From contig CAZLUD010000001.1 of the NCBI GenBank assembly GCA_964562615.1, positions 129,072 through 193,071 of the forward strand: a stretch of DNA of 64,000 nt, given 5' to 3'. Below are positions 1 to 64,000 of this stretch, piece after piece. The translations under genes were made by a program, and so were the position numbers. Within the stretch, counting starts at the first letter, position 1. Each line of letters starts with the position of its first letter. The DNA is from an uncultured Candidatus Saccharibacteria bacterium (GTDB taxonomy: Bacteria; Patescibacteriota; Minisyncoccia; Phycocordibacterales; UBA12088). A model generated the notes under the pieces. It made no database searches, was not told the origin of the DNA, and saw only the letters and a program-made list of their open reading frames with translations.

Positions 1-45
1 TAGTGTAAAATCTTCGCCAGTAAAGCAACGAGTGGAGAAAGTCAG

Positions 46-606
46 ATGTCTACCCACACCTGCAGTATCACGCAAAGAAGGATGGATGGATTCTGTGGTG
101 ATGATATCAAAACGTATGGAGAACTTGCTAGGTGCGCAATAGAAAGAATTGTCTTATATGACGTACGAGCAATGATAAGCGGCCCAATAACTACGGGCGG
201 AGTCGCATCTAGAGGGGTCACCGACCCCTCAGAAATAACAAGACAAAATCTCGAAATATTCAATTGCGCAATACGGTACGCACAAGCAGTAGCCGATTGT
301 AGTGGCGGACCAAACGTATGGGATCAAATGCCATACGAAAAAGTTATTACAAGATTGGTTGATGATGAGAAATCATCGCCGGATTATGGAGGGTACCCGA
401 TGCGTCTCCTTGAAGAATTTTATTTGCCGGTCTTTAGCGCTGCCAATTTTGCTATTGTCTACATGGTTCCCGGGTGGGAACACTCAACCGGGGCTACGTG
501 GGAGAAAGAAAGACTAGAAGCACTAGGTACCAGGGTAGAGTTTCTGCCCGATGATTTTCTATTACGAGCAGAAAGTTTTGGTATCTACCCAATCACTCTT
601 CGTTAA
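46..606 (+). CDS. DUF4406-like protein (nucleoside 2-deoxyribosyltransferase-like fold) with insertions
   Basis: Motifs ISGPITTGG ... MVPGWEHSTGATWEKERLEALG match my recollection of the DUF4406 pattern (GPMTG ... LPGWE.S.GA..E). 186 aa. Confidence 0.45.
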   Translation: MSTHTCSITQRRMDGFCGDDIKTYGELARCAIERIVLYDVRAMISGPITTGGVASRGVTDPSEITRQNLEIFNCAIRYAQAVADCSGGPNVWDQMPYEKVITRLVDDEKSSPDYGGYPMRLLEEFYLPVFSAANFAIVYMVPGWEHSTGATWEKERLEALGTRVEFLPDDFLLRAESFGIYPITLR

Positions 607-618
607 ACAAATGACGCG

Positions 619-1212
619 TTAGTTTAACGCGGTCATCGCCTTATCCTTGCCATCTCGGACAATTGTCTCGAGGGCAAGGATAATTTTTTTGTAGACTTCA
701 GGCAATACTTCTTTTTCTTTTTTTGAAAATTCACCCAAAATAAATTTTAGTACTGCTTCTTCCCCTTTTGGTTTTTTTATCTTTCCACTTGGTGTAGTGG
801 GTGCAACACCAACACGCACCCGAATAAACTCTTTTGTCTTTACCGCTTTTATAATTGATGCTAATCCATTGTGTCCACCTGCGCCCTTATTAAAGGCGAT
901 CGTGACTACACCAAATGGAATATCAAGATCATCGTACACCACAATAAGCGATTCGGCCTTTTTGGCACTCGTGATAAGTGGCTTTACAGAGCCACCAGAA
1001 TTATTCATAAACGTCTCAGGCAAAAGACAGTCAACCGTGGTGTTGCCTACGGACACGGTTGCGCGTAGTGCGCGTAATTTTTTATCAAGCTTCCACGACA
1101 CCGCTTCGTCACACGACTGCGCAAATGCCATCACGGCATTTCTTCCAGCGTTGTGTCGCGTCATCACATATTCTTCTGTTGGATTTCCTAGTCCTACAAC
1201 AAGCATGTTCAT
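619..1212 (-). CDS. pth: peptidyl-tRNA hydrolase
   Basis: MNMLVVGLGNPTEEYVMTRHNAGRNAV is the canonical Pth N-terminus. Start moved to the internal Met; the ORF-track Met lies further upstream. Confidence 0.9.
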   Translation of the reverse strand: MNMLVVGLGNPTEEYVMTRHNAGRNAVMAFAQSCDEAVSWKLDKKLRALRATVSVGNTTVDCLLPETFMNNSGGSVKPLITSAKKAESLIVVYDDLDIPFGVVTIAFNKGAGGHNGLASIIKAVKTKEFIRVRVGVAPTTPSGKIKKPKGEEAVLKFILGEFSKKEKEVLPEVYKKIILALETIVRDGKDKAMTALN

Positions 1213-1319
1213 ATATGTAGTGCCTTCAGTATACAGAATATGCACACACAGTGCTATGCGACACTTCACCTCCTTGTGTCAACAATTTTTATCACATACA
1301 ATACATCCAATAACATTGT

Positions 1320-2006
1320 ATGGAACCTACATCTCCTGTTACTCATACGTCATCATCTACTGGTACTGATACTGTTCGTGATGCATCGACACTTGTTGAT
1401 ACCCTCACTCCTCCTACTGACATCATCCCGCCAATGGGGCACGATGACTCATTTATAAAAGACGTCATCAAGTATGCGCTTATCGCGCTGGTGATTGTCA
1501 TTCCATTTAGAATGTACATTGCGCAGCCATTTTATGTCTCTGGTGCATCTATGTCTCCCACATTTGAAACCGGCCAATACCTCATCATTGATCAACTCCA
1601 CTACCAATTTAATGAACCGCAACGTGGCGATGTCATTGTATTTAAATACCCTCGTGATCCCTCAAAGTTTTTTATCAAGCGAGTCATAGGCTTACCTGGC
1701 GAGATTGTTGAAGTGCGCGGAAAAGAAATTGTCATAAAGGACAAAGAACATAACGAGCGGTTCTTGCTGCTTGAGCCGTACATAGCAGAAGAGAACTTTA
1801 GGCTTGATTACATCACCACCACCCTCGGAGAAGACGAGTACTTTGTCATGGGAGACAACAGAAAGGCAAGCAGCGACTCTCGTGTCTGGGGACCAGTTTC
1901 TCGTGACCTTATTTCAGGAAAAGCATTCTTGCGCCTTATGCCACTTACCAACATTGACGTATATCCCGGAAAAGAAGTCATCGCCACCTCGCCTATTAGT
2001 AACTAA
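1320..2006 (+). CDS. lepB: signal peptidase I (bacterial Ser/Lys type)
   Basis: GASMSPTF (catalytic Ser box), KRVIGLPGE (Lys box) and GDNRKASSDSRVWGPV boxes are present. N-terminal TM segment. Confidence 0.9.
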   Translation: MEPTSPVTHTSSSTGTDTVRDASTLVDTLTPPTDIIPPMGHDDSFIKDVIKYALIALVIVIPFRMYIAQPFYVSGASMSPTFETGQYLIIDQLHYQFNEPQRGDVIVFKYPRDPSKFFIKRVIGLPGEIVEVRGKEIVIKDKEHNERFLLLEPYIAEENFRLDYITTTLGEDEYFVMGDNRKASSDSRVWGPVSRDLISGKAFLRLMPLTNIDVYPGKEVIATSPISN

Positions 2007-2008
2007 TT

Positions 2009-3193
2009 GTGAATTGCGTTATGGGTACACAAAAGTCCTCACCTGCAGACTTTTTGGCTAAAGCATCAGCAACCGCTCGTCACTATGGATTTGATACGCT
2101 TTCTCGCACCATCGCATCCAATACAACCCTAGAAAAAAAGAGCAAATCATCAGTTGATAAGCTCAAGCAGACCGACAAAAACATAGACGCAATGAGAGGA
2201 GAGTTGGTATCAGGCCTTGAGGCGCTACTAACCAATCGAAGCAAGGTGGATGAGCCTATTTTGTTCTATACATCAAATGCAGACAGTACCAAGCAAAAAA
2301 AGCATTCAACCTTTGGTATCCATGTCGTAGGCGCAAAAGAAAGTTTTGCTGAAGCACTTCTCCTTCGTGTGGGACTATCCATCCTTGAAGATACCGGACA
2401 CAAAAACTACTCCGTACGTATTGGCAGTATTGGCAACAGAGATTCTTCTGCAAAGTACATTCGCGAGGCAGGAAATTTCTTTCGCAGAAACATGCACGCG
2501 CTTTCGCCGCAATTACAAACAATGTTGAAAGAGGATATTTTTCTTGCGGCAGAACACATCATGAGAAAGAAGCATCCACTTCACCTTGAAATGCCAAAGC
2601 CAGTAGAATACCTTTCAACACACAGCAGACGACACTTTCAAGAGGTACTTGAATATCTTGAAAAGGCAGATCTCCCCTACGAAATGAGTGATGCACTTCT
2701 TGGGCACCGCGATTGCTACAGCGAAACCATTTTTGATATACGCCCCACAGACGAACAGGTGCAAAGCCCGCTCATTGCGCGCGGTGGACGATACGATGAA
2801 TTCGCTCGTCGCTATCTAAAAAGCACCGTACCTGCGGTAGGACTCACCTTTATCATAGACGAACCGCTACAAGCACTCCCTGAGCAAAAAAATCATACAC
2901 AAAAAAGCCCCAAGGCATTCTTTATTCACCTTGGAACAGAAGCCCGTCTCAAAAGCATATCGGTAGTAGAGCGGCTACGCAAAGCGCGAGTTCCCTTTGT
3001 CCACTCACTCTCTGGTGGAAGCTTTTCAGACCAACTTGCACGTGCCGAGCGCGAATCTATCCCATTTGCCGTCATTATGGGGCAACGAGAGGCAATTAGC
3101 GATGCGGTGATTGTACGCAACATCATTAGCAGGGCGCAAGACACCATCCCCGTAGAGGCAATCCCCTACTATTTCAAGGAAAAACTAGCATAA
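2009..3193 (+). CDS. hisS: histidyl-tRNA synthetase-like protein (divergent class II aaRS core plus HGPT-type anticodon-binding domain)
   Basis: ARGGRYDEFARRY ... VPAVGLTFIID resembles HisRS motif 3. The C-terminal 100 aa resembles the HisRS anticodon-binding domain. N-terminal motifs 1 and 2 are poorly conserved, with no RPEGT or FRHE. Confidence 0.5.
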   Translation: MNCVMGTQKSSPADFLAKASATARHYGFDTLSRTIASNTTLEKKSKSSVDKLKQTDKNIDAMRGELVSGLEALLTNRSKVDEPILFYTSNADSTKQKKHSTFGIHVVGAKESFAEALLLRVGLSILEDTGHKNYSVRIGSIGNRDSSAKYIREAGNFFRRNMHALSPQLQTMLKEDIFLAAEHIMRKKHPLHLEMPKPVEYLSTHSRRHFQEVLEYLEKADLPYEMSDALLGHRDCYSETIFDIRPTDEQVQSPLIARGGRYDEFARRYLKSTVPAVGLTFIIDEPLQALPEQKNHTQKSPKAFFIHLGTEARLKSISVVERLRKARVPFVHSLSGGSFSDQLARAERESIPFAVIMGQREAISDAVIVRNIISRAQDTIPVEAIPYYFKEKLA

Positions 3194-3253
3194 CCAAATC
3201 CAGCAGGGTACCCATTGCATACATGGTACCTCTGTGATAACTTTGATAGCACT

Positions 3254-3499
3254 ATGGCAATAAACGTAGAAACCACAAAGACAGCAACCGAAAATACCAG
3301 CTCGCTCATGCGACGCTTCACTAAGCGTGTCCAAGGATCAGGTATCCTCCAAAGAGCACGATCACTACGTTTTTTTGAACGAAGTCATTCTACCTTTGTA
3401 AAGAAGCGAAGAGCTCTAAAGACTATTGAGCGCCGAACAGAATTCCAAAAAATGCTTAAAATGGGTCTCAGCAAAGAAGCAGCAAGTAAGCGTCAGTAA
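3254..3499 (+). CDS. rpsU: 30S ribosomal protein S21
   Basis: LMRRFTKRVQGSGILQRARSLRFFERSHSTFVKKRRA matches the S21 pattern (LRRFKR ... FYEKP ... RK). Start taken at the internal Met. Confidence 0.7.
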   Translation: MAINVETTKTATENTSSLMRRFTKRVQGSGILQRARSLRFFERSHSTFVKKRRALKTIERRTEFQKMLKMGLSKEAASKRQ

Positions 3500-3528
3500 T
3501 CCTCTCGAGCACCCTTCTCGCAATCTCA

Positions 3529-3909
3529 ATGGATGTCTCAATAAAAAACCTAACGAGATCTCCTCTTCCTCGTATCGCCTTTAATGAAATCAAGAAAGCC
3601 ATTCTAGGCTCGTCATACGAGCTTTCACTAGTATTTGTCGGTACAACCCGGTCACGTGCCCTTAACAAGCACTACAGAACCAAGGACAAGCCAACCAACG
3701 TACTTGCCTTCCCACTTGATGTTGCTATTGGGGAAGTATTTATTTGCCCCCATGTAGCAGACAAACAAGCACCAGATTTTTCATTGTCAAAAAAGGGCAT
3801 GGTCGCCTATCTCTTTATACACGCCTGCCTCCATCTAAAGGGCTTAGACCATGGTGCGCGCATGGAAGCACTTGAAGCGACCTACATGAAGAAGTTTTCA
3901 ATAACCTAA
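3529..3909 (+). CDS. ybeY: rRNA maturation endoribonuclease YbeY
   Basis: HACLHLKGLDHG is the YbeY HxxxHxxGxxH metal-binding motif. 126 aa. Confidence 0.85.
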   Translation: MDVSIKNLTRSPLPRIAFNEIKKAILGSSYELSLVFVGTTRSRALNKHYRTKDKPTNVLAFPLDVAIGEVFICPHVADKQAPDFSLSKKGMVAYLFIHACLHLKGLDHGARMEALEATYMKKFSIT

Positions 3910-4016
3910 CCAAAGTAGGTTATACACTTTTGCACAGGCACTGAGGACAACGCTATCCGAGTTATAGTGTAGAATACGTGTACCATGCGTCACCATGGGT
4001 TTATGTTGTACATGCA

Positions 4017-5201
4017 ATGGATATCGGTATAGGCAAAAAAATCGTCACTGGCATTGATATTGGCACCTCACACATAAAGGTGGTGATTGCTGAGTACTCA
4101 CAAAAAAACCCAAGTGCCATTCCACACATACTTGGTACCGGCGCCGCTCTCTCTAAAGGACTTCGTCACGGCTACATCATCAATAAAAGCGACACCGGAA
4201 GAAGTATACGCGCAGCGCTTCATCAAGCAGAAAAAGCAGCAGGCGTAAAAGTAAAAAAGGCATACCTTGCCGTAGGAGGCGTAGGGCTAGATGAGGTGCG
4301 ATCAAGCGGAGAAAGCATAACCTCACGAGCTGATCAAGAAGTCACCAGTCTTGATATCGCTCATGCGATTGAAGACGCAGAAGAACGAGTGGCGACAAAA
4401 ATCCAAAACAGAAAAATCCTTCACGTTATCCCGCTTCGATACAGACTTGATGGCGCGCCCGTGTTGGGTCGCCCACTTGGTATGAAGGGTAACAAGCTCG
4501 AAGCAGAAGTGCTCTTTATCACCAGCTTAGAGCAGCACCTTGAAGACCTCATCAGCACCATTGAAGACAGTGGTATTAGCGTCGTTGATGCAATGGCTAG
4601 TCCCCTTGCCGCAAGTTTTGTTACCCTTACCAAATCACAAAAGGTCGCGGGTGTTATGCTTGCAAATATAGGTGCTGAGACTGTATCAGTTGCGGTATTT
4701 GAAAATAATATTCCTATTTCATTAAAGGTATTCCCGATTGGCTCAACCGACATCACCAATGATATCGCCTTAGGGCTCAAAGTATCACTTGAAGAAGCCG
4801 AGCACCTAAAGCGTGGCACGCTTAGCAACTCAGAGCATCCACAAAAAAAGCTTGATCAAATAATCTCCGCTCGTCTTTCAGACATCTTTGACCTCATTGA
4901 TGCGCATCTTTCAAAAATTGGCAGAAACGGGCTTCTCCCTGCGGGCATTATCCTCACCGGCGGAGGCTCTGGTATCACCACTGTAGAAGATATGGCTCGC
5001 GCCACATTAAAGCTCCCGTCAAAGATTGGTCACATCATCGCGCAAAACGGCAATGGGGCTAAGTTTAAAGATTCATCATGGGCAGTATCATACGGACTCA
5101 CCATATGGGGCATGAGCGCTGACGAAGATTCGTTTGGCGTTGAGGTTGCAAAAAAAACCGGGAGCACGCTTATGTCATGGATAAAGCGCTTTTTGCCGTA
5201 G
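4017..5201 (+). CDS. ftsA: cell division protein FtsA
   Basis: GIDIGTSHIKVVIAE is the actin-like phosphate-1 motif. FtsA-like architecture, and it sits immediately upstream of ftsZ. Confidence 0.9.
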   Translation: MDIGIGKKIVTGIDIGTSHIKVVIAEYSQKNPSAIPHILGTGAALSKGLRHGYIINKSDTGRSIRAALHQAEKAAGVKVKKAYLAVGGVGLDEVRSSGESITSRADQEVTSLDIAHAIEDAEERVATKIQNRKILHVIPLRYRLDGAPVLGRPLGMKGNKLEAEVLFITSLEQHLEDLISTIEDSGISVVDAMASPLAASFVTLTKSQKVAGVMLANIGAETVSVAVFENNIPISLKVFPIGSTDITNDIALGLKVSLEEAEHLKRGTLSNSEHPQKKLDQIISARLSDIFDLIDAHLSKIGRNGLLPAGIILTGGGSGITTVEDMARATLKLPSKIGHIIAQNGNGAKFKDSSWAVSYGLTIWGMSADEDSFGVEVAKKTGSTLMSWIKRFLP

Positions 5202-5391
5202 TGGTCACGTGATAGAGCCATAGTATCAACTACATACTCCAACTGCTATACACAGACGCCGTACTGTGTCCTAATAATTTTTTATCTGTTTTGATTGAGT
5301 GACACTATAGAGTTGTGTCAAGTCTTTTCATCCCCACTCCATACTGGTACTATGTCGCTACGTTAATTTACGCCCGAATAGGCCCGAAACC

Positions 5392-6606
5392 ATGAAGCAA
5401 ATCCAACCAGAAGTAGAAGCATTCGCACGTATACGCGTTGTCGGCGTAGGCGGTTCAGGTAAAAACGCGACCAACCACATGATCGACTCCAAAGTTAAAG
5501 GAGTTGAATTTATTGCGGTTAATACAGACGCGCAAGACCTTCATCACTCTCTCGCTAAAAAGAAGATACACGTAGGAAAAAATCTTACCCGAGGACTAGG
5601 CGCAGGAGGTCATCCAGATATTGGCAGAAAAGCTGCTGAAGAAACCAAGGAAGAAATCCTCGATGCACTCAAAGGCTCTGACATGGTCTTTATTACCTGC
5701 GGTATGGGAGGCGGCACAGGCACGGGCGCAAGCGCGGTAGTCGCAAGCGCAGCAAAAGAAATTGGCGCCCTCACCGTGGGGGTGGTTACCAAACCATTTT
5801 CTTTTGAAGGCCAACAGCGCATGCGCATGGCAGAGCAAGGTATCGAAAACCTCAAGAAAGAAGTGGATGCGCTCATTGTGATTCCTAACGACCGACTCCT
5901 TGCCATTGTCGACAGAGACACCAGCGTCAAGAACGCGTTTGCCCTTTGTGACGACATCCTCCTACGAGCAGTTGAAGGTATCTCAGACCTTATTACCATG
6001 CCGGGTATCGTCAACGTAGACTTTGCCGACATTAAGTCAGTTATGGAAAACGCCGGAAGCGCACTCATGGGTGTGGGTATTGCCTCAGGAGAAAAGCGCG
6101 CAGAAGAAGCAGCACATCAAGCTATCAACTCTCCCCTTCTTGAAGTATCTATTTCTGGTGCTAAAGGAGTACTCTTTGCTATTGCAGGAGGTGATGACCT
6201 AGGTATGCTTGAAGTACAAGACGCGGCAAGAGTTATCACCGAATCTATCGACCCAAATGCTCGCGTTATCTTTGGTGCTATTAAAGACGAGAAGCTAAAG
6301 AAGAATGAAATAAAGGTAACCGTTATCGCCACCGGCTTCCCTGAGGGCATGCTCTCAAAGAGCTCTTCTCTCTTTGGTATTTCTGCACCACGCAGAGTAC
6401 AGCACGAGGAGGAGCGCGAAGAGAGAAGCGTTATACACAACTCTCTTGGTGATGTTGCCTCAATGGTAAAGCCTCGCATAGAAAACAAGGAGGAGATTAC
6501 AAATGTCATCCCAGAAGAAAAAAAGGAGAATACCAATTCCACTGATGATGACGATGATGATTGGGGTGCGGTTCCAGCATTTCTTCGAAGAAGCAAGATA
6601 AAGTAG
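5392..6606 (+). CDS. ftsZ: cell division GTPase FtsZ
   Basis: GVGGSGKNA and [10 protein letters not shown] tubulin signature motifs. Acidic/Asp-rich C-terminal tail. Confidence 0.95.
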
Positions 6607-6627
6607 TATCACGCACAACAAAGAACA

Positions 6628-6663
6628 ACACCAGCTACGTATGGTAGCTGGTGTTTTCTTTTT
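6628..6663 (+). terminator. rho-independent terminator after ftsZ
   Basis: Hairpin acaccagctac/gtagctggtgt followed by tttctttttt. Confidence 0.6.
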
Positions 6664-6665
6664 GC

Positions 6666-7157
6666 TCATAGGAGTTTAAATATAAGAACTATACCAGAAA
6701 GATACGCCAATATTATTTCTGGATGCGGCATACAATGACCCGCCTCCATTCGCATTGCCCGACCTCGGATATCTTGTTCGAGGACAGGTAGCTTTGCCTT
6801 ATTGCAAAGCCTAGCAAGTGAGAACAATGCCTCAGGTGTTATCGAAAGCGGGATAACCATTAACGACAATATATAAGGAACAAAACTAAGAGGTATTTCA
6901 ACAAATAAAAGAGCAGTACTAGCAGTCGCCACCGAAAAATAGCAATTACCAAAAAATGTTGCCGCCGCAAATTCTTTTGCTGTATACAAATACATGCAAA
7001 TGACAGCAGTTGTCAAAAAACTTATTTGTAAAATGAGCGAGGCAATTTCTAGCTCTTGTTTAGAAATTGAAATTGCAATACCACAAAGGAGTCCAATAAA
7101 AACCCTCAGGTAGTCCATTGTTACCCCCACCAGGTTAGACTCCGCGCAAAGTACCAC
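6666..7157 (-). CDS. hypothetical small membrane protein
   Basis: Multiple hydrophobic segments; no recognisable motif. Confidence 0.3.
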   Translation of the reverse strand: MVLCAESNLVGVTMDYLRVFIGLLCGIAISISKQELEIASLILQISFLTTAVICMYLYTAKEFAAATFFGNCYFSVATASTALLFVEIPLSFVPYILSLMVIPLSITPEALFSLARLCNKAKLPVLEQDIRGRAMRMEAGHCMPHPEIILAYLSGIVLIFKLL

Positions 7158-7223
7158 AAAATCTTAACCCACACAATAAGAAAAGGCGACCAGATACGGT
7201 CGCCTTTTCGCAAAAAACTACAT

Positions 7224-7574
7224 CTAGAAAAGAATGTAACAGAGAACTACGCCAATACCCACCACCCAAATCATTGTCTCCGATCTTGAGGAATCGTCTA
7301 AAAATACAATGGTCAGAAATACGACAATCGAAATAGTAGTAATTTTCACCATTACTATTGGGTAGTAAACGAATGCTGTTAGCACCGCTAACAGATACGA
7401 TAATCCTAGCAGCAACAACAATTTGTCTACTTTGAACATTTTTTCTGTAATACCAGCGCACGCTGGTATTACATCTCGTGCCTGCTCCATTTCTAACCCC
7501 TTTGGTTGAGGTTCCCCACTCAATAAACCACCACATGATATACTATGCAAGTACTTACCAATTTCAACCGACAC
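7224..7574 (-). CDS. hypothetical small membrane protein (start uncertain)
   Basis: Hydrophobic ORF. Possible internal starts at M29 or M46. Confidence 0.3.
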   Translation of the reverse strand: MSVEIGKYLHSISCGGLLSGEPQPKGLEMEQARDVIPACAGITEKMFKVDKLLLLLGLSYLLAVLTAFVYYPIVMVKITTISIVVFLTIVFLDDSSRSETMIWVVGIGVVLCYILF

Positions 7575-8498
7575 ATGAAAGATCTAGTAATCATAGGAGG
7601 CGGCCCGGCTGGCACCGCGGCAGGCGTATACGCAGCAAGAAAGAGACTAACCACCGTGCTCATCACTAAAGAGTTTGGGGGTCAAAGCGTAGTCTCAAGT
7701 GATATACAAAACTGGATTGGTACCCCCCATATTAGCGGCGATGCGCTAGCCACCTCATTTACCGCACACCTCAAAGAATACGCAGACACGGTACTTACCC
7801 TCACGACTGGTAAAGTAACCTCAATTACCCCCCTCTCTGGTGGATTTACGGTCACGCTAGATGATGCGAGCACCATAGAAACAAAAACTGTCCTTATCGC
7901 CGCAGGTGCAGATAGACGAAGACTTACTGTACCAGGAGCAGATACGTACGACCACAAAGGTGTTGTGTACTGTGCGTCATGCGATGGCCCTCTCTTTAGT
8001 GGTATGGATGTGGCGGTAATTGGCGGAGGTAATGCGGGATTTGAAACCGCAGCACAACTACTTGCGTATGCTACATCTGTTACCCTTCTTGAATACAACA
8101 CGTCATTCAAGGCGGACACTATTACTGTGGATGCAGTAACTAAACATCCTCAAATGAAGGCGCTCACAAGCGCGCGACTTGATGAAATTACCGGTGACAC
8201 CATGGTAACAGGCATACGCTACACCAACACGATCACAAATGACGTAGTTACCCTGCCTGTTAAGGGGGTATTTGTAGAGATAGGACTCATTCCTAACACG
8301 TCATTTTTGGACGGTGTCGTAGAGCTAGATCACATGAAGCGGGTAAAGATTGACCCACTCACCCAGCGCACCAATGTTGCGGGTATATGGGCAGCGGGTG
8401 ATTGTACCAATGTCCTCTATCACCAAAACAACATAGCGGCAGGCGACGCCATAAAAGCACTTGAGGATATATACCTCTATATCCAAAAAACTGCCTAA
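7575..8498 (+). CDS. trxB: thioredoxin-disulfide reductase
   Basis: MKDLVIIGGGPAGTAAG (FAD GxGxxG), CASCDG redox-active CxxC, and a second NAD(P) Rossmann motif GGGNAG. Confidence 0.9.
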   Translation: MKDLVIIGGGPAGTAAGVYAARKRLTTVLITKEFGGQSVVSSDIQNWIGTPHISGDALATSFTAHLKEYADTVLTLTTGKVTSITPLSGGFTVTLDDASTIETKTVLIAAGADRRRLTVPGADTYDHKGVVYCASCDGPLFSGMDVAVIGGGNAGFETAAQLLAYATSVTLLEYNTSFKADTITVDAVTKHPQMKALTSARLDEITGDTMVTGIRYTNTITNDVVTLPVKGVFVEIGLIPNTSFLDGVVELDHMKRVKIDPLTQRTNVAGIWAAGDCTNVLYHQNNIAAGDAIKALEDIYLYIQKTA

Positions 8499-8564
8499 TC
8501 ACAAATCGTTGACAAATCCTCTGTATCAGGTTTAATCCAAAAAGCCACCTACGGAGTACGTGAC

Positions 8565-8921
8565 GTGGAAATAATTCTCAATCCTTGGTACCCCACCTCC
8601 TCAGTCAGAGGGTTGACATTTGTCTGCGTATCGGCACGTGTACTTCAAGAGTGCCATGCGGTGATTCAAGATCTATATCCACACTTTCAGCCAACAAGAG
8701 GGAGAGAGAGAACGATAATTAAAATTGAATTTTCATTCAATGAAACTCTTACTTTCGACATTGTCGGTATCAATATTCGTTGTAGCATCACCTACCAAAC
8801 AACTGATGAGAAGGGGACAATTCATGCTGATGTAGCATGTTTCAATCAGGCTTTTCTACCGCACCAAGCTGAGGATATCCATCGTGGATTACTATTTCAA
8901 ATTAGACAAAAATTTGAATAG
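8565..8921 (+). CDS. hypothetical protein
   Basis: 118-aa ORF, no recognisable motif. Confidence 0.3.
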   Translation: MEIILNPWYPTSSVRGLTFVCVSARVLQECHAVIQDLYPHFQPTRGRERTIIKIEFSFNETLTFDIVGINIRCSITYQTTDEKGTIHADVACFNQAFLPHQAEDIHRGLLFQIRQKFE

Positions 8922-8935
8922 ACTCCAAAACCAGA

Positions 8936-8982
8936 ATCACCGTACCCCTCTTAAAAAGGTAGGGGTACGGTGATTTTCTTTT
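8936..8982. terminator. bidirectional intrinsic terminator between convergent genes
   Basis: Stem atcaccgtacccct / aggggtacggtgat with T-run ttttcttttc. Confidence 0.55.
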
Positions 8983-8999
8983 CTTTGCGCACTACCCAC

Positions 9000-9233
9000 C
9001 TACTCGCCTACATATTCAAACCGAGGTACTTCCACATCATTTACCACTACGATCTCTGTAAACATGGACAATGGACGTATCCAAAGTGTCCCCTCGGCGT
9101 ATGTTGCAGAGGCGTACTTTGCTGTATATACCACTAATGGCTCCATTGTCTCACTATGCCTCCCAACACCAATAACCTCATACAAATTCCCTTTATAGTG
9201 TCTATACGTCCCCTTCAATAGGTCAAACTCCAT
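9000..9233 (-). CDS. DUF1653 family protein
   Basis: YRHYKGNLYEVIGVGRHSETMEPLVVY ... WIRPLSMF matches the DUF1653 consensus. Confidence 0.6.
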   Translation of the reverse strand: MEFDLLKGTYRHYKGNLYEVIGVGRHSETMEPLVVYTAKYASATYAEGTLWIRPLSMFTEIVVVNDVEVPRFEYVGE

Positions 9234-9234
9234 A

Positions 9235-9657
9235 TTACTTGAATTCATAGTTAGTGGGATTAACATTTTCCTTTAGGAGATTCTGCAACGGAACAAAAAT
9301 ATTTTCTGGAAATTTATTCCACTCAAACCAGTCCCATCCCTCACACTTATGTGGTTCCATTATCTGAACCTCACCAGAATCATACATTGCTCTGACGTAG
9401 CACGTAATATAATGCTTGTTCTCTTCTGCGAAGATATCGTTTGTAAACGTAAACTTTTCAATTTGTTTTATAGTTATTCCAACCTCCTCCATCACTTCCC
9501 TTTTTGCACAATCTTCTATACTCTCACCAAACTCAAGATGACCCCCAGGGAATGCCCACGACCCCTCACCATGCGCGCCCTTTCTTTTACCAAGTAACAC
9601 CTTGCCATCCTTAATGACTATGACACCAACTCCTACTTTTGGTCGTTGCTCATTCAT
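9235..9657 (-). CDS. NUDIX hydrolase
   Basis: Nudix box GGHLEFGESIEDCAKREVMEEVGI (Gx5Ex7REUxEExGU). Confidence 0.85.
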   Translation of the reverse strand: MNEQRPKVGVGVIVIKDGKVLLGKRKGAHGEGSWAFPGGHLEFGESIEDCAKREVMEEVGITIKQIEKFTFTNDIFAEENKHYITCYVRAMYDSGEVQIMEPHKCEGWDWFEWNKFPENIFVPLQNLLKENVNPTNYEFK

Positions 9658-9772
9658 TGTTACGCTCTTTATTGTTGCAAGTAATTCCTACTAATTTTAT
9701 TTATATTATAAATCATATTTCCCTTTCATGAGTTTAATATCGTGAGTCTCGTGGTATACCTTTTACTTCTGC

Positions 9773-9859
9773 GGAGAGGGGGAGATTCGAACTCCCGATA
9801 CCGGTAAGGGTATGCCGGTTTTCGAAACCGGTGCACTAGACCAACTATGCGACCTCTCC
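9773..9859 (-). tRNA. tRNA-Ser (anticodon CGA)
   Basis: Folded manually. Acceptor ggagagg/cctctcc. Anticodon stem ccggt/accgg with loop ttcgaaa. Long variable arm. T-loop ttcgaat. 87 nt, CCA not encoded. Confidence 0.8.
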
Positions 9860-9990
9860 AGTGACTCCTTAAGAAAATAGCATGATATAGCCCAAGACAC
9901 ATCTCCCCTTACCTCTTCTTTTATTTTATGGTATATTTGCCGTGCCGCTTTGGCGGCATTTTATATAGCAATATTTTACAGAATACACTT

Positions 9991-10062
9991 GGCCCTATCG
10001 TCTAACGGTTAGGACAGCGCCCTTTCACGGCGTAAATCGGGGTTCGATTCCCCGTAGGGTCA
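9991..10062 (+). tRNA. tRNA-Glu (anticodon TTC)
   Basis: Acceptor ggcccta/tagggtc. D-arm tcgtctaacggttaggaca. Anticodon loop ctttcac. T-arm cgggg-ttcgatt-ccccg. Confidence 0.8.
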
Positions 10063-10113
10063 CAAATCGGCCGACCGAATACGCGTATGCGTTTCGGTCG
10101 TTGCCGTTTGTAG

Positions 10114-10133
10114 GCACTACGGGGAATCGAACG
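10114..10133. repeat. inverted partial copy of the tRNA-Glu 3' end (T-loop plus acceptor)
   Basis: gcactacggggaatcgaacg is the reverse complement of cgttcgattccccgtagtgc. Compare the tRNA 3' end ggttcgattccccgtagggtc. Confidence 0.7.
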
Positions 10134-10277
10134 ACGGAGGCGGTATACAAGAACCGAAGCGAAGCGTAGGTTGCTTGTCGCCGAGTCGCGACCTAATTTT
10201 TACGACCAAAGGGAGATAAAAATGGAAGTACTCTTTGTGGTGCGACCAGCGTGCTTAGCCATAATGGCTTAGCAAAA

Positions 10278-10302
10278 GCGGGTCGATTCCCCGTAGGGCA
10301 CA
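10278..10302. repeat. direct partial copy of the tRNA-Glu 3' end (att-like)
   Basis: gcgggtcgattccccgtagggcaca versus tRNA-Glu cggggttcgattccccgtagggtca. No complete cloverleaf can be folded upstream. Confidence 0.7.
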
Positions 10303-10321
10303 TAAAAGAACTTCCTAGGCA

Positions 10322-11074
10322 ATGAAAGTAGAATCACATGCAGTAATTGAAACTAGCAATCTATCACGGATAATATTTTCCGAGCCAATTTTGTATACAT
10401 CACCTTCAAAAGGTGAGGTAAAAATTATGAATCACGACAAAGACAGCAACATCCTTGTTGTGATTATGAATATGGACGTTCAGCACCGCGATGTAGCAAC
10501 ATTCGAATCTGAACGAGAGCTAGTACGAGTCGTTAGCCGTTTAAGCTGGGTACATAATCTTGCAATTGAAAAATATCGTATAACCGGCTATCAATATTCA
10601 GAAACAGCAAATCAAACAAATGCTGTTGTTCTTGCCACAACACTACATATCAATGCGTCAATTTCTGTAATAAAAACAGTTGGGAGGGACGGGGTGGAAA
10701 AACTTAGTACTACATTATCAAAAAACTATACTGAAGAACTAGATTCACTATTGTCTAAGTGGCGTGATGCTATTCGTCAAGAATCATCAATGATTCGGTT
10801 AGTACTTATGTATCAAATACTTGAGTCACTAGCTGGCAGAGTCCGAAGTAAGGTTGAAAAAATGATACGTGACAAAGACCCGCATATTGAATTGCGCAAT
10901 ACTGGCATAAAAAATGATCAGGTTGTAAGTGTATACACTTACCTACGCGACTGTATTCATTTAAAACCAGAAAATCCTCAGTTTCCTTTTCATGAGGTAG
11001 AAGCACATGTCATTCCCATGCAGGAACTTGTAAGAAAAGTACTTAAAGAAAAGTTTACAGACTTACCAGAGTGA
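10322..11074 (+). CDS. hypothetical protein
   Basis: 250-aa ORF immediately after the tRNA-fragment region; no recognisable domain. Confidence 0.4.
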   Translation: MKVESHAVIETSNLSRIIFSEPILYTSPSKGEVKIMNHDKDSNILVVIMNMDVQHRDVATFESERELVRVVSRLSWVHNLAIEKYRITGYQYSETANQTNAVVLATTLHINASISVIKTVGRDGVEKLSTTLSKNYTEELDSLLSKWRDAIRQESSMIRLVLMYQILESLAGRVRSKVEKMIRDKDPHIELRNTGIKNDQVVSVYTYLRDCIHLKPENPQFPFHEVEAHVIPMQELVRKVLKEKFTDLPE

Positions 11075-11091
11075 TACACAGTAACACACGT

Positions 11092-11553
11092 CTACAACGT
11101 AATCTCACAAAATGGGGAGGCATTGAGACTTACCGTATCATGACTAAGATCAAGCGCTCGCATCCATGTTGGTGTTATTTTGAACATGACATATTGCTCT
11201 GAAGCAATTTGTAGTAGCGGCGGCCAAAAATCTGGGTGGCTAGTTACCGCTTTTGCAAATTCATTTTGAAGCCACTCTCGCTCTTTGGCATCAGTTATAG
11301 GAAATGCTTCACCATCAAGTTGTACTAGCATTTTTTTATGCTCCCATACCGAACCGCTTATAGCTGGGTTAGCTGAGAGAAATTTTTCTTTATACGATCC
11401 TGCGTGCGTTACAAAGTAAAATGAGCAGGCATCATCTACCACGTATAGCACCACAGAAGAAGATGGCTTGTCGCCATTAACTGTCGCTATACTCATCACA
11501 AACTGGGTTTTTAAAAAGTCTATTACCGCTTGTTTTTTGTCTTCTTGTTCCAT
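11092..11553 (-). CDS. pyridoxamine 5'-phosphate oxidase-like FMN-binding split-barrel protein
   Basis: KKQAVIDFLKTQFVMSIATVNGDKPSSSVVLYV ... FYFVT pattern is typical of the PNPOx / general stress protein 26 family. Confidence 0.5.
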   Translation of the reverse strand: MEQEDKKQAVIDFLKTQFVMSIATVNGDKPSSSVVLYVVDDACSFYFVTHAGSYKEKFLSANPAISGSVWEHKKMLVQLDGEAFPITDAKEREWLQNEFAKAVTSHPDFWPPLLQIASEQYVMFKITPTWMRALDLSHDTVSLNASPFCEITL

Positions 11554-11592
11554 GAGATAATAGTACCTCAAAAAGGGCTTTAGTGTATAGAC

Positions 11593-12228
11593 TTAGACAT
11601 CACCACGTGCGATATCCACCTCCCTACCCAATATACGGCTTGCAATACGCTCAAGCGCATCAACGCTATATGCACCTGGTCGTATAAGGGTTATATGCTC
11701 GTTGTTGATTGAAATAACGGTTGAAGGCGCTCCTGCGCACACCCCACCATCTACCACATACCCAATATCTGGAAACTGCTCTTGTATATCAGCAGGTGTT
11801 GAAAGTGGTGTCTGACCTGAAAGATTAGCGCTTGTTGAAGTAATTGGTGTGTCGCAATACTTAAAAAACGCCTCCCTAAATGGATGATCAGGCATACGAA
11901 ATCCGATATACGGTGAGCGGGTAACCGTGCCCAGTAGCGCGCTATCTCCACATGGAATAAGTAGTGATAGTGCGCCTGGCCAACACTCAGAAAGTAACGC
12001 ACTGGCAAACGAAGAAAGGGTGACATAGCGTGAAAGCATAGCAACATCACGCACCATAACTAAAAAATTCTTTTCTGGCGGTGATTGTTTAAGGGAAAAT
12101 AATTGTGATACCGCGGTAGCATTTGTTGCATCCACCCCAAGCCCATATAGGGTGTCGGTAGGATAGGCTATAATCCCGCCTTGCTTTATTATTGCCGCTG
12201 CTTCCCTTGCTTGTGTCTCTATGTCCAT
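11593..12228 (-). CDS. tsaC: L-threonylcarbamoyladenylate synthase (YrdC/Sua5 family)
   Basis: GGIIAYPTDTLYGLGVDATNATAVSQLFSLKQSPPEKNFLVMV is the YrdC signature. Confidence 0.85.
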   Translation of the reverse strand: MDIETQAREAAAIIKQGGIIAYPTDTLYGLGVDATNATAVSQLFSLKQSPPEKNFLVMVRDVAMLSRYVTLSSFASALLSECWPGALSLLIPCGDSALLGTVTRSPYIGFRMPDHPFREAFFKYCDTPITSTSANLSGQTPLSTPADIQEQFPDIGYVVDGGVCAGAPSTVISINNEHITLIRPGAYSVDALERIASRILGREVDIARGDV

Positions 12229-12288
12229 ACGGTAGAGCGTAGCGCATCTGCTTCATTTTTGCTAGAATCGCATACAGTGTATTTATTT

Positions 12289-12364
12289 GCGCGGTTAGCT
12301 CAGTTGGTAGAGCATCCCCTTGACGTGGGGAGGGTCAGAGGTTCGAGTCCTCTATCGCGCACCA
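12289..12364 (+). tRNA. tRNA-Val (anticodon GAC)
   Basis: Acceptor gcgcggt/atcgcgc. Anticodon stem tcccc/gggga with loop ttgacgt. T-arm ggttcgagtcc. Encoded CCA. Confidence 0.85.
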
Positions 12365-12537
12365 CAGAGAGTACTTCAAGAAATATAGTCGCTTTGCTCC
12401 TTATTTCTTTGGTCGCACAAAAACAAAAGGAACATAAGTGAGTAGGTAAATTGTGCTACATATACGAAAAACATTGACTAATTAGTAGTAGGCTGTACTA
12501 TCCACCAGCACCCCAACCACGTGGGTGTAAGGAGGAA

Positions 12538-12849
12538 ATGATGAAGAATCTTCTGATCCTTTTGCTGGCGATGTTCATTGATTGTTCCTCAGCACCGGCT
12601 TATGCTGGTGCTGAGGAAGTCTCAACACTCCTATCCGACGAAGAGATGGATGCTGCTACCGCGGCGGGATATACATTCGCCATCACTGGGAGCGCAAAAA
12701 ACCTCGGTGTACCGAGGGATGTAAATCCAACAACAGCATGCGGAGGAGGAAAATGCGGCGCTGCTAGCCCCGCCACCGTCACCCTGCCGAAAGGGGTGCA
12801 AGGCTCAATATGGGTTAACGGCGGAAAAGCCTCCATCTTCAGAAAGTGA
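12538..12849 (+). CDS. small secreted Gly/Ala-rich protein (signal peptide)
   Basis: Strong RBS aaggagg. N-terminal MMKNLLILLLAMFIDCSSAPAYA signal-like segment. 103 aa. Locally GC-rich relative to the flanks. Confidence 0.5.
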   Translation: MMKNLLILLLAMFIDCSSAPAYAGAEEVSTLLSDEEMDAATAAGYTFAITGSAKNLGVPRDVNPTTACGGGKCGAASPATVTLPKGVQGSIWVNGGKASIFRK

Positions 12850-12860
12850 TCTCTTACTTC

Positions 12861-12882
12861 GCGGGGGCCAAAAGGCCCCCGC
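12861..12882 (+). terminator. GC-rich hairpin after the small secreted-protein gene (no U-tract)
   Basis: gcgggggcc-aaaa-ggcccccgc. Confidence 0.35.
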
Positions 12883-12972
12883 AGCCACCACGTCATGAGA
12901 CGTGGTTTTGTATTATCCTCATTACTCTTAGCTCGTGGCTTTTCTTCACTATTTCCTCTATACTCTCCGTAC

Positions 12973-14151
12973 ATGAAGATACTAGCCATAGAAACATCCT
13001 GTGACGAAACCGCAGTAGCAATACTAGACGCTACCGGAGAACGGGGAGCAACCACCTATCGTGTACTCGGGCACGCACTGTATTCGCAAGCCTCACTCCA
13101 TAGCGAGTTTGGAGGTGTGTTCCCTGCCCTAGCTAAGCGTGAGCATGGCAACAACATCACCCCTCTTCTACGTGCCTGCCTTGAAGAAGCATCCATGCTA
13201 CAAAGCAATGCTGAAGAAATAAGCGAAGAGAAAAAAAATACCGTACGTACCCTCCTCGAGCGAGAAGGGAGTGCCTCAGAGATGCTTGTAGAGTTTCTTG
13301 ATGAAATAGAGGTGCCTCCTATAGATGCAATTGCAGTAACGAAAGGTCCAGGGCTTGAGCCCGCCTTGTGGGTGGGTATCAATGTAGCAAAGGCACTTTC
13401 ACTTATCTGGAACATCCCGCTAATACCTGTAAATCACATGGAGGGGCACATCATATCTGCTCTCGCATCACCCACCACTACTGGTGACCTACAAGAAACA
13501 TTTGAAGTACATAATGTACCCTTTCCCCTTGTTACCTTACTTATTTCAGGCGGGCATACCGAGTTTGTTGCGCAAGACAATTGGAATACTAAGCAAATCA
13601 TAGGAGAAACTCGTGACGATGCCGTGGGAGAAAGTTTTGATAAGGTAGCGCGCATGCTCTCTCTTCCATATCCTGGTGGAAAAGAAATCTCTCGCCTTGC
13701 ACAAGTAGCACGTGACGAGGGATTGCCTGATATTGATCCGCTCCCTCGCCCCATGCTACAGAGTGATGATTGTGATGTATCTTTTTCTGGATTAAAGACC
13801 GCCGTCTTGTATCGCCTCAAGGAGGAAATACCAAGCGAAACCATCACCAAGCAATACGCGCGCGCATTTGAAGATGCGGTTACTGAGGTACTAGTAGCAA
13901 AGTCGCTCAAAGCAATAAAAAAGACAGGTGCAAAAGCATTTGCCGTTGGTGGCGGAGTTGCAGCAAATTATTATATTCAAAAAAATCTTACCGCTACCCT
14001 CCGCCAGCACTATAGCGATATATCGCTATATTTTCCTAAACCAGAGATAGCTACTGACAACGCAATAATGATTGCCATGGCCGCCTACTATACCGATGAA
14101 AGGGTCACAGATCCATCGCTCCTTAGTGCCGATGGAAGAATGGGGTATTAG
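12973..14151 (+). CDS. tsaD: tRNA N6-adenosine threonylcarbamoyltransferase TsaD/Kae1
   Basis: MKILAIETSCDETAVAILD N-terminus, HMEGHI metal-binding motif and GGVAAN. Longer than usual because of an internal insertion. Start moved to the MKILAIE Met. Confidence 0.9.
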   Translation: MKILAIETSCDETAVAILDATGERGATTYRVLGHALYSQASLHSEFGGVFPALAKREHGNNITPLLRACLEEASMLQSNAEEISEEKKNTVRTLLEREGSASEMLVEFLDEIEVPPIDAIAVTKGPGLEPALWVGINVAKALSLIWNIPLIPVNHMEGHIISALASPTTTGDLQETFEVHNVPFPLVTLLISGGHTEFVAQDNWNTKQIIGETRDDAVGESFDKVARMLSLPYPGGKEISRLAQVARDEGLPDIDPLPRPMLQSDDCDVSFSGLKTAVLYRLKEEIPSETITKQYARAFEDAVTEVLVAKSLKAIKKTGAKAFAVGGGVAANYYIQKNLTATLRQHYSDISLYFPKPEIATDNAIMIAMAAYYTDERVTDPSLLSADGRMGY

Positions 14152-14669
14152 TGAAAAGGAACTGTAGATGAGTTTTATATAAAGTTATACCCCGCCAGCA
14201 TGAGTGCTGGCGGGGCGTGCGATATCGCATCAAATCAATGTTTTCTCTTTTTCCTACTTACCTCCTTGCGGAGGATGGTAGGGTCTTTCTGCTTGCCGGA
14301 AACGGTCGTTGATATGCCGAGGCGGGTCGCCTCAGTATGGAGCTGCTCGAGCTCCATCTGTGCTTGGTGGATGGTACCACTACCTCTTAGGGTGGGCGTT
14401 ATCCTCATTTTTTCCTCCTTCTCAACTAGAAGATGTACAGTTGAACGCGTTACTACCTGAACGATTTGCAGCTGCATCGAAGGCCTCCAACTCTCACCGC
14501 ACTGTTGCGGTGAGCCTGTCCTGATTTTTCTCAGTGACAGGGAAATTGGGCAAATAATTAGTTATTTGTGCTTTGCCTTATTTCCCTGTCACCGGTACTA
14601 TCTGTGTATATAATACCACCAATACATCATTTTGTCAATACACTCGTTCCGTAACAAACTTTCACCATT

Positions 14670-16238
14670 TTACCCGTTATCCCTATGTGATGTAAAGAGG
14701 TGGGCAAGGCGTACAAAGAGTACGATAAGCACCAACACTAGTGGCCATATGTAGCACCACGCTTCAATAAGTACCCCAAGCAGAATTGCGCCAATAACCC
14801 CAGTAACAAAGACAACCAGTGTTCTAAAGAGTCTTGTATAAGGAAGAGTGCTATCTGCGGTAAAGAAATCAAGTAGCGCAGAGCCAGCCATTAAGAGTGC
14901 CATGACAAGGAGGGGGAACATCTCATATGGATCTTCGTCTATAAACCAAATAATCATGGCGCTTACTGCTCCAAGAAGCGCAAATATTGTCGTACGAGAA
15001 AATGTTCGCGCGATGGGTACCTTTGCATCAACCATATCTCTTCCCCACCATGTAGCAATAAGATAGGCAATGAGGGTAATGATAGTAACAATCCACGCGC
15101 TATCACACTCGCCAATAGCAAATAAATTATTCAAAAAGTCTGGTAGTCCAAATAGCGCTGCCGCGGCTTGGGAATTGTTTTGTGGTTGCTCCTCACCTTC
15201 TGGAGGTGTCGTAGTATCGTCCTGCGGTTCTGTTGTCGCATCACCTCCTGTTGTGCCGCCTACACCACCAGCGGTGCCTCCCGTGGTATTTCCACCACCA
15301 GTTGCGCCACCTTGTGGTTCGCCCTCAGGCTCTACCGAGAAAAACGTTGACGCAACAAGTGGTACGGTAAAAATAAATTCTGGACTTACCGTAAACACAT
15401 CCCCTGGATTTTGTCTTGATGCAACGCGATACACATATGTCTCTCCGGGTATAAGACCAGAAAGTGGCAATGAGTGATCAAGGGTAATGGTTGTCTCTTC
15501 AGCAGTAGTTGCTGGGTAGCCAAAATTAGGATCAAAAAGATTCAAACTGTATGGACCGCCAGATTGTAGTCCATATACTACCTTACTTGTTGCGGGCAAG
15601 TTGGTATCCCACACAATAGTTGCATCACCATCAAGGGTAATATTGAGGGCGTTCTCATTGAAAGTATCAAGATTGGTGAGTGTTACCGGCCCTCCTCCCC
15701 CGCCTCCGCCGCCACTAGGCGGTGTAGTGGGTACGGGGGTCTCTCCACCACCATCACCATCTGATACACAGCTATTGTCGCCACCACTAAATCCGACACA
15801 AAAATCAAAACCTGCACTACCAAGTTGAAATTCATTCCCAGCGGTACTAGGAAATGCTACCGAAAAGGTGTAGGTAGCTGACGCGCCATTTGCGAGGTTA
15901 CTGGTAAGCGCGCGAGGAGTTCCATCAATAAAACTACTTATCGGGAGATTGTTAATAAATGTTGTGCCACTTGTTACAGTAAGGTATAGCGTGCTTGCAA
16001 GATTTCCTGTCGAGAATCCATTGGTTGCCTTTACATACACATCTTGCGATTCGGTTGAGGTATTAGTTACCACTACCGTTCGAGATATAGTGTCGCCTGG
16101 TTTTATATCTCCCTCACTAAAGAGTGGTTCTTGTTCAAAGTCGACTGATATATTTGCCGCAAACACAGTCGTAGCAGATGAGCACAGCATCGCCCCAGCA
16201 AGTATAAAGATGGTAAGTAATCGGTTATAGTGCCTCAT
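14670..16238 (-). CDS. TasA/camelysin-like secreted protein with FN3-like middle domain and C-terminal multi-TM anchor
   Basis: N-terminal hydrophobic segment. DIKPGDTISRTVVVTNTSTESQDVYVKA resembles the TasA/camelysin core. Poly-Gly/Thr linker. VYGLQSGGPYSL ... GETYVYRV is FN3-like. About 5 C-terminal TM helices. 14-nt overlap with the upstream gene. Confidence 0.65.
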   Translation of the reverse strand: MRHYNRLLTIFILAGAMLCSSATTVFAANISVDFEQEPLFSEGDIKPGDTISRTVVVTNTSTESQDVYVKATNGFSTGNLASTLYLTVTSGTTFINNLPISSFIDGTPRALTSNLANGASATYTFSVAFPSTAGNEFQLGSAGFDFCVGFSGGDNSCVSDGDGGGETPVPTTPPSGGGGGGGGPVTLTNLDTFNENALNITLDGDATIVWDTNLPATSKVVYGLQSGGPYSLNLFDPNFGYPATTAEETTITLDHSLPLSGLIPGETYVYRVASRQNPGDVFTVSPEFIFTVPLVASTFFSVEPEGEPQGGATGGGNTTGGTAGGVGGTTGGDATTEPQDDTTTPPEGEEQPQNNSQAAAALFGLPDFLNNLFAIGECDSAWIVTIITLIAYLIATWWGRDMVDAKVPIARTFSRTTIFALLGAVSAMIIWFIDEDPYEMFPLLVMALLMAGSALLDFFTADSTLPYTRLFRTLVVFVTGVIGAILLGVLIEAWCYIWPLVLVLIVLFVRLAHLFTSHRDNG

Positions 16239-17751
16239 AGTCTTCTTTTATTGCCTCTACTTCTGTAACAGGTACCATAATAACCACCTCTTCGTGCGTC
16301 TCAGTATCACCACCTGAAGAAGAGGAGACAGTGACGCTCTCTACCACATCAGTGGTTGTCGCCTCGTTTGCCACCACTTCGTTTCCACGTGCGGGCATAA
16401 TATCCTCTTCTCTTGTTTCTGCAACTGCATCGGTCACTTCGTTATAGGTAGTGTGTGCAGTGTCATTGTCATCAAAAGGTGTCGGTTCAGGCAATAGTGG
16501 CAGTGGTGTTGTTTCCTCCACAGTCTCACTACCTGCTTCTTGTTCTATCAATAATTCGTGAGGGGCATCTACTACTCCACTATCGGTGTGCTCAACAGTG
16601 AGCGTATCTTCAGTTACCAACAATGCTTCGGTTGATACTTCCATTGTTTCAGGTGGAAGCTCTTCATCTCCAGGCACAATAATATTTGACTCACCCGGTG
16701 TTGGGATAGGATCAAACCATACCCCGATACCATTTGGTGATCGCGCCACGGTCTTTCCAACAGCAATTGATCCAAAACTTCTTTTATCTAGTAGTACATT
16801 GTTATTGTCATACAGCGTCACGGTGTCACCGGTATTATTTAGCTTGGTTGGATCAGCAAATAAAAGCACTGCATATCCATGTGCCGGAATAATAGTAGAA
16901 CCTGCAAGTGTTCCAATTTGATTTGAAGCGGGGCTACTTGCCACAATGGTATACAAATTCTCAGTTACTCCTCCAGATAATTCTGATACTACCCACCCTG
17001 CAATATCTACCGGTGTGTCGCCATTGTTATATAACTCTATCCACTCACTATTATTTGGATAGGTCGCAGAGCTACTTGGATTAGGTAGTATCTCATTAAG
17101 CACTACCATTTTTGCGGTAAGGTCAAAAGATACTCGCTCTGTATCACTAAAGCCGCTTTCAGTAGTTGTTGCTGCCGAGAGTAAAAAGGCATCAAACGCA
17201 ATATCAAAATTACACACATCCCCGTGTCCTACAGGTACTAATGGTGGTACATCAAACTCAAACTCCCAAGCACCAAAGTCTTGCGTAGGCAACAGCGCAA
17301 GTCCTTCAAGTGGACCTGCATACTGCACCAATCCGTTTCGGGTTGCTTCTATATCTATTGCTGCACAAAAATCTGCATCTCCAGCTATATTACTTGCGCG
17401 AGTAATGTATTTAGTTGGGACACTCAGTGGCGAAAGTGCCACCAGTGACGCATAGTCAACTTCTCCAAGTGCTTCAACGCCAATATGACTTGTGAGTGTA
17501 TCGTTAACGAGCGTAATATCAAGCTCTCCTGCAACAAAACTATTCTGCGTCGCCGCCTCGATGTCGGTAAAGTACGCAATGGTACTACCGACACCGAGGA
17601 GCCCCACCCAGTTAAGAGCAACTATGAGGAGGAGTGCAGTGACGCGTGCGCATGGCCCGGAAATAATCCGGAGAAAGCGCACCAATGATTGATGTGCTTG
17701 CTTCGAGCTATTTGCCGTAGTAACTATTTTATACATTGTTTTCTTCTTCAA
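16225..17751 (-). CDS. secreted protein with SipW-cognate signal and lamin-tail domain (LTD), acidic C-terminal tail
   Basis: GVGSTIAYFTDIEAATQNSFVAGELDITL matches the SipW-cognate signal class. LNEILPNPSSS ... SEWIELYNNGDTPVDIAGW matches the LTD pattern. Confidence 0.7.
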   Translation of the reverse strand: MKKKTMYKIVTTANSSKQAHQSLVRFLRIISGPCARVTALLLIVALNWVGLLGVGSTIAYFTDIEAATQNSFVAGELDITLVNDTLTSHIGVEALGEVDYASLVALSPLSVPTKYITRASNIAGDADFCAAIDIEATRNGLVQYAGPLEGLALLPTQDFGAWEFEFDVPPLVPVGHGDVCNFDIAFDAFLLSAATTTESGFSDTERVSFDLTAKMVVLNEILPNPSSSATYPNNSEWIELYNNGDTPVDIAGWVVSELSGGVTENLYTIVASSPASNQIGTLAGSTIIPAHGYAVLLFADPTKLNNTGDTVTLYDNNNVLLDKRSFGSIAVGKTVARSPNGIGVWFDPIPTPGESNIIVPGDEELPPETMEVSTEALLVTEDTLTVEHTDSGVVDAPHELLIEQEAGSETVEETTPLPLLPEPTPFDDNDTAHTTYNEVTDAVAETREEDIMPARGNEVVANEATTTDVVESVTVSSSSGGDTETHEEVVIMVPVTEVEAIKEDYEAL

Positions 17752-18265
17752 TTTTATTTCTTCGGCGTATATGTTTTGTCTCTTTTACAATAGTGGCTAT
17801 CTCGTCAATAACTACTATGCCTGCTGGTATTCCTATAAGAAAGATAAATCCCCATGGCTTTTTAGCAATATCTAGCAAGTAACCAATATACGGAATACTG
17901 AAGAGCACCTTCCCTATCACCTCGCTTACCGCTACAGACCCAGAATCCTTCTCTTCGTTTGCATCTCCCTTTGTTTCAAATCGTATTTGTCCTCCTGAAA
18001 TAATGTCCGCGACAATACGGTGTGTGGTGGGTATGCTTGTCTCTGATTCTTCACCAAAGGTAATCACATCACCTACCGCATACGTCTCTTTTGGCATGAT
18101 GACCACAATGGATCCTGTTTGTATCGCTGGCTCCATGGAGCCTGACTGCACAATCTTTACCGATATATTACCCGGGATAGGAATAAGTGTTGCCACAAGA
18201 AGCAACCCCAGTGCAGTAACAGCAGCAAGGAATGTGTAGTAGGCGATTGAAAAGAGCGTATTCAT
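17729..18265 (-). CDS. sipW: signal peptidase I, archaeal/ER-type (SipW-like, Ser-His-Asp)
   Basis: SGSMEP catalytic Ser box, THRIV His box and KGDAN. N- and C-terminal TM segments. 178 aa. Overlaps the downstream gene by 23 nt. Confidence 0.85.
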   Translation of the reverse strand: MNTLFSIAYYTFLAAVTALGLLLVATLIPIPGNISVKIVQSGSMEPAIQTGSIVVIMPKETYAVGDVITFGEESETSIPTTHRIVADIISGGQIRFETKGDANEEKDSGSVAVSEVIGKVLFSIPYIGYLLDIAKKPWGFIFLIGIPAGIVVIDEIATIVKETKHIRRRNKIEEENNV

Positions 18266-18341
18266 AGCGTTGTACTCACGACCTCATTGCTACGCCCGCA
18301 ATAACAGAGAGGCGTAGCATGAAGTCGTGAATAAGGTCTAC

Positions 18342-19637
18342 CTAGATTACATCTGGTGTATCCGAACCTCCGTCGGTGGTACAGTCAAAGTCTTCATTGT
18401 TTCGTGACTGTACGGCATATACGGTTAGCCCTGCTGAAATAGTATCTGTCTGTGCAAGGTTAGTAGATGAAAGCGCTGCCGGAGATGCTGCCGTGGTTCC
18501 ATCACACGTAAATGGTGCACCATCAACCACTCCTAATGTTCCTGCACACCACGCGACACTGACATATTCTGTAGTTCCGCCGACATGTACCCCATTAGCC
18601 ATATTTGCATCATGAATTGGCACCTCCATTGATCCAGCAAATGAGTCGTGGAGTAATTCTGTTTCGGACGTATCTTTTATGCCATCCATATCTGTATCAA
18701 GCCAAAAGTACATATCGATGAGTTCTCCCAACTCTCCATCGTTATCAAGAGAGCTGTCACCAACTTCAACCTCTGGATCAGTCAATCCATTTTCTTCATT
18801 TACTACATCGTTAACATAAAGACATGAGTATGCATCATTACTGTTTACGTGTAGCGATATAGTGTTTGTTCCGTAATCACCTGGCTTTACATCAGTGAAT
18901 GCAAAGAATTTGTGATCATCAAGATCAGTTGCAGTCCACAACTTGCAAGAGCCACCAACTGAGTAGGCAAATTCACTTGGATTGCATACTCCATCGATTA
19001 CCGCCTTAAACATTACCCCTGCTGGGTTAGTAGTTGGAGTACTCCCAGGCACGCCCAAGTTGTCCACCTCTACTTCAATCGTGTTGAGTCCAGGCACCAT
19101 TGCTGATGCGATGTTGTACACATCCTCAGTTCCAAGCTGGAAGTTGTTTTCATCTGTTGAAGCACCTACCAACACGCCATTTACCCTCGCGCGGTGTTGG
19201 TTATCTGATGCAACATACAATTGTGCTGATGCGACACTGCCACTCCACACAAAGGTTTTGGTAAAGGTGAATGTCTGAGTAACTGTAGGGTCGCTCACAG
19301 GATTACTAATCCATATCCAATCACCTGCCCCACCAGTACCATCAAGATCTGCTGTCCATGCAGGGTGGATAAAGGTAAGTACTTCAGCATTTGCATTAGA
19401 GTTTTCATCTACCGTTACTCCGATACTGCTTGGTACCTCGTTATCACATCCATAGACACACTCCTCACCAAGGTACGAGGCAAACGTATGATCAATGGTG
19501 AGATTTATATCACCAGCCGTAAAGACGTTACCCGTTGATGTCTCACTATCGTTGAAGAATGCCCCTGTACCCATAGCTACCACCGACCCGAGGCCGATGA
19601 TAACTATGAGAGAGCTAATAATTCTAGTGTATTTCAT
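18342..19637 (-). CDS. TasA/camelysin-like secreted protein (SipW-cognate signal)
   Basis: GTGAFFNDSETSTGNVFTAGDINLTID N-terminal motif. FTDVKPGDYGTNTISLHVNSND core. Shares a VQSRNNEDFDC motif with the 516-aa paralog. An SD-like gaaggt lies upstream. Confidence 0.7.
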   Translation of the reverse strand: MKYTRIISSLIVIIGLGSVVAMGTGAFFNDSETSTGNVFTAGDINLTIDHTFASYLGEECVYGCDNEVPSSIGVTVDENSNANAEVLTFIHPAWTADLDGTGGAGDWIWISNPVSDPTVTQTFTFTKTFVWSGSVASAQLYVASDNQHRARVNGVLVGASTDENNFQLGTEDVYNIASAMVPGLNTIEVEVDNLGVPGSTPTTNPAGVMFKAVIDGVCNPSEFAYSVGGSCKLWTATDLDDHKFFAFTDVKPGDYGTNTISLHVNSNDAYSCLYVNDVVNEENGLTDPEVEVGDSSLDNDGELGELIDMYFWLDTDMDGIKDTSETELLHDSFAGSMEVPIHDANMANGVHVGGTTEYVSVAWCAGTLGVVDGAPFTCDGTTAASPAALSSTNLAQTDTISAGLTVYAVQSRNNEDFDCTTDGGSDTPDVI

Positions 19638-19688
19638 TTAATTTACCTTCTCATGCTGATAAGTGAACAAACAATAGTGTTCAAGAAA

Positions 19689-21203
19689 CTAGTTCTCGAA
19701 GTCAAACTTCTTTGTAACGCCATTTACTGTCATTGAGAAACTATCAACATTTCCAGTAAATCCATCTGCATATGGCTCACCTACACGAATACCAAGCCAT
19801 GAGTCTGTTGATCGTGTCTCAGCGTTAGGCCATGTAGCAACAATATCGTTCCATGTTCTGTTTGCATTAGTGTTTCCATCTGGCCACATGTTGCCGTTAG
19901 CTGCAAATCCAGACCATGACCACATGCTTGTACCACCTGTATTCCATGTCTGCCATGTGTCAGGTACTACCGTGCCGTTAGCACTTGGTACAAACACTAG
20001 ACGCCTTTGCCATGTATCAGAATTGTTAAAGTCAACATTGAAGTGAAGGTACGGTGCTCGCTGTGTGCTTCCAGGGTTACCAACCGATTGCGAAAGGGTG
20101 GTAAAGCTCATTGCGTCGATATCAGCAAGCTTTATATCCTTAAACTGATAGGTAGCGATATTCTTTCTTTCTGTTCCTGATACTGTCATTTGTGCGCTTC
20201 CTGTACCAGTCATAGGAGTGGTAGGTCCTGCAACAAAGCTGCCAAGTCCGCTATTGATAGTGTCGTTCTCATCGTTATAGAAGAACCACTTTGTAGGGTC
20301 AGATGCTACATCTACAAAGCTTGATGCTAGGTTAGACGCACCAACATTTGTCTCGATAGCAATAGGTCCAGCTGCAGGTACTCCCTCGCATACGAAACTA
20401 CTATTATTTCGAGACTGTACTGCCATAAAGGCTACATCCAGTTTTGTGCTGTCTGTTTGTGCGGCATTGGTAGTACTTGCACCATCGCAGGTAAATCCAG
20501 TACTACCTCTAGCAAGTGGACCGCTAGTAGCAACTCCATCTTGAGAAACTGGTGCGCTTGTCATTGTTCCAAAGCACCATCCCTTACCAATATACCGCTC
20601 TGTGTTTCCCGCTACTGGTCCAGTGGTTGTCCAGATGTTTCGATTTGAGTCTGCAAGAGCAATGTTTATCGGGGTGTTAAGTGGTGCGTCACCTAATTTT
20701 CCTTGGGTGATTACTGTCTCGTCACTTTCAAGTACATTGTCTCCGTCATCAGCCCACCACATAAATGAAAGTGATTGTGCAAGGTCACCGTCAGTCATGT
20801 CTGTGTCTGGCTCTACACAGGTAGTATCAACACCAAGCTCTGAGTCATTGCAGGTTACGTCATCATTCTCTTTTACGGTAACTGCAGCACAAAGCCATGA
20901 GTCGTTTGATGACACCTTAAGTCCAATGGTGTCCTCACCGTGATCACCTGGCTTTACATCAGCAAAATTGAAAAAGAGCTTACCAGTAAGCTCGTTCCAC
21001 GCCCATGTAGTAGCCGTTGAAGCAACAAGAGTACCTGTCGCATCAGTGACATAACTTGTGTTAGATACCTTGAGGTCAATGTCTCCTGCAGCAAAGGTAT
21101 TTCCTGTCGAAGTCTCTGAATCAGAGAAAAACGCTCCAGTAGCTCCGATTGCCGCTACGCCTACAAAGGCGATCATTGCAAGCGATAATATGATTCTTTT
21201 CAT
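19689..21203 (-). CDS. TasA/camelysin-like secreted protein (SipW-cognate signal)
   Basis: GATGAFFSDSETSTGNTFAAGDIDLKV. FADVKPGDHGEDTIGLKVSSNDSW core. MAVQSRNNSSFVC paralog motif. Start set at MKRIILSL. Confidence 0.7.
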   Translation of the reverse strand: MKRIILSLAMIAFVGVAAIGATGAFFSDSETSTGNTFAAGDIDLKVSNTSYVTDATGTLVASTATTWAWNELTGKLFFNFADVKPGDHGEDTIGLKVSSNDSWLCAAVTVKENDDVTCNDSELGVDTTCVEPDTDMTDGDLAQSLSFMWWADDGDNVLESDETVITQGKLGDAPLNTPINIALADSNRNIWTTTGPVAGNTERYIGKGWCFGTMTSAPVSQDGVATSGPLARGSTGFTCDGASTTNAAQTDSTKLDVAFMAVQSRNNSSFVCEGVPAAGPIAIETNVGASNLASSFVDVASDPTKWFFYNDENDTINSGLGSFVAGPTTPMTGTGSAQMTVSGTERKNIATYQFKDIKLADIDAMSFTTLSQSVGNPGSTQRAPYLHFNVDFNNSDTWQRRLVFVPSANGTVVPDTWQTWNTGGTSMWSWSGFAANGNMWPDGNTNANRTWNDIVATWPNAETRSTDSWLGIRVGEPYADGFTGNVDSFSMTVNGVTKKFDFEN

Positions 21204-21593
21204 GTATACGTATCTACTAATAATAATCTGATAAATCATTCACTTACTATAACTGGCACTCTTAAAGAACAGATACGACAAACACCGCATTTCTGGTGCG
21301 GTTTCTCTCGTCTACGCGTTAGTAGTTATGCGCATGACTTCGACAGTATACGCCACAATATTCACACAATACAAAGGTGAAATGCGTGCTAACAACGATG
21401 AAAAATCACTGTCAAATAAAAGGACAATACGCATTTTTATATATCAATAACAAAGCCATATAATCGATGTCTTTTATAATTCAAACGAGGCATTTCCTCG
21501 TAAAAGACATAACTTTATAGGACACATTTAGTGACCTATATAACCCCGTCTTATGCACGTGGTACACGTGTTGCAGTGTGCTATAGTAGCCAT

Positions 21594-23807
21594 ATGAATG
21601 AGAAGGTAACAGACCCAATCTTTTTGAAGCCATACAACCCCTCTGAGGTAGAGGAATCTCTCTACAGAGAGTGGGAGACATCTAGCTTCTTTAACCCAGA
21701 CACCTGCAAAGAAAGAGGCGTCGCAGACCCTGAAGCACAGCCCTTTTCTATTGTGCTTCCACCGCCTAACGTAACCGGTACTCTCCACATGGGGCATGCC
21801 GCCATGCTGGCGACAGAGGATATTCTGGTCCGTCACGCGCGCATGACTGGCAAGCCAACACTTTGGCTACCTGGCACAGACTCAGCTGCCATCGCAACCC
21901 AAAGCAAGGTTGAAAAAGAGATACAAAAAAAGGAGGGTAAAAGCCGGTACGACCTAGGAAGAGATGAACTACTTAGACGCGTAGGAGAATTTGCTGAAGA
22001 AAGCAAGGCAACCATCATTGCTCAAACCAAAAAAATGGGAAGCAGTCTTGATTGGTCACGTTATGCCTATACCATGGACGAAACTCGCTACAAGGCAGTA
22101 ATGACGGCCTTTGTGCGCATGTATGAGGCAGGACTCATCTACCGTGGTCACCGTATCGTAAATTGGGACCCTAAGGGGCAAACCACCATCTCCGATGACG
22201 AAATCGTGTACGTAGAAGAGAAAACTACCTTTTACCATTTTCAATATGGTCCATTTGTCATAGGTACCGCTCGTCCAGAAACTAAATTTGGGGACAAATA
22301 TGTCGTGATGCATCCAGATGATGAACGCTACAAAGACTACTCACATGGTCAAACAATCGAGGTTGAGTGGATAAATGGAATTATTACTGCAACCATAATT
22401 AAAGATGCCTCAATTGATATGGCGTTTGGTACGGGAGTTATGACCATTACCCCGTGGCATAGTGTGGTTGATTTTGAAATCGCAGAACGTCACCACCTTG
22501 ATAAAGAGCAGATTATTGATGAACGAGGCAAGCTTCTCCCTATTGCTGGCGAGTGCGCTGGTATGAAAATTACCGAAGCAAGAGCACGTGTTGTTGAGCT
22601 CCTACGAGCAAAGGGGCTTATTGTAAAAGAAGAGGCATATACCCATAACATAGCCACCGCAGAGCGTACTGGTGCAACCATTGAACCTCAAATTAAGGAA
22701 CAATGGTTTATTGACGTTGATAAAGAATTTACTATCCCAAAGTCTTCTATTGTTGGTATACCAAGTGGTTCACAAACAACACTTAAAGCACTTATGAAGC
22801 AGTGTGTAGAGAGTAAAGAAATACACATACTTCCCGACCGATTTGAGAAGGTCTACTTTAACTGGATAGATAATTTGCGACCATGGTGTATATCTCGCCA
22901 AATATGGTTTGGGCACCGCATACCCGTATGGTACAAAGGTGAAGAAATGTTTGTAGGAGTTACCGCCCCTACCGGTGAAGGATGGGAGCAAGACCCGGAC
23001 ACGCTTGATACATGGTTTTCTTCTGGTTTATGGACATTTTCTACCTTGGGTTGGCCTGATAACACCCCCGACCTTACTACCTACCACCCAACTACCGTAC
23101 TCGAAACCGGTTATGACATACTCTTTTTCTGGGTAGCACGTATGGTACTTATGAGCACGTTCCATCTTGGAGAGGTGCCATTTAAAACGGTCTACCTTCA
23201 CGGTCTTGTGCGTGATGCCAAAGGACAAAAAATGAGCAAATCTCTCGGCAACATCATCGATCCAGTAGAGCTCATAGAAAAGTACGGCGCTGATGCAGTA
23301 CGCCTCTCTCTTATTATTGGCGCTGCAGCTGGTAATGACACCAAGCTATCTGAAGACAAGGTGCGTGGCTATAAATACTTTGCTAATAAGCTATGGAATG
23401 TAGCAAGATTTATTTTTGAAAATACACAAGACACGGATATCACGGATGGTGCAACACTTTCAACACAAGATGCGCAGTACCTACACACCTTTACTGAACT
23501 TAGCAAAGAAATTGACAGTGACATACAGAACTTCAGACTCTACTTAGCTGCAGAAAAGTTGTATCACTACGCATGGGACACGCTCGCCGCCCATATCCTT
23601 GAAGAAAGTAAGAAGCTATTTGCAGAAGGCAATGAGGCACTCATTACGTCTAGAAAACAACTACTACTTATCATCTTGCGTGACCTGTTAAAGCTACTCC
23701 ACCCTTTTGCGCCGTTTGTAACAGAAAAAATTTGGCAACACTCGCCATTTAGACAACAGTCTCGTCCATTTATCATGATAGAGACGTGGCCTGTTCACAA
23801 CAAATAA
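21594..23807 (+). CDS. valS: valyl-tRNA synthetase (short form, no C-terminal coiled-coil)
   Basis: PPPNVTGTLHMGHA (HIGH), WCISRQIWFGHRIPVWY and KMSKSLGN. 737 aa from the MNEKV start. Confidence 0.9.
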   Translation: MNEKVTDPIFLKPYNPSEVEESLYREWETSSFFNPDTCKERGVADPEAQPFSIVLPPPNVTGTLHMGHAAMLATEDILVRHARMTGKPTLWLPGTDSAAIATQSKVEKEIQKKEGKSRYDLGRDELLRRVGEFAEESKATIIAQTKKMGSSLDWSRYAYTMDETRYKAVMTAFVRMYEAGLIYRGHRIVNWDPKGQTTISDDEIVYVEEKTTFYHFQYGPFVIGTARPETKFGDKYVVMHPDDERYKDYSHGQTIEVEWINGIITATIIKDASIDMAFGTGVMTITPWHSVVDFEIAERHHLDKEQIIDERGKLLPIAGECAGMKITEARARVVELLRAKGLIVKEEAYTHNIATAERTGATIEPQIKEQWFIDVDKEFTIPKSSIVGIPSGSQTTLKALMKQCVESKEIHILPDRFEKVYFNWIDNLRPWCISRQIWFGHRIPVWYKGEEMFVGVTAPTGEGWEQDPDTLDTWFSSGLWTFSTLGWPDNTPDLTTYHPTTVLETGYDILFFWVARMVLMSTFHLGEVPFKTVYLHGLVRDAKGQKMSKSLGNIIDPVELIEKYGADAVRLSLIIGAAAGNDTKLSEDKVRGYKYFANKLWNVARFIFENTQDTDITDGATLSTQDAQYLHTFTELSKEIDSDIQNFRLYLAAEKLYHYAWDTLAAHILEESKKLFAEGNEALITSRKQLLLIILRDLLKLLHPFAPFVTEKIWQHSPFRQQSRPFIMIETWPVHNK

Positions 23808-23831
23808 CGCTTTGTGCGTTATACTTTATGC

Positions 23832-24572
23832 ATGGAGCTAGCCGCTACGTGGCTTTCTATTATTGGCGCGTCACCCGCTGGGGCTTATGCCTATGCGTTT
23901 ATAGGAGGTATCGTACCTGCGCTAGTATGGCTTGTGTTCTTTTTGCGTGAAGACAGACTTCACCCCGAGCCACGAAAGCTACTTATCTTTACCTTCATCG
24001 CCGGTATGTCCTGCGTTATCTTTGTACTTCCTGTACAACGATTTGCATATGGATTTTTAACCGGTGGATCGCTATTACTCGCATGGGCATTTATTGAGGA
24101 GTTATTTAAATACTGGGCAGCGTATCTTGTGGTGTTGTGGCAATCGGCGGTGGATGAGCCAATGGATCCAGTCATTTATATGATTACCGCCGCGCTTGGA
24201 TTTGCCGCACTCGAAAATGCACTTTTTATGTCAGGCCCTCTATTAAGCGGTAATCCTACAGAAGCGCTCATAACGGGTAATCTTCGTTTTATTGGTGCTG
24301 CCCTTCTTCATGTGGTTGCTTCTGCATCAATCGGTATCGCACTTGCTCTTTCGTTTTATCGAAAGAGCAAATATAAACGATTGTATTTTTTAACCGGATT
24401 TATCCTTTCAGTCTTATTGCATACTATATTTAACTTTTTTATAATGGAGAGTAACGGAGGAGAGGTACTTATTGTCTTTTCTTTTGTCTGGATTGGTGTC
24501 ATTCTATTACTACTCCTCTTCGAGAGAATAAAGCTTATCAAAAAACCATTACCCGCAAACATCTTTAAATAA
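23832..24572 (+). CDS. prsW: PrsW-family intramembrane protease
   Basis: Polytopic. FIEELFKYWAA (EExxK) and FAALENALF motifs typical of PrsW (DUF2324). Confidence 0.65.
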   Translation: MELAATWLSIIGASPAGAYAYAFIGGIVPALVWLVFFLREDRLHPEPRKLLIFTFIAGMSCVIFVLPVQRFAYGFLTGGSLLLAWAFIEELFKYWAAYLVVLWQSAVDEPMDPVIYMITAALGFAALENALFMSGPLLSGNPTEALITGNLRFIGAALLHVVASASIGIALALSFYRKSKYKRLYFLTGFILSVLLHTIFNFFIMESNGGEVLIVFSFVWIGVILLLLLFERIKLIKKPLPANIFK

Positions 24573-24576
24573 CATT

Positions 24577-25080
24577 ATGGCAAGAGATAAACGATCATTT
24601 TTTGAACGACTAACTGGCACAGTAAGCACTGACGAGTACGAAGAATTTGAAGATGAATTTGTTCCACCAACCGCCACTCCTCAAGCAGCAAAGAAGGCAC
24701 GAGTGATGCCAGTAGCTGAACAACCAGTATATGAGGAACCAGAACCGGAAGAAGAAGGTCAGCTCTCAGTAGATGTGTACCAAACACCAACGGATATTGT
24801 CATAAAAGCAGTTGTTGCTGGTGTAAAGCCAGATGAGTTAGATGTAGCAATAACGAGAGACATGGTCACCATACGAGGAGAACGCCAAGAAGTAAAAGAA
24901 GCAGCAGACGAGAATTATTTCCATCAAGAGTTGTACTGGGGTAGATTCTCACGAACTATTCTTCTCCCTGCTGAAATCGAGGTAGAAGGTGCAGAAGCAC
25001 AAGAAAAGCACGGCGTCCTCGTCATTCGTCTTCCTAAAATAGATAAAGACCGACAAACTAAGCTCAAGGTAAAGAGTTAA
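24577..25080 (+). CDS. Hsp20/alpha-crystallin small heat-shock protein
   Basis: Alpha-crystallin domain: DVYQTPTDIVIKAVVAGVKPDELDV ... GVLVIRLPK. Confidence 0.85.
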   Translation: MARDKRSFFERLTGTVSTDEYEEFEDEFVPPTATPQAAKKARVMPVAEQPVYEEPEPEEEGQLSVDVYQTPTDIVIKAVVAGVKPDELDVAITRDMVTIRGERQEVKEAADENYFHQELYWGRFSRTILLPAEIEVEGAEAQEKHGVLVIRLPKIDKDRQTKLKVKS

Positions 25081-25191
25081 AGCTGTTTGCAGCAAAATTA
25101 CTTGACTTGGTCATACAAATACTGTATATTTTAAGTATAAATGGCCTTCGGGCTCGGTTCCCAAAAGGAACCAGAATAGACAAAAAGGCGA

Positions 25192-25587
25192 TCAGATCAT
25201 CGATCTTATCGCTTTTTTGATTTCCTTGTATGAGGCATCATCTGCAACACCTAATTTATCTATAAACCTTTTTGTATCAATAGGACGAGTTTGAGAAATT
25301 ATTGCCATGCGCTCAGTTGCGTCCCCAACTATCGAGCATGGAAGATAATATTTGTTACTTTTTATACGCGTTGTTAAAGGCACTGCAAGAACCAAGTACT
25401 TATTAAACTTTTTTACTATTAGTACAGGTCTTCTAAACTCGGGTCCCTTTCCATCTTGCTCGAATCCAATATTCAAACCAAGTGCAATCCACCAAACTTC
25501 TTTCTCTCTAAAAAAGATATTGCCAATATCCTCACGTTCATTTAAAAATTCCTTCTTTCCATGCCATGTTTCAAAATCCTTTTTCAT
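25192..25587 (-). CDS. MazF/PemK-family endoribonuclease toxin-like protein (solo; no adjacent antitoxin ORF)
   Basis: EVWWIALGLNIGFEQDGKGPEFRRPVLIV ... LVLAVPLTTRIK ... IISQTRPIDTKRFIDKLG aligns with the PemK consensus (GD.V.V.F..G.EQ.G.RP.VV.S ... V.PLTS ... Q.R.ID..R). Confidence 0.6.
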   Translation of the reverse strand: MKKDFETWHGKKEFLNEREDIGNIFFREKEVWWIALGLNIGFEQDGKGPEFRRPVLIVKKFNKYLVLAVPLTTRIKSNKYYLPCSIVGDATERMAIISQTRPIDTKRFIDKLGVADDASYKEIKKAIRSMI

Positions 25588-25702
25588 AAAAAAATTGTAG
25601 CATAATTTGCTCAGGCCTCACGAAGGGAGAAGTGAAAAGCAAACAATAATGTTCGTTGCACGTAAAAGGCCGAGGACAAATGTCCTCGGCCTTTTACTCA
25701 TG

Positions 25703-25775
25703 TGCTTGGGGCCGGGTTCGAACCGGCGACCCTTCGCTCTTCAGGCGAATGCTCTACCAACTGAGCTACCCAAGC
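25703..25775 (-). tRNA. tRNA-Phe (anticodon GAA)
   Basis: gcttggg-ta-gctcagttggtagagc-a-ttcgc-ctgaaga-gcgaa-gggtc-gccgg-ttcgaac-ccggc-cccaagc-a. A bidirectional hairpin (25665-25696) lies downstream. Confidence 0.85.
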
Positions 25776-25780
25776 ATGTA

Positions 25781-26110
25781 CTACTCTTTTGGGGTAGAGG
25801 TAGCTTGCTCTCCTCCCAAATAGTTAAGCAACTTCTGTATTCCTTCAGGTAATATAGATTCGGCATTTTTTATACCATCTACTTGTTGCTTTATTTGTGA
25901 ATACGATGATGATATCTCATTCATATACGGTTGTACGTATGAATAGTAGATATACAGCGGCACCCCGATAAGCAACCCCCAATACACAATGGTAATGACG
26001 GTAGTAATTATCCCAGAACGCCGAATTTTCTTCAGCATTCTGTTGTTCTCCTTTTCAAGCTCCAAGGTCTCCCTTAAAAGCCTTAGTGATTCATCGTCCT
26101 TTTGATCCAC
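25781..26110 (-). CDS. hypothetical small membrane protein
   Basis: One TM segment; no motif. Confidence 0.3.
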   Translation of the reverse strand: MDQKDDESLRLLRETLELEKENNRMLKKIRRSGIITTVITIVYWGLLIGVPLYIYYSYVQPYMNEISSSYSQIKQQVDGIKNAESILPEGIQKLLNYLGGEQATSTPKE

Positions 26111-26175
26111 CGCATGATTCTACCAGAAATACTCCCCAAAATAAAGCGCTTAATGTTGACCATCTCCAACGTCGT

Positions 26176-26484
26176 CCAAGGTTCGATTCCTGTTCGGGTG
26201 TGGTGATTGTTTCTGTGCCCTTGGCAGGATATCTCACTCCTCGGAAACCTCACGGTTTTCCGAATCCTTCCTCCACGGGGAAACGGTTGTTTCCCCGACC
26301 CCCTTCCAAGGTTCGATTCCTGTTCGGGTGCATCGACCACTACTGTGCCCTTGGCAGGAATCTTTCCTTACAGGAACAGTAGACCTTTTCTGTTTTTCTT
26401 CGAAAAACTATCAAAGGTTTTCGATTCCTGACAAAACAGTCCCCCAGACTGTTTTTCCAGGGCACAAATTTGTAACCAAATTTG
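26176..26484. repeat. three tandem ~130-bp units of tRNA-derived fragments downstream of tRNA-Arg
   Basis: A-fragments ccaaggttcgattcctgttcgggtg at 26176 and 26306, with a degenerate copy at 26412. B-fragments tgtgcccttggcagga at 26214, 26344 and 26484. B is the tRNA-Arg 3' end. Confidence 0.75.
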
Positions 26485-26556
26485 TGCCCTTGGCAGGAAT
26501 CGAACCTACATCTCTCCCTTAGGACGGGATTGCTCTATCCATTGAGCTACAAGGGC
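26485..26556 (-). tRNA. tRNA-Arg (anticodon CCT)
   Basis: Acceptor gcccttg/caagggc. D-arm tagctcaatggatagagc. Anticodon loop gtcctaa. T-arm gtagg-ttcgatt-cctgc. Confidence 0.8.
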
Positions 26557-26622
26557 AATTATTTGATACCGGCACTATAGCACAAAACCCCGCATTGTTT
26601 ATGCGGGGTTTTGTGTGTGCGC

Positions 26623-26871
26623 TTATATATTAAGCAATGTTGATAGTTGCTTTTCTTCAAAACCTATCATCATTTCTTCCTTATCACCCTCCTTTACGAC
26701 AATCACTGGCACTCCCATTTGCCCGCTCTTGTCTACCATTTCTTTTCTTTTCTCAAGGTCATCTGCAACGTTGTACTCAGTATACATGAGTCCCTTTTCA
26801 GTCAAAAAATCCTTAGTTAATTTGCAAAAATGACAGGTAGGGGTGCTATAGATGGTGATTTGTTTTTCCAT
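26623..26871 (-). CDS. glutaredoxin-like (NrdH/YruB-type) redox protein
   Basis: ITIYSTPTCHFCK CxxC motif. 82 aa thioredoxin fold. GVPVIVV. Confidence 0.8.
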   Translation of the reverse strand: MEKQITIYSTPTCHFCKLTKDFLTEKGLMYTEYNVADDLEKRKEMVDKSGQMGVPVIVVKEGDKEEMMIGFEEKQLSTLLNI

Positions 26872-26989
26872 AAATACTAATTATCTTACAAGCTAGGGCA
26901 GTATAGCATAATTTACCTATTGCAAAATACACCGTTACTGTGTCTTATGCTTACACCACTATCGCGATATATCGCGATAGTGGTGGCAC

Positions 26990-27397
26990 CTAGAACCAAT
27001 CGAGCATTCTTTCAAAGAAGCTTTTTTCTGTGTCTCTGTTTGCATCTAGTGGCACATTGGCTTCCTTTTCTACTACCACAATTGCATACTCACCTTCTTT
27101 GCCTACATCAAATTGTTTTCTGAGTTCCTCTTCCTTACCCTTATCGGTCTCCAGATACGCAATCCTCTCACGAAGCATTGCCTCACGTGCTTGAAGTACT
27201 CCAAGCTCAGCTGCAACCTCCATCCGTTTATTTTTTGCGATAGATGCTTTGTCCCATGCATTATACGCAGCGTTACCTAAAAATACCGCGATAAGAAGTA
27301 GCACCACTACCGCCGGCTTAGAGTACAATACCCTACGGAGCTTTCTTCTTTCATAAAAGGTAAACATACCCCAAGTATACCAAAACTTGCGATACAT
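26990..27397 (-). CDS. FtsB/DivIC-like septum-formation initiator (TM plus coiled coil)
   Basis: N-terminal TM segment VVVLLLIAVFLG, then LQAREAMLRERIAYLETDKGKEEELRKQF coiled coil. Confidence 0.5.
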   Translation of the reverse strand: MYRKFWYTWGMFTFYERRKLRRVLYSKPAVVVLLLIAVFLGNAAYNAWDKASIAKNKRMEVAAELGVLQAREAMLRERIAYLETDKGKEEELRKQFDVGKEGEYAIVVVEKEANVPLDANRDTEKSFFERMLDWF

Positions 27398-27610
27398 CGA
27401 TAAATTGAGTACCCTTATATAACTATGCTATTTCATAAAAAGACAAAAAAGGCCATTAAATGGATTTGGGCGGGATTGGTAGTACTTATCATTTTCTCAA
27501 TGGTGATTCTTTATATTCCACTTGGGTAAAACTGGTTGCTATAGACTACCAGCTTCTTTTGTTGTATAAATTTATTAGTACGGGACAACGGTAGCCAAGG
27601 GAGTGTTAAC

Positions 27611-28075
27611 GTGGTCAAGCTACGGCAGCTGACAGGTTATAATCTAGGGATAATTTCAAAAATTGTTGGTGGCGATTATAATCGCCACGGCGTTTCAAAT
27701 ATTGGCGCCACTCTTGGCAAGCTATTGCAAGGAGAATCAGTACCAAAGGGAGTAGAATTTTTTGCTATATACCATGGTAATGATTTTGTAGGGGTAAGAT
27801 ATATCAGACCTCAGGAAGAAGGAGTTGAAACGGGAGTATGGATACTCCCCCACCAGAGGAAACGTGGATATGCCACAGATTCACTGAAAGCTCTTATTGA
27901 AATAATGCAAGCTGAGTATGCATGTGTTGGGTATAAGAAAATTTTTATCTATGTAGATAAGGCTAAAAATCCACACGCATGCATTCCCGCAATAAGGTGT
28001 GGGTTTACCGAAAAAGGAATTGCTGAAAATGATAATGGATCACAATTTGCAATATTCGTCCTCCAATTATATTGA
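27611..28075 (+). CDS. GNAT-family acetyltransferase-like protein (GTG start)
   Basis: HQRKRGYATDSLKALIEI resembles GNAT motif A (Q/RxxGxG/A). 154 aa. Confidence 0.5.
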   Translation: MVKLRQLTGYNLGIISKIVGGDYNRHGVSNIGATLGKLLQGESVPKGVEFFAIYHGNDFVGVRYIRPQEEGVETGVWILPHQRKRGYATDSLKALIEIMQAEYACVGYKKIFIYVDKAKNPHACIPAIRCGFTEKGIAENDNGSQFAIFVLQLY

Positions 28076-28090
28076 CGCCCTCTAATTCAG

Positions 28091-28124
28091 AAAGGCGGTC
28101 GCAAGACCGCCTTTCTCTTTTTTA
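28091..28124. terminator. bidirectional intrinsic terminator (GNAT / lepA convergent)
   Basis: gaaaggcggtc-gcaa-gaccgcctttc followed by tcttttttaa. Confidence 0.7.
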
Positions 28125-29906
28125 ATCCCCTTTCATTATTTTCATAAATACATCTTGAGAGAGGTGCACCTTGCCACGCTCAAGCATTTTCTTCTTTCCA
28201 CGCTTTTGTTTTTCACGAAGCTTCATCTTTCTGGTAATGTCACCGCCATACAGGTGTCCCGTCACGTCCTTTTTCATTGCGGCTATACGCTCTGCGGCAA
28301 TGATGCGCCCAAATGCTTTAGCTTGTATTTTAGTCACAAACATTTGCTTTGGAAGTGAGTCTCGTAGTCTCTCTACTATTTTAGTCGCCTCCTCCTCAAC
28401 CCTTCTGAGGGATACCACTCGAGAAAACGCAGGCACAAGCTCCTCAGCGATAAGCACATCAAGGCGGGTTACCTCTGCCTTTCGTGATCCACCAAATTCA
28501 TACGATACTGATGCATACCCAGAGCTGATGCTTTTTAATTTATCAAAAAAGTTTCTCATCATCTCACGAAGCGGCATAGTTACTGCCATGATAGTTCTTC
28601 CATCTGAAAATGCTTCCGAGTTACTAAGCTCGGCTTCATGGTCATACAGCATCTGCATGACTGGTCCTACATACTCTGGTGGGGTAATTATTTTTACATC
28701 TACCCACGGCTCCATAACTGCCTTATACATGCCATGATCAGGAAATTTTGAGGGATTATAAATGGTTTCTATTTTTCCATTTGATAACTCTACTTCGTAG
28801 ACGATACTTGGGAGAGTAACAATAAGTTCAAGAGAAAATTCTCTTCGAAGACGTTCGGTAATTATCTCAAGGTGGAGCATGCCCAAAAATCCGCATCTAA
28901 ACCCACGCCCCAATACCCCCGAGGTTTCTTCTTCGTAGGTGAGTGATGAGTCTGAAAGACGCAATCTATCTAGCGCTTGTTTAAGCTGAGAAAAATCATC
29001 TTGACTCTCTGGGTACACGCTCGCCCACACTACTGGCCGTGGTGTTTTGTACCCCGCAAGTGCTGTTACTGGCTGTTTAGAAAGTGCGATAGTGTCTCCC
29101 ACTGTTGCTACTCCAGGTTGTTTTATACCAGTTACCACATACCCAATCTCTCCAGCACTGATACTACCCACAGGTTTTTCTTCCGGAACAAACACCCCTA
29201 CTTCAATCGCAATAAACGATTCATTGGCGTTCATAAAGGTGAGGTAGTCACCCTTTTTTATCGTGCCATCAAAAAGGCGCATATATACAATCACCCCTCT
29301 ATGGTTTGAATACTGAAAATCAAACACTAGCGCGCTTGTGGTGGTTGCACCTGTTTCCTTTGGTGGTGGCACTCGTTCAATAATTGCATCAAGGAGGGTT
29401 GCCACTCCCTCCCCTGTCTTACCTGAGGTAAGGAGCACGTCCTCTATGTCAACATTAAACTTAAGTGCCATTTCTTCTCGCAGCTCTTTGGTACGCGCCG
29501 TTGGGGCATCTATCTTTGAAAGGACAGGAATAACCACCAACCCCTGCTCTTCTGCCATACCAAGCGTGGTAAGGGTCTGTGCTTGAATACCTTGTGTTGC
29601 GTCTACAAGAAGAATCACCCCCTCTACCGCTTTCAGCGCGCGAGACACCTCATATGAGAAGTCTATATGCCCAGGGGTATCAATGAGATTTACAATATAC
29701 TCAACACCATCTTTCTTCCACTGCATCCGTGCTGGCTGCATCTTTATGGTGATACCACGCTCACGCTCAAGCTCCATAGAGTCAAGTACCTGTTCCTTCA
29801 TTTTTCGCTTCTCTATGGTACCCGTCACCTCGAGGAGTCTGTCCGCAAGAGTAGACTTGCCGTGGTCGATGTGGGCAATAATGCTAAAGTTGCGAATATG
29901 CTTCAT
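28122..29906 (-). CDS. lepA: translation elongation factor 4 (LepA)
   Basis: MKHIRNFSIIAHIDHGKSTLADRLL G1 motif, DTPGHIDF, and LepA-specific C-terminal domain. Confidence 0.95.
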   Translation of the reverse strand: MKHIRNFSIIAHIDHGKSTLADRLLEVTGTIEKRKMKEQVLDSMELERERGITIKMQPARMQWKKDGVEYIVNLIDTPGHIDFSYEVSRALKAVEGVILLVDATQGIQAQTLTTLGMAEEQGLVVIPVLSKIDAPTARTKELREEMALKFNVDIEDVLLTSGKTGEGVATLLDAIIERVPPPKETGATTTSALVFDFQYSNHRGVIVYMRLFDGTIKKGDYLTFMNANESFIAIEVGVFVPEEKPVGSISAGEIGYVVTGIKQPGVATVGDTIALSKQPVTALAGYKTPRPVVWASVYPESQDDFSQLKQALDRLRLSDSSLTYEEETSGVLGRGFRCGFLGMLHLEIITERLRREFSLELIVTLPSIVYEVELSNGKIETIYNPSKFPDHGMYKAVMEPWVDVKIITPPEYVGPVMQMLYDHEAELSNSEAFSDGRTIMAVTMPLREMMRNFFDKLKSISSGYASVSYEFGGSRKAEVTRLDVLIAEELVPAFSRVVSLRRVEEEATKIVERLRDSLPKQMFVTKIQAKAFGRIIAAERIAAMKKDVTGHLYGGDITRKMKLREKQKRGKKKMLERGKVHLSQDVFMKIMKGD

Positions 29907-30217
29907 GTAGCGCAATTATGCCCTATTTTGTGCATTTATCAAGGTATGTATTGACAAATAAATTGTATATGACAAACTTTATTTGAAGTGGAGGAGACGG
30001 CACTCCTACCTGTTTGGGGACCTCGCATGTTTGCGAACGCCCCCGTCTAGCACATGATTGCTGGATAGTGAGCCCTGCCAGGCCACAAAGACAGTTGTGT
30101 CTAAATACCCAAATAAACAGTACCGGAGTCAACATCTTGATCCCGGGGGACACCCACTTCAGCATCACCCGCAGCACGACTGCGGGTTTTTGATTTTTAT
30201 ATCAACACACCAATTTA

Positions 30218-31891
30218 TTATTCCATCTGCTCGTCAGGGAGCTGGGTGGGTTTTGCAGATAGCTTATGATGAAAGGCACCTATCACTTCCCTTACCTCGG
30301 TATTTTTTAATGCATACAAGACAGCTACATACGCAACAAGCCCAAGCACCCCCGCAACCGCTCCTTGTAGTGCAATACCAACAAATGTATTGATATCAAC
30401 TACGTCATCCATAAGGTTGAGGCCGGTATAGGCAACTATTCCTGCGCACAAGGACGCAAAGCCTGAGTGAAGCACCACACGTGCAAGCACTCCAGAAAGT
30501 GGAGAAAAATCCTGACCAAAAAACACCAGCAAAAACATCGCATTAAATAACATGCCGATGGTATATCCTAATGGCAGCATGAGCACTTCAGTTCCGGGTA
30601 ATCCTTCTACACGAAGTAGCGCTTCCATAAATAATTGAAATGGTTCATGGAGAGAAAAAACAGAAAGGAGTAGTGTCGCACTTGAAAGACCAGCAATAGA
30701 AGAAACGGCATTTATAAGAAAGGGTTTAAGAGTATTACCCGCCGCATAGTATGCCCGTACAATAACCAACATCACACTGTGGGCAAACAGTGATAGCGCA
30801 AAAAGAGCAAGCCCTGCAGCAACAAGCCGAGTATCTGCCCAATCAAACTCCCCAGTACCAAGCACACTACGCACTACCTGCGCGCGGAGTACAATAAGCA
30901 GTACTGTTGCAGGAAACGCCCAAAACACAATATGCCTAAGTGCTGTACCAATATGATGCACAAATGATTGCGTATCACCCATGGTGATAAATCGAGACAG
31001 TATAGGAAATGCCGCAACAGAGTAGCTCACCCCAATAATCGCCAGTGGTACTGATTGAAGATTAAATGCAAAAGAAAACACCGCAATAGATCCAACCGCC
31101 ATATAAGAAGCTATTGATATAAATACAAACGAGAGTATCTGCCCCACAGAGAGGGTAAGGGTGCGTGGTACTGACATTGAAAGCACCTTGCGTATCACTA
31201 CCCATTCGATAGCAACGGTAAATGACGGAAAAAGTTTATGACTAATCATAAACGGCAACTGGATCCCCAAGTGGAGCATGGCACCAAGAGCAACACCTAC
31301 TGCTAGTCCCGCGATACCAAATAGTGGGTAAAAAAAGAGCACCCCACATATAATGCCTATGTTATACAAAATTGGTGATATCCCGTAGAGAAGGAACTTT
31401 TGATACACCTGCGTCACCGACGCGCAAAGATTAGACACACCCAAAATAATTGGTTGCAAGAGGAGTATTCTCACCAAAAGCGTCAAATCTCCATGAAGCG
31501 ATGCCTCAAATCCAGGAAACAGTAACGGTACTAGTGTGGGCGCAAGAAAAAATATCACTACACTCACCCCAACAATAAGCATCAGAAAAAAGCTGTATAA
31601 ACTCGAGAGCAATTCTCGCACCTTTTCTGTAGAAATCAGTAATCGCTCAGAAAGAAACGGAATAAGCACATACACCGATACCAATGATCCTATAAGGACA
31701 TAGAGTAAGTCAGGTATACGAAATGCTGCGTAATAAAGGTCTAGCGTTACTCCCGCACCAAACTCATGCGCGAGTATTCTGTCTCGAAAGAGGGCAAGTA
31801 CTTGTGAGGTGAGGGTAAATATACCCAAAAGGTACGCAGCCTCGTGGAGACCGCGTACCTCTCGGTATAAAAATCCAAACACCTTAGACAT
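30218..31891 (-). CDS. murJ: lipid II flippase MurJ/MviN
   Basis: MurJ N-terminus LALFRDRILAHEFGAGVTLDLYYAAFRIPDLLY. 14 predicted TM segments. Confidence 0.9.
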   Translation of the reverse strand: MSKVFGFLYREVRGLHEAAYLLGIFTLTSQVLALFRDRILAHEFGAGVTLDLYYAAFRIPDLLYVLIGSLVSVYVLIPFLSERLLISTEKVRELLSSLYSFFLMLIVGVSVVIFFLAPTLVPLLFPGFEASLHGDLTLLVRILLLQPIILGVSNLCASVTQVYQKFLLYGISPILYNIGIICGVLFFYPLFGIAGLAVGVALGAMLHLGIQLPFMISHKLFPSFTVAIEWVVIRKVLSMSVPRTLTLSVGQILSFVFISIASYMAVGSIAVFSFAFNLQSVPLAIIGVSYSVAAFPILSRFITMGDTQSFVHHIGTALRHIVFWAFPATVLLIVLRAQVVRSVLGTGEFDWADTRLVAAGLALFALSLFAHSVMLVIVRAYYAAGNTLKPFLINAVSSIAGLSSATLLLSVFSLHEPFQLFMEALLRVEGLPGTEVLMLPLGYTIGMLFNAMFLLVFFGQDFSPLSGVLARVVLHSGFASLCAGIVAYTGLNLMDDVVDINTFVGIALQGAVAGVLGLVAYVAVLYALKNTEVREVIGAFHHKLSAKPTQLPDEQME

Positions 31892-31906
31892 GCCTACAGT
31901 ATACTC

Positions 31907-34324
31907 CTATTCAAGTACTTCTGTAGTAGCTGCTGGCTCCTCACTTACCGGAAGCGAATCAAGCGATTCAACTGATGATGAGGTGTCTTTAGAAATTGGA
32001 GGGAGTCCGTTTTCAAGATTCTCAAGGATGTCGTTAATTTCTGCTGTGTCAGGATTCAGTGCTTGTACTTTCTTAAACTGCTCTATCGCACTATCAACAT
32101 CGCCTCGCTCATACTCAGATAGACCAAGGAAGTAGAGTGCGTTTGAGTAGTTTGGATTTAGCGCTATTGCTCTTGCGAGAGCAGATGACGCACCTTCGTA
32201 CTGCTCATCAGAGTACTTGAGCAATCCAAGCTGGAAGAAGTTTACCGGATTAGTTGGCTCAATAACCGTAGTTGCTTCAACGCTCTTTATTGCTTCTTCT
32301 GTTTCTCCCTCGTTTATCTGTATCTGCGCCAAGAGGAAGATTGCCTCGGTGTAATTGTTTTTCTTTTCTAGTGCAAGTTGAATCTTTTCTTTTGCCGTCT
32401 CATTGTTGCCATTTGCGCTCTCTAGCTGCGCAAGACCCAAGAAGATTGCTGGTGATTGTGGATTAAACTCTAACGCACGTGCATACGCTTGTGTTGCGCC
32501 GTCATAGGCACCCTCAACCTTTAGTGGTACCACCGTCTGATATACTTGTGCCAAGTTTATCCAGTTGAGGTAATTTGTTGGGTCAAGTGCTGTTGCTCGT
32601 TGTGCGTTTTGAATTGCTGCCGCAAGCACTGCTTGAAATTGTGTTCGCGCCTCTTCCTCAGAAAGTGTTTCTGATTGAGCTACTTCGCTAAGCCTAATGA
32701 GGTTAAGGTTTGTTCCAAATCGATAATAGGCATCAACTTCGTTTAGTGTTACCGCTTGTGATACGAGTGCCTCAGATGCATCAATATCACCATCCACATT
32801 GAGTGCGACTACTCCCTTTTGGAAGTACATAGCACTTGCGTATCGCTCACCAATAGCAAATATTGAGGCGATGCTTCCAAGAAATAGCAACGTGAGGAAG
32901 AGTACCGAGATAAAACCAAGCCGTGGATTCTCTACAAAAGAAATTTCTTTCTCAGAAAATCCTCCTGGTTGTCGTCTTATTGATGCGATAAATACACCCG
33001 TGAGCAAAAAGGCAAAGAAGAGAATGCTGTGACTTGGTGTATAGATAACCGCAAAGATCCACAAGAAGAGTGCGCCAAGATATGACGATAATGATAGATA
33101 CGAAGAGAGTGGATCAGCATTTACTCGCATGACAAGCGCTCTAAAGCCCGCATAGAGGAACAAGCCGATAAAGAGTATCCATGCAAGTGCGCCAACCGCA
33201 CCAGTAGTTGCAAAGGATGTAGGAATGTACCCAATACCACTAGCAAAATCAGCAGACCAGAAAAGTGTTTGATTGATTTCTACTGGTTTGTTGAGTAGCC
33301 ACTCTCGTGAGAATGAACCAGGACCAGAACCAAATATTGCATGCTTTGCATACGTGCTTTGGATCACGTCTGCAGTACTTTGCCAGGATGGACGTACTTC
33401 TAGTTGCGAGACATTAAAGAATGTCGATACGCTGTTGCCAATAAAATTACCTCCCACAAGAAACACGAGACATAGTGAGAGTACCAAGAGTGATGCAAAT
33501 GATGTTTGCCCTTCTCCGACAAGCTCGCGCATTTGTGATTCGCTCTCAAGCGAATCTGTCGTTGCTCGTTCACGAGAGTATCGTCCAGTCGTAAGGTTGT
33601 AGACAAAGGTACCAAGTGCAAATGCGCCGATTACCCACCACACCACGCTGAAGTTAATAACAATTAGCATCGCGATAGACACCGCGAGCGCACCTGCGAC
33701 TATAAGTTTTATTTTTCCGTGAAGTGTTAACCCTACAAGAGTCACAAGTGAAAGTACTGTCACTAATCCAAAGAATATCGCAAGGTCATTCCATGAACCG
33801 AGCACGTTTGCGGTAGTGCTAGTGAAAATACCGAAAGAAAGAAAATTGGGACCAAAGAATAATCGTGCGATTTGAAATAGCGCAACAATACCAACCGACA
33901 CCATAAAGGCGCCGTATAGTTTTAGAAGACTTTCTCGCTTTCTAAGTCCAATAGCAACAAGAGTTGCAAGAAGGGTAAGTACACCAACAAATGCAAACGA
34001 GTCGGTGCTAAATCCTTGCCCAAGAAGTGATTGCTCTATGTTGCCAGAAAACAGTGACGAAAGAAGGTATGCAACAGGAATCATCCACATTGCTCCCATA
34101 AGCGGACTCATCGGTATGAGTATCCTGCGCTCTTTCATCCTTGCCACAATATAGAACGCAACACCAAGTAGTGCTGCTATTGCGATAAAGAACGCCTTCG
34201 TAAATTGAAACGGCGCAAACAGGAGAGGAATAAAGGCGATAGGTACAAGAGCGGTAGTCCCTATGAGGAGCCACTCTAGCAACCCATCAAATCCTGCGCG
34301 CGACTTTTGCGGAAGATATGCCAT
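31907..34324 (-). CDS. polytopic membrane protein with C-terminal TPR repeats (O-antigen-ligase/Wzy-like family plausible)
   Basis: About 12 TM helices in the N-terminal 470 aa. The C-terminal about 300 aa has TPR-like AxxYxxLGxxYxxxG repeats. Confidence 0.5.
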   Translation of the reverse strand: MAYLPQKSRAGFDGLLEWLLIGTTALVPIAFIPLLFAPFQFTKAFFIAIAALLGVAFYIVARMKERRILIPMSPLMGAMWMIPVAYLLSSLFSGNIEQSLLGQGFSTDSFAFVGVLTLLATLVAIGLRKRESLLKLYGAFMVSVGIVALFQIARLFFGPNFLSFGIFTSTTANVLGSWNDLAIFFGLVTVLSLVTLVGLTLHGKIKLIVAGALAVSIAMLIVINFSVVWWVIGAFALGTFVYNLTTGRYSRERATTDSLESESQMRELVGEGQTSFASLLVLSLCLVFLVGGNFIGNSVSTFFNVSQLEVRPSWQSTADVIQSTYAKHAIFGSGPGSFSREWLLNKPVEINQTLFWSADFASGIGYIPTSFATTGAVGALAWILFIGLFLYAGFRALVMRVNADPLSSYLSLSSYLGALFLWIFAVIYTPSHSILFFAFLLTGVFIASIRRQPGGFSEKEISFVENPRLGFISVLFLTLLFLGSIASIFAIGERYASAMYFQKGVVALNVDGDIDASEALVSQAVTLNEVDAYYRFGTNLNLIRLSEVAQSETLSEEEARTQFQAVLAAAIQNAQRATALDPTNYLNWINLAQVYQTVVPLKVEGAYDGATQAYARALEFNPQSPAIFLGLAQLESANGNNETAKEKIQLALEKKNNYTEAIFLLAQIQINEGETEEAIKSVEATTVIEPTNPVNFFQLGLLKYSDEQYEGASSALARAIALNPNYSNALYFLGLSEYERGDVDSAIEQFKKVQALNPDTAEINDILENLENGLPPISKDTSSSVESLDSLPVSEEPAATTEVLE

Positions 34325-34503
34325 GGTGTGCTTGTTATATATTAATACGGATCATTGTGTTTACACTCACATGCTCATAGAGGTGTCAGATCAACACAAC
34401 AAGCCAAAACCCTACTCACGTAGTATACGACCAAATGTACTCCTTGCACATATATATCTGTGGAATAACAAATGAACACACCCGCGTTGAGGCGGGTGTG
34501 TTC

Positions 34504-34543
34504 ATATCTCTATGTCTGTGCCTATAAGCCGAATTCTGTCTAT
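34504..34543. repeat. 40-bp direct repeat (left copy) identical to the rnpB 3' end
   Basis: atatctctatgtctgtgcctataagccgaattctgtctat, identical to 35993-36032. Preceded by hairpin gaacacacccgcgttgaggcgggtgtgttc. Confidence 0.9.
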
Positions 34544-34571
34544 TAATCTTTACAAGCTCAGAAATACTCAC

Positions 34572-35309
34572 TCAACGATACCGCACCTCCCAGTTACCGT
34601 GGAAAACAAATCCTGTTTCTTGTGAGAGATAATCAATAATTTTCTTGGCTGCTATAGTAACATTATCTACTTTGAGTAATTCTACATAAAGTGCGTGGAA
34701 CTCCCCTCGATCATTTGTTCCGCGTTTTTTTATGAGCTCATTTTTGTGTATACAGTAAAATTGCATTGAGGCTGAGATAATCTCAGCCATTGCTAGGTTT
34801 ACCTCTACTTGGTCATTGCTCCAAATAAGATCATCATAGGCATCCGTAATCTTGTACCAAAGCTGAGGCAACAATGTATCTTTATTCATATACCCAGGAA
34901 ATACCTCAAGATATTGTTTGCAGGTGGCAACAATCTCTACAAGATGTTCCTCCCCAAAAAGTACTTTACCTTCTCCAAAAACATAAAATGGAAGAGTTTC
35001 CGTAGATCCTATACATTCATCAAGATGTTTTTTAATCATCGATAAGGAACCTGAAAAGTAATCAATTCGCTTGGTTTCTGAATAATAATGATTTCCCCGA
35101 AAAACACTATTTTCATTTAATACTAAGAAAATATCTATATCGTTAATTTCTTTTTCTGTCTTATACAAGGCTGAACCAAAAAGAATAGCCGCGATCACAG
35201 TAACATTGTGTTTACTTGAAAAGTCTTCTATAAAACTCATCACGTTTGATTCAACCATACTTATATATTTATGTTTGATATTAAAAATAGGAGAAGCGTG
35301 TGTTTCCAC
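34572..35309 (-). CDS. nucleotidyltransferase (Pol-beta superfamily, KNTase/ANT(4')-like architecture)
   Basis: AAILFGSALYKTEKEINDIDIFLV is the GS...D.D NTase motif. About 245 aa with a helical C-terminal domain. Confidence 0.55.
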   Translation of the reverse strand: METHASPIFNIKHKYISMVESNVMSFIEDFSSKHNVTVIAAILFGSALYKTEKEINDIDIFLVLNENSVFRGNHYYSETKRIDYFSGSLSMIKKHLDECIGSTETLPFYVFGEGKVLFGEEHLVEIVATCKQYLEVFPGYMNKDTLLPQLWYKITDAYDDLIWSNDQVEVNLAMAEIISASMQFYCIHKNELIKKRGTNDRGEFHALYVELLKVDNVTIAAKKIIDYLSQETGFVFHGNWEVRYR

Positions 35310-35333
35310 ATACTTCTCCCACGAACAAGGTGG

Positions 35334-35843
35334 TCAGTCGATTGGGGTAAGAAGTGGCCGCTCTGACGAACGGATCTTGCTGTTGTCCTCAAGTAAAGTT
35401 CCACCACACCACTGACCTGTACAGGTCAGTGGAACCACCTGATGCGGAATCATACCATCTCGAAACTCGCCAAACCTACTGATAACTAAGCGCAAAGTGC
35501 GTCTCGCCGAGTCAATGAGGTTCTTTCGGTCTGCATCGCCCCTCATTCCATAGTACGGAAAGTGGTGCAGAAATCGACCAAAGAGGTCGTTACAATCCTG
35601 CTGGTACTTTTCAGTGTCCAAAATGTGGGCGTGCCATACATCATCGACACCTCCCCAAGGAACAACAGGTTCGTTATCCTGTTGTAATAGCGCTTCTCCG
35701 ACAAGGACTAGAAATTTTCGGTACTCACCGACGGTGGCTTCAGCCCTTTCACGGCTCCAGCCTTTGCCATCCTCTGAATCCACCAACTTTACGATGATAG
35801 GTTCAAGATTCAAGTCTTGGACCTTTTGGTAGATGCTAGACAC
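35334..35843 (-). CDS. DUF1399 (GRDP-like) domain protein
   Basis: VDDVWHAHILDTEKYQQDC ... HHFPYYG matches the DUF1399 D.xWHxHxLxPxxYxxDC motif. Confidence 0.45.
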   Translation of the reverse strand: MSSIYQKVQDLNLEPIIVKLVDSEDGKGWSRERAEATVGEYRKFLVLVGEALLQQDNEPVVPWGGVDDVWHAHILDTEKYQQDCNDLFGRFLHHFPYYGMRGDADRKNLIDSARRTLRLVISRFGEFRDGMIPHQVVPLTCTGQWCGGTLLEDNSKIRSSERPLLTPID

Positions 35844-35992
35844 TGAGACTCTCCTTAGTTAGGTGACCTCTGCAATCAGAATTGCATCATTGCAAATGCT
35901 AACATAAATAAATACTAGAACAAACATTTATTTAATATTGCTTAAACCCGCTATGTATTTTATATAAATACGCCCACAAGATGGGCGTATTT

Positions 35993-36032
35993 ATATCTCT
36001 ATGTCTGTGCCTATAAGCCGAATTCTGTCTAT
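35993..36032. repeat. 40-bp direct repeat (right copy), the genuine rnpB 3' end
   Basis: The reverse complement reads ATAGACAGAATTCGGCTTATAGGCACAGAC, matching the RNase P P4 3'-strand consensus ACAGAAnnCGGCUUA. Confidence 0.9.
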
Positions 36033-36400
36033 CCCTATAGGTGAGTAACTATAGAGGAGATAGGTATGTATCTAGGAGTGTTGTTACCAACACCCTCAAG
36101 CGGCTCTCCCCGCCTATCGTAGGCTTCTATTATATATAAAATACTACGATAGGCGGGGCACGGCCTTGCACGCAGGTAGGAATTTTGCCGTTTCAGTCTT
36201 GCCTCACAACAAGATTTTCTCCATATCGCATTGCGCTATGGAGACCGCATTTCTCTCGAAATAACGCGTCTCTGTTCGCATCCCGTGGATTACTCCAGGT
36301 GGGCGTTACCCACTACCATGCTCCAGCTTGCGCTGGGCGTGTTCGGACTTTCCTCTCCCATTACACTTTCGCACAACAAGAGCAACTATCCAGCACAGGC
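36000..36400 (-). ncRNA. rnpB: RNase P RNA (bacterial type A-like, compact)
   Basis: Minus strand contains GGGAGAGGAAAGTCCGAAC (P4 5' strand), GGGTAACGCCCACCTGG and ACAGAATTCGGCTTATAGG (P4 3' strand). P1 is formed by CTGTG/CACAG. A sigma70-like promoter lies upstream and a hairpin downstream. Confidence 0.75.
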
Positions 36401-36406
36401 GATAAA

Positions 36407-36435
36407 TATTATACAACACTTTTTCTTATATAGCA
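36407..36435 (-). promoter_or_regulatory. sigma70-like promoter for rnpB
   Basis: In minus sense: ttgcta, 17 nt, tataat. TSS about 7 nt downstream. Confidence 0.5.
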
Positions 36436-36436
36436 A

Positions 36437-36456
36437 AACCTCTTCGAGGAAGAGGT
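36437..36456 (-). terminator. intrinsic terminator after the DUF192 gene
   Basis: In minus sense: cccccccaacctcttcctcgaagaggtttt. Confidence 0.5.
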
Positions 36457-36574
36457 TGGGGGGGCGTGGAGCTGATCACGAATGACTAGCTCCACGCGAG
36501 CGAGCGAGGATGGGGCGTGGTGGGAGGAACACGCTGACCTCATACACAATACCAGGATGGTAGTTTTATGCAAA

Positions 36575-37072
36575 TTATTCATTCTCTGCAACAAACTCCA
36601 TATAGCGAAGTGTATCCCCCACCTTCATACCAAGCGCACTTACCACACCACGATTAACTTCAAGTACATAGGTGGCTTTTGTTGGTGGCTCAAATATTGT
36701 AGGGTAACTCTCTGGTGTTACATTCTCTTCTATGTGTACCACTGCAAATGTGCTATCAACCCATACAATATCGATAGGAAACTTCATATCCTTCATCCAT
36801 ATACCATGCGTATCTGGAGTATCAAATACAAACCATAGACCTGTATCTTGTGGCAACTCCTCACGATGAGAAAGTCCCTTCCTTCTTTCATAGGGAGTGC
36901 GCGCAATCTCAATCTTTAGAGGGGTAGTATTCACAAGCAGCAGTGCAAGTGGTGACTCCTGTGGTGCTACACCAGATGAGAAATATCCTTCTTCTATAGA
37001 ATACACAAGTCCCGTTGCGATAAACATGATGAGCCCAAAAATCGCAACGTACATACTATTGCCACAATACAA
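36575..37072 (-). CDS. DUF192 (COG1430) family protein
   Basis: IEIARTPYERRKGLSHREELPQDTGLWFVF ... GIWMKDMKFPIDIVWVD ... YVLEVNRG matches the DUF192 pattern. Confidence 0.7.
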   Translation of the reverse strand: MYCGNSMYVAIFGLIMFIATGLVYSIEEGYFSSGVAPQESPLALLLVNTTPLKIEIARTPYERRKGLSHREELPQDTGLWFVFDTPDTHGIWMKDMKFPIDIVWVDSTFAVVHIEENVTPESYPTIFEPPTKATYVLEVNRGVVSALGMKVGDTLRYMEFVAENE

Positions 37073-37466
37073 GAATGCTTGCTACCGCAACCATACGAAC
37101 TGCTTCATAGCCAACATAGATAAGAAACAGAGAAAATGGCTTCTTTTCCCAGATTACTCCCCCGAGGTAATTGGTAACAATAAAGCCGACCCAGATAATT
37201 GTCCCGATGACAACGCCATCATATACGCTTGTTGCATTAGCAATTCTTAGCATGATTGCGAGCACGGTAGAAAAGGTTATCGCAGTCAAAAATCCAGCGC
37301 TTATTACCTTTAGCATTTCTGCACCTTGAGGCTTTGATTGCGAGACACCAGTAAGTCTCATCCATGATCTTCCTATTGCGGTCATTGGTGAGTACCAAAA
37401 TGTTCCTATCACCATACTAACAATCGCTGAAACAACAATTGCCCACGTATTTAAATCTTCAAACAT
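37056..37466 (-). CDS. DUF1761 family membrane protein
   Basis: FWYSPMTAIGRSW motif and 4 TM segments. Confidence 0.5.
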   Translation of the reverse strand: MFEDLNTWAIVVSAIVSMVIGTFWYSPMTAIGRSWMRLTGVSQSKPQGAEMLKVISAGFLTAITFSTVLAIMLRIANATSVYDGVVIGTIIWVGFIVTNYLGGVIWEKKPFSLFLIYVGYEAVRMVAVASILVLWQ

Positions 37467-37866
37467 AATAAAAATTAGAGATATTTATAACAGCACATAT
37501 ATTGTCTATGTAGTAATGAAAAAAGTAAAGGCAGTAATGGACACTCGTCCATTACTGCCTCCCTCGACTTGAGGCGTATGCCTCATTTTTTCTTTTTCTT
37601 TTCTGGTGCCTTCATCTCTGGCCACCTTAAAGTATAATCCACTCTTTCTTCACATTGATCAGCAAGAAATTGCCTAGCCCTTGCCATTCTTGCAAGGTCA
37701 ATTGATATATCAAGCTTTGCTCTAGCTTTATCAAAATCCGCCGGCAACGCCGGTGCATCATCGAGCACATCGCGCAAAGTCATAACACCCCCCAAGGTTG
37801 TTACCGCATTATGTGTACCACACTACGCTCCGTTTTAGCAATACTTTATGGTATAACAGCGTGACT

Positions 37867-37952
37867 GGAGGGTTCGCATAGTGGTCGAGTGCGCCGCCTT
37901 GGAAAGGCGGTATTGGGGAAACCCAATCGAGGGTTCGAATCCCTCACCCTCC
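37867..37952 (+). tRNA. tRNA-Ser (anticodon GGA)
   Basis: Acceptor ggagggt/accctcc. Anticodon stem ccgcc/ggcgg with loop ttggaaa. Long variable arm attggggaaacccaatc. T-arm gaggg-ttcgaat-ccctc. Confidence 0.8.
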
Positions 37953-38000
37953 GCAAAACAAGGAGAACGATGCGAAGCATTGGGTGACTATGTTTTGGGT

Positions 38001-38025
38001 GATAAGTGAGGGATTCGAACGCCGG
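38001..38025. repeat. inverted partial copy of the tRNA-Ser(GGA) 3' end
   Basis: gtgagggattcgaacgcc is the reverse complement of ggcgttcgaatccctcac. It shares 15 nt with the tRNA T-arm and acceptor 3' strand. No complete tRNA folds on the minus strand. Confidence 0.6.
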
Positions 38026-38191
38026 AGTATATTACGTAAGCAATATGAGGCACCATCCTAGGAATGCGAGGATTTTTGTGAGCCTCTTGAGGCGGTACAA
38101 AAACCCGCAATTCAGGGGACCATCCTTAACTTTCCACCAAGTATAGAAAATAATTTTAGCAGTTACCCTACTTCTCCATTACAATGAAATC

Positions 38192-38755
38192 ATGCCGCAG
38201 AACAAAATTTTCATTGTCCGACATGGTGAGTCTGAGAATAATCTTCAAGGGATTGATTGCTCCAAATTGGAGCATAAAGACAAATTTGGTTTAACTGAAG
38301 CTGGACAAAGACAAACCGAATCTGAAGCAAAGAATTTTGATGATTTTGACCTCATCATCACTTCACCACATAGACGGGCAGTAGAAACTGCAAACATTTT
38401 TGCACGTTATTCGGATTGTAAAGTTATTGAAAATGAATTCATTAGCGAAGTGAATTATGGCGATTTTGATCTTTATCCCTATGAGATATCCGATGCTTGG
38501 TTCAAAAATAAGGGCAGCGACGAATCACATCCTTTTCCTAATGGAGAGAGCTTATTTGATGCAAAAGAGCGCACAGCTAAATTTCTACAACGGATAAAGC
38601 AAACTTACTCTAACAAGAAAATCCTGATTGTTACCCACGGACACATCGTCCTGCTTTTACAAGAATTGCTCGATGAAAATTTTGAGCGACAAAAGGCAAT
38701 TGATGCTTACGACGATGATAAATCGAGAAAGGTGATAGAAGCCTACAGCCTCTAA
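38192..38755 (+). CDS. histidine phosphatase family protein (phosphoglycerate-mutase-like)
   Basis: IFIVRHGESENN (RHG catalytic motif) and HGHIV. Confidence 0.8.
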   Translation: MPQNKIFIVRHGESENNLQGIDCSKLEHKDKFGLTEAGQRQTESEAKNFDDFDLIITSPHRRAVETANIFARYSDCKVIENEFISEVNYGDFDLYPYEISDAWFKNKGSDESHPFPNGESLFDAKERTAKFLQRIKQTYSNKKILIVTHGHIVLLLQELLDENFERQKAIDAYDDDKSRKVIEAYSL

Positions 38756-38905
38756 AAATTACTTCCTATAACATTGCGCATGCAGTTCCTTGGCGGAGCT
38801 CATTTTAATGCATATGGATGCTTCCACATTTCATCAGTACGAGTGAATCTCTGATAAATTTTTTTAGTTCCATGTTTTTTATAAAAAAGAGGAAGACTTA
38901 GATTG

Positions 38906-39829
38906 CTACCTCTTATTCAAGAGCGCATCAATTCTATCTTCAACTGGTGGGTGTGTCATAAAGAGTGAGGCAAACCAGCTTCGCTTCGGTTCACCTTCTT
39001 CACGCTCTCCTTCTGTATCACCAAATGGATTTGCAATAAAAAGGTGCGCGGTGGCGTGACTTGCGCGCGCCATGTGATGCCCTCTGCCATAGGCGTGTAT
39101 TTTTTTGAGTGCTGAAGCTAATCCCTCCGGATAGCGAGTAAGAAGTGCGCCCGATGCATCAGCCAAAAACTCTCGCTTTCGAGAAATCGCAAGTTGTAGT
39201 AACTGGGCAGCAAGTGGTGCAAGTATTGCCCCAACAATACCAAGCACAAGAATGATAAGTCCCGCCTTTCCATCTCGCTCTCTCTCACCACCAAACATAC
39301 TCATACGCATAAACATGTCAGAGAGTATCGCGACAAACCCAACCAACACCACCGCCACGGTAGATATGAGCATGTCACGATTACCAATATGCGACAGCTC
39401 ATGTGCGGCCACCCCCTCAAGCTCTGCTCTATCAAGTATGGCAAGGAGTCCAGTAGTAAAAGCAACAAGTGAATGTTCAGGACTTCTCCCTGTAGCAAAG
39501 GCATTAGGCACTGGATCATCCACTATGTACACCTTAGGCTTGGGAAGCCCCGCTGTGATAGCGAGATTTTCAACAATGTTATGTAAGTCGGCATAGGTAT
39601 GCTCATCAGCAGGGTGTGCGCCTGTCATTGATACCACTAGCGAATCAGAAAACCAGTAACTCCCCACATTCATAATGATGGCAATTGCTACCGAGACGTA
39701 CAATATAATTTGATTGTCAAAGTAGAAACTAAATCCCCACCCAAGCGTAATTACCGCAATAAAGAATCCGATAAGGAGATACCAGGTCTTGCGAATATTT
39801 GCATCCTTGTGTGTGTAGAGTGTTGCCAT
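38906..39829 (-). CDS. htpX: HtpX-like M48 zinc metalloprotease
   Basis: HELSHIGNRD HExxH motif, N-terminal TM helices, M48 architecture. Confidence 0.85.
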   Translation of the reverse strand: MATLYTHKDANIRKTWYLLIGFFIAVITLGWGFSFYFDNQIILYVSVAIAIIMNVGSYWFSDSLVVSMTGAHPADEHTYADLHNIVENLAITAGLPKPKVYIVDDPVPNAFATGRSPEHSLVAFTTGLLAILDRAELEGVAAHELSHIGNRDMLISTVAVVLVGFVAILSDMFMRMSMFGGERERDGKAGLIILVLGIVGAILAPLAAQLLQLAISRKREFLADASGALLTRYPEGLASALKKIHAYGRGHHMARASHATAHLFIANPFGDTEGEREEGEPKRSWFASLFMTHPPVEDRIDALLNKR

Positions 39830-39896
39830 ATAGCACGTATAGAAAATTAGCCTTTCGCGATAAAAGACGTATACACTGCGCGTTGCTTACTATCGC

Positions 39897-40460
39897 TTAA
39901 AACTTTACTTCGACTGGTTTTCGAGCTGCTTCCTCCCCTGCTTCAAGTTCAAAAAACTCTCGTTCAGAAAACTTGAACATGTTTGCAATGATGTTATTAG
40001 GAAATACCTGTACTGAGGTATTAAGGTCTCGCACATTGCCGTTATAAAATCGTCGTGCTGCCTGAATTTTGTTTTCAGTATCAGATAGCTCTCGTTGTAG
40101 TTCAAGGAAGTTAGTATTTGCCTTTAGATCAGGATAGCTCTCTGCCACCGCAAAAAGTGATTTAAGCGTTTCTGAAAGCATGTTTTCTGCCTTTCCCTTT
40201 GCTTCAATACCTTCTGCTTTCATTGCAGATGCACGCATTTCAGTCACCTTCTCTAGAGTAGCCTTTTCGTGTGATGCATAGCCCTGCACGGTACTTACCA
40301 AATTTGGGATAAGGTCATAACGGCGTTTTAGCTGCACATCTATGTCTGCCCATGCCTCATTTGTCCTATTGATAAGACGAATAAAGCCATTGTATGCACC
40401 CGCAATCCATAGCCCAAGCACCACCAGCACCCCTATAAGAATATAAAAAATGATGTCCAT
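39897..40460 (-). CDS. lemA: LemA family protein
   Basis: N-terminal TM, then GAYNGFIRLINRTNEAWADIDVQLKRRYDLIPNLV, the LemA signature. Confidence 0.85.
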   Translation of the reverse strand: MDIIFYILIGVLVVLGLWIAGAYNGFIRLINRTNEAWADIDVQLKRRYDLIPNLVSTVQGYASHEKATLEKVTEMRASAMKAEGIEAKGKAENMLSETLKSLFAVAESYPDLKANTNFLELQRELSDTENKIQAARRFYNGNVRDLNTSVQVFPNNIIANMFKFSEREFFELEAGEEAARKPVEVKF

Positions 40461-40658
40461 ATGTATTGCAATTAGTAGTTACCAAAGTATACCAGAAATG
40501 TGGGATGCAAGTAAGGGAGTATCGCTCGTATAGGTGAGGTATTGACAAAATATAATTTTCGTGTAAATTGCCCCGTGGGTCAACATCTTATCGGTCCAAT
40601 AACGGGAGGCCGTCTCAACTCGGAAACACCACGCAATCCTGCGTGATGAATCTGGGAT

Positions 40659-41588
40659 ATGAGAATGCCTACTTTTACTGGGACCGCTGGTAACAACTCC
40701 TCGACGCAGACTGGGCTTATCCCGTGGGATAAGTTCTATATGCTCGAGGGGAAAGACTTGCTCGACCTTACCGGAGCAACGGGGAATCTCCCGTTCTACG
40801 TCTACGGTGGAGCAGGTGACGACACCTTGAGGGGTTCTTCCCGCACTGCCACCATCATGGATGGCGGTACGGGGAACGACTCCTTTGTGGTGAACAACAA
40901 GGGCAACGTCGTGGTGGAAGCGGCGAATCAGGGATACGACACCCTGTACATCGCCACTCCCTACGTCGATGCTGGGGGTTCGCGGTCGATCGTAATGGCC
41001 GGAAGCGGCGTCAGTGGTGGGTACACCGTTGACGTCGATGTCGAGGCCGTTCGGGCCAATGTATTTAGTGGAAGTATCGGACCCAAGAGCGTTGGGTTCA
41101 CCTTCCACGGAAACAGTGGTGCGAACACCTTCGGCGGCTCCGAGGGTGGCGATACTATGCGTGGCAACGCTGGTAACGACACTCTCGAAGGCAAAGGCGG
41201 TAACGATCGCCTCCAGGGCGGAGTCGGACTCGACATCCTCGTTGGGGATGGCGGGAATGACGTCCTCTTTGGGGACAAGTCCGACGGTGACAAGATCACC
41301 GGCGGCGCTGGTGCAGATCTCTTCGTCTTCGGCGGTAGGGGTGGAACGCAAATCACCCTTACCGATATCGTGATGGACTACGACCGAGTTCTGGACGATA
41401 TTGTCCTCCAGGGCATCGGTGGTATCAAGAGCGTATCAGGAGTCACAGCGGGTGGAACCACCCAAGTGACGGTGGTTGGCACCACTGATACCGCCATTTT
41501 CTCTATGGCGGGGTCATACTCGACCTCGGTGCTCAACAGCATGTTGGGTGCGAACGACATCCGCGTCGACAACAATTTGTTCGTCTGA
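40659..41588 (+). CDS. RTX-type calcium-binding repeat protein (GGxGxD nonapeptide repeats), GC-rich foreign gene
   Basis: YGGAGDDTLRGS, GGTGNDSFVV and GNAGNDTLEGKGGNDRLQGGVGLDILVGDGGNDVLFGD. No N-terminal signal peptide. GC visibly much higher than the flanks. Confidence 0.7.
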   Translation: MRMPTFTGTAGNNSSTQTGLIPWDKFYMLEGKDLLDLTGATGNLPFYVYGGAGDDTLRGSSRTATIMDGGTGNDSFVVNNKGNVVVEAANQGYDTLYIATPYVDAGGSRSIVMAGSGVSGGYTVDVDVEAVRANVFSGSIGPKSVGFTFHGNSGANTFGGSEGGDTMRGNAGNDTLEGKGGNDRLQGGVGLDILVGDGGNDVLFGDKSDGDKITGGAGADLFVFGGRGGTQITLTDIVMDYDRVLDDIVLQGIGGIKSVSGVTAGGTTQVTVVGTTDTAIFSMAGSYSTSVLNSMLGANDIRVDNNLFV

Positions 41589-41670
41589 TAAGGAGGGTAA
41601 ACCTCCAATCTATACGCCTCAAGTTTTGACCTGATCGCAGATACATAACTATAAGTGATCAGGTGCAATT

Positions 41671-41704
41671 GGGGGGTGGTCTATGACCACCCCCTTTTTT
41701 TTAT
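41671..41704 (+). terminator. rho-independent terminator after the RTX gene
   Basis: ggggggtggtc-tat-gaccaccccc followed by tttttttt. Confidence 0.75.
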
Positions 41705-42044
41705 TTTATATTGACATTTTTTTAAAAAAGTATTTTCTGGTATAAGCAACAATTGGAGTATGGAGGTAATTAGATGCAAACCTTTTTTCTTGTATTCTTG
41801 GCGTGCCTTTCAATAGCACCAGAGGCGCGCTGTCAAAAGGTAGAAATCGCCTGGGAAGGCAGTTTGCAACAATGCATGCTGTTCGGTCAGCAGAAAATTG
41901 CCGCATGGTCGGGGGAGCATCCTGGCTATCTTCCCATGCGTGGGTACAAATGTCTTTGGGGCAAAGCTGTATAAGGCTTTGCCCCAAAGAAAAGGCGCTT
42001 CCGAATATCGGAAGCGCCTTTTCTGTTACCGAATGACTTTTGTT

Positions 42045-43688
42045 TTAGTACATATCATCCTGCCCCTTCATCTCCTTTTTTGGTTCAGGAATATCAGCAA
42101 TAGCTACCTCGGTAGTAAGAAGGATAGCAGCAGCAGATGCCGCGTGACGTACCCCAGAGCGAGTCACTTTTACTGGATCAAGTATTCCTCGTTCAATCAT
42201 GTTTACTCGCTCACCAGTTTTTGCATCAAATCCTTCTTCAAGTTTTGCGTTTGCAACCCACTCTACGATTACCGCACTATCATCCTCATGCCCCGCATTA
42301 TAGGCAATACGATTAAGTGGCGCTCTCAGCGCAGAGAGCATAATGTCATACCCTGTTTCAAACTCAACTTCATGTCGCTTTGCACTCTTTGCATTCCCCT
42401 CTCTTTTTTTGCGAAGTATGGTTGATACCTTAGCAAGTGCAGACCCGCCTCCCGGCACTACCCCCTCTTCTATTGCCGCCTTGGTTGCATTAACTGCATC
42501 TTCTATCTTTAGCTTAAGATATTTCATCTCTGTCTCAGTTGCTGCCCCTACGCGGATAACCGCTACTCCACCAGAGAGCTTGCCAATGCGCTCCTGCAAT
42601 TTTTCTTTGTCGTACTTTGAGTCAGCATTCTTAAGCTGCGCTCGTAGTTGCGCTACGCGCTTATCAATATCTGTCTTTTTGCCCTTTCCTCCTACAAGGA
42701 CGGTTTTGTCTTTGGTGGCAACTACCCTGCTTGCTTTTCCAAGCACCTCTACTCCTACTGCATCAAATTTCATTCCCACCTCATCCGACACCACGGTAGC
42801 TCCAATTGTTACCGCAATATCAGCAAGCATGTCTTTTTTCTTGTCGCCGTACCCTGGCGCTTTTACACCAAGCACATTAAACGTACCGCGTAGTTTATTG
42901 AGCACAAATGTAGTGAGTGCCTCACCATCTATATCATCAGCGATAATCACCAAATCCTTTTTCCCGGTTTGTGCCAACTTTTCAAGCAGAGGTAACACCT
43001 CTTGAATTGAAGAAATCTTTTTGTCGGTTACCAAAATAGGCACTTCTTTATACTCCGCCTCCATGCGTTCAGCATTAGTTATCATGTAGGGCGAAATATA
43101 TCCCTTATCAAATTCAAGTCCTTCAACCACCTCGGTTTCTATACCAAATGATTGCGACTCTTCTACCGTCACCACCCCGTCCTTTCCTACTGTTTGTATT
43201 GTTTCAGCAATCTTTTCTCCCAAGACTTCGCTCTCTGCAGAAATAGTAGCTACATGCTGTATTTCTTCCTTACTCTTTACTGGGCGAGCCATCTTCTTTA
43301 GCTCTTCAAGGATATCTTCTGTTGCTTGCTCAATACCACCCCGCACCATCATGGCATTAGCGCCAAGTGCGGTTCTCCTAAATCCCTCTGAGATTATTGC
43401 CTGCGTAAGTACTACGGCAGTAGTAGTACCGTCACCCGCTGCTTCATTAGTCTTGGTGGCAACTTCTTTTACGATTTCCGCACCCATGTTTTCAAACCTA
43501 TCCGTGAGGGTAATTTCTTTCGCAATAGATACGCCATCATTAATAACCGATGGACCACCGTATGACTTTTCAATCGCTACATTTCTACCTCGAGGGCCAA
43601 TGGTAACACGTACCGCATTAGCAACCTTGTCCACTCCCTCTTTTATTTTTCGTCGTACTTCCTCATCAAAAATAATTTGTTTTGCCAT
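42045..43688 (-). CDS. groL: chaperonin GroEL
   Basis: MAKQIIFDEEVRRKI ... AVRVTIGPRGRNVAIEKSYGGPSVINDGVSIAKEI. 547 aa. Confidence 0.97.
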   Translation of the reverse strand: MAKQIIFDEEVRRKIKEGVDKVANAVRVTIGPRGRNVAIEKSYGGPSVINDGVSIAKEITLTDRFENMGAEIVKEVATKTNEAAGDGTTTAVVLTQAIISEGFRRTALGANAMMVRGGIEQATEDILEELKKMARPVKSKEEIQHVATISAESEVLGEKIAETIQTVGKDGVVTVEESQSFGIETEVVEGLEFDKGYISPYMITNAERMEAEYKEVPILVTDKKISSIQEVLPLLEKLAQTGKKDLVIIADDIDGEALTTFVLNKLRGTFNVLGVKAPGYGDKKKDMLADIAVTIGATVVSDEVGMKFDAVGVEVLGKASRVVATKDKTVLVGGKGKKTDIDKRVAQLRAQLKNADSKYDKEKLQERIGKLSGGVAVIRVGAATETEMKYLKLKIEDAVNATKAAIEEGVVPGGGSALAKVSTILRKKREGNAKSAKRHEVEFETGYDIMLSALRAPLNRIAYNAGHEDDSAVIVEWVANAKLEEGFDAKTGERVNMIERGILDPVKVTRSGVRHAASAAAILLTTEVAIADIPEPKKEMKGQDDMY

Positions 43689-43745
43689 AGTATATATAGA
43701 GTATTACCACCTATGGATAATCACGTAATCACCACTAACCTCTAA

Positions 43746-44033
43746 TTAAGACTCGAGTACTGCAAGTATATTGTCCTCTCTTACAAGGTAGTATTCTTTT
43801 CCACCAACCTCAACCTTTTCACCCCATTGAAATAGAATTTTGTCTCCCTCCTTTACATCAAGCGGGACGCGTTCTCCCTTTTCATTGCGCTTACCCGCGC
43901 CAACAGAAATAATTACCCCTCTATCAGATTTTTCTTCTTTAGACCCAGTGGGGATGATGATGCCCGAAGGTGAGCGAGTACCCATTTCTTCTGGAGTAAA
44001 CTCTCGTACCAGCACCCTGTCTCCAAGTGGCAT
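43746..44033 (-). CDS. groS: co-chaperonin GroES (a longer 132-aa form with Lys-rich N-extension is possible from the upstream ATG at 44144)
   Basis: MPLGDRVLVREF ... GIIIPTGSKEEKSDRGVIISVG ... GDKILF matches GroES. Confidence 0.8.
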   Translation of the reverse strand: MPLGDRVLVREFTPEEMGTRSPSGIIIPTGSKEEKSDRGVIISVGAGKRNEKGERVPLDVKEGDKILFQWGEKVEVGGKEYYLVREDNILAVLES

Positions 44034-44316
44034 AATCGGCACCGACGACACCCTTACTTTTTGCGGTGCGGTTTTGACAGATGGTGATGCTTGCTTCGAG
44101 TTTTTTGAAGCGGGACGCGTTGCTTTCTTTGCTTTCTTTGCCATATAAAGAAACTATTATCTGATAATACTTCTAATCGGAACATAGTATACAAGACTCT
44201 CTAAACTTGTATAGTTGCTACCCCTTCATACCGCTACCACGCTAGCTATATAGATGCCTGGTATGTGGTGCTGTGCTTGCTTGCCTCATGTGGGCGCCTA
44301 TGGTAGCATGTGGCAA

Positions 44317-44547
44317 ATGGAAGTTATCAAGGGCATTATGCCTTACCTACAAATAGCGATCTCCATTCTCCTCATTCTGGCTATTCTCCTACAACAACGG
44401 GGATCAAGCCTGGGTGGAGCATTCGGGGGAGATAATTTTTCAGCGACATTCCATACAAGGCGTGGCGCGGAAAAGGTATTGTTTCAGGCTTCAATCGTCC
44501 TTGCCTTTCTCTTTGCGCTATCTGCATTTGCTGTATTCCTCTTCTAG
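44317..44547 (+). CDS. secG: preprotein translocase subunit SecG
   Basis: ISILLILAILLQQRGSSLGGAFGG matches the SecG LLQxGKGxGLGxAFGG motif. Two TM segments. Confidence 0.7.
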   Translation: MEVIKGIMPYLQIAISILLILAILLQQRGSSLGGAFGGDNFSATFHTRRGAEKVLFQASIVLAFLFALSAFAVFLF

Positions 44548-44608
44548 GGTTCTTCCATCGCGTTACTAATTACCACTCCGATACTTTTTAGTTTCTATTA
44601 TATATTTC

Positions 44609-46339
44609 ATGACTGACGAGCACCCTACGTCTCTTGGTTCATTTCGTTTTTCAGTAGAACGAAAACTTGCTGAGACGCTTTCACAATTCTCCCCGTTCGA
44701 GCGAATACTATTTGGTCTTCTCTCGCTTATTCTTGTTATTTCAAGTTTTTTAATACTTGAAAAAGTGAGTGCTGCATTTAGTGAAGTAGTCCCTGCAACC
44801 GGCGGTTCATACGCTGAGGGCATCATAGGCTCTCCACGATTCATTAACCCACTTCTTGCTATTTCAGACGCAGATAGAGATATTGGGGCACTCATCTATA
44901 GCGGACTCATGCGCCCCGGAGAAAAGGAGGGATTAGTTACTGATCTAGCTGAGTCTTACACCATATCTGAAGACGGAAAGACATACTCGTTTATATTACG
45001 AAGTGATGCGGTATTTCATGATGGAAAACCGGTAACAGTAGAAGACGTCATCTATACCGTCGAGCGAGCACAAGACCCAGGACTTAAAAGCCCAATGCGA
45101 GCATCATGGGAGGGTATCGCGGTTGAGCGTGGAGAACAGCAACGTGAAGTTATCTTTACCCTCACACAACCATTTGCCCCTTTTCTTGAAAATCTCACTA
45201 TAGGAATTCTTCCAAAACATATTTGGAAAAGCTCAGATAATGAAGAGTTCCCGTTCAGTAAATTTAATACCGAACCAATTGGATCTGGCCCGTATGAAGT
45301 GTCATCAATACAACGAGATGAAACTGGTGTCCCTACCTCATATACCCTTACCTCGGTAAATGATCATTACCTAAAACCAAATATTAGAACCATCACGCTC
45401 AAGTTTTATTCAGGCGAGGACGCCCTCATTACCGCACTTAACAGAGGAGAGATTGATGCGGTAAGTGGCATACGTCCGACTTCACTATTTTCAATCACTC
45501 GCAAAGACCTTTCGATCATTACCACCCCGCTGCCAAGAGTGTTTGGTCTATTCTTTAATCAAAACAAAAACAGCGTCTTTGCTGATAAGGCACTACGAGA
45601 AGCGCTTGAGGTTGCTGTAGACAAAGAACGTCTCATCACGGATGCACTACTTGGGTACGGCACTATTATAGATTCACCATTTCCACCTACGGTAGTTGCC
45701 TCAACCTATAACCGCAGCGAGAGCGCGACAGATGATGCACTTGCATTACTCGCGTCACGTGGATGGACAAAAAATCCTGACACTGGCGTACTTGAAAAAG
45801 GTACAAAAGAAAAAGCACCCCTCAGTATCAGTATCGCAACCGCCAATGTACCCGAGTTAAAAACCGCTGCAGAATCTGTAGCTGAAGATTGGCGCGCGCT
45901 TGGTATCGATGTACAAATTAAAATATTTGAACCTAGTGATTTGACCCTTAATGTCATTAGACCTCGAGACTATGAGGTACTCTTGTTTGGTGAGGTAGTA
46001 GGACGCGGGCTTGATCTCTTTGCCTTTTGGCATTCATCACAAAGAAATGATCCGGGTCTTAATATTGCAGGATATGCAAGCATCACCGCAGACGCACTGC
46101 TTGAAAAGGCACGAAAGACCAGTGATGTACGTGAACGCAATGAACTCTTTACCTCATTTAGAGAAGAAGTAGCGAAAGAAAAGCCTGCAATATTCCTTTA
46201 CTCTCCCAATTTTTTGTATGTACTCAAAGACGATATTTCAGGTATCACCATTTCAAACATCGAAACGGGCTCTGACCGATTTGATTTTGCGCATGAGTGG
46301 TTTATAGAAACAGAGCGAGTATGGAGTTTCCTCCTATAA
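44609..46339 (+). CDS. ABC transporter substrate-binding protein, family 5 (peptide/nickel)
   Basis: N-terminal TM/signal. GGSYAEGIIGSPRFINPL ... SBP_bac_5-like architecture. About 576 aa. Confidence 0.75.
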   Translation: MTDEHPTSLGSFRFSVERKLAETLSQFSPFERILFGLLSLILVISSFLILEKVSAAFSEVVPATGGSYAEGIIGSPRFINPLLAISDADRDIGALIYSGLMRPGEKEGLVTDLAESYTISEDGKTYSFILRSDAVFHDGKPVTVEDVIYTVERAQDPGLKSPMRASWEGIAVERGEQQREVIFTLTQPFAPFLENLTIGILPKHIWKSSDNEEFPFSKFNTEPIGSGPYEVSSIQRDETGVPTSYTLTSVNDHYLKPNIRTITLKFYSGEDALITALNRGEIDAVSGIRPTSLFSITRKDLSIITTPLPRVFGLFFNQNKNSVFADKALREALEVAVDKERLITDALLGYGTIIDSPFPPTVVASTYNRSESATDDALALLASRGWTKNPDTGVLEKGTKEKAPLSISIATANVPELKTAAESVAEDWRALGIDVQIKIFEPSDLTLNVIRPRDYEVLLFGEVVGRGLDLFAFWHSSQRNDPGLNIAGYASITADALLEKARKTSDVRERNELFTSFREEVAKEKPAIFLYSPNFLYVLKDDISGITISNIETGSDRFDFAHEWFIETERVWSFLL

Positions 46340-46378
46340 ATAACAATTATTATTTGAAGCACTGACGCACTACATTAT

Positions 46379-48484
46379 ATGAACGAACAATTTCCACGAA
46401 GCAACAGACAAAGTCCTCGCGACAAAAGAAGCAGGCCTCGCCAAAGTATACGCACCATGCATACGGGTGAGAGTGCACCTACCCCTCTACCACCAACAGA
46501 GGGCACTGTACCAGCGCCACGGGTAGCATCGACACCTACAGCGCGACCTCGATATGAATATCGAGGGCAAAGTATTCATCCAGGACGACGAAGCACTGCA
46601 CCACGCAGGACTACCTATCAGGGAGGTACTGGCTACCCTCGACGAACATCATCAGCTCCGTCTACCCATCGAAGCGACAGCGCACATAAAGAAGAGCGAG
46701 TAAGTGCTTCAACGAGAAGTGCTCGAAAATCTTTGCGTGAGAGACGACCACGTACCTCTGCTCCAAAGGCAGAAGTCACGCCACTACTCCCTATTCCTAA
46801 AATTGCTCCTGGGGTAATTCGCATCATCCCACTTGGTGGCGTAGAAGAAATTGGCCGCAACATGACCGCAGTTGAGATTGGTGACGATATTTTTGTTATT
46901 GACTGCGGATTTCAATTCAAAGAAGAAGAAACTCCGGGTATCGATTACATTCTTCCAAATACAAAATACCTTGAAGACAATAAAGAGAGAGTTCGTGCGA
47001 TGTTGGTAACGCACGGTCACCTCGATCACATCGGCGGTATTCCATATATTCTCGACAGAATCGGCAATCCCCCACTCTATACCCGAAACCTCACCGCAAT
47101 AATGATCAAAAAGCGACAGGCAGAATTTCCCCATCTTCCACAAATCGACATGCGAGTTGTAGAGAAGAATGAAAGTATCCGCATTGCAAATGCATCATTT
47201 AGATTTTTTGGCGTCACCCACACCATACCAGATTCAATGGGAATCATTATAGACACTCCCTATGGCCCAATAGTCGCTCCTGGTGACTACAAACTACAAC
47301 ATGTTGCGGGAGTACCATCGCTTGAAGAAGAGCAGGAATACAAATTTTTCGACAATGAAAAATCGCTCTTTCTCATGCTCGACTCAACTAACGTTGATCA
47401 ACCTGGATGGTCTACCCCAGAGCACCTGGTACACGAGGGGTTGGAACACATCATCCAAGAATCAAGTGGACGACTTATCATTGGCACCTTCTCGTCACAG
47501 ATAACTCGTATCATAAAAACCATTCAGATTGCTGAAAAGTACAAGAAAAAAATTGTAGTAGAAGGCAGAAGCATGAAGACAAACATCGAGATTGCGCAAC
47601 TAGCAAAAATGTTTGAGCCACAAAAGGGCACATTCATCACGGCGCAAGAAATGGATAGATATCCAAAAAATAAAATTATTATCCTCTCAACTGGTGCTCA
47701 AGGCGAAGAATTTGCTGCACTTATGCGCATGGCTAATAAGAGCCACAAGTCTGCTCGCATTGAGCCAGGTGATACTGTGGTACTCTCTGCATCAATCATC
47801 CCCGGTAACGAAAAGGCAGTCGAAAAGCTGAAAGATAATCTTGCAAAAGCAGGCGCACGTATTGTCAGTTATCGAACAAGCGAACAATACATTCACTCAA
47901 CTGGTCACGGTAACCGCGAAGAGCTCGCATGGCTACACAGAAAAGTAAAGCCTCGGTTCTTCATGCCACTTCATGGCAACTACTACCGCCTCAAAATTCA
48001 TGCTGAGCTTGCAGAAGAAAACGGCATCGCAAAAGAAAACATCATCATTCCTGAAAACGGGTCCATCCTTGAAATACGTGACGAGGGCACAAAGATGGTA
48101 AAGCTAAAAGAAAAAGCACCATCAAATATCCGCATGGTAGACGGCTTTGCCGTAGGTGATATGCAAGAAGTGGTTATCCGTGATAGACAAATGCTTTCAG
48201 AAGACGGTATGTTTGTGGTCATTGCTATGGTCAATCTAAAAACCGGCAAGTTACGAAAGTCCCCTGACATTATTTCTCGAGGATTTATTTATCTACGTGA
48301 ATCACAAGACCTCCTTGGACAGACAAGACTTATTGCTAAAAAGGCGGTTGAGGATACCACCGCGACAATGAATCCTATAAACTTTGACTACGCAAGAAAA
48401 AATCTTACCGATGCTGTAGAACTGTTTCTTTTCCAAAAGACAGCAAAACGTCCTATTGTGATACCCGTCATCCTTGGCGTGTAA
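46379..48484 (+). CDS. rnj: ribonuclease J (metallo-beta-lactamase/beta-CASP) with a ~140-aa basic low-complexity N-terminal extension
   Basis: IRIIPLGGVEEIGRNMTAVE and LVTHGHLDHIGGIPYI (HxHxDH) with beta-CASP motifs. The N-terminus is Arg/Ser/Pro/Thr-rich. Confidence 0.9.
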   Translation: MNEQFPRSNRQSPRDKRSRPRQSIRTMHTGESAPTPLPPTEGTVPAPRVASTPTARPRYEYRGQSIHPGRRSTAPRRTTYQGGTGYPRRTSSAPSTHRSDSAHKEERVSASTRSARKSLRERRPRTSAPKAEVTPLLPIPKIAPGVIRIIPLGGVEEIGRNMTAVEIGDDIFVIDCGFQFKEEETPGIDYILPNTKYLEDNKERVRAMLVTHGHLDHIGGIPYILDRIGNPPLYTRNLTAIMIKKRQAEFPHLPQIDMRVVEKNESIRIANASFRFFGVTHTIPDSMGIIIDTPYGPIVAPGDYKLQHVAGVPSLEEEQEYKFFDNEKSLFLMLDSTNVDQPGWSTPEHLVHEGLEHIIQESSGRLIIGTFSSQITRIIKTIQIAEKYKKKIVVEGRSMKTNIEIAQLAKMFEPQKGTFITAQEMDRYPKNKIIILSTGAQGEEFAALMRMANKSHKSARIEPGDTVVLSASIIPGNEKAVEKLKDNLAKAGARIVSYRTSEQYIHSTGHGNREELAWLHRKVKPRFFMPLHGNYYRLKIHAELAEENGIAKENIIIPENGSILEIRDEGTKMVKLKEKAPSNIRMVDGFAVGDMQEVVIRDRQMLSEDGMFVVIAMVNLKTGKLRKSPDIISRGFIYLRESQDLLGQTRLIAKKAVEDTTATMNPINFDYARKNLTDAVELFLFQKTAKRPIVIPVILGV

Positions 48485-48512
48485 GCGGCACCCTGCGCTA
48501 TACTAGTAGTAC

Positions 48513-49673
48513 ATGCAATCGCAACGCTCATTTGTGCGAAATATATACGCGCTTGATTTTTTGCTATTCTTCCATTTATTTCTTGTCTTGTACGTTAATT
48601 CAAGCATTCTCTCAAATCACTTTGGCGCACAAGCAGTAAGTGCCATCTTTTTTGTTGGATCGTTTTTTGCATTTCTTGCAATTACGTATTTACCTAGGTT
48701 ACTTAAAGAGCATGGGCTTATTAAAGTCATGCTGACATTATCAGTTATCGAAACCGCCCTCTTTGTCGGACTTGGAACCATTTCCTACGGAGTCGTTATT
48801 GTACTCTTTTTTATTGCCACGCAGATGACCTACATCACCCTTACGTATGGTCTCGATATACTCCTTGAAAAGGCAATAAGTAAGGAAGGTTCCACTGGAC
48901 ACGTAAGGGGTATATTTCTCACCATTGTAAACACCGCGCTTATACTCTGCCCATTACTCGTAGGATACTTGGTAGAAACACACGACTACTCATTTGTGTA
49001 CATACTCTCAAGTCTCATCATGATACCTATCGCGCTTATCATCGGATTAGGATTTAAAGGATTTAGTGATCCTAAGTATCACTCATTCTCAATCATAGAT
49101 ACCTACAAAAAAATTTTTCATGTTGATGCGCTGAGGACAGTATACCTAGCACAATTTGTACTTCGTATATTTTATGGGTTTATGGTTATTTACTCACCTC
49201 TATTTCTTCGCTTTGAACTTGGTTTTTCGTGGAGCGAAATTGGTATACTGCTTAGTCTTGCCATACTACCGTTTGTACTATTTGAATATTCGATAGGAAA
49301 AATCGCCGACTCCTATCTTGGAGAAAAAGAAATGATGGTACTTGGTTATGTCATCATGATACTTGCGGTAAGTGTATTCTTCTTTGCAACAAGTACTAGT
49401 CTTATATTTTGGGGTATCCTTTTCTTTATCTCACGCACTGGAGCAAGTTTGGTAGAAGTTACTACCGAAAGCTATTTCTTTAAACATGTTGATGCCTATG
49501 ACGCATCACTCATCAGTGTATTTAGAGCGCTCCACCCTCTCTCAGGTATGGTAGCGCCTCTTATTGCGGGCATGGTACTACTTGTTGCAGGACTTCAATA
49601 CGTCTTTCTTGCGCTTGTCGTTATACTATTGTTTGGACTTGCACTATCACTCAGACTCACTGACACACGCTAA
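48513..49673 (+). CDS. MFS transporter
   Basis: 12 predicted TM helices and MFS-like loop motifs. Confidence 0.7.
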   Translation: MQSQRSFVRNIYALDFLLFFHLFLVLYVNSSILSNHFGAQAVSAIFFVGSFFAFLAITYLPRLLKEHGLIKVMLTLSVIETALFVGLGTISYGVVIVLFFIATQMTYITLTYGLDILLEKAISKEGSTGHVRGIFLTIVNTALILCPLLVGYLVETHDYSFVYILSSLIMIPIALIIGLGFKGFSDPKYHSFSIIDTYKKIFHVDALRTVYLAQFVLRIFYGFMVIYSPLFLRFELGFSWSEIGILLSLAILPFVLFEYSIGKIADSYLGEKEMMVLGYVIMILAVSVFFFATSTSLIFWGILFFISRTGASLVEVTTESYFFKHVDAYDASLISVFRALHPLSGMVAPLIAGMVLLVAGLQYVFLALVVILLFGLALSLRLTDTR

Positions 49674-50561
49674 CTACGATGTTGCTACTAGGTAGCGAGC
49701 ACCTTTTTTGGTTACCAATCCATCACGCACGAGAGAGTGTAACGCTTTTTCAACACTGCTCTTTTCTTTTTTTATTTTATTTGAAAGCGTCGATAGTGTG
49801 TGAGTTGATGTTGTGAGCTCTTTTATTATTGCTCCCCTCGTTTGTCTGGTTGATCCCTTAAATACTGACTGAGCTTTATAGTGATGACTACGCGCCACGT
49901 GGTTACTGCCACTTTTCTTAAGATATGCTCCGTAATCCATAAGTGCGTATCCCCATTCTCTTGCATCCATTCCAATACCTTCAGCAACCTTCCATAATGC
50001 GTGAGCAGTTGCTAGTAATTCTTTTTCTGACACCTTCTCTACCCCCTCATAAAAAAAGTGAATAAGGACTGTACGAATATTTGTTTCCAACAATACACTA
50101 GGTTGATTATAGGCAAACGAAAGTACTGCGCCTGCAGTATAGGTACCGATACCAGGAAGTGCCGTGAGCGCCTCTATGGTAGTTGGCACCTTTCCACGAT
50201 GGCGTGACATAATCAACCTTGCACTTTCGAGTAGATATTTTGCCCTGCGGTTATACCCAAGTCCTTGCCACAAAAGAAGCACCTCACTAAGGGTTGCCTG
50301 TGATAATGCTGCTACCGTAGGAAACCGTTTACACCACGCATGATAATACGGAATAACTCGATCTACCTGTGTCTGTTGCAGCATCAATTCTGATACCAAA
50401 ATTGCGTACGGGCTTACTTTTTTATGGCGAACGCCACCCGCCCTCCACGGAAACTCACGCCGATTGGTGGCGTAATAGTTGTTGATAACTTTTACAACCC
50501 GCTTATAATCACTCGTGATGCTTCTCCTCATGCAAAATAACAGTGTGATGCTCTCCTTCAA
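49674..50561 (-). CDS. HhH-GPD DNA glycosylase (MutY/Nth-like, no Fe-S Cys cluster) with C-terminal winged-helix-like tail
   Basis: LWQGLGYNRRAKYLL and LPGIGTYTAGAVLSFAYN (HhH-GPD). No CX6CX2CX5C. Confidence 0.7.
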   Translation of the reverse strand: MKESITLLFCMRRSITSDYKRVVKVINNYYATNRREFPWRAGGVRHKKVSPYAILVSELMLQQTQVDRVIPYYHAWCKRFPTVAALSQATLSEVLLLWQGLGYNRRAKYLLESARLIMSRHRGKVPTTIEALTALPGIGTYTAGAVLSFAYNQPSVLLETNIRTVLIHFFYEGVEKVSEKELLATAHALWKVAEGIGMDAREWGYALMDYGAYLKKSGSNHVARSHHYKAQSVFKGSTRQTRGAIIKELTTSTHTLSTLSNKIKKEKSSVEKALHSLVRDGLVTKKGARYLVATS

Positions 50562-50781
50562 GCGGTATCACAAACATGGCAATAATATAGGCAAGTACAC
50601 AAGGCACGATAGCTGTCGCGATAAGCAAAATGATGAATACGATTCTAAGGAGGACTGGGTCAATAGAAAAATACTCCCCCGCGCCACCAAAAACCCCCGC
50701 TATCACACGATTGTTTCTACTTCTATAGAGCTGTTTGTATGGTGCATGCATATACGTGATGATTGTAGCATAAAACAACAA
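50509..50781 (-). CDS. PspC-domain membrane protein
   Basis: YRSRNNRVIAGVFGGAGEYFSIDPVLLRIVFIIL is the PspC domain consensus. Confidence 0.6.
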   Translation of the reverse strand: MLFYATIITYMHAPYKQLYRSRNNRVIAGVFGGAGEYFSIDPVLLRIVFIILLIATAIVPCVLAYIIAMFVIPLEGEHHTVILHEEKHHE

Positions 50782-50967
50782 AAGCGCTTCTGGTGAACCT
50801 GAGCGCTTTTGTCGGTAGACAAAAGCAAAAAAACGGCAACGCCGAATTGTTTTTTATCTACACCATATGTAATCCCTCTCCACAAGGGATGTAGCTCTCG
50901 CTACCTAAAAAAGATCATACCCTTACCTAGTATATCAATCCGTTAAAAAAATAACAGTGGATAAATA

Positions 50968-51654
50968 CTACAAATGATAAATAACATCCTTTCTTTCAAC
51001 AACTACCTTCCAGCTATTTCTACGCGCGTGGCGATATAGCTCTTTATTAGGATTAAAGCATATTGGCGTCTCCACCAACTCAAGAAATGATATGTCGGAC
51101 TCGGTGTCTCCTATCCCATAGGATCCTTCAAGGGTAAGATTATCTTTTTCTATTGCGCGCTTCACTATATTGGCTTTATTAGCAATCAGGTGTAAGTCCT
51201 GCACTTCACCAGTAAAGCGATTTTCAGGACCAATCGGATACATGCGTCCGTACACCTTATCAAAGCCTAGATTTTTGCAAAAACCTTCCAAAATTGTTTT
51301 TGGTGATTGTGATACGGCAAGTAAAAAATATCTCTGCGCTTTAAGTGATTGCAATAAGTCCCGTGTATATTTGTATACGCGGTTATGATGGTACGCCACC
51401 ACCTCTTCTGCCACTGATGCAAAATCAGCATAATGCACCCCTTTAAGGTGGGTCATAAATGACGCCACGATAGTATTGAGGTATGCATCATATTCACCAG
51501 TTCGCTCTAACCACGCGGTTTTCTCGTGTTCGTAATCTCTCACCATCTCCGCAGGAAAAATCCCCTCTCTAATGAGAGCATCGACAAGCTCAGTAAACAG
51601 AGATGATCTAAATACCGTTCCGTCAATATCAAATATAGCCACCGATCGCTTCAT
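50968..51654 (-). CDS. HAD-superfamily hydrolase (subfamily IB-like)
   Basis: AIFDIDGTV (DxDGT motif I) and a later GDTESD motif. Confidence 0.75.
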   Translation of the reverse strand: MKRSVAIFDIDGTVFRSSLFTELVDALIREGIFPAEMVRDYEHEKTAWLERTGEYDAYLNTIVASFMTHLKGVHYADFASVAEEVVAYHHNRVYKYTRDLLQSLKAQRYFLLAVSQSPKTILEGFCKNLGFDKVYGRMYPIGPENRFTGEVQDLHLIANKANIVKRAIEKDNLTLEGSYGIGDTESDISFLELVETPICFNPNKELYRHARRNSWKVVVERKDVIYHL

Positions 51655-51686
51655 TAAGTGAAGTATACACCAAATATGCACATATA

Positions 51687-52385
51687 TCAGCGTACCGTAC
51701 GAGTAGGCTTCGTGAGGCAATCCTTAAGCCTAAAACGATTGCCAGCGTCGGGATATATCAAAACAAGTGGGTCTTTTGACACATCGTACACCCTCGCAGG
51801 TGCTATCTCTCTTCCATACCTAATAACAAGGTAGGTAAATGTAAACCACTCTTTTTTAGGAAGAAGCTTCATGAGATCACTCTCTATGCGCACTGGATCA
51901 TGGGGGTAATCAGTAAGATCAAACCGTGCCGCAAAACGTTGTACATGGGTATCAACCGCAATGCCACCACTCTCTCCATGAAGATTACTCAATACCACAT
52001 TGGCTGTTTTTCTTCCTACCCCAGGAATGGTAAGCATGTCAGATATAGTCGTAGGGAGAACGCCATTAAACGCAGTGAGTATGGTATGTGCAGCACCTCG
52101 TATGTGCTTTGTTTTGTTTTTATAGAATCCTGTTTGAAATATATCTCGCTCAAACTCTGAAGGTACCGCCTTCGCATACGAGGCAATGGTGGGGTACTTT
52201 ATAAATAACCGTTCTGTTACCTCATTAACCTTTTTATCAGTGCATTGTGCTGAAAGAATAACAGCAACTAAGAGCTCCCACTCGGTCGTATACCTAAGCA
52301 TCGTACCTTTTGGTTCAGGAAATATTTTTTTTAGCGCAGCAAGAAGCTGTAGTGCGCGCGTGCCTCTTGCTGTGTTTTTTGGCAT
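51687..52385 (-). CDS. nth: endonuclease III-like HhH-GPD glycosylase (no Fe-S cluster)
   Basis: LPGVGRKTANVVLSNLHG ... GIAVDTHVQRFAARF matches the Nth HhH-GPD core; catalytic Lys position present. Confidence 0.75.
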   Translation of the reverse strand: MPKNTARGTRALQLLAALKKIFPEPKGTMLRYTTEWELLVAVILSAQCTDKKVNEVTERLFIKYPTIASYAKAVPSEFERDIFQTGFYKNKTKHIRGAAHTILTAFNGVLPTTISDMLTIPGVGRKTANVVLSNLHGESGGIAVDTHVQRFAARFDLTDYPHDPVRIESDLMKLLPKKEWFTFTYLVIRYGREIAPARVYDVSKDPLVLIYPDAGNRFRLKDCLTKPTRTVR

Positions 52386-52386
52386 G

Positions 52387-53523
52387 CTACCTATTTACCC
52401 ACAGATGTCGGTATGCCATTTGCGCAAGCACGCCAACTGCTGCCATAAAGAAGACAGTACCGATTATCCACCCTACAATTGGTATGATACTTGCCACAGA
52501 GAGGGTGAGTACACCAATAAACACCCACGAGAGATTAGTTTGTTGCCTTTTTGTAAATGCTTTTGCGAGCATTGCACCACAAAGAATACCTGAGTACACC
52601 ATACCAAGAAGAATAAGAATGCCGTAAAGCGCAAGCATGATACAAGCAATAATCCATCCAAAAAACGTAACGAAAGTGAAGAGAATTGCTAGTGGAGTAA
52701 GCAATACTGCCGCCGATCCAATGAGGGCACTTTTAAAGAATGAGTGAACAGCTGCATCTGCTACATCCTTGCTAAAGTCCTTAAACAAGTACACCGCAAG
52801 TAACGCCGTGACAAGCATGGCAAGCACCTTTGATACCACAAACAATCCCGCAAGGGCGAGCATACCCTTTGCAACACCCATGCGCACCTCATCTCGAGCT
52901 GATTGTGTCTTTATTACCTCACCTACCACGACTGATCCCTCTTTGATGGTTATCTGCGCATGATATGGGTACGAAAGTGAACCCTGTATAACGGCTCCTT
53001 CTTCAATAACAATGTAATCAGCAGATATTTTTACATCACCGTTTGCAGTACCGCTAAACACCACTCGCTCACCACTTAGTCGAAGGGTCTTTTCTGCTGT
53101 ACCCGCAAATGATACTTCACCTCCTGCAAGAATGGTGTCTCCTTTAGTAACTGCATCAGAGAGAACACGCACAGAACCCCCAACTGCGAGCAGGTCACCG
53201 CCTATGTCAGTATTTACTGTTATCTCACCACCAGTGATACGCGCATCCTCCATTACTGACCCAAGAACATCAACTGATCCACCAGCAATAGACGCGTCAT
53301 TTGAGACCATACCCGAGAGAAGCACGCGGCCACCCATAGCATAAACGTCTCCAAGCACATCACCAGAGAGCACGGCATCCCCTGCCGCTACGTAAAGATT
53401 TTCAGGAGTAACTGAATCCTTTGGGAGAGAATATTGTTCTCCCGCTTTAAACAAGGCAGCATGCGCGACACCCGTAGAAACCAGCATCGCGAGTAAACAA
53501 AAAGAAAAAATGTGCTTGTGCAT
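52387..53523 (-). CDS. membrane protein with extracytoplasmic beta-helix-like repeat domain (DUF4097/bactofilin-like) and C-terminal TM bundle
   Basis: Signal peptide. Repeated G.V.V.GDV..GG.V.V.G pattern. 4 C-terminal TM helices. Confidence 0.45.
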   Translation of the reverse strand: MHKHIFSFCLLAMLVSTGVAHAALFKAGEQYSLPKDSVTPENLYVAAGDAVLSGDVLGDVYAMGGRVLLSGMVSNDASIAGGSVDVLGSVMEDARITGGEITVNTDIGGDLLAVGGSVRVLSDAVTKGDTILAGGEVSFAGTAEKTLRLSGERVVFSGTANGDVKISADYIVIEEGAVIQGSLSYPYHAQITIKEGSVVVGEVIKTQSARDEVRMGVAKGMLALAGLFVVSKVLAMLVTALLAVYLFKDFSKDVADAAVHSFFKSALIGSAAVLLTPLAILFTFVTFFGWIIACIMLALYGILILLGMVYSGILCGAMLAKAFTKRQQTNLSWVFIGVLTLSVASIIPIVGWIIGTVFFMAAVGVLAQMAYRHLWVNR

Positions 53524-53603
53524 ATAATGTATAAATAGTAATACCTACGTGTAGCTATAGTGTGCCAAATATACACCCAAAGAGCAATCAAGATGTGTAC
53601 CTA

Positions 53604-54242
53604 TTATGGAGTAACTTCAAACCACCCAAACGGCATCTTGCATGGCGAGGTAAATGTTCGCCATTCACCGGTAACTGATTGTTCACCAACCATCTCTCGT
53701 GGTGTGCACAGAGAGACAATCTTACCCTCAACCTCTTTAGCAATAAGATACAATGCGCCTTCCTCAAGCACATAATAATCAGTGGCAACTTGCCTACCCT
53801 GAAGTCGTGTTAGCGAGTAATCATTTGTTGGATTAACGATCAGCAAATTACTATCTTTTGCGTAGGCAACACCTTCTTCAGAAAGCAGGTTGTACACTAC
53901 AATCGCCCCATCTGTAGCATCAACAATGGCTAGACCTTCACAACTTGTACCGCATCCCCACGAGGCAAGCACGTAGTGACCAGCAAAATTGACCCCCTTT
54001 TCCATAGCACTAGTAATAGCAGTACGAAAGGTTGCTGCGTCTTTATTTGATTCAAAGTTAACTGGAGCTACCACGCCACCATAGACAGAATCGGTCGGAT
54101 ACTGTGAAAAAGAAAGTTCATGTGATGATAACGTGATGAGATTTTCACCGTCATTATGCTGATATATATAGGTAAGCAGTGTAAGTATGCCTGCAAGTAC
54201 CACACATATAGTCACATTTCTCAGTGTGAAAAATGTCCTCAT
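53604..54242 (-). CDS. hypothetical secreted/membrane-anchored protein
   Basis: N-terminal TM/signal; no motif. Confidence 0.35.
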   Translation of the reverse strand: MRTFFTLRNVTICVVLAGILTLLTYIYQHNDGENLITLSSHELSFSQYPTDSVYGGVVAPVNFESNKDAATFRTAITSAMEKGVNFAGHYVLASWGCGTSCEGLAIVDATDGAIVVYNLLSEEGVAYAKDSNLLIVNPTNDYSLTRLQGRQVATDYYVLEEGALYLIAKEVEGKIVSLCTPREMVGEQSVTGEWRTFTSPCKMPFGWFEVTP

Positions 54243-54243
54243 A

Positions 54244-55248
54244 TTACTTTTCTAGTGAGGCGGTGTATTGCCCATCTCGTGCAAGTATATTCATACGCAA
54301 TCGATGAATAAATTTTCTTTGGGCATCCTCTCTATGTGCCTCATCACCTTTCCATGCATCTAGTGCAACATCTTGGAGTGCGCGCGAATATGAAAACGTC
54401 ATTGGCCACGGATGCGGACCGATGAGCGCCATTTCATTAAGATGCTCTGTCGCCATGAGTGCTGATTGCCCTCCTGAAAGAAAAACTACCCCACCTACGC
54501 CATGAGGGACACAATCCTTAAGTACAGCAACGGTTCGTGCTGCAACCTCTTTATAACTGACTGATGCGCCACTATCCTTCCCTGGTAGGACCATGCTGGT
54601 TTTAAGAATGGTAGCCCCAAGGTCCACCTCCGCAACAACAAGCTCTTTATAGAGCGCAGTAAGCACTCTGCGCATTGCTGCCTCACATTCATCTATATGA
54701 TGAGCTCCTTCATAAAGAACCTCAGGTTCAAGGATGGGGACAATGCCCGCCTCTATACAATTGATAGCATATACAGATAATGCCTTTGTATCTATGGTTA
54801 TATCAGCATCCGTAGGAAGACCGTTCCCTACAGAAAAAACTGCTCGCCACTTTGCAAATGATGCACCATATTTTTTATACTCCAAAAGCCGTTGATCAAG
54901 ACCACTTAATCCGTCAGTGTATTGCTCTCCTGGTGTCTCAGGATTATCAAGTAACCCTTGATCAACCTTTATGCCAACATGTATTCCTTTGTGCTTAAGA
55001 TGCTGCGGAAAGGTATCACCGGCAAGGGTGGATTGGCGCAGTGTTTCTTCATACAAAATCACCCCGCTTATGTAGTGCTCGATATGTGGCGTGGTCAATA
55101 GGAGGTCTCGATAAGCCCGGCGCATCTCACTACTTTCAGTAATACCTCGCGCGTGTAAGCGCGCATTCATTGATTTATTACTTTCATCTGCCGCAAGGAT
55201 ACCTTTGCCTTCTTGCATAAGAAAAGAGACGGTCTCGTGTATATTCAT
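54244..55248 (-). CDS. fba: fructose-bisphosphate aldolase class I
   Basis: GKGILAADESNKSMNARL ... class I FBA N-terminus with Schiff-base Lys region. Confidence 0.85.
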   Translation of the reverse strand: MNIHETVSFLMQEGKGILAADESNKSMNARLHARGITESSEMRRAYRDLLLTTPHIEHYISGVILYEETLRQSTLAGDTFPQHLKHKGIHVGIKVDQGLLDNPETPGEQYTDGLSGLDQRLLEYKKYGASFAKWRAVFSVGNGLPTDADITIDTKALSVYAINCIEAGIVPILEPEVLYEGAHHIDECEAAMRRVLTALYKELVVAEVDLGATILKTSMVLPGKDSGASVSYKEVAARTVAVLKDCVPHGVGGVVFLSGGQSALMATEHLNEMALIGPHPWPMTFSYSRALQDVALDAWKGDEAHREDAQRKFIHRLRMNILARDGQYTASLEK

Positions 55249-55262
55249 ACCTGTATTGTATA

Positions 55263-57806
55263 TTACTTTGTATCTTGATGCGTCATATAAATCGATCGGT
55301 ACGGATTAGTTTCTACTGCCGTTGCATGAAGTAGCTCAATCTGCGATCTGATCGTAGCCATTATTTCATCATCAGTCTCAGTAGTAAACCTAAGTGGGGC
55401 GCCAATAACTACCGACACTACCCCTTGGCGTGGGATGATTTCATTCTTTTTTAATATGTACGAAAGCCCATAATGAGCAATCGGAACGACTGGCACCTTC
55501 AGTGCGCGAATAAGATGCGCGGTTCCTCGCATAAACGGAAGCATAGCAGCATCATCACCTCGTCTACCCTCAGGAAACATAAGTAGTGATTCTCCACCAT
55601 CTACCACACGACCAGCGTATTGCAGCGATTTTGAAAACCCATCTTGTTGACGCAACAGAAACGCCCCTGCTCCAAATCGCACAAGCAAAAGAATACCTCG
55701 ATACCACATACGCATATACACTGACGCCTGCGGTCGGTGGTAATAGGTATCTGCAGTAGGAGTCGCAAGAAGATATCGATATCTATATGGTAGCGCTCGT
55801 ATGATAACCGAATGATCAGCACTGCTTACATGATTGGTAACAATCATGATAGGTTCCCTTGTAGTAGGAATATGCGCTCTCCCTACAACCTTTAGTGTTA
55901 TAAAGCACGCACTTATCGCGCTTTCAAGTAATGATAAAAGCACGCGAAGCGCTCTACCCATTGGAGTATGGATACCACGAAACCCTACCGCTCTGTGTGT
56001 AGTCTTTTTTCTTTCTTGTATATACCTCTCTATATCAGCAACAGTGGTATGTGAGGTTATCATTTCTTCTGCTAACTCGTAGTTATATTCACGAGCAATT
56101 GCTGCAAGAAGTTCTACCCTTCCTAATGAATCAAGTCCCACCTCACTTATGAGTGTTTGCTGAGGGGCAATAGTAGAGGCGTCCTTACCAGTAACTGATG
56201 CGAGTAAATCGTACAATCTAGACTGTCGTGACGAGCTAGACGAGCCACCTGGGGTAGTGCTAGTAACAAACTTTTTTACCAATGTTCGTTTAGTTTTGAG
56301 AGTGGTCGTTTTAGGAAATTCACGCTCATGCCAAAGACTATATCCTTGTATACGCATCGCGCTTGACAGTACATCATTTGCTCGCTCAACCACATCCTTT
56401 GCATCAGTAGTACCGTCCGCAAGTATCACTACCGCATGTATTGCTTCACCATGTTCGCGCGGCACACCAACCACGCACGCCTCCTTTACTCGTGAATCTT
56501 CCAAGAGCACACGCTCTATATCATCAGGAAATATATTGATGCCTGATGAGGAAAGGATCATTTCTTTTACTCTGCCGCTTACAACAAGATTGCCGTCATC
56601 GTCCATATAGCCGATGTCGCCTGTTTTAAACCACCCATCGCTCGTAAAGGCATCACGGGTAGCCTGTTCATGGTGATAGTACCCGGCAAAGACATTAGGA
56701 CCTTGTACCTCTATTTCTCCTTCTTTTGAAAACCGAACCGACACGTGTGGAAATTCTTTACCAACCGTACCCCACGCTTTATTGGTCGGAGAGGTAGCCG
56801 CAATCACGGGAGATGTTTCAGTGAGTCCATATCCCTCGTATATGGATATACCAACATTTCTCCAGAATGTAGCAATAGAAGGTGACAGTGGCGCACCACC
56901 AGATACCATGTACTCAAAATGAGATCCAAATGCCTTATGGATTTTTCTAAACAACATCTTTTTAACAAATAACGGTGACGTACTCGCTCGCTCGCTAAGG
57001 CGCATAAGCGTGTCGTATGTACCCGCCTCTTTTGCTCTTGCTAGCACTCCTGCATACATCGCCTCGATAAGGCGTGGTACCACCAGCATGTGTGTTATCT
57101 TTTCTTTTTTAAGAAGCACAAACAATGCTGACGCAATAATTGCGCTTGGATATACAATTGTACCCCCCAGCAAAAGCGGCACCCACAACCCCCCTACCTG
57201 CTCAAACATATGTGACAGTGGAAGCGTAGAGAGAACACGAACCCTCTTTCCAAATGAAAAATGAGTTGCCGCACCGCAAACATTTGCAGTTACATTTTTG
57301 TGGGTAAGCATAACCCCTTTTGGGTCACCAGTGGTGCCAGAAGTGTACACAATGTACGCAAGATCACTTTCCTTACATACCGAAGCAGGAATACCGATAC
57401 ATGACTCGATACAATATAAAAAATCTTCGAGCACATAGGTGGGTACCCCTATGTTCAGTAATCGATACTTACTTTTAAGCACCAATCGCGCGTGCGCCCT
57501 GGTGACAATAACCTCTGCAGAAGTACTGGTTGCTTGTACATCTATAGGGACAACTACCGCACCGATCGATAGAGCACCAAGACTTGCAACTACCCACTCG
57601 ATACCATTTAATCCCCACACCACAATCGTGTCTCCTTTATGTACACCTTGCGCGACATACCATGCGCTCGCTTTTTGTATCAGCGTATGCAATGTGGCAT
57701 ACGTATATCGAAAGGTTCGATACCCGTTATGCACCACAATCGCTTCATCCATACGCGATGCGTGTAGCGAAAGTATGTCTACAAGCGTCTTTGGATTTTG
57801 ATACAT
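55263..57806 (-). CDS. tri-domain fusion: acyl-CoA/acyl-ACP synthetase (AMP-binding) - acyl carrier protein - 1-acylglycerol-3-phosphate acyltransferase (PlsC)
   Basis: YTSGTTGDPKGV (AMP-binding). GLDSLGRVELLAAIARE (ACP Ser-attachment DSL). NHVSSAD (HX4D acyltransferase) and FPEGRRG. Confidence 0.8.
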   Translation of the reverse strand: MYQNPKTLVDILSLHASRMDEAIVVHNGYRTFRYTYATLHTLIQKASAWYVAQGVHKGDTIVVWGLNGIEWVVASLGALSIGAVVVPIDVQATSTSAEVIVTRAHARLVLKSKYRLLNIGVPTYVLEDFLYCIESCIGIPASVCKESDLAYIVYTSGTTGDPKGVMLTHKNVTANVCGAATHFSFGKRVRVLSTLPLSHMFEQVGGLWVPLLLGGTIVYPSAIIASALFVLLKKEKITHMLVVPRLIEAMYAGVLARAKEAGTYDTLMRLSERASTSPLFVKKMLFRKIHKAFGSHFEYMVSGGAPLSPSIATFWRNVGISIYEGYGLTETSPVIAATSPTNKAWGTVGKEFPHVSVRFSKEGEIEVQGPNVFAGYYHHEQATRDAFTSDGWFKTGDIGYMDDDGNLVVSGRVKEMILSSSGINIFPDDIERVLLEDSRVKEACVVGVPREHGEAIHAVVILADGTTDAKDVVERANDVLSSAMRIQGYSLWHEREFPKTTTLKTKRTLVKKFVTSTTPGGSSSSSRQSRLYDLLASVTGKDASTIAPQQTLISEVGLDSLGRVELLAAIAREYNYELAEEMITSHTTVADIERYIQERKKTTHRAVGFRGIHTPMGRALRVLLSLLESAISACFITLKVVGRAHIPTTREPIMIVTNHVSSADHSVIIRALPYRYRYLLATPTADTYYHRPQASVYMRMWYRGILLLVRFGAGAFLLRQQDGFSKSLQYAGRVVDGGESLLMFPEGRRGDDAAMLPFMRGTAHLIRALKVPVVPIAHYGLSYILKKNEIIPRQGVVSVVIGAPLRFTTETDDEIMATIRSQIELLHATAVETNPYRSIYMTHQDTK

Positions 57807-57820
57807 ATACGAGTAGTGTG

Positions 57821-58132
57821 TTAAGTAAGTAATACTACCGCTGTGGCATATTCACCATCATGACTTATTGATACACTCGTAATCGTATCATCGCCCACTC
57901 GCAAAAAGGGCGCACCACTTTCTTCGTGGCAAACCTCAAGCAGTAACCAGTCAATCTTCTTACCTATCGCCTTACAATACGCCTCCTTAACGGCAAGGTA
58001 TCCACCGGCGCGCTTTGTATCATTATGTAATGACCGCATTTCAGCATCAGTAAATAGACGCGCGCACTCTTCAGTGCTTGAAAGTAAGCGTTCTACCCGA
58101 CGTATGCTGACTAAATCTATTCCTACCCGCAT
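57821..58132 (-). CDS. acpS: holo-ACP synthase (4'-phosphopantetheinyl transferase)
   Basis: MRVGIDLVSIRRVERL and AVKEAYCKAIG ... W.DIE pattern; 103 aa; immediately upstream of the ACP-containing fusion. Confidence 0.7.
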   Translation of the reverse strand: MRVGIDLVSIRRVERLLSSTEECARLFTDAEMRSLHNDTKRAGGYLAVKEAYCKAIGKKIDWLLLEVCHEESGAPFLRVGDDTITSVSISHDGEYATAVVLLT

Positions 58133-58173
58133 TGGTAGTAGTATACCAGAGCTGTGCTATGCTTTTTGACATG

Positions 58174-58620
58174 GCGATTATTCATAACAAAAAGGCATCA
58201 TTTAACTTCGAACTCTTGGAGAGATTCGAGGCTGGTATAGAGCTTTTTGGCCACGAAGTAAAGGCAATAAAAGCCGGAAAAGCACATCTTGAGGGCGCGC
58301 GGGTACTAGTACGAGGGGGTGAAGTATATCTTGTTGGCGCTACTATATTTGCCTACCAAGAAAGCAATAGCCCTAAAACGTATAATCCCATGCGCAACAG
58401 AAGACTGCTTCTCCATAAAAAAGAAATGCTCCAGATAGCAAGTGCGGAGGCCACCAAAGGGTTGACAATAGTGCCAATTTCGATGTATAATAAAGGTAGA
58501 AAATTGAAGCTTGAGATTGCTATTGCTCGCGGAAAAAAGTTGACAGATAAGCGAGAGACAATAAAGAAACGCGATACCAATAGAGATGTTGAACGCGAGA
58601 CTAAGTTCAAACTTAAATAG
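58174..58620 (+). CDS. smpB: SsrA-binding protein SmpB
   Basis: NKKASFNFELLERFEAGIELFGHEVKAIKAGKAHLEGARVLVRGGEVYLVGA aligns with the SmpB core. Basic C-terminal tail. Confidence 0.9.
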   Translation, partial: AIIHNKKASFNFELLERFEAGIELFGHEVKAIKAGKAHLEGARVLVRGGEVYLVGATIFAYQESNSPKTYNPMRNRRLLLHKKEMLQIASAEATKGLTIVPISMYNKGRKLKLEIAIARGKKLTDKRETIKKRDTNRDVERETKFKLK

Positions 58621-58710
58621 CATCATCTGTTTTTTGAAAACATAATACACACCACACCTACCACAAAAGGTGTCCTTCCCCGCCTTCACTTATATCAATG
58701 AGGTAAGACG

Positions 58711-59091
58711 GGGGATGATTGGCCTCGACAGTGAGTATGTGTTGCATAGTGTGCGAGTTCGTGTGAGGTGACACGGTAAAAACATCTCAACCAATACGTG
58801 CTACAAAACTTCGCACGGCAATTCTTTCACCTTTCCAGATGAAGGATTTTGCACTCGCTGTAGCCTAAGGCTCGCGACATCCTACAGAGTATTGTCTGAT
58901 AGCTTTGTAACGGTGTAATACCATCAGAACCGCAGAAAGGGTGCATCGCCTTATCTGTTAAATAATGATGCTATATGGTATCGGCTTTTGACGAATTTTC
59001 TATCGACACCACGAACCAACAAATTCGCCAAGACTTCGTAGACTCACTATGCACTCCTCTCTGGATGCGGGTTCGATTCCCGCCATCTCCA
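58711..59091 (+). ncRNA. ssrA: tmRNA (SsrA), standard one-piece
   Basis: 5' GGGGATGATTGGCCTCGACAG (tRNA-like half). Candidate tag ORF GCA-ATT ... GCACTCGCTGTAGCCTAA encodes AILSPFQMKDFALAVA-stop. 3' GGATGCGGGTTCGATTCCCGCCATCTCCA, whose acceptor pairs with the 5' GGGGATG. Confidence 0.8.
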
Positions 59092-59093
59092 CA

Positions 59094-59493
59094 AAACATA
59101 CATCAAGCGCCTTCGGGCGCTTTTTGTTTTGTGGAGATCGAGCGAGCAAACTGCTTTGCTCGCGTCGGGAATCGAAAGACGCAGGCATATCGCGAAGCGA
59201 TGCCGAGTCGTGGTCAAGAGTGCTTAGTATTTTTAGAGCAACGCGAATAAAAATAGTTAGCAACTCGTGACCGATCCGCCATCTCCACAGATTAAAACAA
59301 TACCGCCGCTTAGGCGGTTTTTGTTTTGACTGTGGAATGGAAGACGATGCCTTCGCATCGTCTGTCGGGAATCGAACGGCGGAGCGTTATACGCACGACA
59401 GAAAGGAGTACGTATCGCGAGCCGCGTCCAACAACACTTAACGAATGCAATGAGTTTAGTGATTGTGGGACGATTCCCGCCATCTCCACAAAT
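59094..59493. repeat. two tandem ~200-bp units carrying direct partial copies of the tmRNA 3' end plus inverted T-loop fragments
   Basis: ccgatccgccatctccaca at 59271 and cgattcccgccatctccacaaa at 59471. Inverted gtcgggaatcgaa at 59165 and 59364. Each unit begins with a hairpin plus T-run (59105-59125, 59304-59323). Confidence 0.8.
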
Positions 59494-59573
59494 AAAATTA
59501 CTGCCTGCTTTGCTTGGGTTTTAATTTTGTTGTGTATTTTATATTTGGAATCTAGATTTGCTATACTCCACTC

Positions 59574-60101
59574 ATGAAATCACCGACCATCGAATCTGGT
59601 TCCTATGTTATAAGACCGTTTAAGACGAGTGATGCCGAATTGTGGCAAACGTGGGATATTGATCATGAAGTGCAAGCATTTATGCCGGAGCCGTTTAATG
59701 AACCACAAGAAATTAAGGAGCAGTACGCATACATAAAAGCATGTGATGCTGATGAAGAAGGATACTACTGGTCAATTGAAACGAAGGACGGAGTCACAAT
59801 TGGTACCATCGCACTCACAGAATACAATGACTACCATGGCGTTGCTAATCTCGGTATTGTTATCGGAGATAAAAACTATTGGGGCAAAGGGGTTGCAACG
59901 GAGACCATCACTACTCTTGTCGACTATGCATTTACGAATCTAAATCTTTTCTATATTAGCGCTGAAGTTGAGGAAGGAAATATTCCGATGATGAATGTCC
60001 TAGAAAAAGTCGGGTTCAAACAAGATGGTTTATTTGAATCAGCTCGGGTAAAAAATGAAAAACGAATCAATGTTCACCATTTCAGTATTGTTAAGTGGTA
60101 A
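59574..60101 (+). CDS. GNAT acetyltransferase, RimL/RimJ-like
   Basis: SYVIRPFKTSD ... GVANLGIVIGDKNYWGKGVATE ... NIPMMNVLEKVGF matches the RimL-type GNAT. Confidence 0.8.
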   Translation: MKSPTIESGSYVIRPFKTSDAELWQTWDIDHEVQAFMPEPFNEPQEIKEQYAYIKACDADEEGYYWSIETKDGVTIGTIALTEYNDYHGVANLGIVIGDKNYWGKGVATETITTLVDYAFTNLNLFYISAEVEEGNIPMMNVLEKVGFKQDGLFESARVKNEKRINVHHFSIVKW

Positions 60102-60604
60102 TGAATATTTATATGAAAAGCATAAAAATAACCCCCATTAAACAACGAGACGCTAGTGCCTGCGGACCTACCAGTATTGAAATGACTCTGAAATACTTTG
60201 ACGTACCACATACAGTCGCGGATATTACTAGGATAACTAACTATAAAAAAGAAGGTGGCATATACAACAAACAACTGGTGGGCGTGCTACAACACTATGG
60301 CCTTAAGACAAAAGTTTTGAAGAATACCTCTTGGGAACAACTGATGGGACTAAATACCAAAGATTCTGTGATAATTCTTTCTTGGATGCTTGATGGCTAC
60401 ATTGGACACCTTAGTGTTTTGGATAATGTTGATAAAGACCATATCTATCTCGCAGAACCTACAACTGGAGAAATATTAAGGATAGGTAAGATAAAGTTTC
60501 TCAGACTCTGGTTAGACTACGAGGCTAAAGCTGAAGTACCGTTATTCCCCGAATCAAAGTCTGACATTCAACTGAGGTGGTTGTGTATTGCATCGAAACC
60601 ATAA
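60095..60604 (+). CDS. stand-alone peptidase C39-like cysteine protease
   Basis: IKQRDASACGPTSIEMTLKYFDV (Gln oxyanion plus Cys nucleophile as in C39), a later GHLSVL His and an Asp. 7-nt overlap with the GNAT gene. Confidence 0.6.
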   Translation: MVMNIYMKSIKITPIKQRDASACGPTSIEMTLKYFDVPHTVADITRITNYKKEGGIYNKQLVGVLQHYGLKTKVLKNTSWEQLMGLNTKDSVIILSWMLDGYIGHLSVLDNVDKDHIYLAEPTTGEILRIGKIKFLRLWLDYEAKAEVPLFPESKSDIQLRWLCIASKP

Positions 60605-60661
60605 GCAAAGAAAAAACCCAAAAGCCAATGAAGGCCTTGGGTTTTCAAGTTATGTCCTGAG

Positions 60662-61891
60662 TCACTTTTTCAGACTTACCCAATGCAGTACTTTCATGAG
60701 GATATGGAAGACCAGGCTGGTCGTCATATCATCACGATCGAGTGCTGGACTAAGTTCGACGACATCCATGCCAACAACCTGGTTGTGCTCAATAACCGCA
60801 CGTAACAACTTCAGCAGCGCCTGCGGGGTCATGCCGAGCGGTACAGGAGTACCAGTTCCAGGAGCGAAAGATGGGTCGAGTACATCAACGTCGAAACTGA
60901 TATAGCACTTCCTCCCTTTTGGCAGCCTAGTTGCAAGCACATTAGCCAGTCCTTCTTCGATGACGACCTGAGTTGTTGTCTGACACCTTTCTTCCCCAAG
61001 GGGAGCACCGGCAAAACCACGCACTCCAAACTGGAGCAAATGGGCAGTTGGGTTTTCATGCACAACCCGTCGCATGACGTTGCCATGATGATGCTCTGAA
61101 CCAACTTCCCACTCCCCCATGTCTGTGTGCGCATCCAGATGGATGATGACTATCTCTCCGTGGACTTCTGTACACGCACGAATGAGTGGCGCAGAGATTG
61201 AGTGGTCTCCCCCAATGAAGACAGGAAATGTACCACTCCGATGTGACAATAAAGCGCCCCGATAGCAACGCTCATAGACAGTCGCAAGAGATTCCCCCGT
61301 TCGATACGCAACATTGCCCAGATCTCCAAACGGAACTCCTTCAAGGATCACAGTCCCTAGGTCGGCGTTATACCAACCACGGTTTCTTCTGGTAAAGATA
61401 TCCCGCTCGTAAGCCAGAAACTTCGCCGAAACTTCACGGAGTCGATCCGGACCAAAGCGAGTACCGGGATTGCCGGTCGCCGCCTGGTCTAGACATACCC
61501 CCGCCACAACGATTGTTCCTTCTTCGAGACTACACACATCGACTGCAGGCGAGTACACGAACGGTGTTCGCGCACTAACAAATAAGGTTTCCCTATCGAC
61601 AACCAGCGGCTCTTCAGCTTTTCCGTCTACTACTTCAATTAGAAAGAAAGCTTCAGCAAACGCAGCAAGAATCAATAGAAATTCCTCGTACGGTTCACCC
61701 CCAGCCACTCCAAGCTCCATCGCTGCTTCATGCGTACTTTTAACTACACGGAAAGCTACGAGGATCTTCAAGGACTCCTCAGTCAGAGAAAGCCGATGAC
61801 CAGTCCGAGTGTTGTGTAGCACAACCCCATTCTCGCCATCTTCACTTTCAAGCATGAGGTGTCTTGATACAACATACGAATCAGTACTCAT
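60662..61891 (-). CDS. arginase/agmatinase-family (ureohydrolase) enzyme with N-terminal RRE/PqqD-like domain: candidate peptide arginase
   Basis: GGDHSIS, IIHLDAHTDM, SFDVDVLDPSFAPGTGTP and MDVVELSP ureohydrolase Mn-binding motifs. The N-terminal 90 aa, VVLHNTRTGHRLSLTEESLKILVAF, is PqqD-like. ATGA start/stop overlap with the upstream gene. Confidence 0.75.
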   Translation of the reverse strand: MSTDSYVVSRHLMLESEDGENGVVLHNTRTGHRLSLTEESLKILVAFRVVKSTHEAAMELGVAGGEPYEEFLLILAAFAEAFFLIEVVDGKAEEPLVVDRETLFVSARTPFVYSPAVDVCSLEEGTIVVAGVCLDQAATGNPGTRFGPDRLREVSAKFLAYERDIFTRRNRGWYNADLGTVILEGVPFGDLGNVAYRTGESLATVYERCYRGALLSHRSGTFPVFIGGDHSISAPLIRACTEVHGEIVIIHLDAHTDMGEWEVGSEHHHGNVMRRVVHENPTAHLLQFGVRGFAGAPLGEERCQTTTQVVIEEGLANVLATRLPKGRKCYISFDVDVLDPSFAPGTGTPVPLGMTPQALLKLLRAVIEHNQVVGMDVVELSPALDRDDMTTSLVFHILMKVLHWVSLKK

Positions 61892-62997
61892 GACTCTCCT
61901 CTCTTGTGCCCACAGTATGGGCACGTATGCCGTTTTCTGAATTTGCGGAAGTTGATGTCGTAGGTACGAAAATCCAACTCCGCAACCTTATTGGTCATCG
62001 TTGGTTTCGAGAAACCAGTAACGACCTTCACCGCATCCAATACATGATAGTTTGCGGTGATCGCGCAAATAGCAGCGATATTTCCACCCTTAATGTGCGT
62101 ATTAGTAACTGCCAATTGCTGATACTCAGCTCGATGAAGCTGTTTATTAAGCGCGTGCTCATAGCAGTACCAACACGCTGATTCTCCAGGAATGACCGTT
62201 GGTCCGATAAAGCTTAAGTGTCCATCATACCCACCGCAGAGAATATGAGGCACTTGTAGCTCAAAGCAAACTTCCGTGACAATCCGATTAACCACATCCG
62301 TACTCGGATCATCCGCACAGGAGATAATCAAACTGCTACCTCGCATCCCCACAAGGCAATCTTGTGGTGACACAACTTGCTGTGCAATACCCTGGACTGA
62401 GATTTCAGCATCAATGGAACAGAGTTTTCGTTCCGCCACTTGAACCTTTAGGGATCCGACGTCATCAACATTGAACAAACACTGTCTGTTCAAGTTTGAT
62501 ATTTCTACTACGTCTGGATCGATGAATGTAAAGTTACGGGCACCAGCCAGAGCAAGACCTTGGGCAACCCAAGTACCAATCCCTCCCAAACCGATTATCG
62601 CAACCCGCGCTCTATGTAAACGCTCTTGCATCACTTCGCGGGATTGGGTTCTTGTCTCAAACTCCGCAAAGAAATTACGCTGGGTTGCAAATTTATCTTG
62701 GTCAATAACGGCAGGATGCTTTTTGGTAGCCAGTACCCGACTCTTTTGGAGTACAGATACCAGTCGCCGCACCTCTATGATTGGGAGGCCTGCTTTCCTT
62801 GCTATCTCTTCGATTGAATGCAAACCATCAAAATATTGCAAGCAACCAAAAGCCTCTTTGTTAAGTTGAAACGGCAGGACAACACTACTTGCATTGAAGA
62901 GAAAGTTCACTTCATAGACATCTCGAACACCTCTGTACAAGACAGAGATACTGTCTTTGACCCGTGGAAACACTGCATGGACTCCTTCCGTAGACAT
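61888..62997 (-). CDS. ThiF/MoeB/MccB-like E1 adenylyltransferase with N-terminal RRE-like peptide-binding domain and C-terminal Cys4 zinc site
   Basis: ARVAIIGLGGIGTWVAQGLALAGARNFTFIDPDVVEISNLNRQ (E1 nucleotide-binding). CWYC ... CPYC. The N-terminal ~110 aa, FNASSVVLPFQLNKEAF ... SIEEIARKAGLPIIEVRRLV, is winged-helix/RRE-like. Confidence 0.8.
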   Translation of the reverse strand: MSTEGVHAVFPRVKDSISVLYRGVRDVYEVNFLFNASSVVLPFQLNKEAFGCLQYFDGLHSIEEIARKAGLPIIEVRRLVSVLQKSRVLATKKHPAVIDQDKFATQRNFFAEFETRTQSREVMQERLHRARVAIIGLGGIGTWVAQGLALAGARNFTFIDPDVVEISNLNRQCLFNVDDVGSLKVQVAERKLCSIDAEISVQGIAQQVVSPQDCLVGMRGSSLIISCADDPSTDVVNRIVTEVCFELQVPHILCGGYDGHLSFIGPTVIPGESACWYCYEHALNKQLHRAEYQQLAVTNTHIKGGNIAAICAITANYHVLDAVKVVTGFSKPTMTNKVAELDFRTYDINFRKFRKRHTCPYCGHKRGES

Positions 62998-63082
62998 CCC
63001 GAACCTTTCTGTACAAGACAGAATATGATTCTATGCGAAAAGTACTATACATTAGTGACATGTCAAGGCAAACATAAAAATA

Positions 63083-63111
63083 TTGACAAAGATAACAAGT
63101 GCAACTATTCT
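63083..63111 (+). promoter_or_regulatory. sigma70-like promoter for the small peptide gene
   Basis: TTGACA at 63083-63088, 17-nt spacer, TATTCT at 63106-63111. Confidence 0.4.
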
Positions 63112-63164
63112 TCAAATAAACAAGCAAGTGGGTTGCTTGTTTCAACCCTCATCAGGAGAATCCT

Positions 63165-63311
63165 GTGCAACAGAGTGTTCCATCGATAAAGACTGGACCA
63201 AAGAATAATTCGAAAGACATGGCAGTCGATCTCAAGAAAGTGGTAATCAAGCGACTGCAACGTCGACACAGTGATGTCTACATGCGTGGACTGCGTCGTC
63301 CCCGTGCGTAA
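63165..63311 (+). CDS. 48-aa Arg/Lys-rich small peptide, candidate RiPP precursor (GTG start)
   Basis: RBS aggaga 5 nt upstream of the GTG start. MQQSVPSIKTGPKNNSKDMAVDLKKVVIKRLQRRHSDVYMRGLRRPRA. Promoter upstream and a strong terminator 25 nt downstream. Divergent from the enzyme genes. Confidence 0.35.
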   Translation: MQQSVPSIKTGPKNNSKDMAVDLKKVVIKRLQRRHSDVYMRGLRRPRA

Positions 63312-63335
63312 TTGGCCAATAGTCTCTGGTCAAGG

Positions 63336-63366
63336 GCGGAAACCAGATGTGGTTTCCGCCTTTTTC
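63336..63366 (+). terminator. rho-independent terminator
   Basis: ggcggaaacc-agatgt-ggtttccgcc followed by tttttc. Confidence 0.8.
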
Positions 63367-63633
63367 ATTTGCTATATAAACGCAGAACAACTAATCATCT
63401 CGCTAATGTAGATCCATGGCGATTTTAAACGCGTTACCATGGACGACGTAAATGACGCGCTCAAATGGCTAAGACCTGATCGAAGATGGACACTCATAAC
63501 ACAGCCGTAGAGGCAACTCCCCACCTTACAGATTGGCAAACCAATCTGTAAGGTGTTTTTTTATGCCGATAATCATACTTTATCCAATGAAATATCCTCC
63601 ACAGATTGGTGTAATAAGAGTAGTATGCGGGGT

Positions 63634-64000
63634 ATGGAGTCCGAAAGCGATGAAATAGTAGCGGGCAAAGTGCAATCGGGCGATACCGACGCTTTTGGGG
63701 TATTGATGGATAGGTATGAGGCAAAAATAACCCGTTATGCGAGTAAGTTTTTGTACTCGTACGATGATAGACTCGATGCCGTACAAGAGGTATTTCTTCG
63801 GGCGTACACCCACATTCAAAGTTTCAAAACACACGAGAAATTCTCTCCATGGTTATATCGCATTGCGCATAATACATTTCTCAATATCATACGCACACAA
63901 GGAAGAGAAAAAATATCATTTGTTGATCTCGATATCCTCTTCCCTTCCGGTATCCCTGATGAGCAAGAAGAAAGAACCATGCTCTCTACTGAGTATCCGC
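63634..64000 (+). CDS. ECF-type RNA polymerase sigma factor (partial, runs off the window end)
   Basis: DAFGVLMDRYEAKITRYASKFL ... VQEVFLRAYTHIQSF ... FSPWLYRIAHNTFLNIIR matches sigma-70 region 2. Confidence 0.7.
   Translation, partial: MESESDEIVAGKVQSGDTDAFGVLMDRYEAKITRYASKFLYSYDDRLDAVQEVFLRAYTHIQSFKTHEKFSPWLYRIAHNTFLNIIRTQGREKISFVDLDILFPSGIPDEQEERTMLSTEYP

Follow-up and report, generated by a model that had tools for sequence, protein, structure and literature searches.

The ThiF-like enzyme and the arginase encoded side by side in this DNA very probably modify the small Arg-rich peptide encoded next to them. On balance, we lean toward reading the locus as an uncharacterised RiPP-type maturation cassette, which consists of a precursor, an RRE-ThiF activating enzyme, an RRE-arginase, a C39 peptidase, and a GNAT, and for which we propose a chemistry below. 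Among ThiF-like RiPP pathways, we regard it as a new variant. The ThiF core, arginase, and C39 peptidase all retain their catalytic residues, and the gene set is common to many Patescibacteria (CPR) lineages with reduced genomes. The literature gave no description of this gene set, and nothing on RiPPs combining ThiF and arginase, on a GLRRRRA motif, or on ThiF RiPPs of Patescibacteria; two 2025 reviews of ThiF-like enzymes mention neither arginase nor ornithine. The features of the locus are collected in Table 1.

Table 1. Features of the cassette, numbered from the first letter of the window, i.e. the whole stretch of 64,000 nucleotides.
Feature	Position	Strand	Details	Basis
GNAT N-acetyltransferase (Acetyltransf_3)	59574..60101	+		
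Stand-alone C39 cysteine peptidase	60095..60604	+	convergent with the arginase gene	
RRE-arginase fusion gene	60662..61891	-	409 aa; ATG overlaps the ThiF stop (ATGA)	
Arginase N-terminal domain	61622..61891	-	residues 1-90; strand/helix order as in the ThiF N-domain	
RRE-ThiF (MccB-like) enzyme gene	61888..62997	-	369 aa, ATG start	ORF, Pfam, MccB alignment, AF2/Foldseek, tree
Second CxxC of ThiF enzyme	61912..61923	-	C359-P-Y-C362	
ThiF/E1 adenylation core	61921..62637	-	residues 121-359; contains GxGGxG, D160, R171, K184, D229	
First CxxC of ThiF enzyme	62164..62175	-	C275-W-Y-C278	
Family-specific motif HILCGGYDGHL	62215..62247	-	residues 251-261, start of crossover loop	
N-terminal winged-helix/RRE-like domain of ThiF enzyme	62713..62997	-	residues 1-95, putative peptide-binding	AF2, Foldseek, profile
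Sigma-70-like promoter site	63083..63111	+	TTGACA-17-TATTCT, upstream of precursor	
SD sequence of precursor gene	63154-63159	+	AGGAGA	
Precursor peptide gene	63165..63311	+	GTG start, 48 aa: MQQSVPSIKTGPKNNSKDMAVDLKKVVIKRLQRRHSDVYMRGLRRPRA; divergent from ThiF gene	
Conserved last 30 residues of precursor	63219-63308	+		
Terminator-like hairpin	63332..63363	+	14-bp stem and T-rich tail, 21 nt past precursor stop	

The first-pass annotation had described the ThiF-like ORF as an RRE-like N-domain followed by a ThiF core and a CxxC...CxxC pair, and this architecture is borne out by Pfam, an AF2 model, and an alignment of 23 family members. The homologues are mostly 361 aa long, so the true start may be a GTG eight codons downstream, at 62973. 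Pfam ThiF (PF00899) covers residues 121-359 with E = 6e-44, and residues 47-90 give only weak matches to the winged-helix families HTH_NPRL3 and HTH_47. In the AF2 model (pLDDT 89.4, pTM 0.86), the N-domain has strands at residues 10-13, 17-24, 27-34, 40-46, and 89-92 and helices at 47-53, 62-69, and 73-85, and is followed by a Rossmann core. The ATP/Mg residues (G136xGGxG141, D160, R171, K184, and D229) vary little or not at all across the family and align with those of MccB. Likewise, C275/C278 and C359/C362 are invariant in the 23 members and match the CxxC pairs of MccB in position, and they are predicted to form a structural Zn-type site as in that enzyme. The motif HILCGGYDGHL takes the place of YINAGYVNDI in MccB; all of its positions are invariant except C254 and L261, each of which is kept in at least 90% of the members.

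By all three measures, sequence, profile, and fold, MccB is the closest solved protein. A sequence search with the ThiF enzyme found MccB at 2e-27 and ThiF at 2e-18, and the corresponding profile scores were 168 and 117 bits, with the profile alignment extending to MccB residue 49. Foldseek matched MccB over the full length, including the N-domain (361 columns, TM 0.72, E 1e-22), with PaaA (PDB 5FF5; E 4e-19, TM 0.69) as runner-up, whereas ThiF and MoeB structures were matched only over a core of about 270 residues (TM 0.55). A phylogenetic placement within MoeB/ThiF proper had been named as grounds for refuting the MccB assignment, and the NJ tree does not show it. The family is itself monophyletic there (82/100), and 97 of 100 bootstraps separate it, together with MccB and further ThiF-like enzymes linked to peptides, from ThiF and MoeB of E. 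coli. The NCBIfam equivalog scores are far under their cut-offs for both ThiF (TIGR02356, 98.7 vs 275) and MoeB (TIGR02355, 82.6 vs 376). The domain order is thus that of MccB-type, peptide-directed E1-like enzymes, as had been suggested at first reading, and the ORF is predicted, from sequence and the structure model, to encode a microcin-C-type peptide-activating enzyme.

The gene directly 3' of the ThiF gene encodes a protein with a PF00491 catalytic domain (about residues 125-409; 5.6e-63) that is agmatinase-like and carries the motifs GGDHS, DAHTD, and SFDVDVLDP. The residues D229, H230, D253, H255, D257, D334, and D336 of these motifs, which cover the six His/Asp ligands of the binuclear Mn site, do not vary among 27 sequences. 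The nearest relatives of this catalytic domain act on free substrates, agmatinase and guanidine hydrolase among them (1WOG, E 5e-27; 7ESR, 1.6e-34 by sequence), and it scores 182 against a cut-off of 174 for the NCBIfam agmatinase model. The N-domain of the protein matches no curated Pfam or NCBIfam family; it shares the topology of the ThiF-enzyme N-domain and aligns with it in hhalign with a probability of 91.7% (E 7.7e-7), so that the two N-domains are homologous as judged by profile comparison and modelled fold. Curated RRE/PqqD profiles match neither of them, and their RRE-like nature is therefore argued from the fold and the analogy with MccB. It is solely the fused docking domain that leads us to infer an action of the arginase on peptide-bound Arg. 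Together, the translational coupling of the arginase and its homologous, predicted peptide-binding N-domain point to ornithine formation in the chemistry. N-extended arginases of about 400 aa from outside the CPR (P0166 and P0183) were set aside, as they have no adjoining ThiF gene and a different context.

The candidate precursor ending in RRPRA, whose genes were not called by the gene-finding programs applied to these contigs, proved to be a real and conserved partner peptide, and its gene is flanked by a promoter-like site, an SD sequence, and a terminator-like hairpin (Table 1). The gene is under purifying selection, with pN/pS of 0.07-0.38. The peptide occurs in about 30 lineages, in each case no farther than about 1 kb from the other genes of the cassette, and is 30-55 aa long across the family; Pfam and NCBIfam scans assign it to no curated family. 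An alignment of the 30 distinct homologues needs no gap in the last 30 residues, a part whose length never varies, and the C-terminal consensus is K(V/L)xIxxL...MR(G/T)(L/V)RR(R/P)R(A/S). R(-8) and A/S(-1) are present in 30/30 and L(-18) in 28/30. The C-terminal residue is Ala in 28 and Ser in two, and never Asn. Hence, the succinimide/N-P chemistry of MccB cannot apply as such, in keeping with the departure from MccB that had been suspected from the RRPRA end. A search upstream of the ThiF gene for a very short, MccA-like ORF with a terminal Asn gave nothing conserved. In two of the 30 precursors, the conserved 30-residue part lacks Asp and Glu altogether, which leaves the C-terminus as the only carboxylate offered by all precursors. 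A side-chain carboxylate as the substrate of the ThiF enzyme was rejected for this reason, and because D(-13) occurs in only 22 of the 30. Note that the invariance of R(-8) could also stem from recognition by a protease or another enzyme, rather than from modification.

In a survey of 36 ThiF clusters in all, every Patescibacteria lineage whose sequence extends far enough has the arginase gene directly 3' of the ThiF gene, its start overlapping the ThiF stop, except two, where the ThiF gene is followed by an IS element and by a convergent histidine kinase gene, respectively. Linkage of the ThiF/arginase pair to the precursor is strict. The pair is adjoined by a C39 peptidase gene, an amine-type GNAT gene, or both; the GNAT, which is closest to polyamine and antibiotic amine N-acetyltransferases, adjoins it in about one-third of the lineages. 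The C39 protein (PF03412, 3.9e-11) stands alone as a domain of about 160 aa that is not fused to an ABC exporter, and its oxyanion Gln and catalytic Cys and His (Q17, C23, and H105) are kept in 27-28 of 28 sequences. For identical or nearly identical C39 genes, the callers start at the ATG at 60113, which gives 163 aa. The precursors contain no conserved double-glycine-type (GG/GA/GS) site for a C39 peptidase. A division into long leaders with C39 and short ones with GNAT was considered and rejected, since the loci L007 and L016 have C39 together with 30-aa peptides.

What might these enzymes do to the peptide? We propose that both N-domains would dock onto the conserved, strand-like segment K(-24)-(V/L)-x-I-x-x-L(-18), which would put the Arg-rich tail, R(-8)(G/T)(L/V)RR(R/P)R(A/S), into the active sites. 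The ThiF core, with ATP and Mg, would adenylate the C-terminal α-carboxylate of Ala or Ser, while the arginase would hydrolyse the guanidino group of at least one Arg to give ornithine and urea, with the invariant Arg(-8) as the leading candidate. The acyl-adenylate would most likely be captured by the unmasked δ-amine of Orn, giving a lactam between side chain and C-terminus, and if Orn(-8) is used, this lactam would be an eight-residue, polycationic ring. Removal of the leader may fall to the C39 peptidase, and the GNAT may acetylate a free amine, as tailoring or as self-protection. Among the products considered, we judge the Orn-to-C-terminus lactam the likeliest. Against this scheme stand the kinship of the arginase domain with free-substrate enzymes and the lack of both a conserved double-glycine site in the precursors and a conserved exporter beside the cassette in the loci with gene context. 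The proposal in its full detail, that an RRE-guided PF00491 arginase unmasks Orn at Arg(-8), that the MccB-like enzyme adenylates the Ala or Ser, and that the resulting eight-residue Arg/Orn-rich macrolactam is a new class of ribosomal peptide, is tentative, and it is rather doubtful that every part of it holds. If it is true, the macrolactam would be a ribosomally made ring with polymyxin-like topology, conserved across many Patescibacteria (CPR) lineages, and host or neighbouring cells might be its targets.

Since MccB is the nearest characterised homologue, a conjugate like microcin C must also be considered, in which AMP or another NMP would be joined to the peptide, for example as a phosphoramidate to an Orn or lactam nitrogen freed by the arginase. 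Such a conjugate would serve as a Trojan-horse inhibitor rich in Arg, with GNAT and C39 providing self-immunity like MccE and MccF. The constant Ala or Ser at the C-terminus and the Acetyltransf_3 GNAT agree with this, and the immunity domain of MccE belongs to the same Pfam family. However, the Asn of the succinimide route is missing in all 30 precursors, the crossover-loop motif is unlike that of MccB, and the GNAT is confined to about a third of the lineages; furthermore, no MccC-type MFS gene, MccD/F homologue, or S66 peptidase is conserved across the loci. We regard such a conjugate as unlikely. An intermolecular ligation, with the E1-like enzyme activating the peptide C-terminus for an external amine, is quite unlikely. 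The acceptor would be either putrescine or ornithine made by the arginase or a protein lysine, as in Pup/ubiquitin-like tagging; in the latter version, the papain-like C39 protein would be a processing or deconjugating protease. EnfB can amidate an activated C-terminus with free amines (PMC12250964), and the score of the arginase above the agmatinase cut-off would fit production of a free amine. A ligation is also consistent with the retention of the cassette in many very small genomes with no conserved exporter beside it in the loci with gene context, and with the nearly invariant Cys254. The catalytic Cys of E1 enzymes is likewise located in the crossover loop. Nevertheless, Cys254 is replaced by Ser in two of 23 members, an E2-like or ligase gene is absent, the tail of the peptide is Arg-rich and has no Gly-Gly end, and work on free amines poorly explains why the arginase has a predicted peptide-docking domain of its own.

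The steps of the lactam pathway could also occur in reverse order: an Arg guanidine would attack the adenylated C-terminus to form a cyclic acyl-guanidine, and cleavage by the ureohydrolase would leave a C-terminal ureide or carbamoyl group and Orn. This requires the same anatomy as the Orn-first route, and relatives of the ureohydrolase, e.g. proclavaminate amidinohydrolase and guanidinobutyrase, use substituted guanidines. The sequences, however, give no preference for it over Orn-first, we know of no precedent for an acyl-guanidine route, and we consider it improbable. Least probable is a housekeeping role, with a MoeB/ThiF sulfur-carrier adenylyltransferase and a polyamine agmatinase merely side by side, or, as a variant, an inert TOMM-type E1-like docking protein. 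The matches to Pfam ThiF and to the agmatinase model agree with such a role, and the TOMM leader-binding model TIGR03882 matches residues 256-366 of the ThiF enzyme above its cut-off, although this match, like that to TIGR03603, is partial. An ordinary ThiF/MoeB with an agmatinase was rejected on the equivalog scores, the split from ThiF/MoeB in the tree, the extra N-domains, homologous to each other, on both proteins, and the strict linkage of the pair to the precursor; moreover, the genes called in the 10 loci that have Pfam context include none for a ThiS/MoaD-type carrier. The TOMM variant was rejected because all loci with gene context lack a YcaO partner gene and because the ATP site is intact; TOMM docking proteins are not known to have intact ATP-site residues. 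An anti-phage system and a phage-borne element were also rejected: with PADLOC, the only matches were partial ones of the E1 Rossmann part to Cap2-type E1-E2 models, and the other three proteins had none, and a viral contig scan gave only generic ThiF fragments.

ThiF-like adenylyltransferases are an emerging class of RiPP enzymes with four characterised chemistries, those of MccB, PaaA, GrcB, and EnfB. To these, the present family adds an E1-like enzyme paired with an arginase that bears the same docking domain, a defined and strongly conserved Arg-rich candidate substrate with a non-Asn C-terminus, and a spread through many reduced-genome lineages of Patescibacteria. It could yield a new ATP-dependent tool for peptide cyclisation or ligation and an RRE-guided Arg-to-Orn enzyme.

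How does the cassette compare with known systems? TOMM E1-like docking proteins of the McbB/SagC type also join an E1-like domain to an N-terminal RRE, but they work with a YcaO/dehydrogenase partner, which is absent here, and differ in their nucleotide-binding residues. Agmatinase (SpeB), guanidine hydrolase, and proclavaminate amidinohydrolase have the catalytic fold and metal ligands of the cassette arginase; they act on free small-molecule substrates and have no N-terminal docking domain of about 120 residues. OspR, FlmR, and OhkR (PF12640) and the enteropeptin enzyme KgrD (PF00491) are Mn ureohydrolases, too, and turn Arg residues of peptides into Orn in RiPP pathways (PMC12703449, PMC10028609). 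By the OspR-type motif definitions of PMC12703449, the cassette arginase falls outside PF12640 and is a PF00491 protein with canonical GGDHS, DAHxD, and SxDxDxxDP motifs. It shares PF00491 with KgrD, whose radical-SAM neighbours are absent here, and it is set apart from these peptide arginases by its fused RRE-like N-domain and its translational coupling to a ThiF-like enzyme.

EnfB (enterofaecin) and GrcB (GRC streptococcal RiPP) combine RRE and ThiF as here. They spend one ATP on a peptide acyl-adenylate, which is then trapped by an intramolecular nucleophile as an imide, amide, or thiolactone (PMC12250964), and this chemistry is our working model. By their descriptions, they are distinct from the present family, with WWIVI and Glu...Cys cores and Firmicutes quorum-sensing loci without an arginase. 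PaaA, of pantocin A, has the same RRE and E1-like fold, and its precursor is about 30 aa long; it activates Glu side chains in an EEN motif, whereas two precursors here have no acidic residue at all in the conserved part. MccB, the E. coli microcin C7 synthetase (PDB 3H5A, 3H9J, and 6OM4), is only about 20-30% identical to the ThiF enzyme. It makes a peptidyl-nucleotide phosphoramidate at the expense of two ATP. Its precursor has 7 aa and ends in Asn, not in Ala or Ser, its crossover loop lacks the invariant GGYDGH, and its partners are MccC/D/E/F instead of arginase, C39, and GNAT. Nevertheless, it has the same two-domain plan of clamp/RRE and E1/ThiF, the same CxxC...CxxC and ATP/Mg residues, and a short ribosomal peptide encoded beside the enzyme gene, a peptide that would play the corresponding role here. 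The locus has the features by which RiPPs of ThiF-like adenylyltransferases (TLAT) are recognised, an RRE and a ThiF domain beside a short, co-varying precursor.

The ThiF gene encodes the activating enzyme of a conserved RiPP-type cassette, for which the chemistry is predicted. The Pfam ThiF domain covers residues 121-359 of the enzyme (6e-44), and a profile scan gave weak winged-helix matches at residues 47-90. The top PDB match by phmmer is MccB (2e-27), followed by PaaA (2.5e-19) and ThiF/MoeB (about 2e-18). When known enzymes were scored against a family profile of 23 members, MccB reached 168 bits, aligned from its residue 49 to 349, while ThiF, MoeB, and PaaA reached 117, 115, and 113 bits. 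AF2 predicts the structure with confidence (pLDDT 89.4, pTM 0.86), and the modelled N-domain has the order four strands, three helices, one strand. MccB matched this model over its full length in Foldseek (361 columns, TM 0.72, E 1e-22), with PaaA as the runner-up; ThiF and MoeB align to the core only. Little or no variation occurs in the family at G136xGGxG141, D160, R171, K184, D229, and both CxxC pairs. Thus, the ORF, the Pfam and MccB matches, the modelled fold, and the conserved ATP-site and CxxC residues bear out every part of the first-pass annotation's RRE-like N-domain, ThiF core, and CxxC...CxxC. The family has its own motif, HILCGGYDGHL (251-261), where the crossover loop begins and MccB has YINAGYVNDI.

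About 75 full-length homologues were found, nearly all from metagenomes or MAGs, and those with labels are Patescibacteria, Saccharibacteria, Paceibacterota, Kaiserbacteria, or Peribacteria. A neighbor-joining tree built from 219 columns of the catalytic domain in 49 sequences recovers the family as monophyletic (82/100) and separates it, together with MccB and further peptide-linked ThiF-like enzymes, from ThiF and MoeB of E. coli (97/100). Furthermore, the scores of the enzyme with the NCBIfam ThiF and MoeB equivalogs are far under their cut-offs. Hence, a position within MoeB/ThiF proper, the outcome named beforehand as contrary to a peptide enzyme of MccB type, was not obtained, and that reading holds, with MccB the best match by sequence, profile, and full-length fold. 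Among ThiF-like relatives that lack an arginase, the nearest, at about 31% identity, adjoin short ORFs in tandem, which have good SD sequences and end in GSC (homologous loci L083, 1931-2116, and L087, 429-647; examples MISMEKVSEVKVLAHEEKNGSC and MKKVHETKIYLGDKNGSC). These peptides have a K-V-x-E-x-K-(V/I)-x-L segment resembling the leader motif of the cassette precursor, and L083 has an MFS transporter gene 3' of its ThiF gene. They probably represent another uncharacterised ThiF-like RiPP family.

Gene neighbourhoods were compared in 36 lineages, defined as ThiF clusters at about 90% identity from genomes and metagenomes. An arginase-family gene lies directly 3' of the ThiF gene in all Patescibacteria lineages with enough downstream sequence except two, L077, with an IS transposase next, and L082, with a convergent histidine kinase after a ThiF fragment. 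The ThiF stop codon of the window overlaps the arginase start codon within ATGA (61888-61891), and GGAGAG stands before this overlap. The arginase score with the agmatinase model is barely over the cut-off; agmatinase and guanidine hydrolases superpose with its catalytic domain, and the motifs GGDHS, DAHTD, and SFDVDVLDP are invariant in the family. Its residues 1 to ~90 form a domain with a strand and helix order identical to that of the ThiF N-domain, and profile-profile comparison shows the two to be homologous (91.7% probability, E 7.7e-7). Given this shared docking domain on two unrelated catalytic domains, together with translational coupling, action on one common peptide best explains the ThiF core and the arginase.

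Some loci depart from this arrangement. At the L077 locus, from a single metagenomic lineage, a 123-aa ORF of unknown family separates the ThiF gene from the transposase (rve integrase core; 527-1706); no arginase gene was found, which suggests that the insertion disrupted the cassette. Two loci have the arginase gene split into two overlapping ORFs (L014, 5016-6322; L073, 4517-5759), explained by a frameshift (pseudogene) or by faulty assembly. Outside Patescibacteria, arginase-family proteins of ~400 aa with N-terminal extensions occur at two loci that lack a ThiF partner (L131, 6001-7224; L132, 6001-7233), one deltaproteobacterial and adjoining a DSBA-like gene, the other within a fatty-acid/PKS-like cluster that includes AMP-binding, PP-binding, and ketosynthase genes.

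The candidate precursor ending in RRPRA is indeed conserved. Thirty distinct homologues align gap-free over the last 30 residues, with the consensus x(I/V/L)(D/N)xxK(V/L)xIxxL(P/G)RRxDD(V/I)YMR(G/T)(L/V)RR(R/P)R(A/S), and many are just 30-31 aa long. Arg(-8) is the sole invariant residue (30/30), followed by R(-2) and R(-4) (29/30 each) and R(-5) and L(-18) (28/30 each); the spacing from the strand-like motif K(-24)...L(-18) to the C-terminus is fixed. Position -1 is Ala in 28 and Ser in 2 and never Asn (0/30). The gene was missed by the gene callers applied to these contigs, and the peptide matched no Pfam or NCBIfam family. The location of the gene differs between loci but is never more than about 1 kb from the cassette genes: upstream in either the same or, as in the window, the divergent orientation, ahead of a C39 gene that itself precedes the ThiF gene, or 3' of the arginase gene. 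The window copy has a promoter-like site, TTGACA-17-TATTCT (10/12), AGGAGA five nt 5' of its GTG start, and, 21 nt past its stop, a terminator-like hairpin of 14 bp. Five close relatives keep both the SD and the start, and pN/pS among them is 0.07-0.38 over the last 29 codons. The precursor thus co-occurs with the cassette enzymes and is under selection.

Features of the window, with strand
Feature	Position	Strand	Remarks
847-aa fusion gene	Within 55263-58132	-	AMP-binding, PP-binding (ACP), PlsC-type acyltransferase domains
4'-Phosphopantetheinyl transferase gene	57821-58132		Immediately upstream of fusion
SmpB gene	58132-58620	+	tmRNA gene next
tmRNA gene	58711-59092	+	After SmpB gene
GNAT gene	59574-60101	+	Acetyltransf_3
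C39 peptidase gene	60095-60604	+	Present together with GNAT
Arginase gene	60662-61891	-	409 aa, PF00491 (5.6e-63)
ThiF gene	61888-62997	-	ORF, 369 aa
Precursor gene	63165-63311	+	Small conserved ORF ending RRPRA
Second strong hairpin	63522-63555	+	3' of precursor gene, same strand

A stand-alone C39 cysteine peptidase and/or an Acetyltransf_3 GNAT adjoin the ThiF-arginase pair. The peptidase Gln, Cys, and His are kept in 27-28 of 28 sequences, and the closest matches of the GNAT are polyamine and antibiotic amine N-acetyltransferases.

The ThiF core, arginase, and C39 peptidase all retain intact catalytic residues. We propose that both N-domains would bind the K(-24)...L(-18) motif as RREs and the MccB clamp bind peptides, and that the ThiF core would adenylate the C-terminal alpha-carboxylate of the precursor. 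Carboxylate activation is shared by every ThiF-like enzyme characterised so far (PMC12250964, PMC12596934). Asp and Glu are both missing from the conserved 30 residues of two precursors (L005, L017), which leaves the C-terminus as the one carboxylate that every precursor offers. The arginase would turn a peptide Arg into Orn, a conversion made in other RiPP pathways by OspR-type enzymes and the PF00491 enzyme KgrD (PMC12703449). The most economical link of both activities would be capture of the acyl-adenylate by the Orn delta-amine, for which the EnfB imide or amide and the GrcB thiolactone are precedents (PMC12250964). At Arg(-8), this would yield an eight-residue polycationic lactam, whose constant size would fit the total lack of indels in the precursor tail.

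We consider this capture step a hypothesis of low probability. As alternatives, the product may be a nucleotide conjugate, the activated peptide may be ligated to an external amine or protein, or the reaction may take an acyl-guanidine route. Precursors of L008, L009, L018, L022, and L079, five of the seven lineages with a GNAT and no C39 peptidase, have Cys at -10 or -11 (VCMRG or KCG(L/M)RG), where those of C39 loci have Tyr or Gly; by analogy with the GrcB thiolactone, this thiol would be a possible alternative nucleophile.

Other features of the window lie outside the cassette. With 22 residues (ATKLRTAILSPFQMKDFALAVA), the tag peptide predicted for the tmRNA is unusually long. The 847-aa fusion, syntenic in the closest relatives only, looks from its domains like an Aas-like acyl-ACP synthetase/lysophospholipid acyltransferase. 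Past the second hairpin, this lineage has an ECF sigma-70 gene, which extends beyond the window end, and two genes of unknown function (window 63522-64000, +; L001, 4763-5320; L133, 710-1267); this arrangement is not conserved in other lineages.

The ThiF-arginase RiPP pairing, the peptide motif, and such Patescibacteria clusters are undescribed in the literature searched, with many subscription papers outside its scope, and two 2025 reviews of ThiF-like enzymes mention neither arginase nor ornithine; the cassette is apparently uncharacterised so far. The ThiF enzyme is a member of the MccB-type or TLAT-type clade and is predicted to share its chemistry. However, a C-terminal Asn substrate defines microcin-C systems, and the cassette has neither this feature nor the microcin-C partner genes. 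Similarly, OspR-type peptide arginases belong to PF12640, whereas the cassette arginase combines a canonical ureohydrolase with a docking domain in one protein.

Follow-up and report, generated by a model that had tools for sequence, protein, structure and literature searches.

A conserved 48-codon gene, likely encoding a RiPP-type precursor peptide, adjoins RRE-bearing MccB-like and arginase-family enzymes in Patescibacteria

Introduction

[quoted passage not shown] Every known MccA precursor carries a C-terminal Asn, a residue on which the N-P bond depends, and a minor clade of microcin C precursors measures 17-56 aa (PMC6495379). In the pantocin A system, the RRE-bearing, ThiF-like PaaA targets, within the 30-aa precursor PaaP, an internal Glu-Glu pair that is cyclised. 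Peptide arginases of the OspR type (OspR, FlmR, OhkR and PbsE) form PF12640 within the di-Mn ureohydrolase superfamily (family definition from PMC12703449), and the same paper names a single PF00491 arginase that acts on a RiPP peptide, KgrD of enteropeptin biosynthesis (PMC12703449), which functions alongside radical-SAM chemistry in a sactipeptide pathway and requires that the Arg be thiomorpholine-modified. The agmatinase SpeB (TIGR01230), in turn, is a stand-alone protein of ~300 aa acting on free agmatine.

Herein we describe a locus in a window of 64,000 nucleotides (the whole stretch of DNA that was analysed) in which a 48-codon gene adjoins an MccB-like adenylyltransferase and an arginase-family hydrolase. 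The locus is like microcin C in the clamp-bearing ThiF-family enzyme, the short neighbouring gene with its strong Shine-Dalgarno sequence, the fixed C-terminus and the nearby GNAT, whereas its peptides (29-54 aa) end in Ala or Ser, carry a conserved Arg-rich tail and are accompanied by an obligatory RRE-ureohydrolase; MccC, MccD and MccF are absent and the hosts are Patescibacteria. Since the terminal Asn is missing, the cassette is not a microcin C system. It shares with pantocin A the ThiF-like enzyme with an RRE and the short precursor, although none of the 21 peptides found here has a Glu-Glu in its conserved region. With the OspR-type enzymes it shares the superfamily and a presumed reaction, in which peptidyl-Arg of an Arg-bearing core becomes ornithine, but the enzyme here is a PF00491 protein with an N-terminal RRE fusion. 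By analogy, KgrD is the precedent for peptide substrates among PF00491 arginases (PMC12703449), the two being compared by family and description; in contrast to the KgrD pathway, the present cassette has no radical-SAM enzyme and has a ThiF-like partner and an RRE fusion. Finally, the hydrolase resembles SpeB in its intact metal-site motifs and its score above the family cut-off, yet differs in the extra RRE of ~125 aa, the coupling to an MccB-like gene and the strict link to an Arg-rich peptide gene. The literature that links ThiF or MccB enzymes of RiPPs to arginase or ornithine, and that on RiPPs of the CPR, did not describe the cassette (subscription journals were thinly covered), and we found no published description of an MccB-like enzyme paired with an RRE-arginase.

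Results and discussion

A small gene with putative expression signals of its own

The peptide gene occupies positions 63165..63311 of the forward strand (GTG start at 63165, 48 codons, TAA at 63309-63311) and encodes MQQSVPSIKTGPKNNSKDMAVDLKKVVIKRLQRRHSDVYMRGLRRPRA. A prior sequence-only reading of the window had given the same translation, reproduced here exactly, although it counted eight Arg where the peptide has seven. That reading had also listed a TTGACA-17-TATTCT promoter, a 5' hairpin, an AGGAGA-5-GTG start, 48 codons and a strong terminator, all of which are present where it placed them. The putative sigma-70-type promoter (63083..63111, +; -35 at 63083-63088, -10 at 63106-63111) matches the consensus at 10 of 12 positions and is the top promoter-like site between 60 and 64 kb; three close relatives have an identical -35 hexamer and keep the -10 as TAnnCT. 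Promoter-like sites are no commoner in this region than in shuffled sequence (4 found vs. 5.9 expected), thus the promoter by itself is no proof of a gene. Near the predicted mRNA 5' end lies a hairpin with a perfect 10-bp stem (63118..63142, +), kept in four sequences with two compensatory pairs, which may act as an mRNA stabiliser or a regulatory element; the 59-nt leader folds at -15.9 kcal/mol, with a z-score of only -1.68.

The Shine-Dalgarno sequence AGGAGA (63154..63159, +) ends 5 nt before the GTG and its GGAG is invariant in the alignment. The three close relatives have ATG where the window has GTG. Met19, an internal ATG, was considered as the true start and judged less likely, given the position of the relatives' ATG, the GGAG upstream of it and a MQQxVPS stretch that is kept with synonymous changes. 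Downstream, an intrinsic terminator (63332..63368, +; 14 pairs, 7 of them G-C, and a T run, at 63332-63363) has a stem that is mostly kept in the three close relatives. On the opposite strand, a candidate divergent promoter of the enzyme operon (TTGCCT-16-TATAGT, 63044..63071, -) is proposed from a consensus match only (9/12). The claim that the peptide gene forms a self-contained transcription unit holds for the window's clade, whereas in other clades the gene lies in line with the enzyme genes.

The peptide gene is real, conserved and mostly unannotated

The 48-codon gene is real and conserved. We retrieved 21 distinct peptide homologues, among which substitutions fall mostly at the third codon position (1016/695/1879 differences at codon positions one, two and three) and the Arg codons are exchanged synonymously, and conservation at the amino-acid level reaches cassettes whose enzymes are only 31-38% identical. 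As the sequence-only reading had expected, gene callers mostly miss these homologues: the called homologues that an exhaustive representative search returned number just three, next to a single over-call of 162 aa, and the gene is sometimes overwritten by gene calls on the wrong strand. A word-index protein search with the 48-aa peptide gave no match, which is explained by the peptide seldom being called as a gene.

Could the open reading frame be a chance one, or the region a non-coding RNA element between divergent promoters? Its small size, its GTG start and the lack of any match in Pfam, NCBIfam or PADLOC would be compatible with such a reading, as would the empty word-index search and the shuffle result on promoter-like sites. 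The third-position bias and the depth of the amino-acid conservation speak against it, as does Rfam, which returned a tmRNA and a sub-threshold miRNA match on the terminator only, and on which the RNA-element reading was rejected. On these sequence comparisons we regard the chance or non-coding explanation as effectively refuted.

Anatomy of the peptide

The homologues range in length from 29 to 54 aa, and their last 27 residues align without an indel across all 21 distinct peptides. Two conserved blocks are found in this part, giving the signature K-V-x-I-x-x-L, nine residues, R-G-[LV]-R-R-x-R-A and stop. The first is a recognition-like motif (residues 21-31, VDLKKVVIKRL; 63225..63257, +) with K-24, V/L-23, I-21 and L-18 counted from the C-terminus, of which I-21 and L-18 occur in all 21 peptides and K-24 in 19. 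The second lies within a putative core (residues 32-48, QRRHSDVYMRGLRRPRA; 63258..63308, +) and reads, over the 21 homologues, R-[G/T]-[L/V]-R-R-[P/R]-[R/K]-[A/S]-stop: the arginines at -8, -5 and -4 (R41, R44 and R45 in the window) are invariant and the final residue is Ala in 20 peptides and Ser in one. The sequence-only reading had described the N-terminal half as a polar, leader-like segment. That half turns out to be variable and is missing from homologues of 29-31 aa, and the conserved recognition-like motif sits in the middle of the peptide instead. A conserved "core" behind a variable N-terminus is the opposite of what is seen in many RiPP families, and we count it against the reading as a precursor. 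No conserved GG, GA or GS cleavage motif was found in the 21 peptides, and the sole conserved Gly (-7) follows an Arg and is Thr in two of them; this lack of a double-glycine site for a C39 peptidase likewise counts against that reading.

Two enzymes with RRE folds

The gene for the ThiF-family adenylyltransferase (61888..62997, -; 369 aa, Pfam ThiF 6e-44) encodes a protein whose closest solved structure is MccB (phmmer 2e-27). Its AF2 model (pLDDT 90) aligns with MccB from end to end in Foldseek (~364 columns, TM 0.73-0.82), including an N-terminal beta-beta-beta-alpha-alpha-alpha domain that superimposes in the model on the MccB peptide clamp and represents the predicted RRE. The GxGxxG nucleotide loop, D229 and four Cys in CxxC pairs are invariant among homologues. 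The second-closest solved relative is PaaA (2.5e-19; Foldseek TM about 0.7). PADLOC gave only partial, generic matches to the E1 Rossmann region for this protein and none for the other four proteins, and a reading as a defence system (CBASS Cap2 and similar E1/E2 systems) was rejected on that ground.

The hydrolase (60662..61891, -; 409 aa, PF00491 5.6e-63) belongs to the arginase/agmatinase family of ureohydrolases and is translationally coupled to its partner, its ATG overlapping the ThiF stop codon (ATGA). All 29 homologues compared keep the metal-site motifs GGDH, DAHxD and DxDxxDP unchanged. Its N-terminal domain (~125 aa) is modelled at pLDDT 84 with the same beta-beta-beta-alpha-alpha-alpha topology, and the PDB matches of this model are the MccB clamp, PqqD, TbiB1, TruD, PbtF-RRE and NisB. 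The N-terminal domains of the two enzymes are homologous to each other (hhalign 91%, E 9e-7), and both enzymes are thus modelled as carrying RRE folds. The best solved relatives of the hydrolase are agmatinases, and its catalytic domain scores 182.2 against the agmatinase equivalog TIGR01230 (cut-off 174.3), which means that a small-molecule guanidine substrate is possible, in a protein that also has an extra RRE and a peptide-linked context. PF12640, in contrast, matched only 9 of the 29 homologues, with a best E of 0.096. The earlier expectation that the peptide is the substrate of a peptide arginase is supported, with qualifications: linkage, coding signature and RRE all favour it, and we strongly infer that the peptide is the substrate of this enzyme, but the neighbour is an agmatinase-like, RRE-fused PF00491 protein and not an OspR-type one.

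The peptide gene travels with the enzymes

The linkage between the peptide gene and the enzymes is strict. Rather than being absent from the syntenic clusters of relatives, a homologue of the small gene is present in all ThiF-like/arginase-like cassettes inspected for which the flank is long enough, and, conversely, wherever the flank suffices the peptide homologues adjoin ThiF-like and arginase-like genes. A scan with the peptide alone returned 11 loci; in nine of them there is flank of a size to hold any enzyme gene, and the enzymes are present in each of these. The flanking genes differ between loci while the peptide gene stays in the cassette through four gene orders, in which it is divergent, upstream of ThiF, upstream of C39, or between arginase and GNAT. 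A compact and portable unit, the cassette combines the peptide gene with those of the MccB-like adenylyltransferase and the arginase-family hydrolase; a peptidase (C39 or M16) and a GNAT may be present or missing, and the host range found is Patescibacteria. Two observations are counted against the precursor reading: close arginase homologues at two loci (L087 and L088) have neither ThiF nor peptide, and no transporter is conserved in the cassette across loci, leaving it without an exporter. A scan of genome contigs with the arginase alignment used back-translated patterns that amount to the metal-site motifs common to arginases in general, and it returned 80 loci of ordinary agmatinases, spread over many phyla and uninformative on the cassette.

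What the peptide may be

Taken with its enzymes, the small gene likely encodes the ribosomal precursor peptide of a RiPP-type cassette, modified by the RRE-bearing MccB-like and arginase-family enzymes, and the peptide is most likely the substrate of both. The resemblance to microcin C raises the alternative of a Trojan-horse peptidyl-nucleotide, with the GNAT as an MccE-like immunity protein and the arginase tailoring the carrier peptide. MccB is the closest solved relative in sequence as well as in fold, the 17-56-aa clade of precursors offers a parallel for a longer peptide, and an Acetyltransf_3 GNAT is adjacent; nevertheless, we consider this quite unlikely, as the invariable Asn of MccA is replaced by Ala or Ser, neither an MccC-type pump nor MccD or MccF is present, and the GNAT is nearest to SpeG and not to MccE. 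The peptide might also be a carrier or tag, which would be activated in E1-like fashion for transfer onto a protein or some other molecule, as ubiquitin and Pup are, or would serve as the scaffold of a small molecule that is later clipped off, the papain-fold C39 acting as the transfer or release enzyme. The intact active site of the E1-type adenylation domain, the invariant C-terminus with its fixed position, the near-constant presence of a cysteine peptidase whose Cys and His are conserved and the missing exporter would suit such a role. This reading is very unlikely: the peptide has no beta-grasp domain and does not end in Gly-Gly, nothing E2-like, be it a protein or a domain, is part of the cassette (PADLOC saw the generic E1 Rossmann region only), RRE folds are typical of RiPP enzymes, and the RRE-fused arginase would be left unexplained.

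The agmatinase-like score, the likeness of the GNAT to the polyamine acetyltransferase SpeG and the strongly basic character of the peptide might instead point to an ordinary polyamine agmatinase beside a small protein that is not the substrate of the enzymes at all and is only carried along with the operon, for instance as a regulator, as an immunity factor or as a basic peptide that binds RNA. Against this stand the RRE of both enzymes, which housekeeping agmatinases and ThiF/MoeB proteins do not have, the persistence of the peptide gene through four rearrangements between differing flanks, and the fixed spacing from motif to C-terminus; we hold it to be highly improbable.

A possible pathway

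Under the preferred reading as a modified precursor, we infer RRE binding, the modified residues, the order of steps and the product as follows. The K-V-x-I-x-x-L motif (residues 24-31 in the window) would dock as a strand on the homologous N-terminal RRE that each enzyme carries. The spacing between motif and C-terminus is constant, with Leu31, the last residue of the motif that never varies, 18th from the end, and this would bring the Arg-rich tail R-G-L-R-R-P-R-A into the active sites. Hydrolysis of invariant arginines to ornithine is probable, as is adenylation of the fixed C-terminal carboxylate: the Mn-dependent ureohydrolase would act on one or more of R41, R44 and R45, and the MccB-like enzyme on the carboxylate, whose position is invariant. 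The activated carboxylate could then be caught by an unmasked ornithine amine to give a side-chain-to-tail lactam, which is the most plausible outcome given that the Asn needed by MccB is absent; alternatively, it would stay as, or become, another C-terminal conjugate. A peptidase (C39 or M16) would cut off the N-terminal part, and the SpeG-like GNAT might acetylate a free amine, in tailoring or self-protection. To our knowledge the lactam step is without precedent among MccB-type enzymes, and it is counted against the proposal.

Carried to its end, this scheme would make the product a ribosomal counterpart of the cationic lariats of polymyxin and bacitracin type, made by a two-enzyme logic of which we know no earlier description: an RRE-guided PF00491 arginase would expose the delta-amine of an ornithine at one of the invariant arginines, an MccB-type E1-like enzyme would adenylate the C-terminal carboxylate, and the amine would close on it to a side-chain-to-tail macrolactam, with a SpeG-/PA3944-like GNAT providing tailoring or self-protection. 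We offer this reading tentatively and think it rather doubtful; if true, it would found a RiPP class of its own, extend the MccB family by a new reaction outcome and yield a product of this kind from ultra-small Patescibacteria. More generally, the locus defines a new, mostly unannotated family of likely precursor peptides with a simple search signature, and pairs two enzyme types not known as partners, an MccB-like enzyme with an Asn-less substrate and an RRE-fused enzyme of classical arginase/agmatinase fold. If confirmed, the pathway would provide a second, RRE-guided route to peptidyl-ornithine and probably new C-terminal chemistry, and would show that genome-reduced Patescibacteria keep a dedicated modified-peptide pathway. 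The cassette is small (four enzymes and a 48-aa peptide) and suited to heterologous expression.

Accessory genes

A stand-alone C39 cysteine peptidase (60095..60604, +; Pfam 3.9e-11) is the candidate leader peptidase; its gene is present in most cassettes, and none of its catalytic residues, Q, C(GP) and (G)H, varies across 12 homologues. Cleavage by C39 after the conserved Gly was rejected, since two of the 21 peptides have Thr in its place and a GG motif is lacking. One cassette (L103) has no C39 and instead carries an M16 peptidase directly upstream of ThiF, a non-orthologous swap of peptidases, and another (L102) has neither within 4 kb. No cleavage motif is recognisable in the 21 peptides. 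The accessory GNAT acetyltransferase (Acetyltransf_3; 59574..60101, +) is a candidate for amine N-acetylation, in tailoring or self-protection. Its closest solved structures are SpeG, a diamine N-acetyltransferase and PA3944, and a GNAT gene adjoins the cassette in two distant clades.

Linkage and coding signature of the probable precursor-peptide gene

The 48-codon sORF of the window (GTG at 63165, TAA at 63309–63311, plus strand) is a real gene, strictly linked to both an MccB-like ThiF-family gene and an arginase-family (PF00491) gene. When we searched from the enzymes, using contigs with arginase or ThiF homologues down to 31–38% identity, every examined contig that had the enzyme pair and enough flank proved to hold a homologue of the sORF; this bears out the occurrence in syntenic clusters of relatives that the sequence-only reading had named as a check. 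When a metagenome scan was instead seeded with the peptide motif alone, it returned 11 loci, and ThiF, arginase and/or a C39 peptidase accompany the peptide gene in all nine that have flank enough for an enzyme gene. Across the compared loci on other contigs (L-numbers), the peptide gene occupies four positions relative to the enzyme genes: divergent from ThiF and arginase (window, L081, L083, L090), co-directional and upstream of ThiF (L084, L086, L093–L097, L100, L101, L104), upstream of C39 (L098, L099), or between arginase and a GNAT gene (L102, L103). Genes beyond the cassette vary, even among close relatives. That the peptide gene stays with the enzymes through these rearrangements shows a functional tie between them. 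In pairwise comparisons of the last 28 codons, differences number 1016, 695 and 1879 at codon positions 1, 2 and 3, and Arg codons interchange freely (CGT, CGC, CGG, CGA, AGA, AGG) while the residues remain unchanged, a codon-level signature of purifying selection on a protein.

In the window, the ThiF-family protein (369 aa; 61888–62997, minus strand) is transcribed divergently from the sORF. The arginase-family gene lies downstream of it. The ThiF stop and the arginase start (ATG at 61891) overlap in an ATGA, with AGGAGAG ahead of the ATG, an arrangement that points to translational coupling of the two genes; from this start the protein has 409 aa, the same length as its homologues. A stand-alone C39 peptidase (60095–60604), convergent with both genes, adjoins a GNAT (59574–60101). 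The closest homologues are found in Kaiserbacteria, Paceibacterota and other Patescibacteria.

Expression signals and annotation

All the elements earlier assigned to a self-contained transcription unit were recovered at 63083–63366: a putative sigma-70-like promoter (TTGACA at 63083–63088, a 17-nt spacer, TATTCT at 63106–63111), a 5' hairpin with a perfect 10-bp stem (63118–63142), a Shine-Dalgarno AGGAGA (63154–63159) 5 nt before the GTG, the 48 codons and a 14-pair terminator (63332–63363). The peptide translation was also identical to ours, although the eight Arg counted in its C-terminal half exceed the seven in the whole peptide. By themselves the promoter and hairpin are weak evidence: the promoter is the top sigma-70-like site of 60–64 kb (10 of 12 matches), but such sites are not commoner in the region than in shuffled sequence, and folding of the 5' leader gives a z-score of only −1.68. 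The signals become credible because they are conserved in three close relatives, where the −35 hexamer is invariant, the −10 keeps the form TAnnCT, the hairpin is kept with two compensatory pairs, the terminator stem is largely conserved, and ATG stands in place of the GTG. The self-contained unit holds for the window's clade but is clade-specific rather than a general trait.

The expectation that standard annotation would miss this gene proved correct in contigs with gene calls. The sORF is uncalled in L083, L084, L100, L101 and L102, replaced by a spurious ORF in another frame of the same strand in L081 (3516–3873, minus) or on the opposite strand in L103 (6264–6488, minus) and L104 (3788–3964, minus), and swallowed in L086 by a ThiF call (2652–4001, plus) over-extended to 449 aa. 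The peptide was not found in a word-indexed set of 5.8 billion clusters, and 1.84 billion representatives held only three called homologues (45–50 aa) and one 162-aa over-call.

Anatomy of the peptide

The 21 distinct peptide sequences, of 29–54 aa, show no indel in their last 27 residues. Counting from the C-terminus, I-21, L-18, R-8, R-5 and R-4 are invariant, K-24 and G-7 each occur in 19 of 21 (the latter otherwise Thr), and R-2 and A-1 in 20 of 21 (Lys and Ser once, respectively); the stop codon directly follows this last residue in every case. Two motifs are conserved, [DNK]-x-x-K-[VL]-x-I-x-x-L in mid-peptide and R-[GT]-[LV]-R-R-[PR]-[RK]-[AS] at the C-terminus, and Leu-18 (window Leu31), the last invariant residue of the former, is always 18th from the end. 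The polar N-terminal half, previously taken for a leader, is variable and missing from the 29–31-aa forms (L101–L104), the recognition-like motif sitting in mid-peptide instead.

Two enzymes with related peptide-docking domains

Both enzymes have the fold of a RiPP recognition element (RRE), a peptide-docking domain, together with intact catalytic motifs. The closest solved relatives of the ThiF-like protein are MccB (2e-27) and PaaA (2.5e-19), to our knowledge the two ThiF-family enzymes that modify ribosomal peptides, ahead of ThiF, MoeB and E1 enzymes. Its AlphaFold model (pLDDT 90) can be superposed on MccB along ~364 of 369 columns (TM 0.73–0.82), including the N-terminal beta-beta-beta-alpha-alpha-alpha “peptide clamp”. 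Invariant among its homologues are the nucleotide loop (GxGGxG), the conserved residues Arg, Lys and Asp, and two pairs of CxxC. The arginase-family protein has a complete PF00491 domain (residues 138–412 of a 420-aa ORF), with metal-site motifs GGDH, DAHxD and DxDxxDP invariant in 29 homologues. Modelled alone (pLDDT 84), its N-terminal ~125 residues form beta-beta-beta-(beta)-alpha-alpha-alpha and match, among others, the MccB clamp, PqqD, TbiB1 (a lasso-peptide leader binder), TruD, LynD, the PbtF RRE, SuiB, ThcOx and NisB in the PDB. The N-terminal domains of the two proteins are homologous to each other by profile-profile comparison (91% probability, E 9e-7), and the models indicate that both enzymes are peptide-directed.

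The earlier interpretation of the gene is essentially right, but the enzyme belongs to PF00491 (5.6e-63) and not to PF12640 (best E 0.096), the named peptide-arginase family of OspR, FlmR, OhkR and PbsE (PMC12703449). The only peptide-acting PF00491 enzyme in that paper is KgrD of the enteropeptin pathway, whose radical-SAM context is absent from the cassette. An RRE fused to an arginase of either family is not mentioned there, nor was one found in the other literature searched.

RRE-arginase homologues also occur without a ThiF-like gene or peptide, in L087 (4001–5236; 49% full-length identity) and L088 (2234–3421; 35%), the former beside WD40 proteins, an FGE-sulfatase-like protein, methyltransferases and a B12-binding radical-SAM enzyme. 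Other peptide pathways may reuse the RRE-arginase as a module. A 395-aa arginase-family protein of Lysinibacillus sphaericus (L021, NZ_SADV01000006.1) is 27% identical over residues 14–414, a match that therefore includes the N-terminal extension. It belongs to another cluster (412–8044), to all appearance uncharacterised, in which its gene lies in an operon between two Orn/Arg-decarboxylase-like genes, with genes for an unknown 481-aa protein, an ABC transporter and a GNAT after them.

Proposed pathway and alternative explanations

We consider it very probable that the sORF product is the substrate peptide of both enzymes. The K-V-x-I-x-x-L segment would dock on both RREs, with the fixed spacer bringing the peptide tail to the active sites. 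There the ureohydrolase would turn at least one invariant Arg (window R41, R44, R45) into ornithine, a conversion for which we see the case as evenly balanced; R47 is a less likely site because it is Lys in one homologue. The C-terminal carboxylate would be adenylated by the MccB-like enzyme, which would explain why the peptide end stays fixed in place. For a stable N–P bond to form from the adenylate, MccB requires Asn at the peptide terminus (PMC6495379); the cassette peptides have none, so the activated carboxylate would need another nucleophile. The most economical proposal is capture by ornithine to give an ornithine-to-C-terminus lactam, since the constant partner enzyme would make a primary amine, but this lactam is unproven and rather unlikely. 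The C39 peptidase (M16 in L103) could remove the N-terminal part of the peptide, and the role of the GNAT may be tailoring or self-protection through acetylation of a free amine.

The ThiF-like enzyme would fit a peptidyl-nucleotide of the microcin C type, yet this is improbable, since the cassette has no pump and no other mcc gene, and its peptides do not end in the defining Asn; pantocin is set apart by its Glu-Glu, which the peptides here lack. That the peptide serves as a tag or scaffold activated by an E1-like enzyme would account for a C-terminus that does not shift, for the presence of a cysteine peptidase and for the lack of an exporter, but leaves the RRE-arginase unexplained and finds neither an E2 nor a Gly-Gly end, and we regard it as very improbable. 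It is likewise very improbable that the sORF encodes a bystander next to a housekeeping agmatinase: the arginase does score above the TIGR01230 cut-off (182.2 against 174.3), but the RRE fusions and a linkage that survives rearrangement contradict this. A chance ORF or RNA element was ruled out by the codon-position bias (1016/695/1879) and conservation across 21 peptides.

By sequence and predicted fold the cassette qualifies as a RiPP-type pathway, and among such pathways this one from Patescibacteria would be new in its precursor family and unprecedented in its enzyme pair; the literature searched, mostly outside subscription journals, yielded no description of a ThiF/MccB-arginase cassette or of this peptide family.

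Accessory genes and genomic surroundings

Q, C and H are invariant in the C39 peptidase. The most divergent clade is without it, and in L103 an M16 peptidase (2527–3894) lies directly upstream of ThiF. The GNAT, closest to spermidine/diamine N-acetyltransferases and PA3944, is found in two distant clades. Conservation levels are discordant in the most divergent one, the GNAT of L102 and L103 (~6550–7114) being 62–65% identical to the window's while ThiF and arginase reach only 31–38%.

Beyond the GNAT that ends the cassette, ~480 bp without a credible ORF lead to a tmRNA gene (58711–59094; Rfam 84.5 bits; ARAGORN tag peptide ATKLRTAILSPFQMKDFALAVA), directly preceded by the SmpB gene (58132–58620). 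tmRNA genes are frequent integration sites. An 847-aa fusion of AMP-binding (acyl-adenylate-forming), carrier (PP-binding) and PlsC-type acyltransferase domains (55263–58132), with a 103-aa holo-ACP-synthase-like ORF immediately upstream on the same strand, resembles a self-contained module that activates and transfers acyl groups.

On the other side, ~190 bp (63372–63560) separate the sORF terminator from a second, stronger one (63522–63555; 15 pairs). This interval holds no convincing ORF (the best, MDDVNDALKWLRPDRRWTLITQP, has 23 aa), promoter-like match or Rfam match, and could represent a small RNA or a remnant. Next comes an ECF-type sigma-70 gene with region 2-like sequence (63620–64000), partial because it runs off the window end, whereas in L081, L084 and L086 the regulator close to the cassette is of the TrmB family. 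In the complete Kaiserbacteria genome CP064968.1, the ~500 bp beyond the peptide gene (L083, 2965–3560), in which ARAGORN found no tRNA, hold several copies of a repeated stretch whose translation shows recurrent words, among them FAHIQKTARRQS and GIEPSR.
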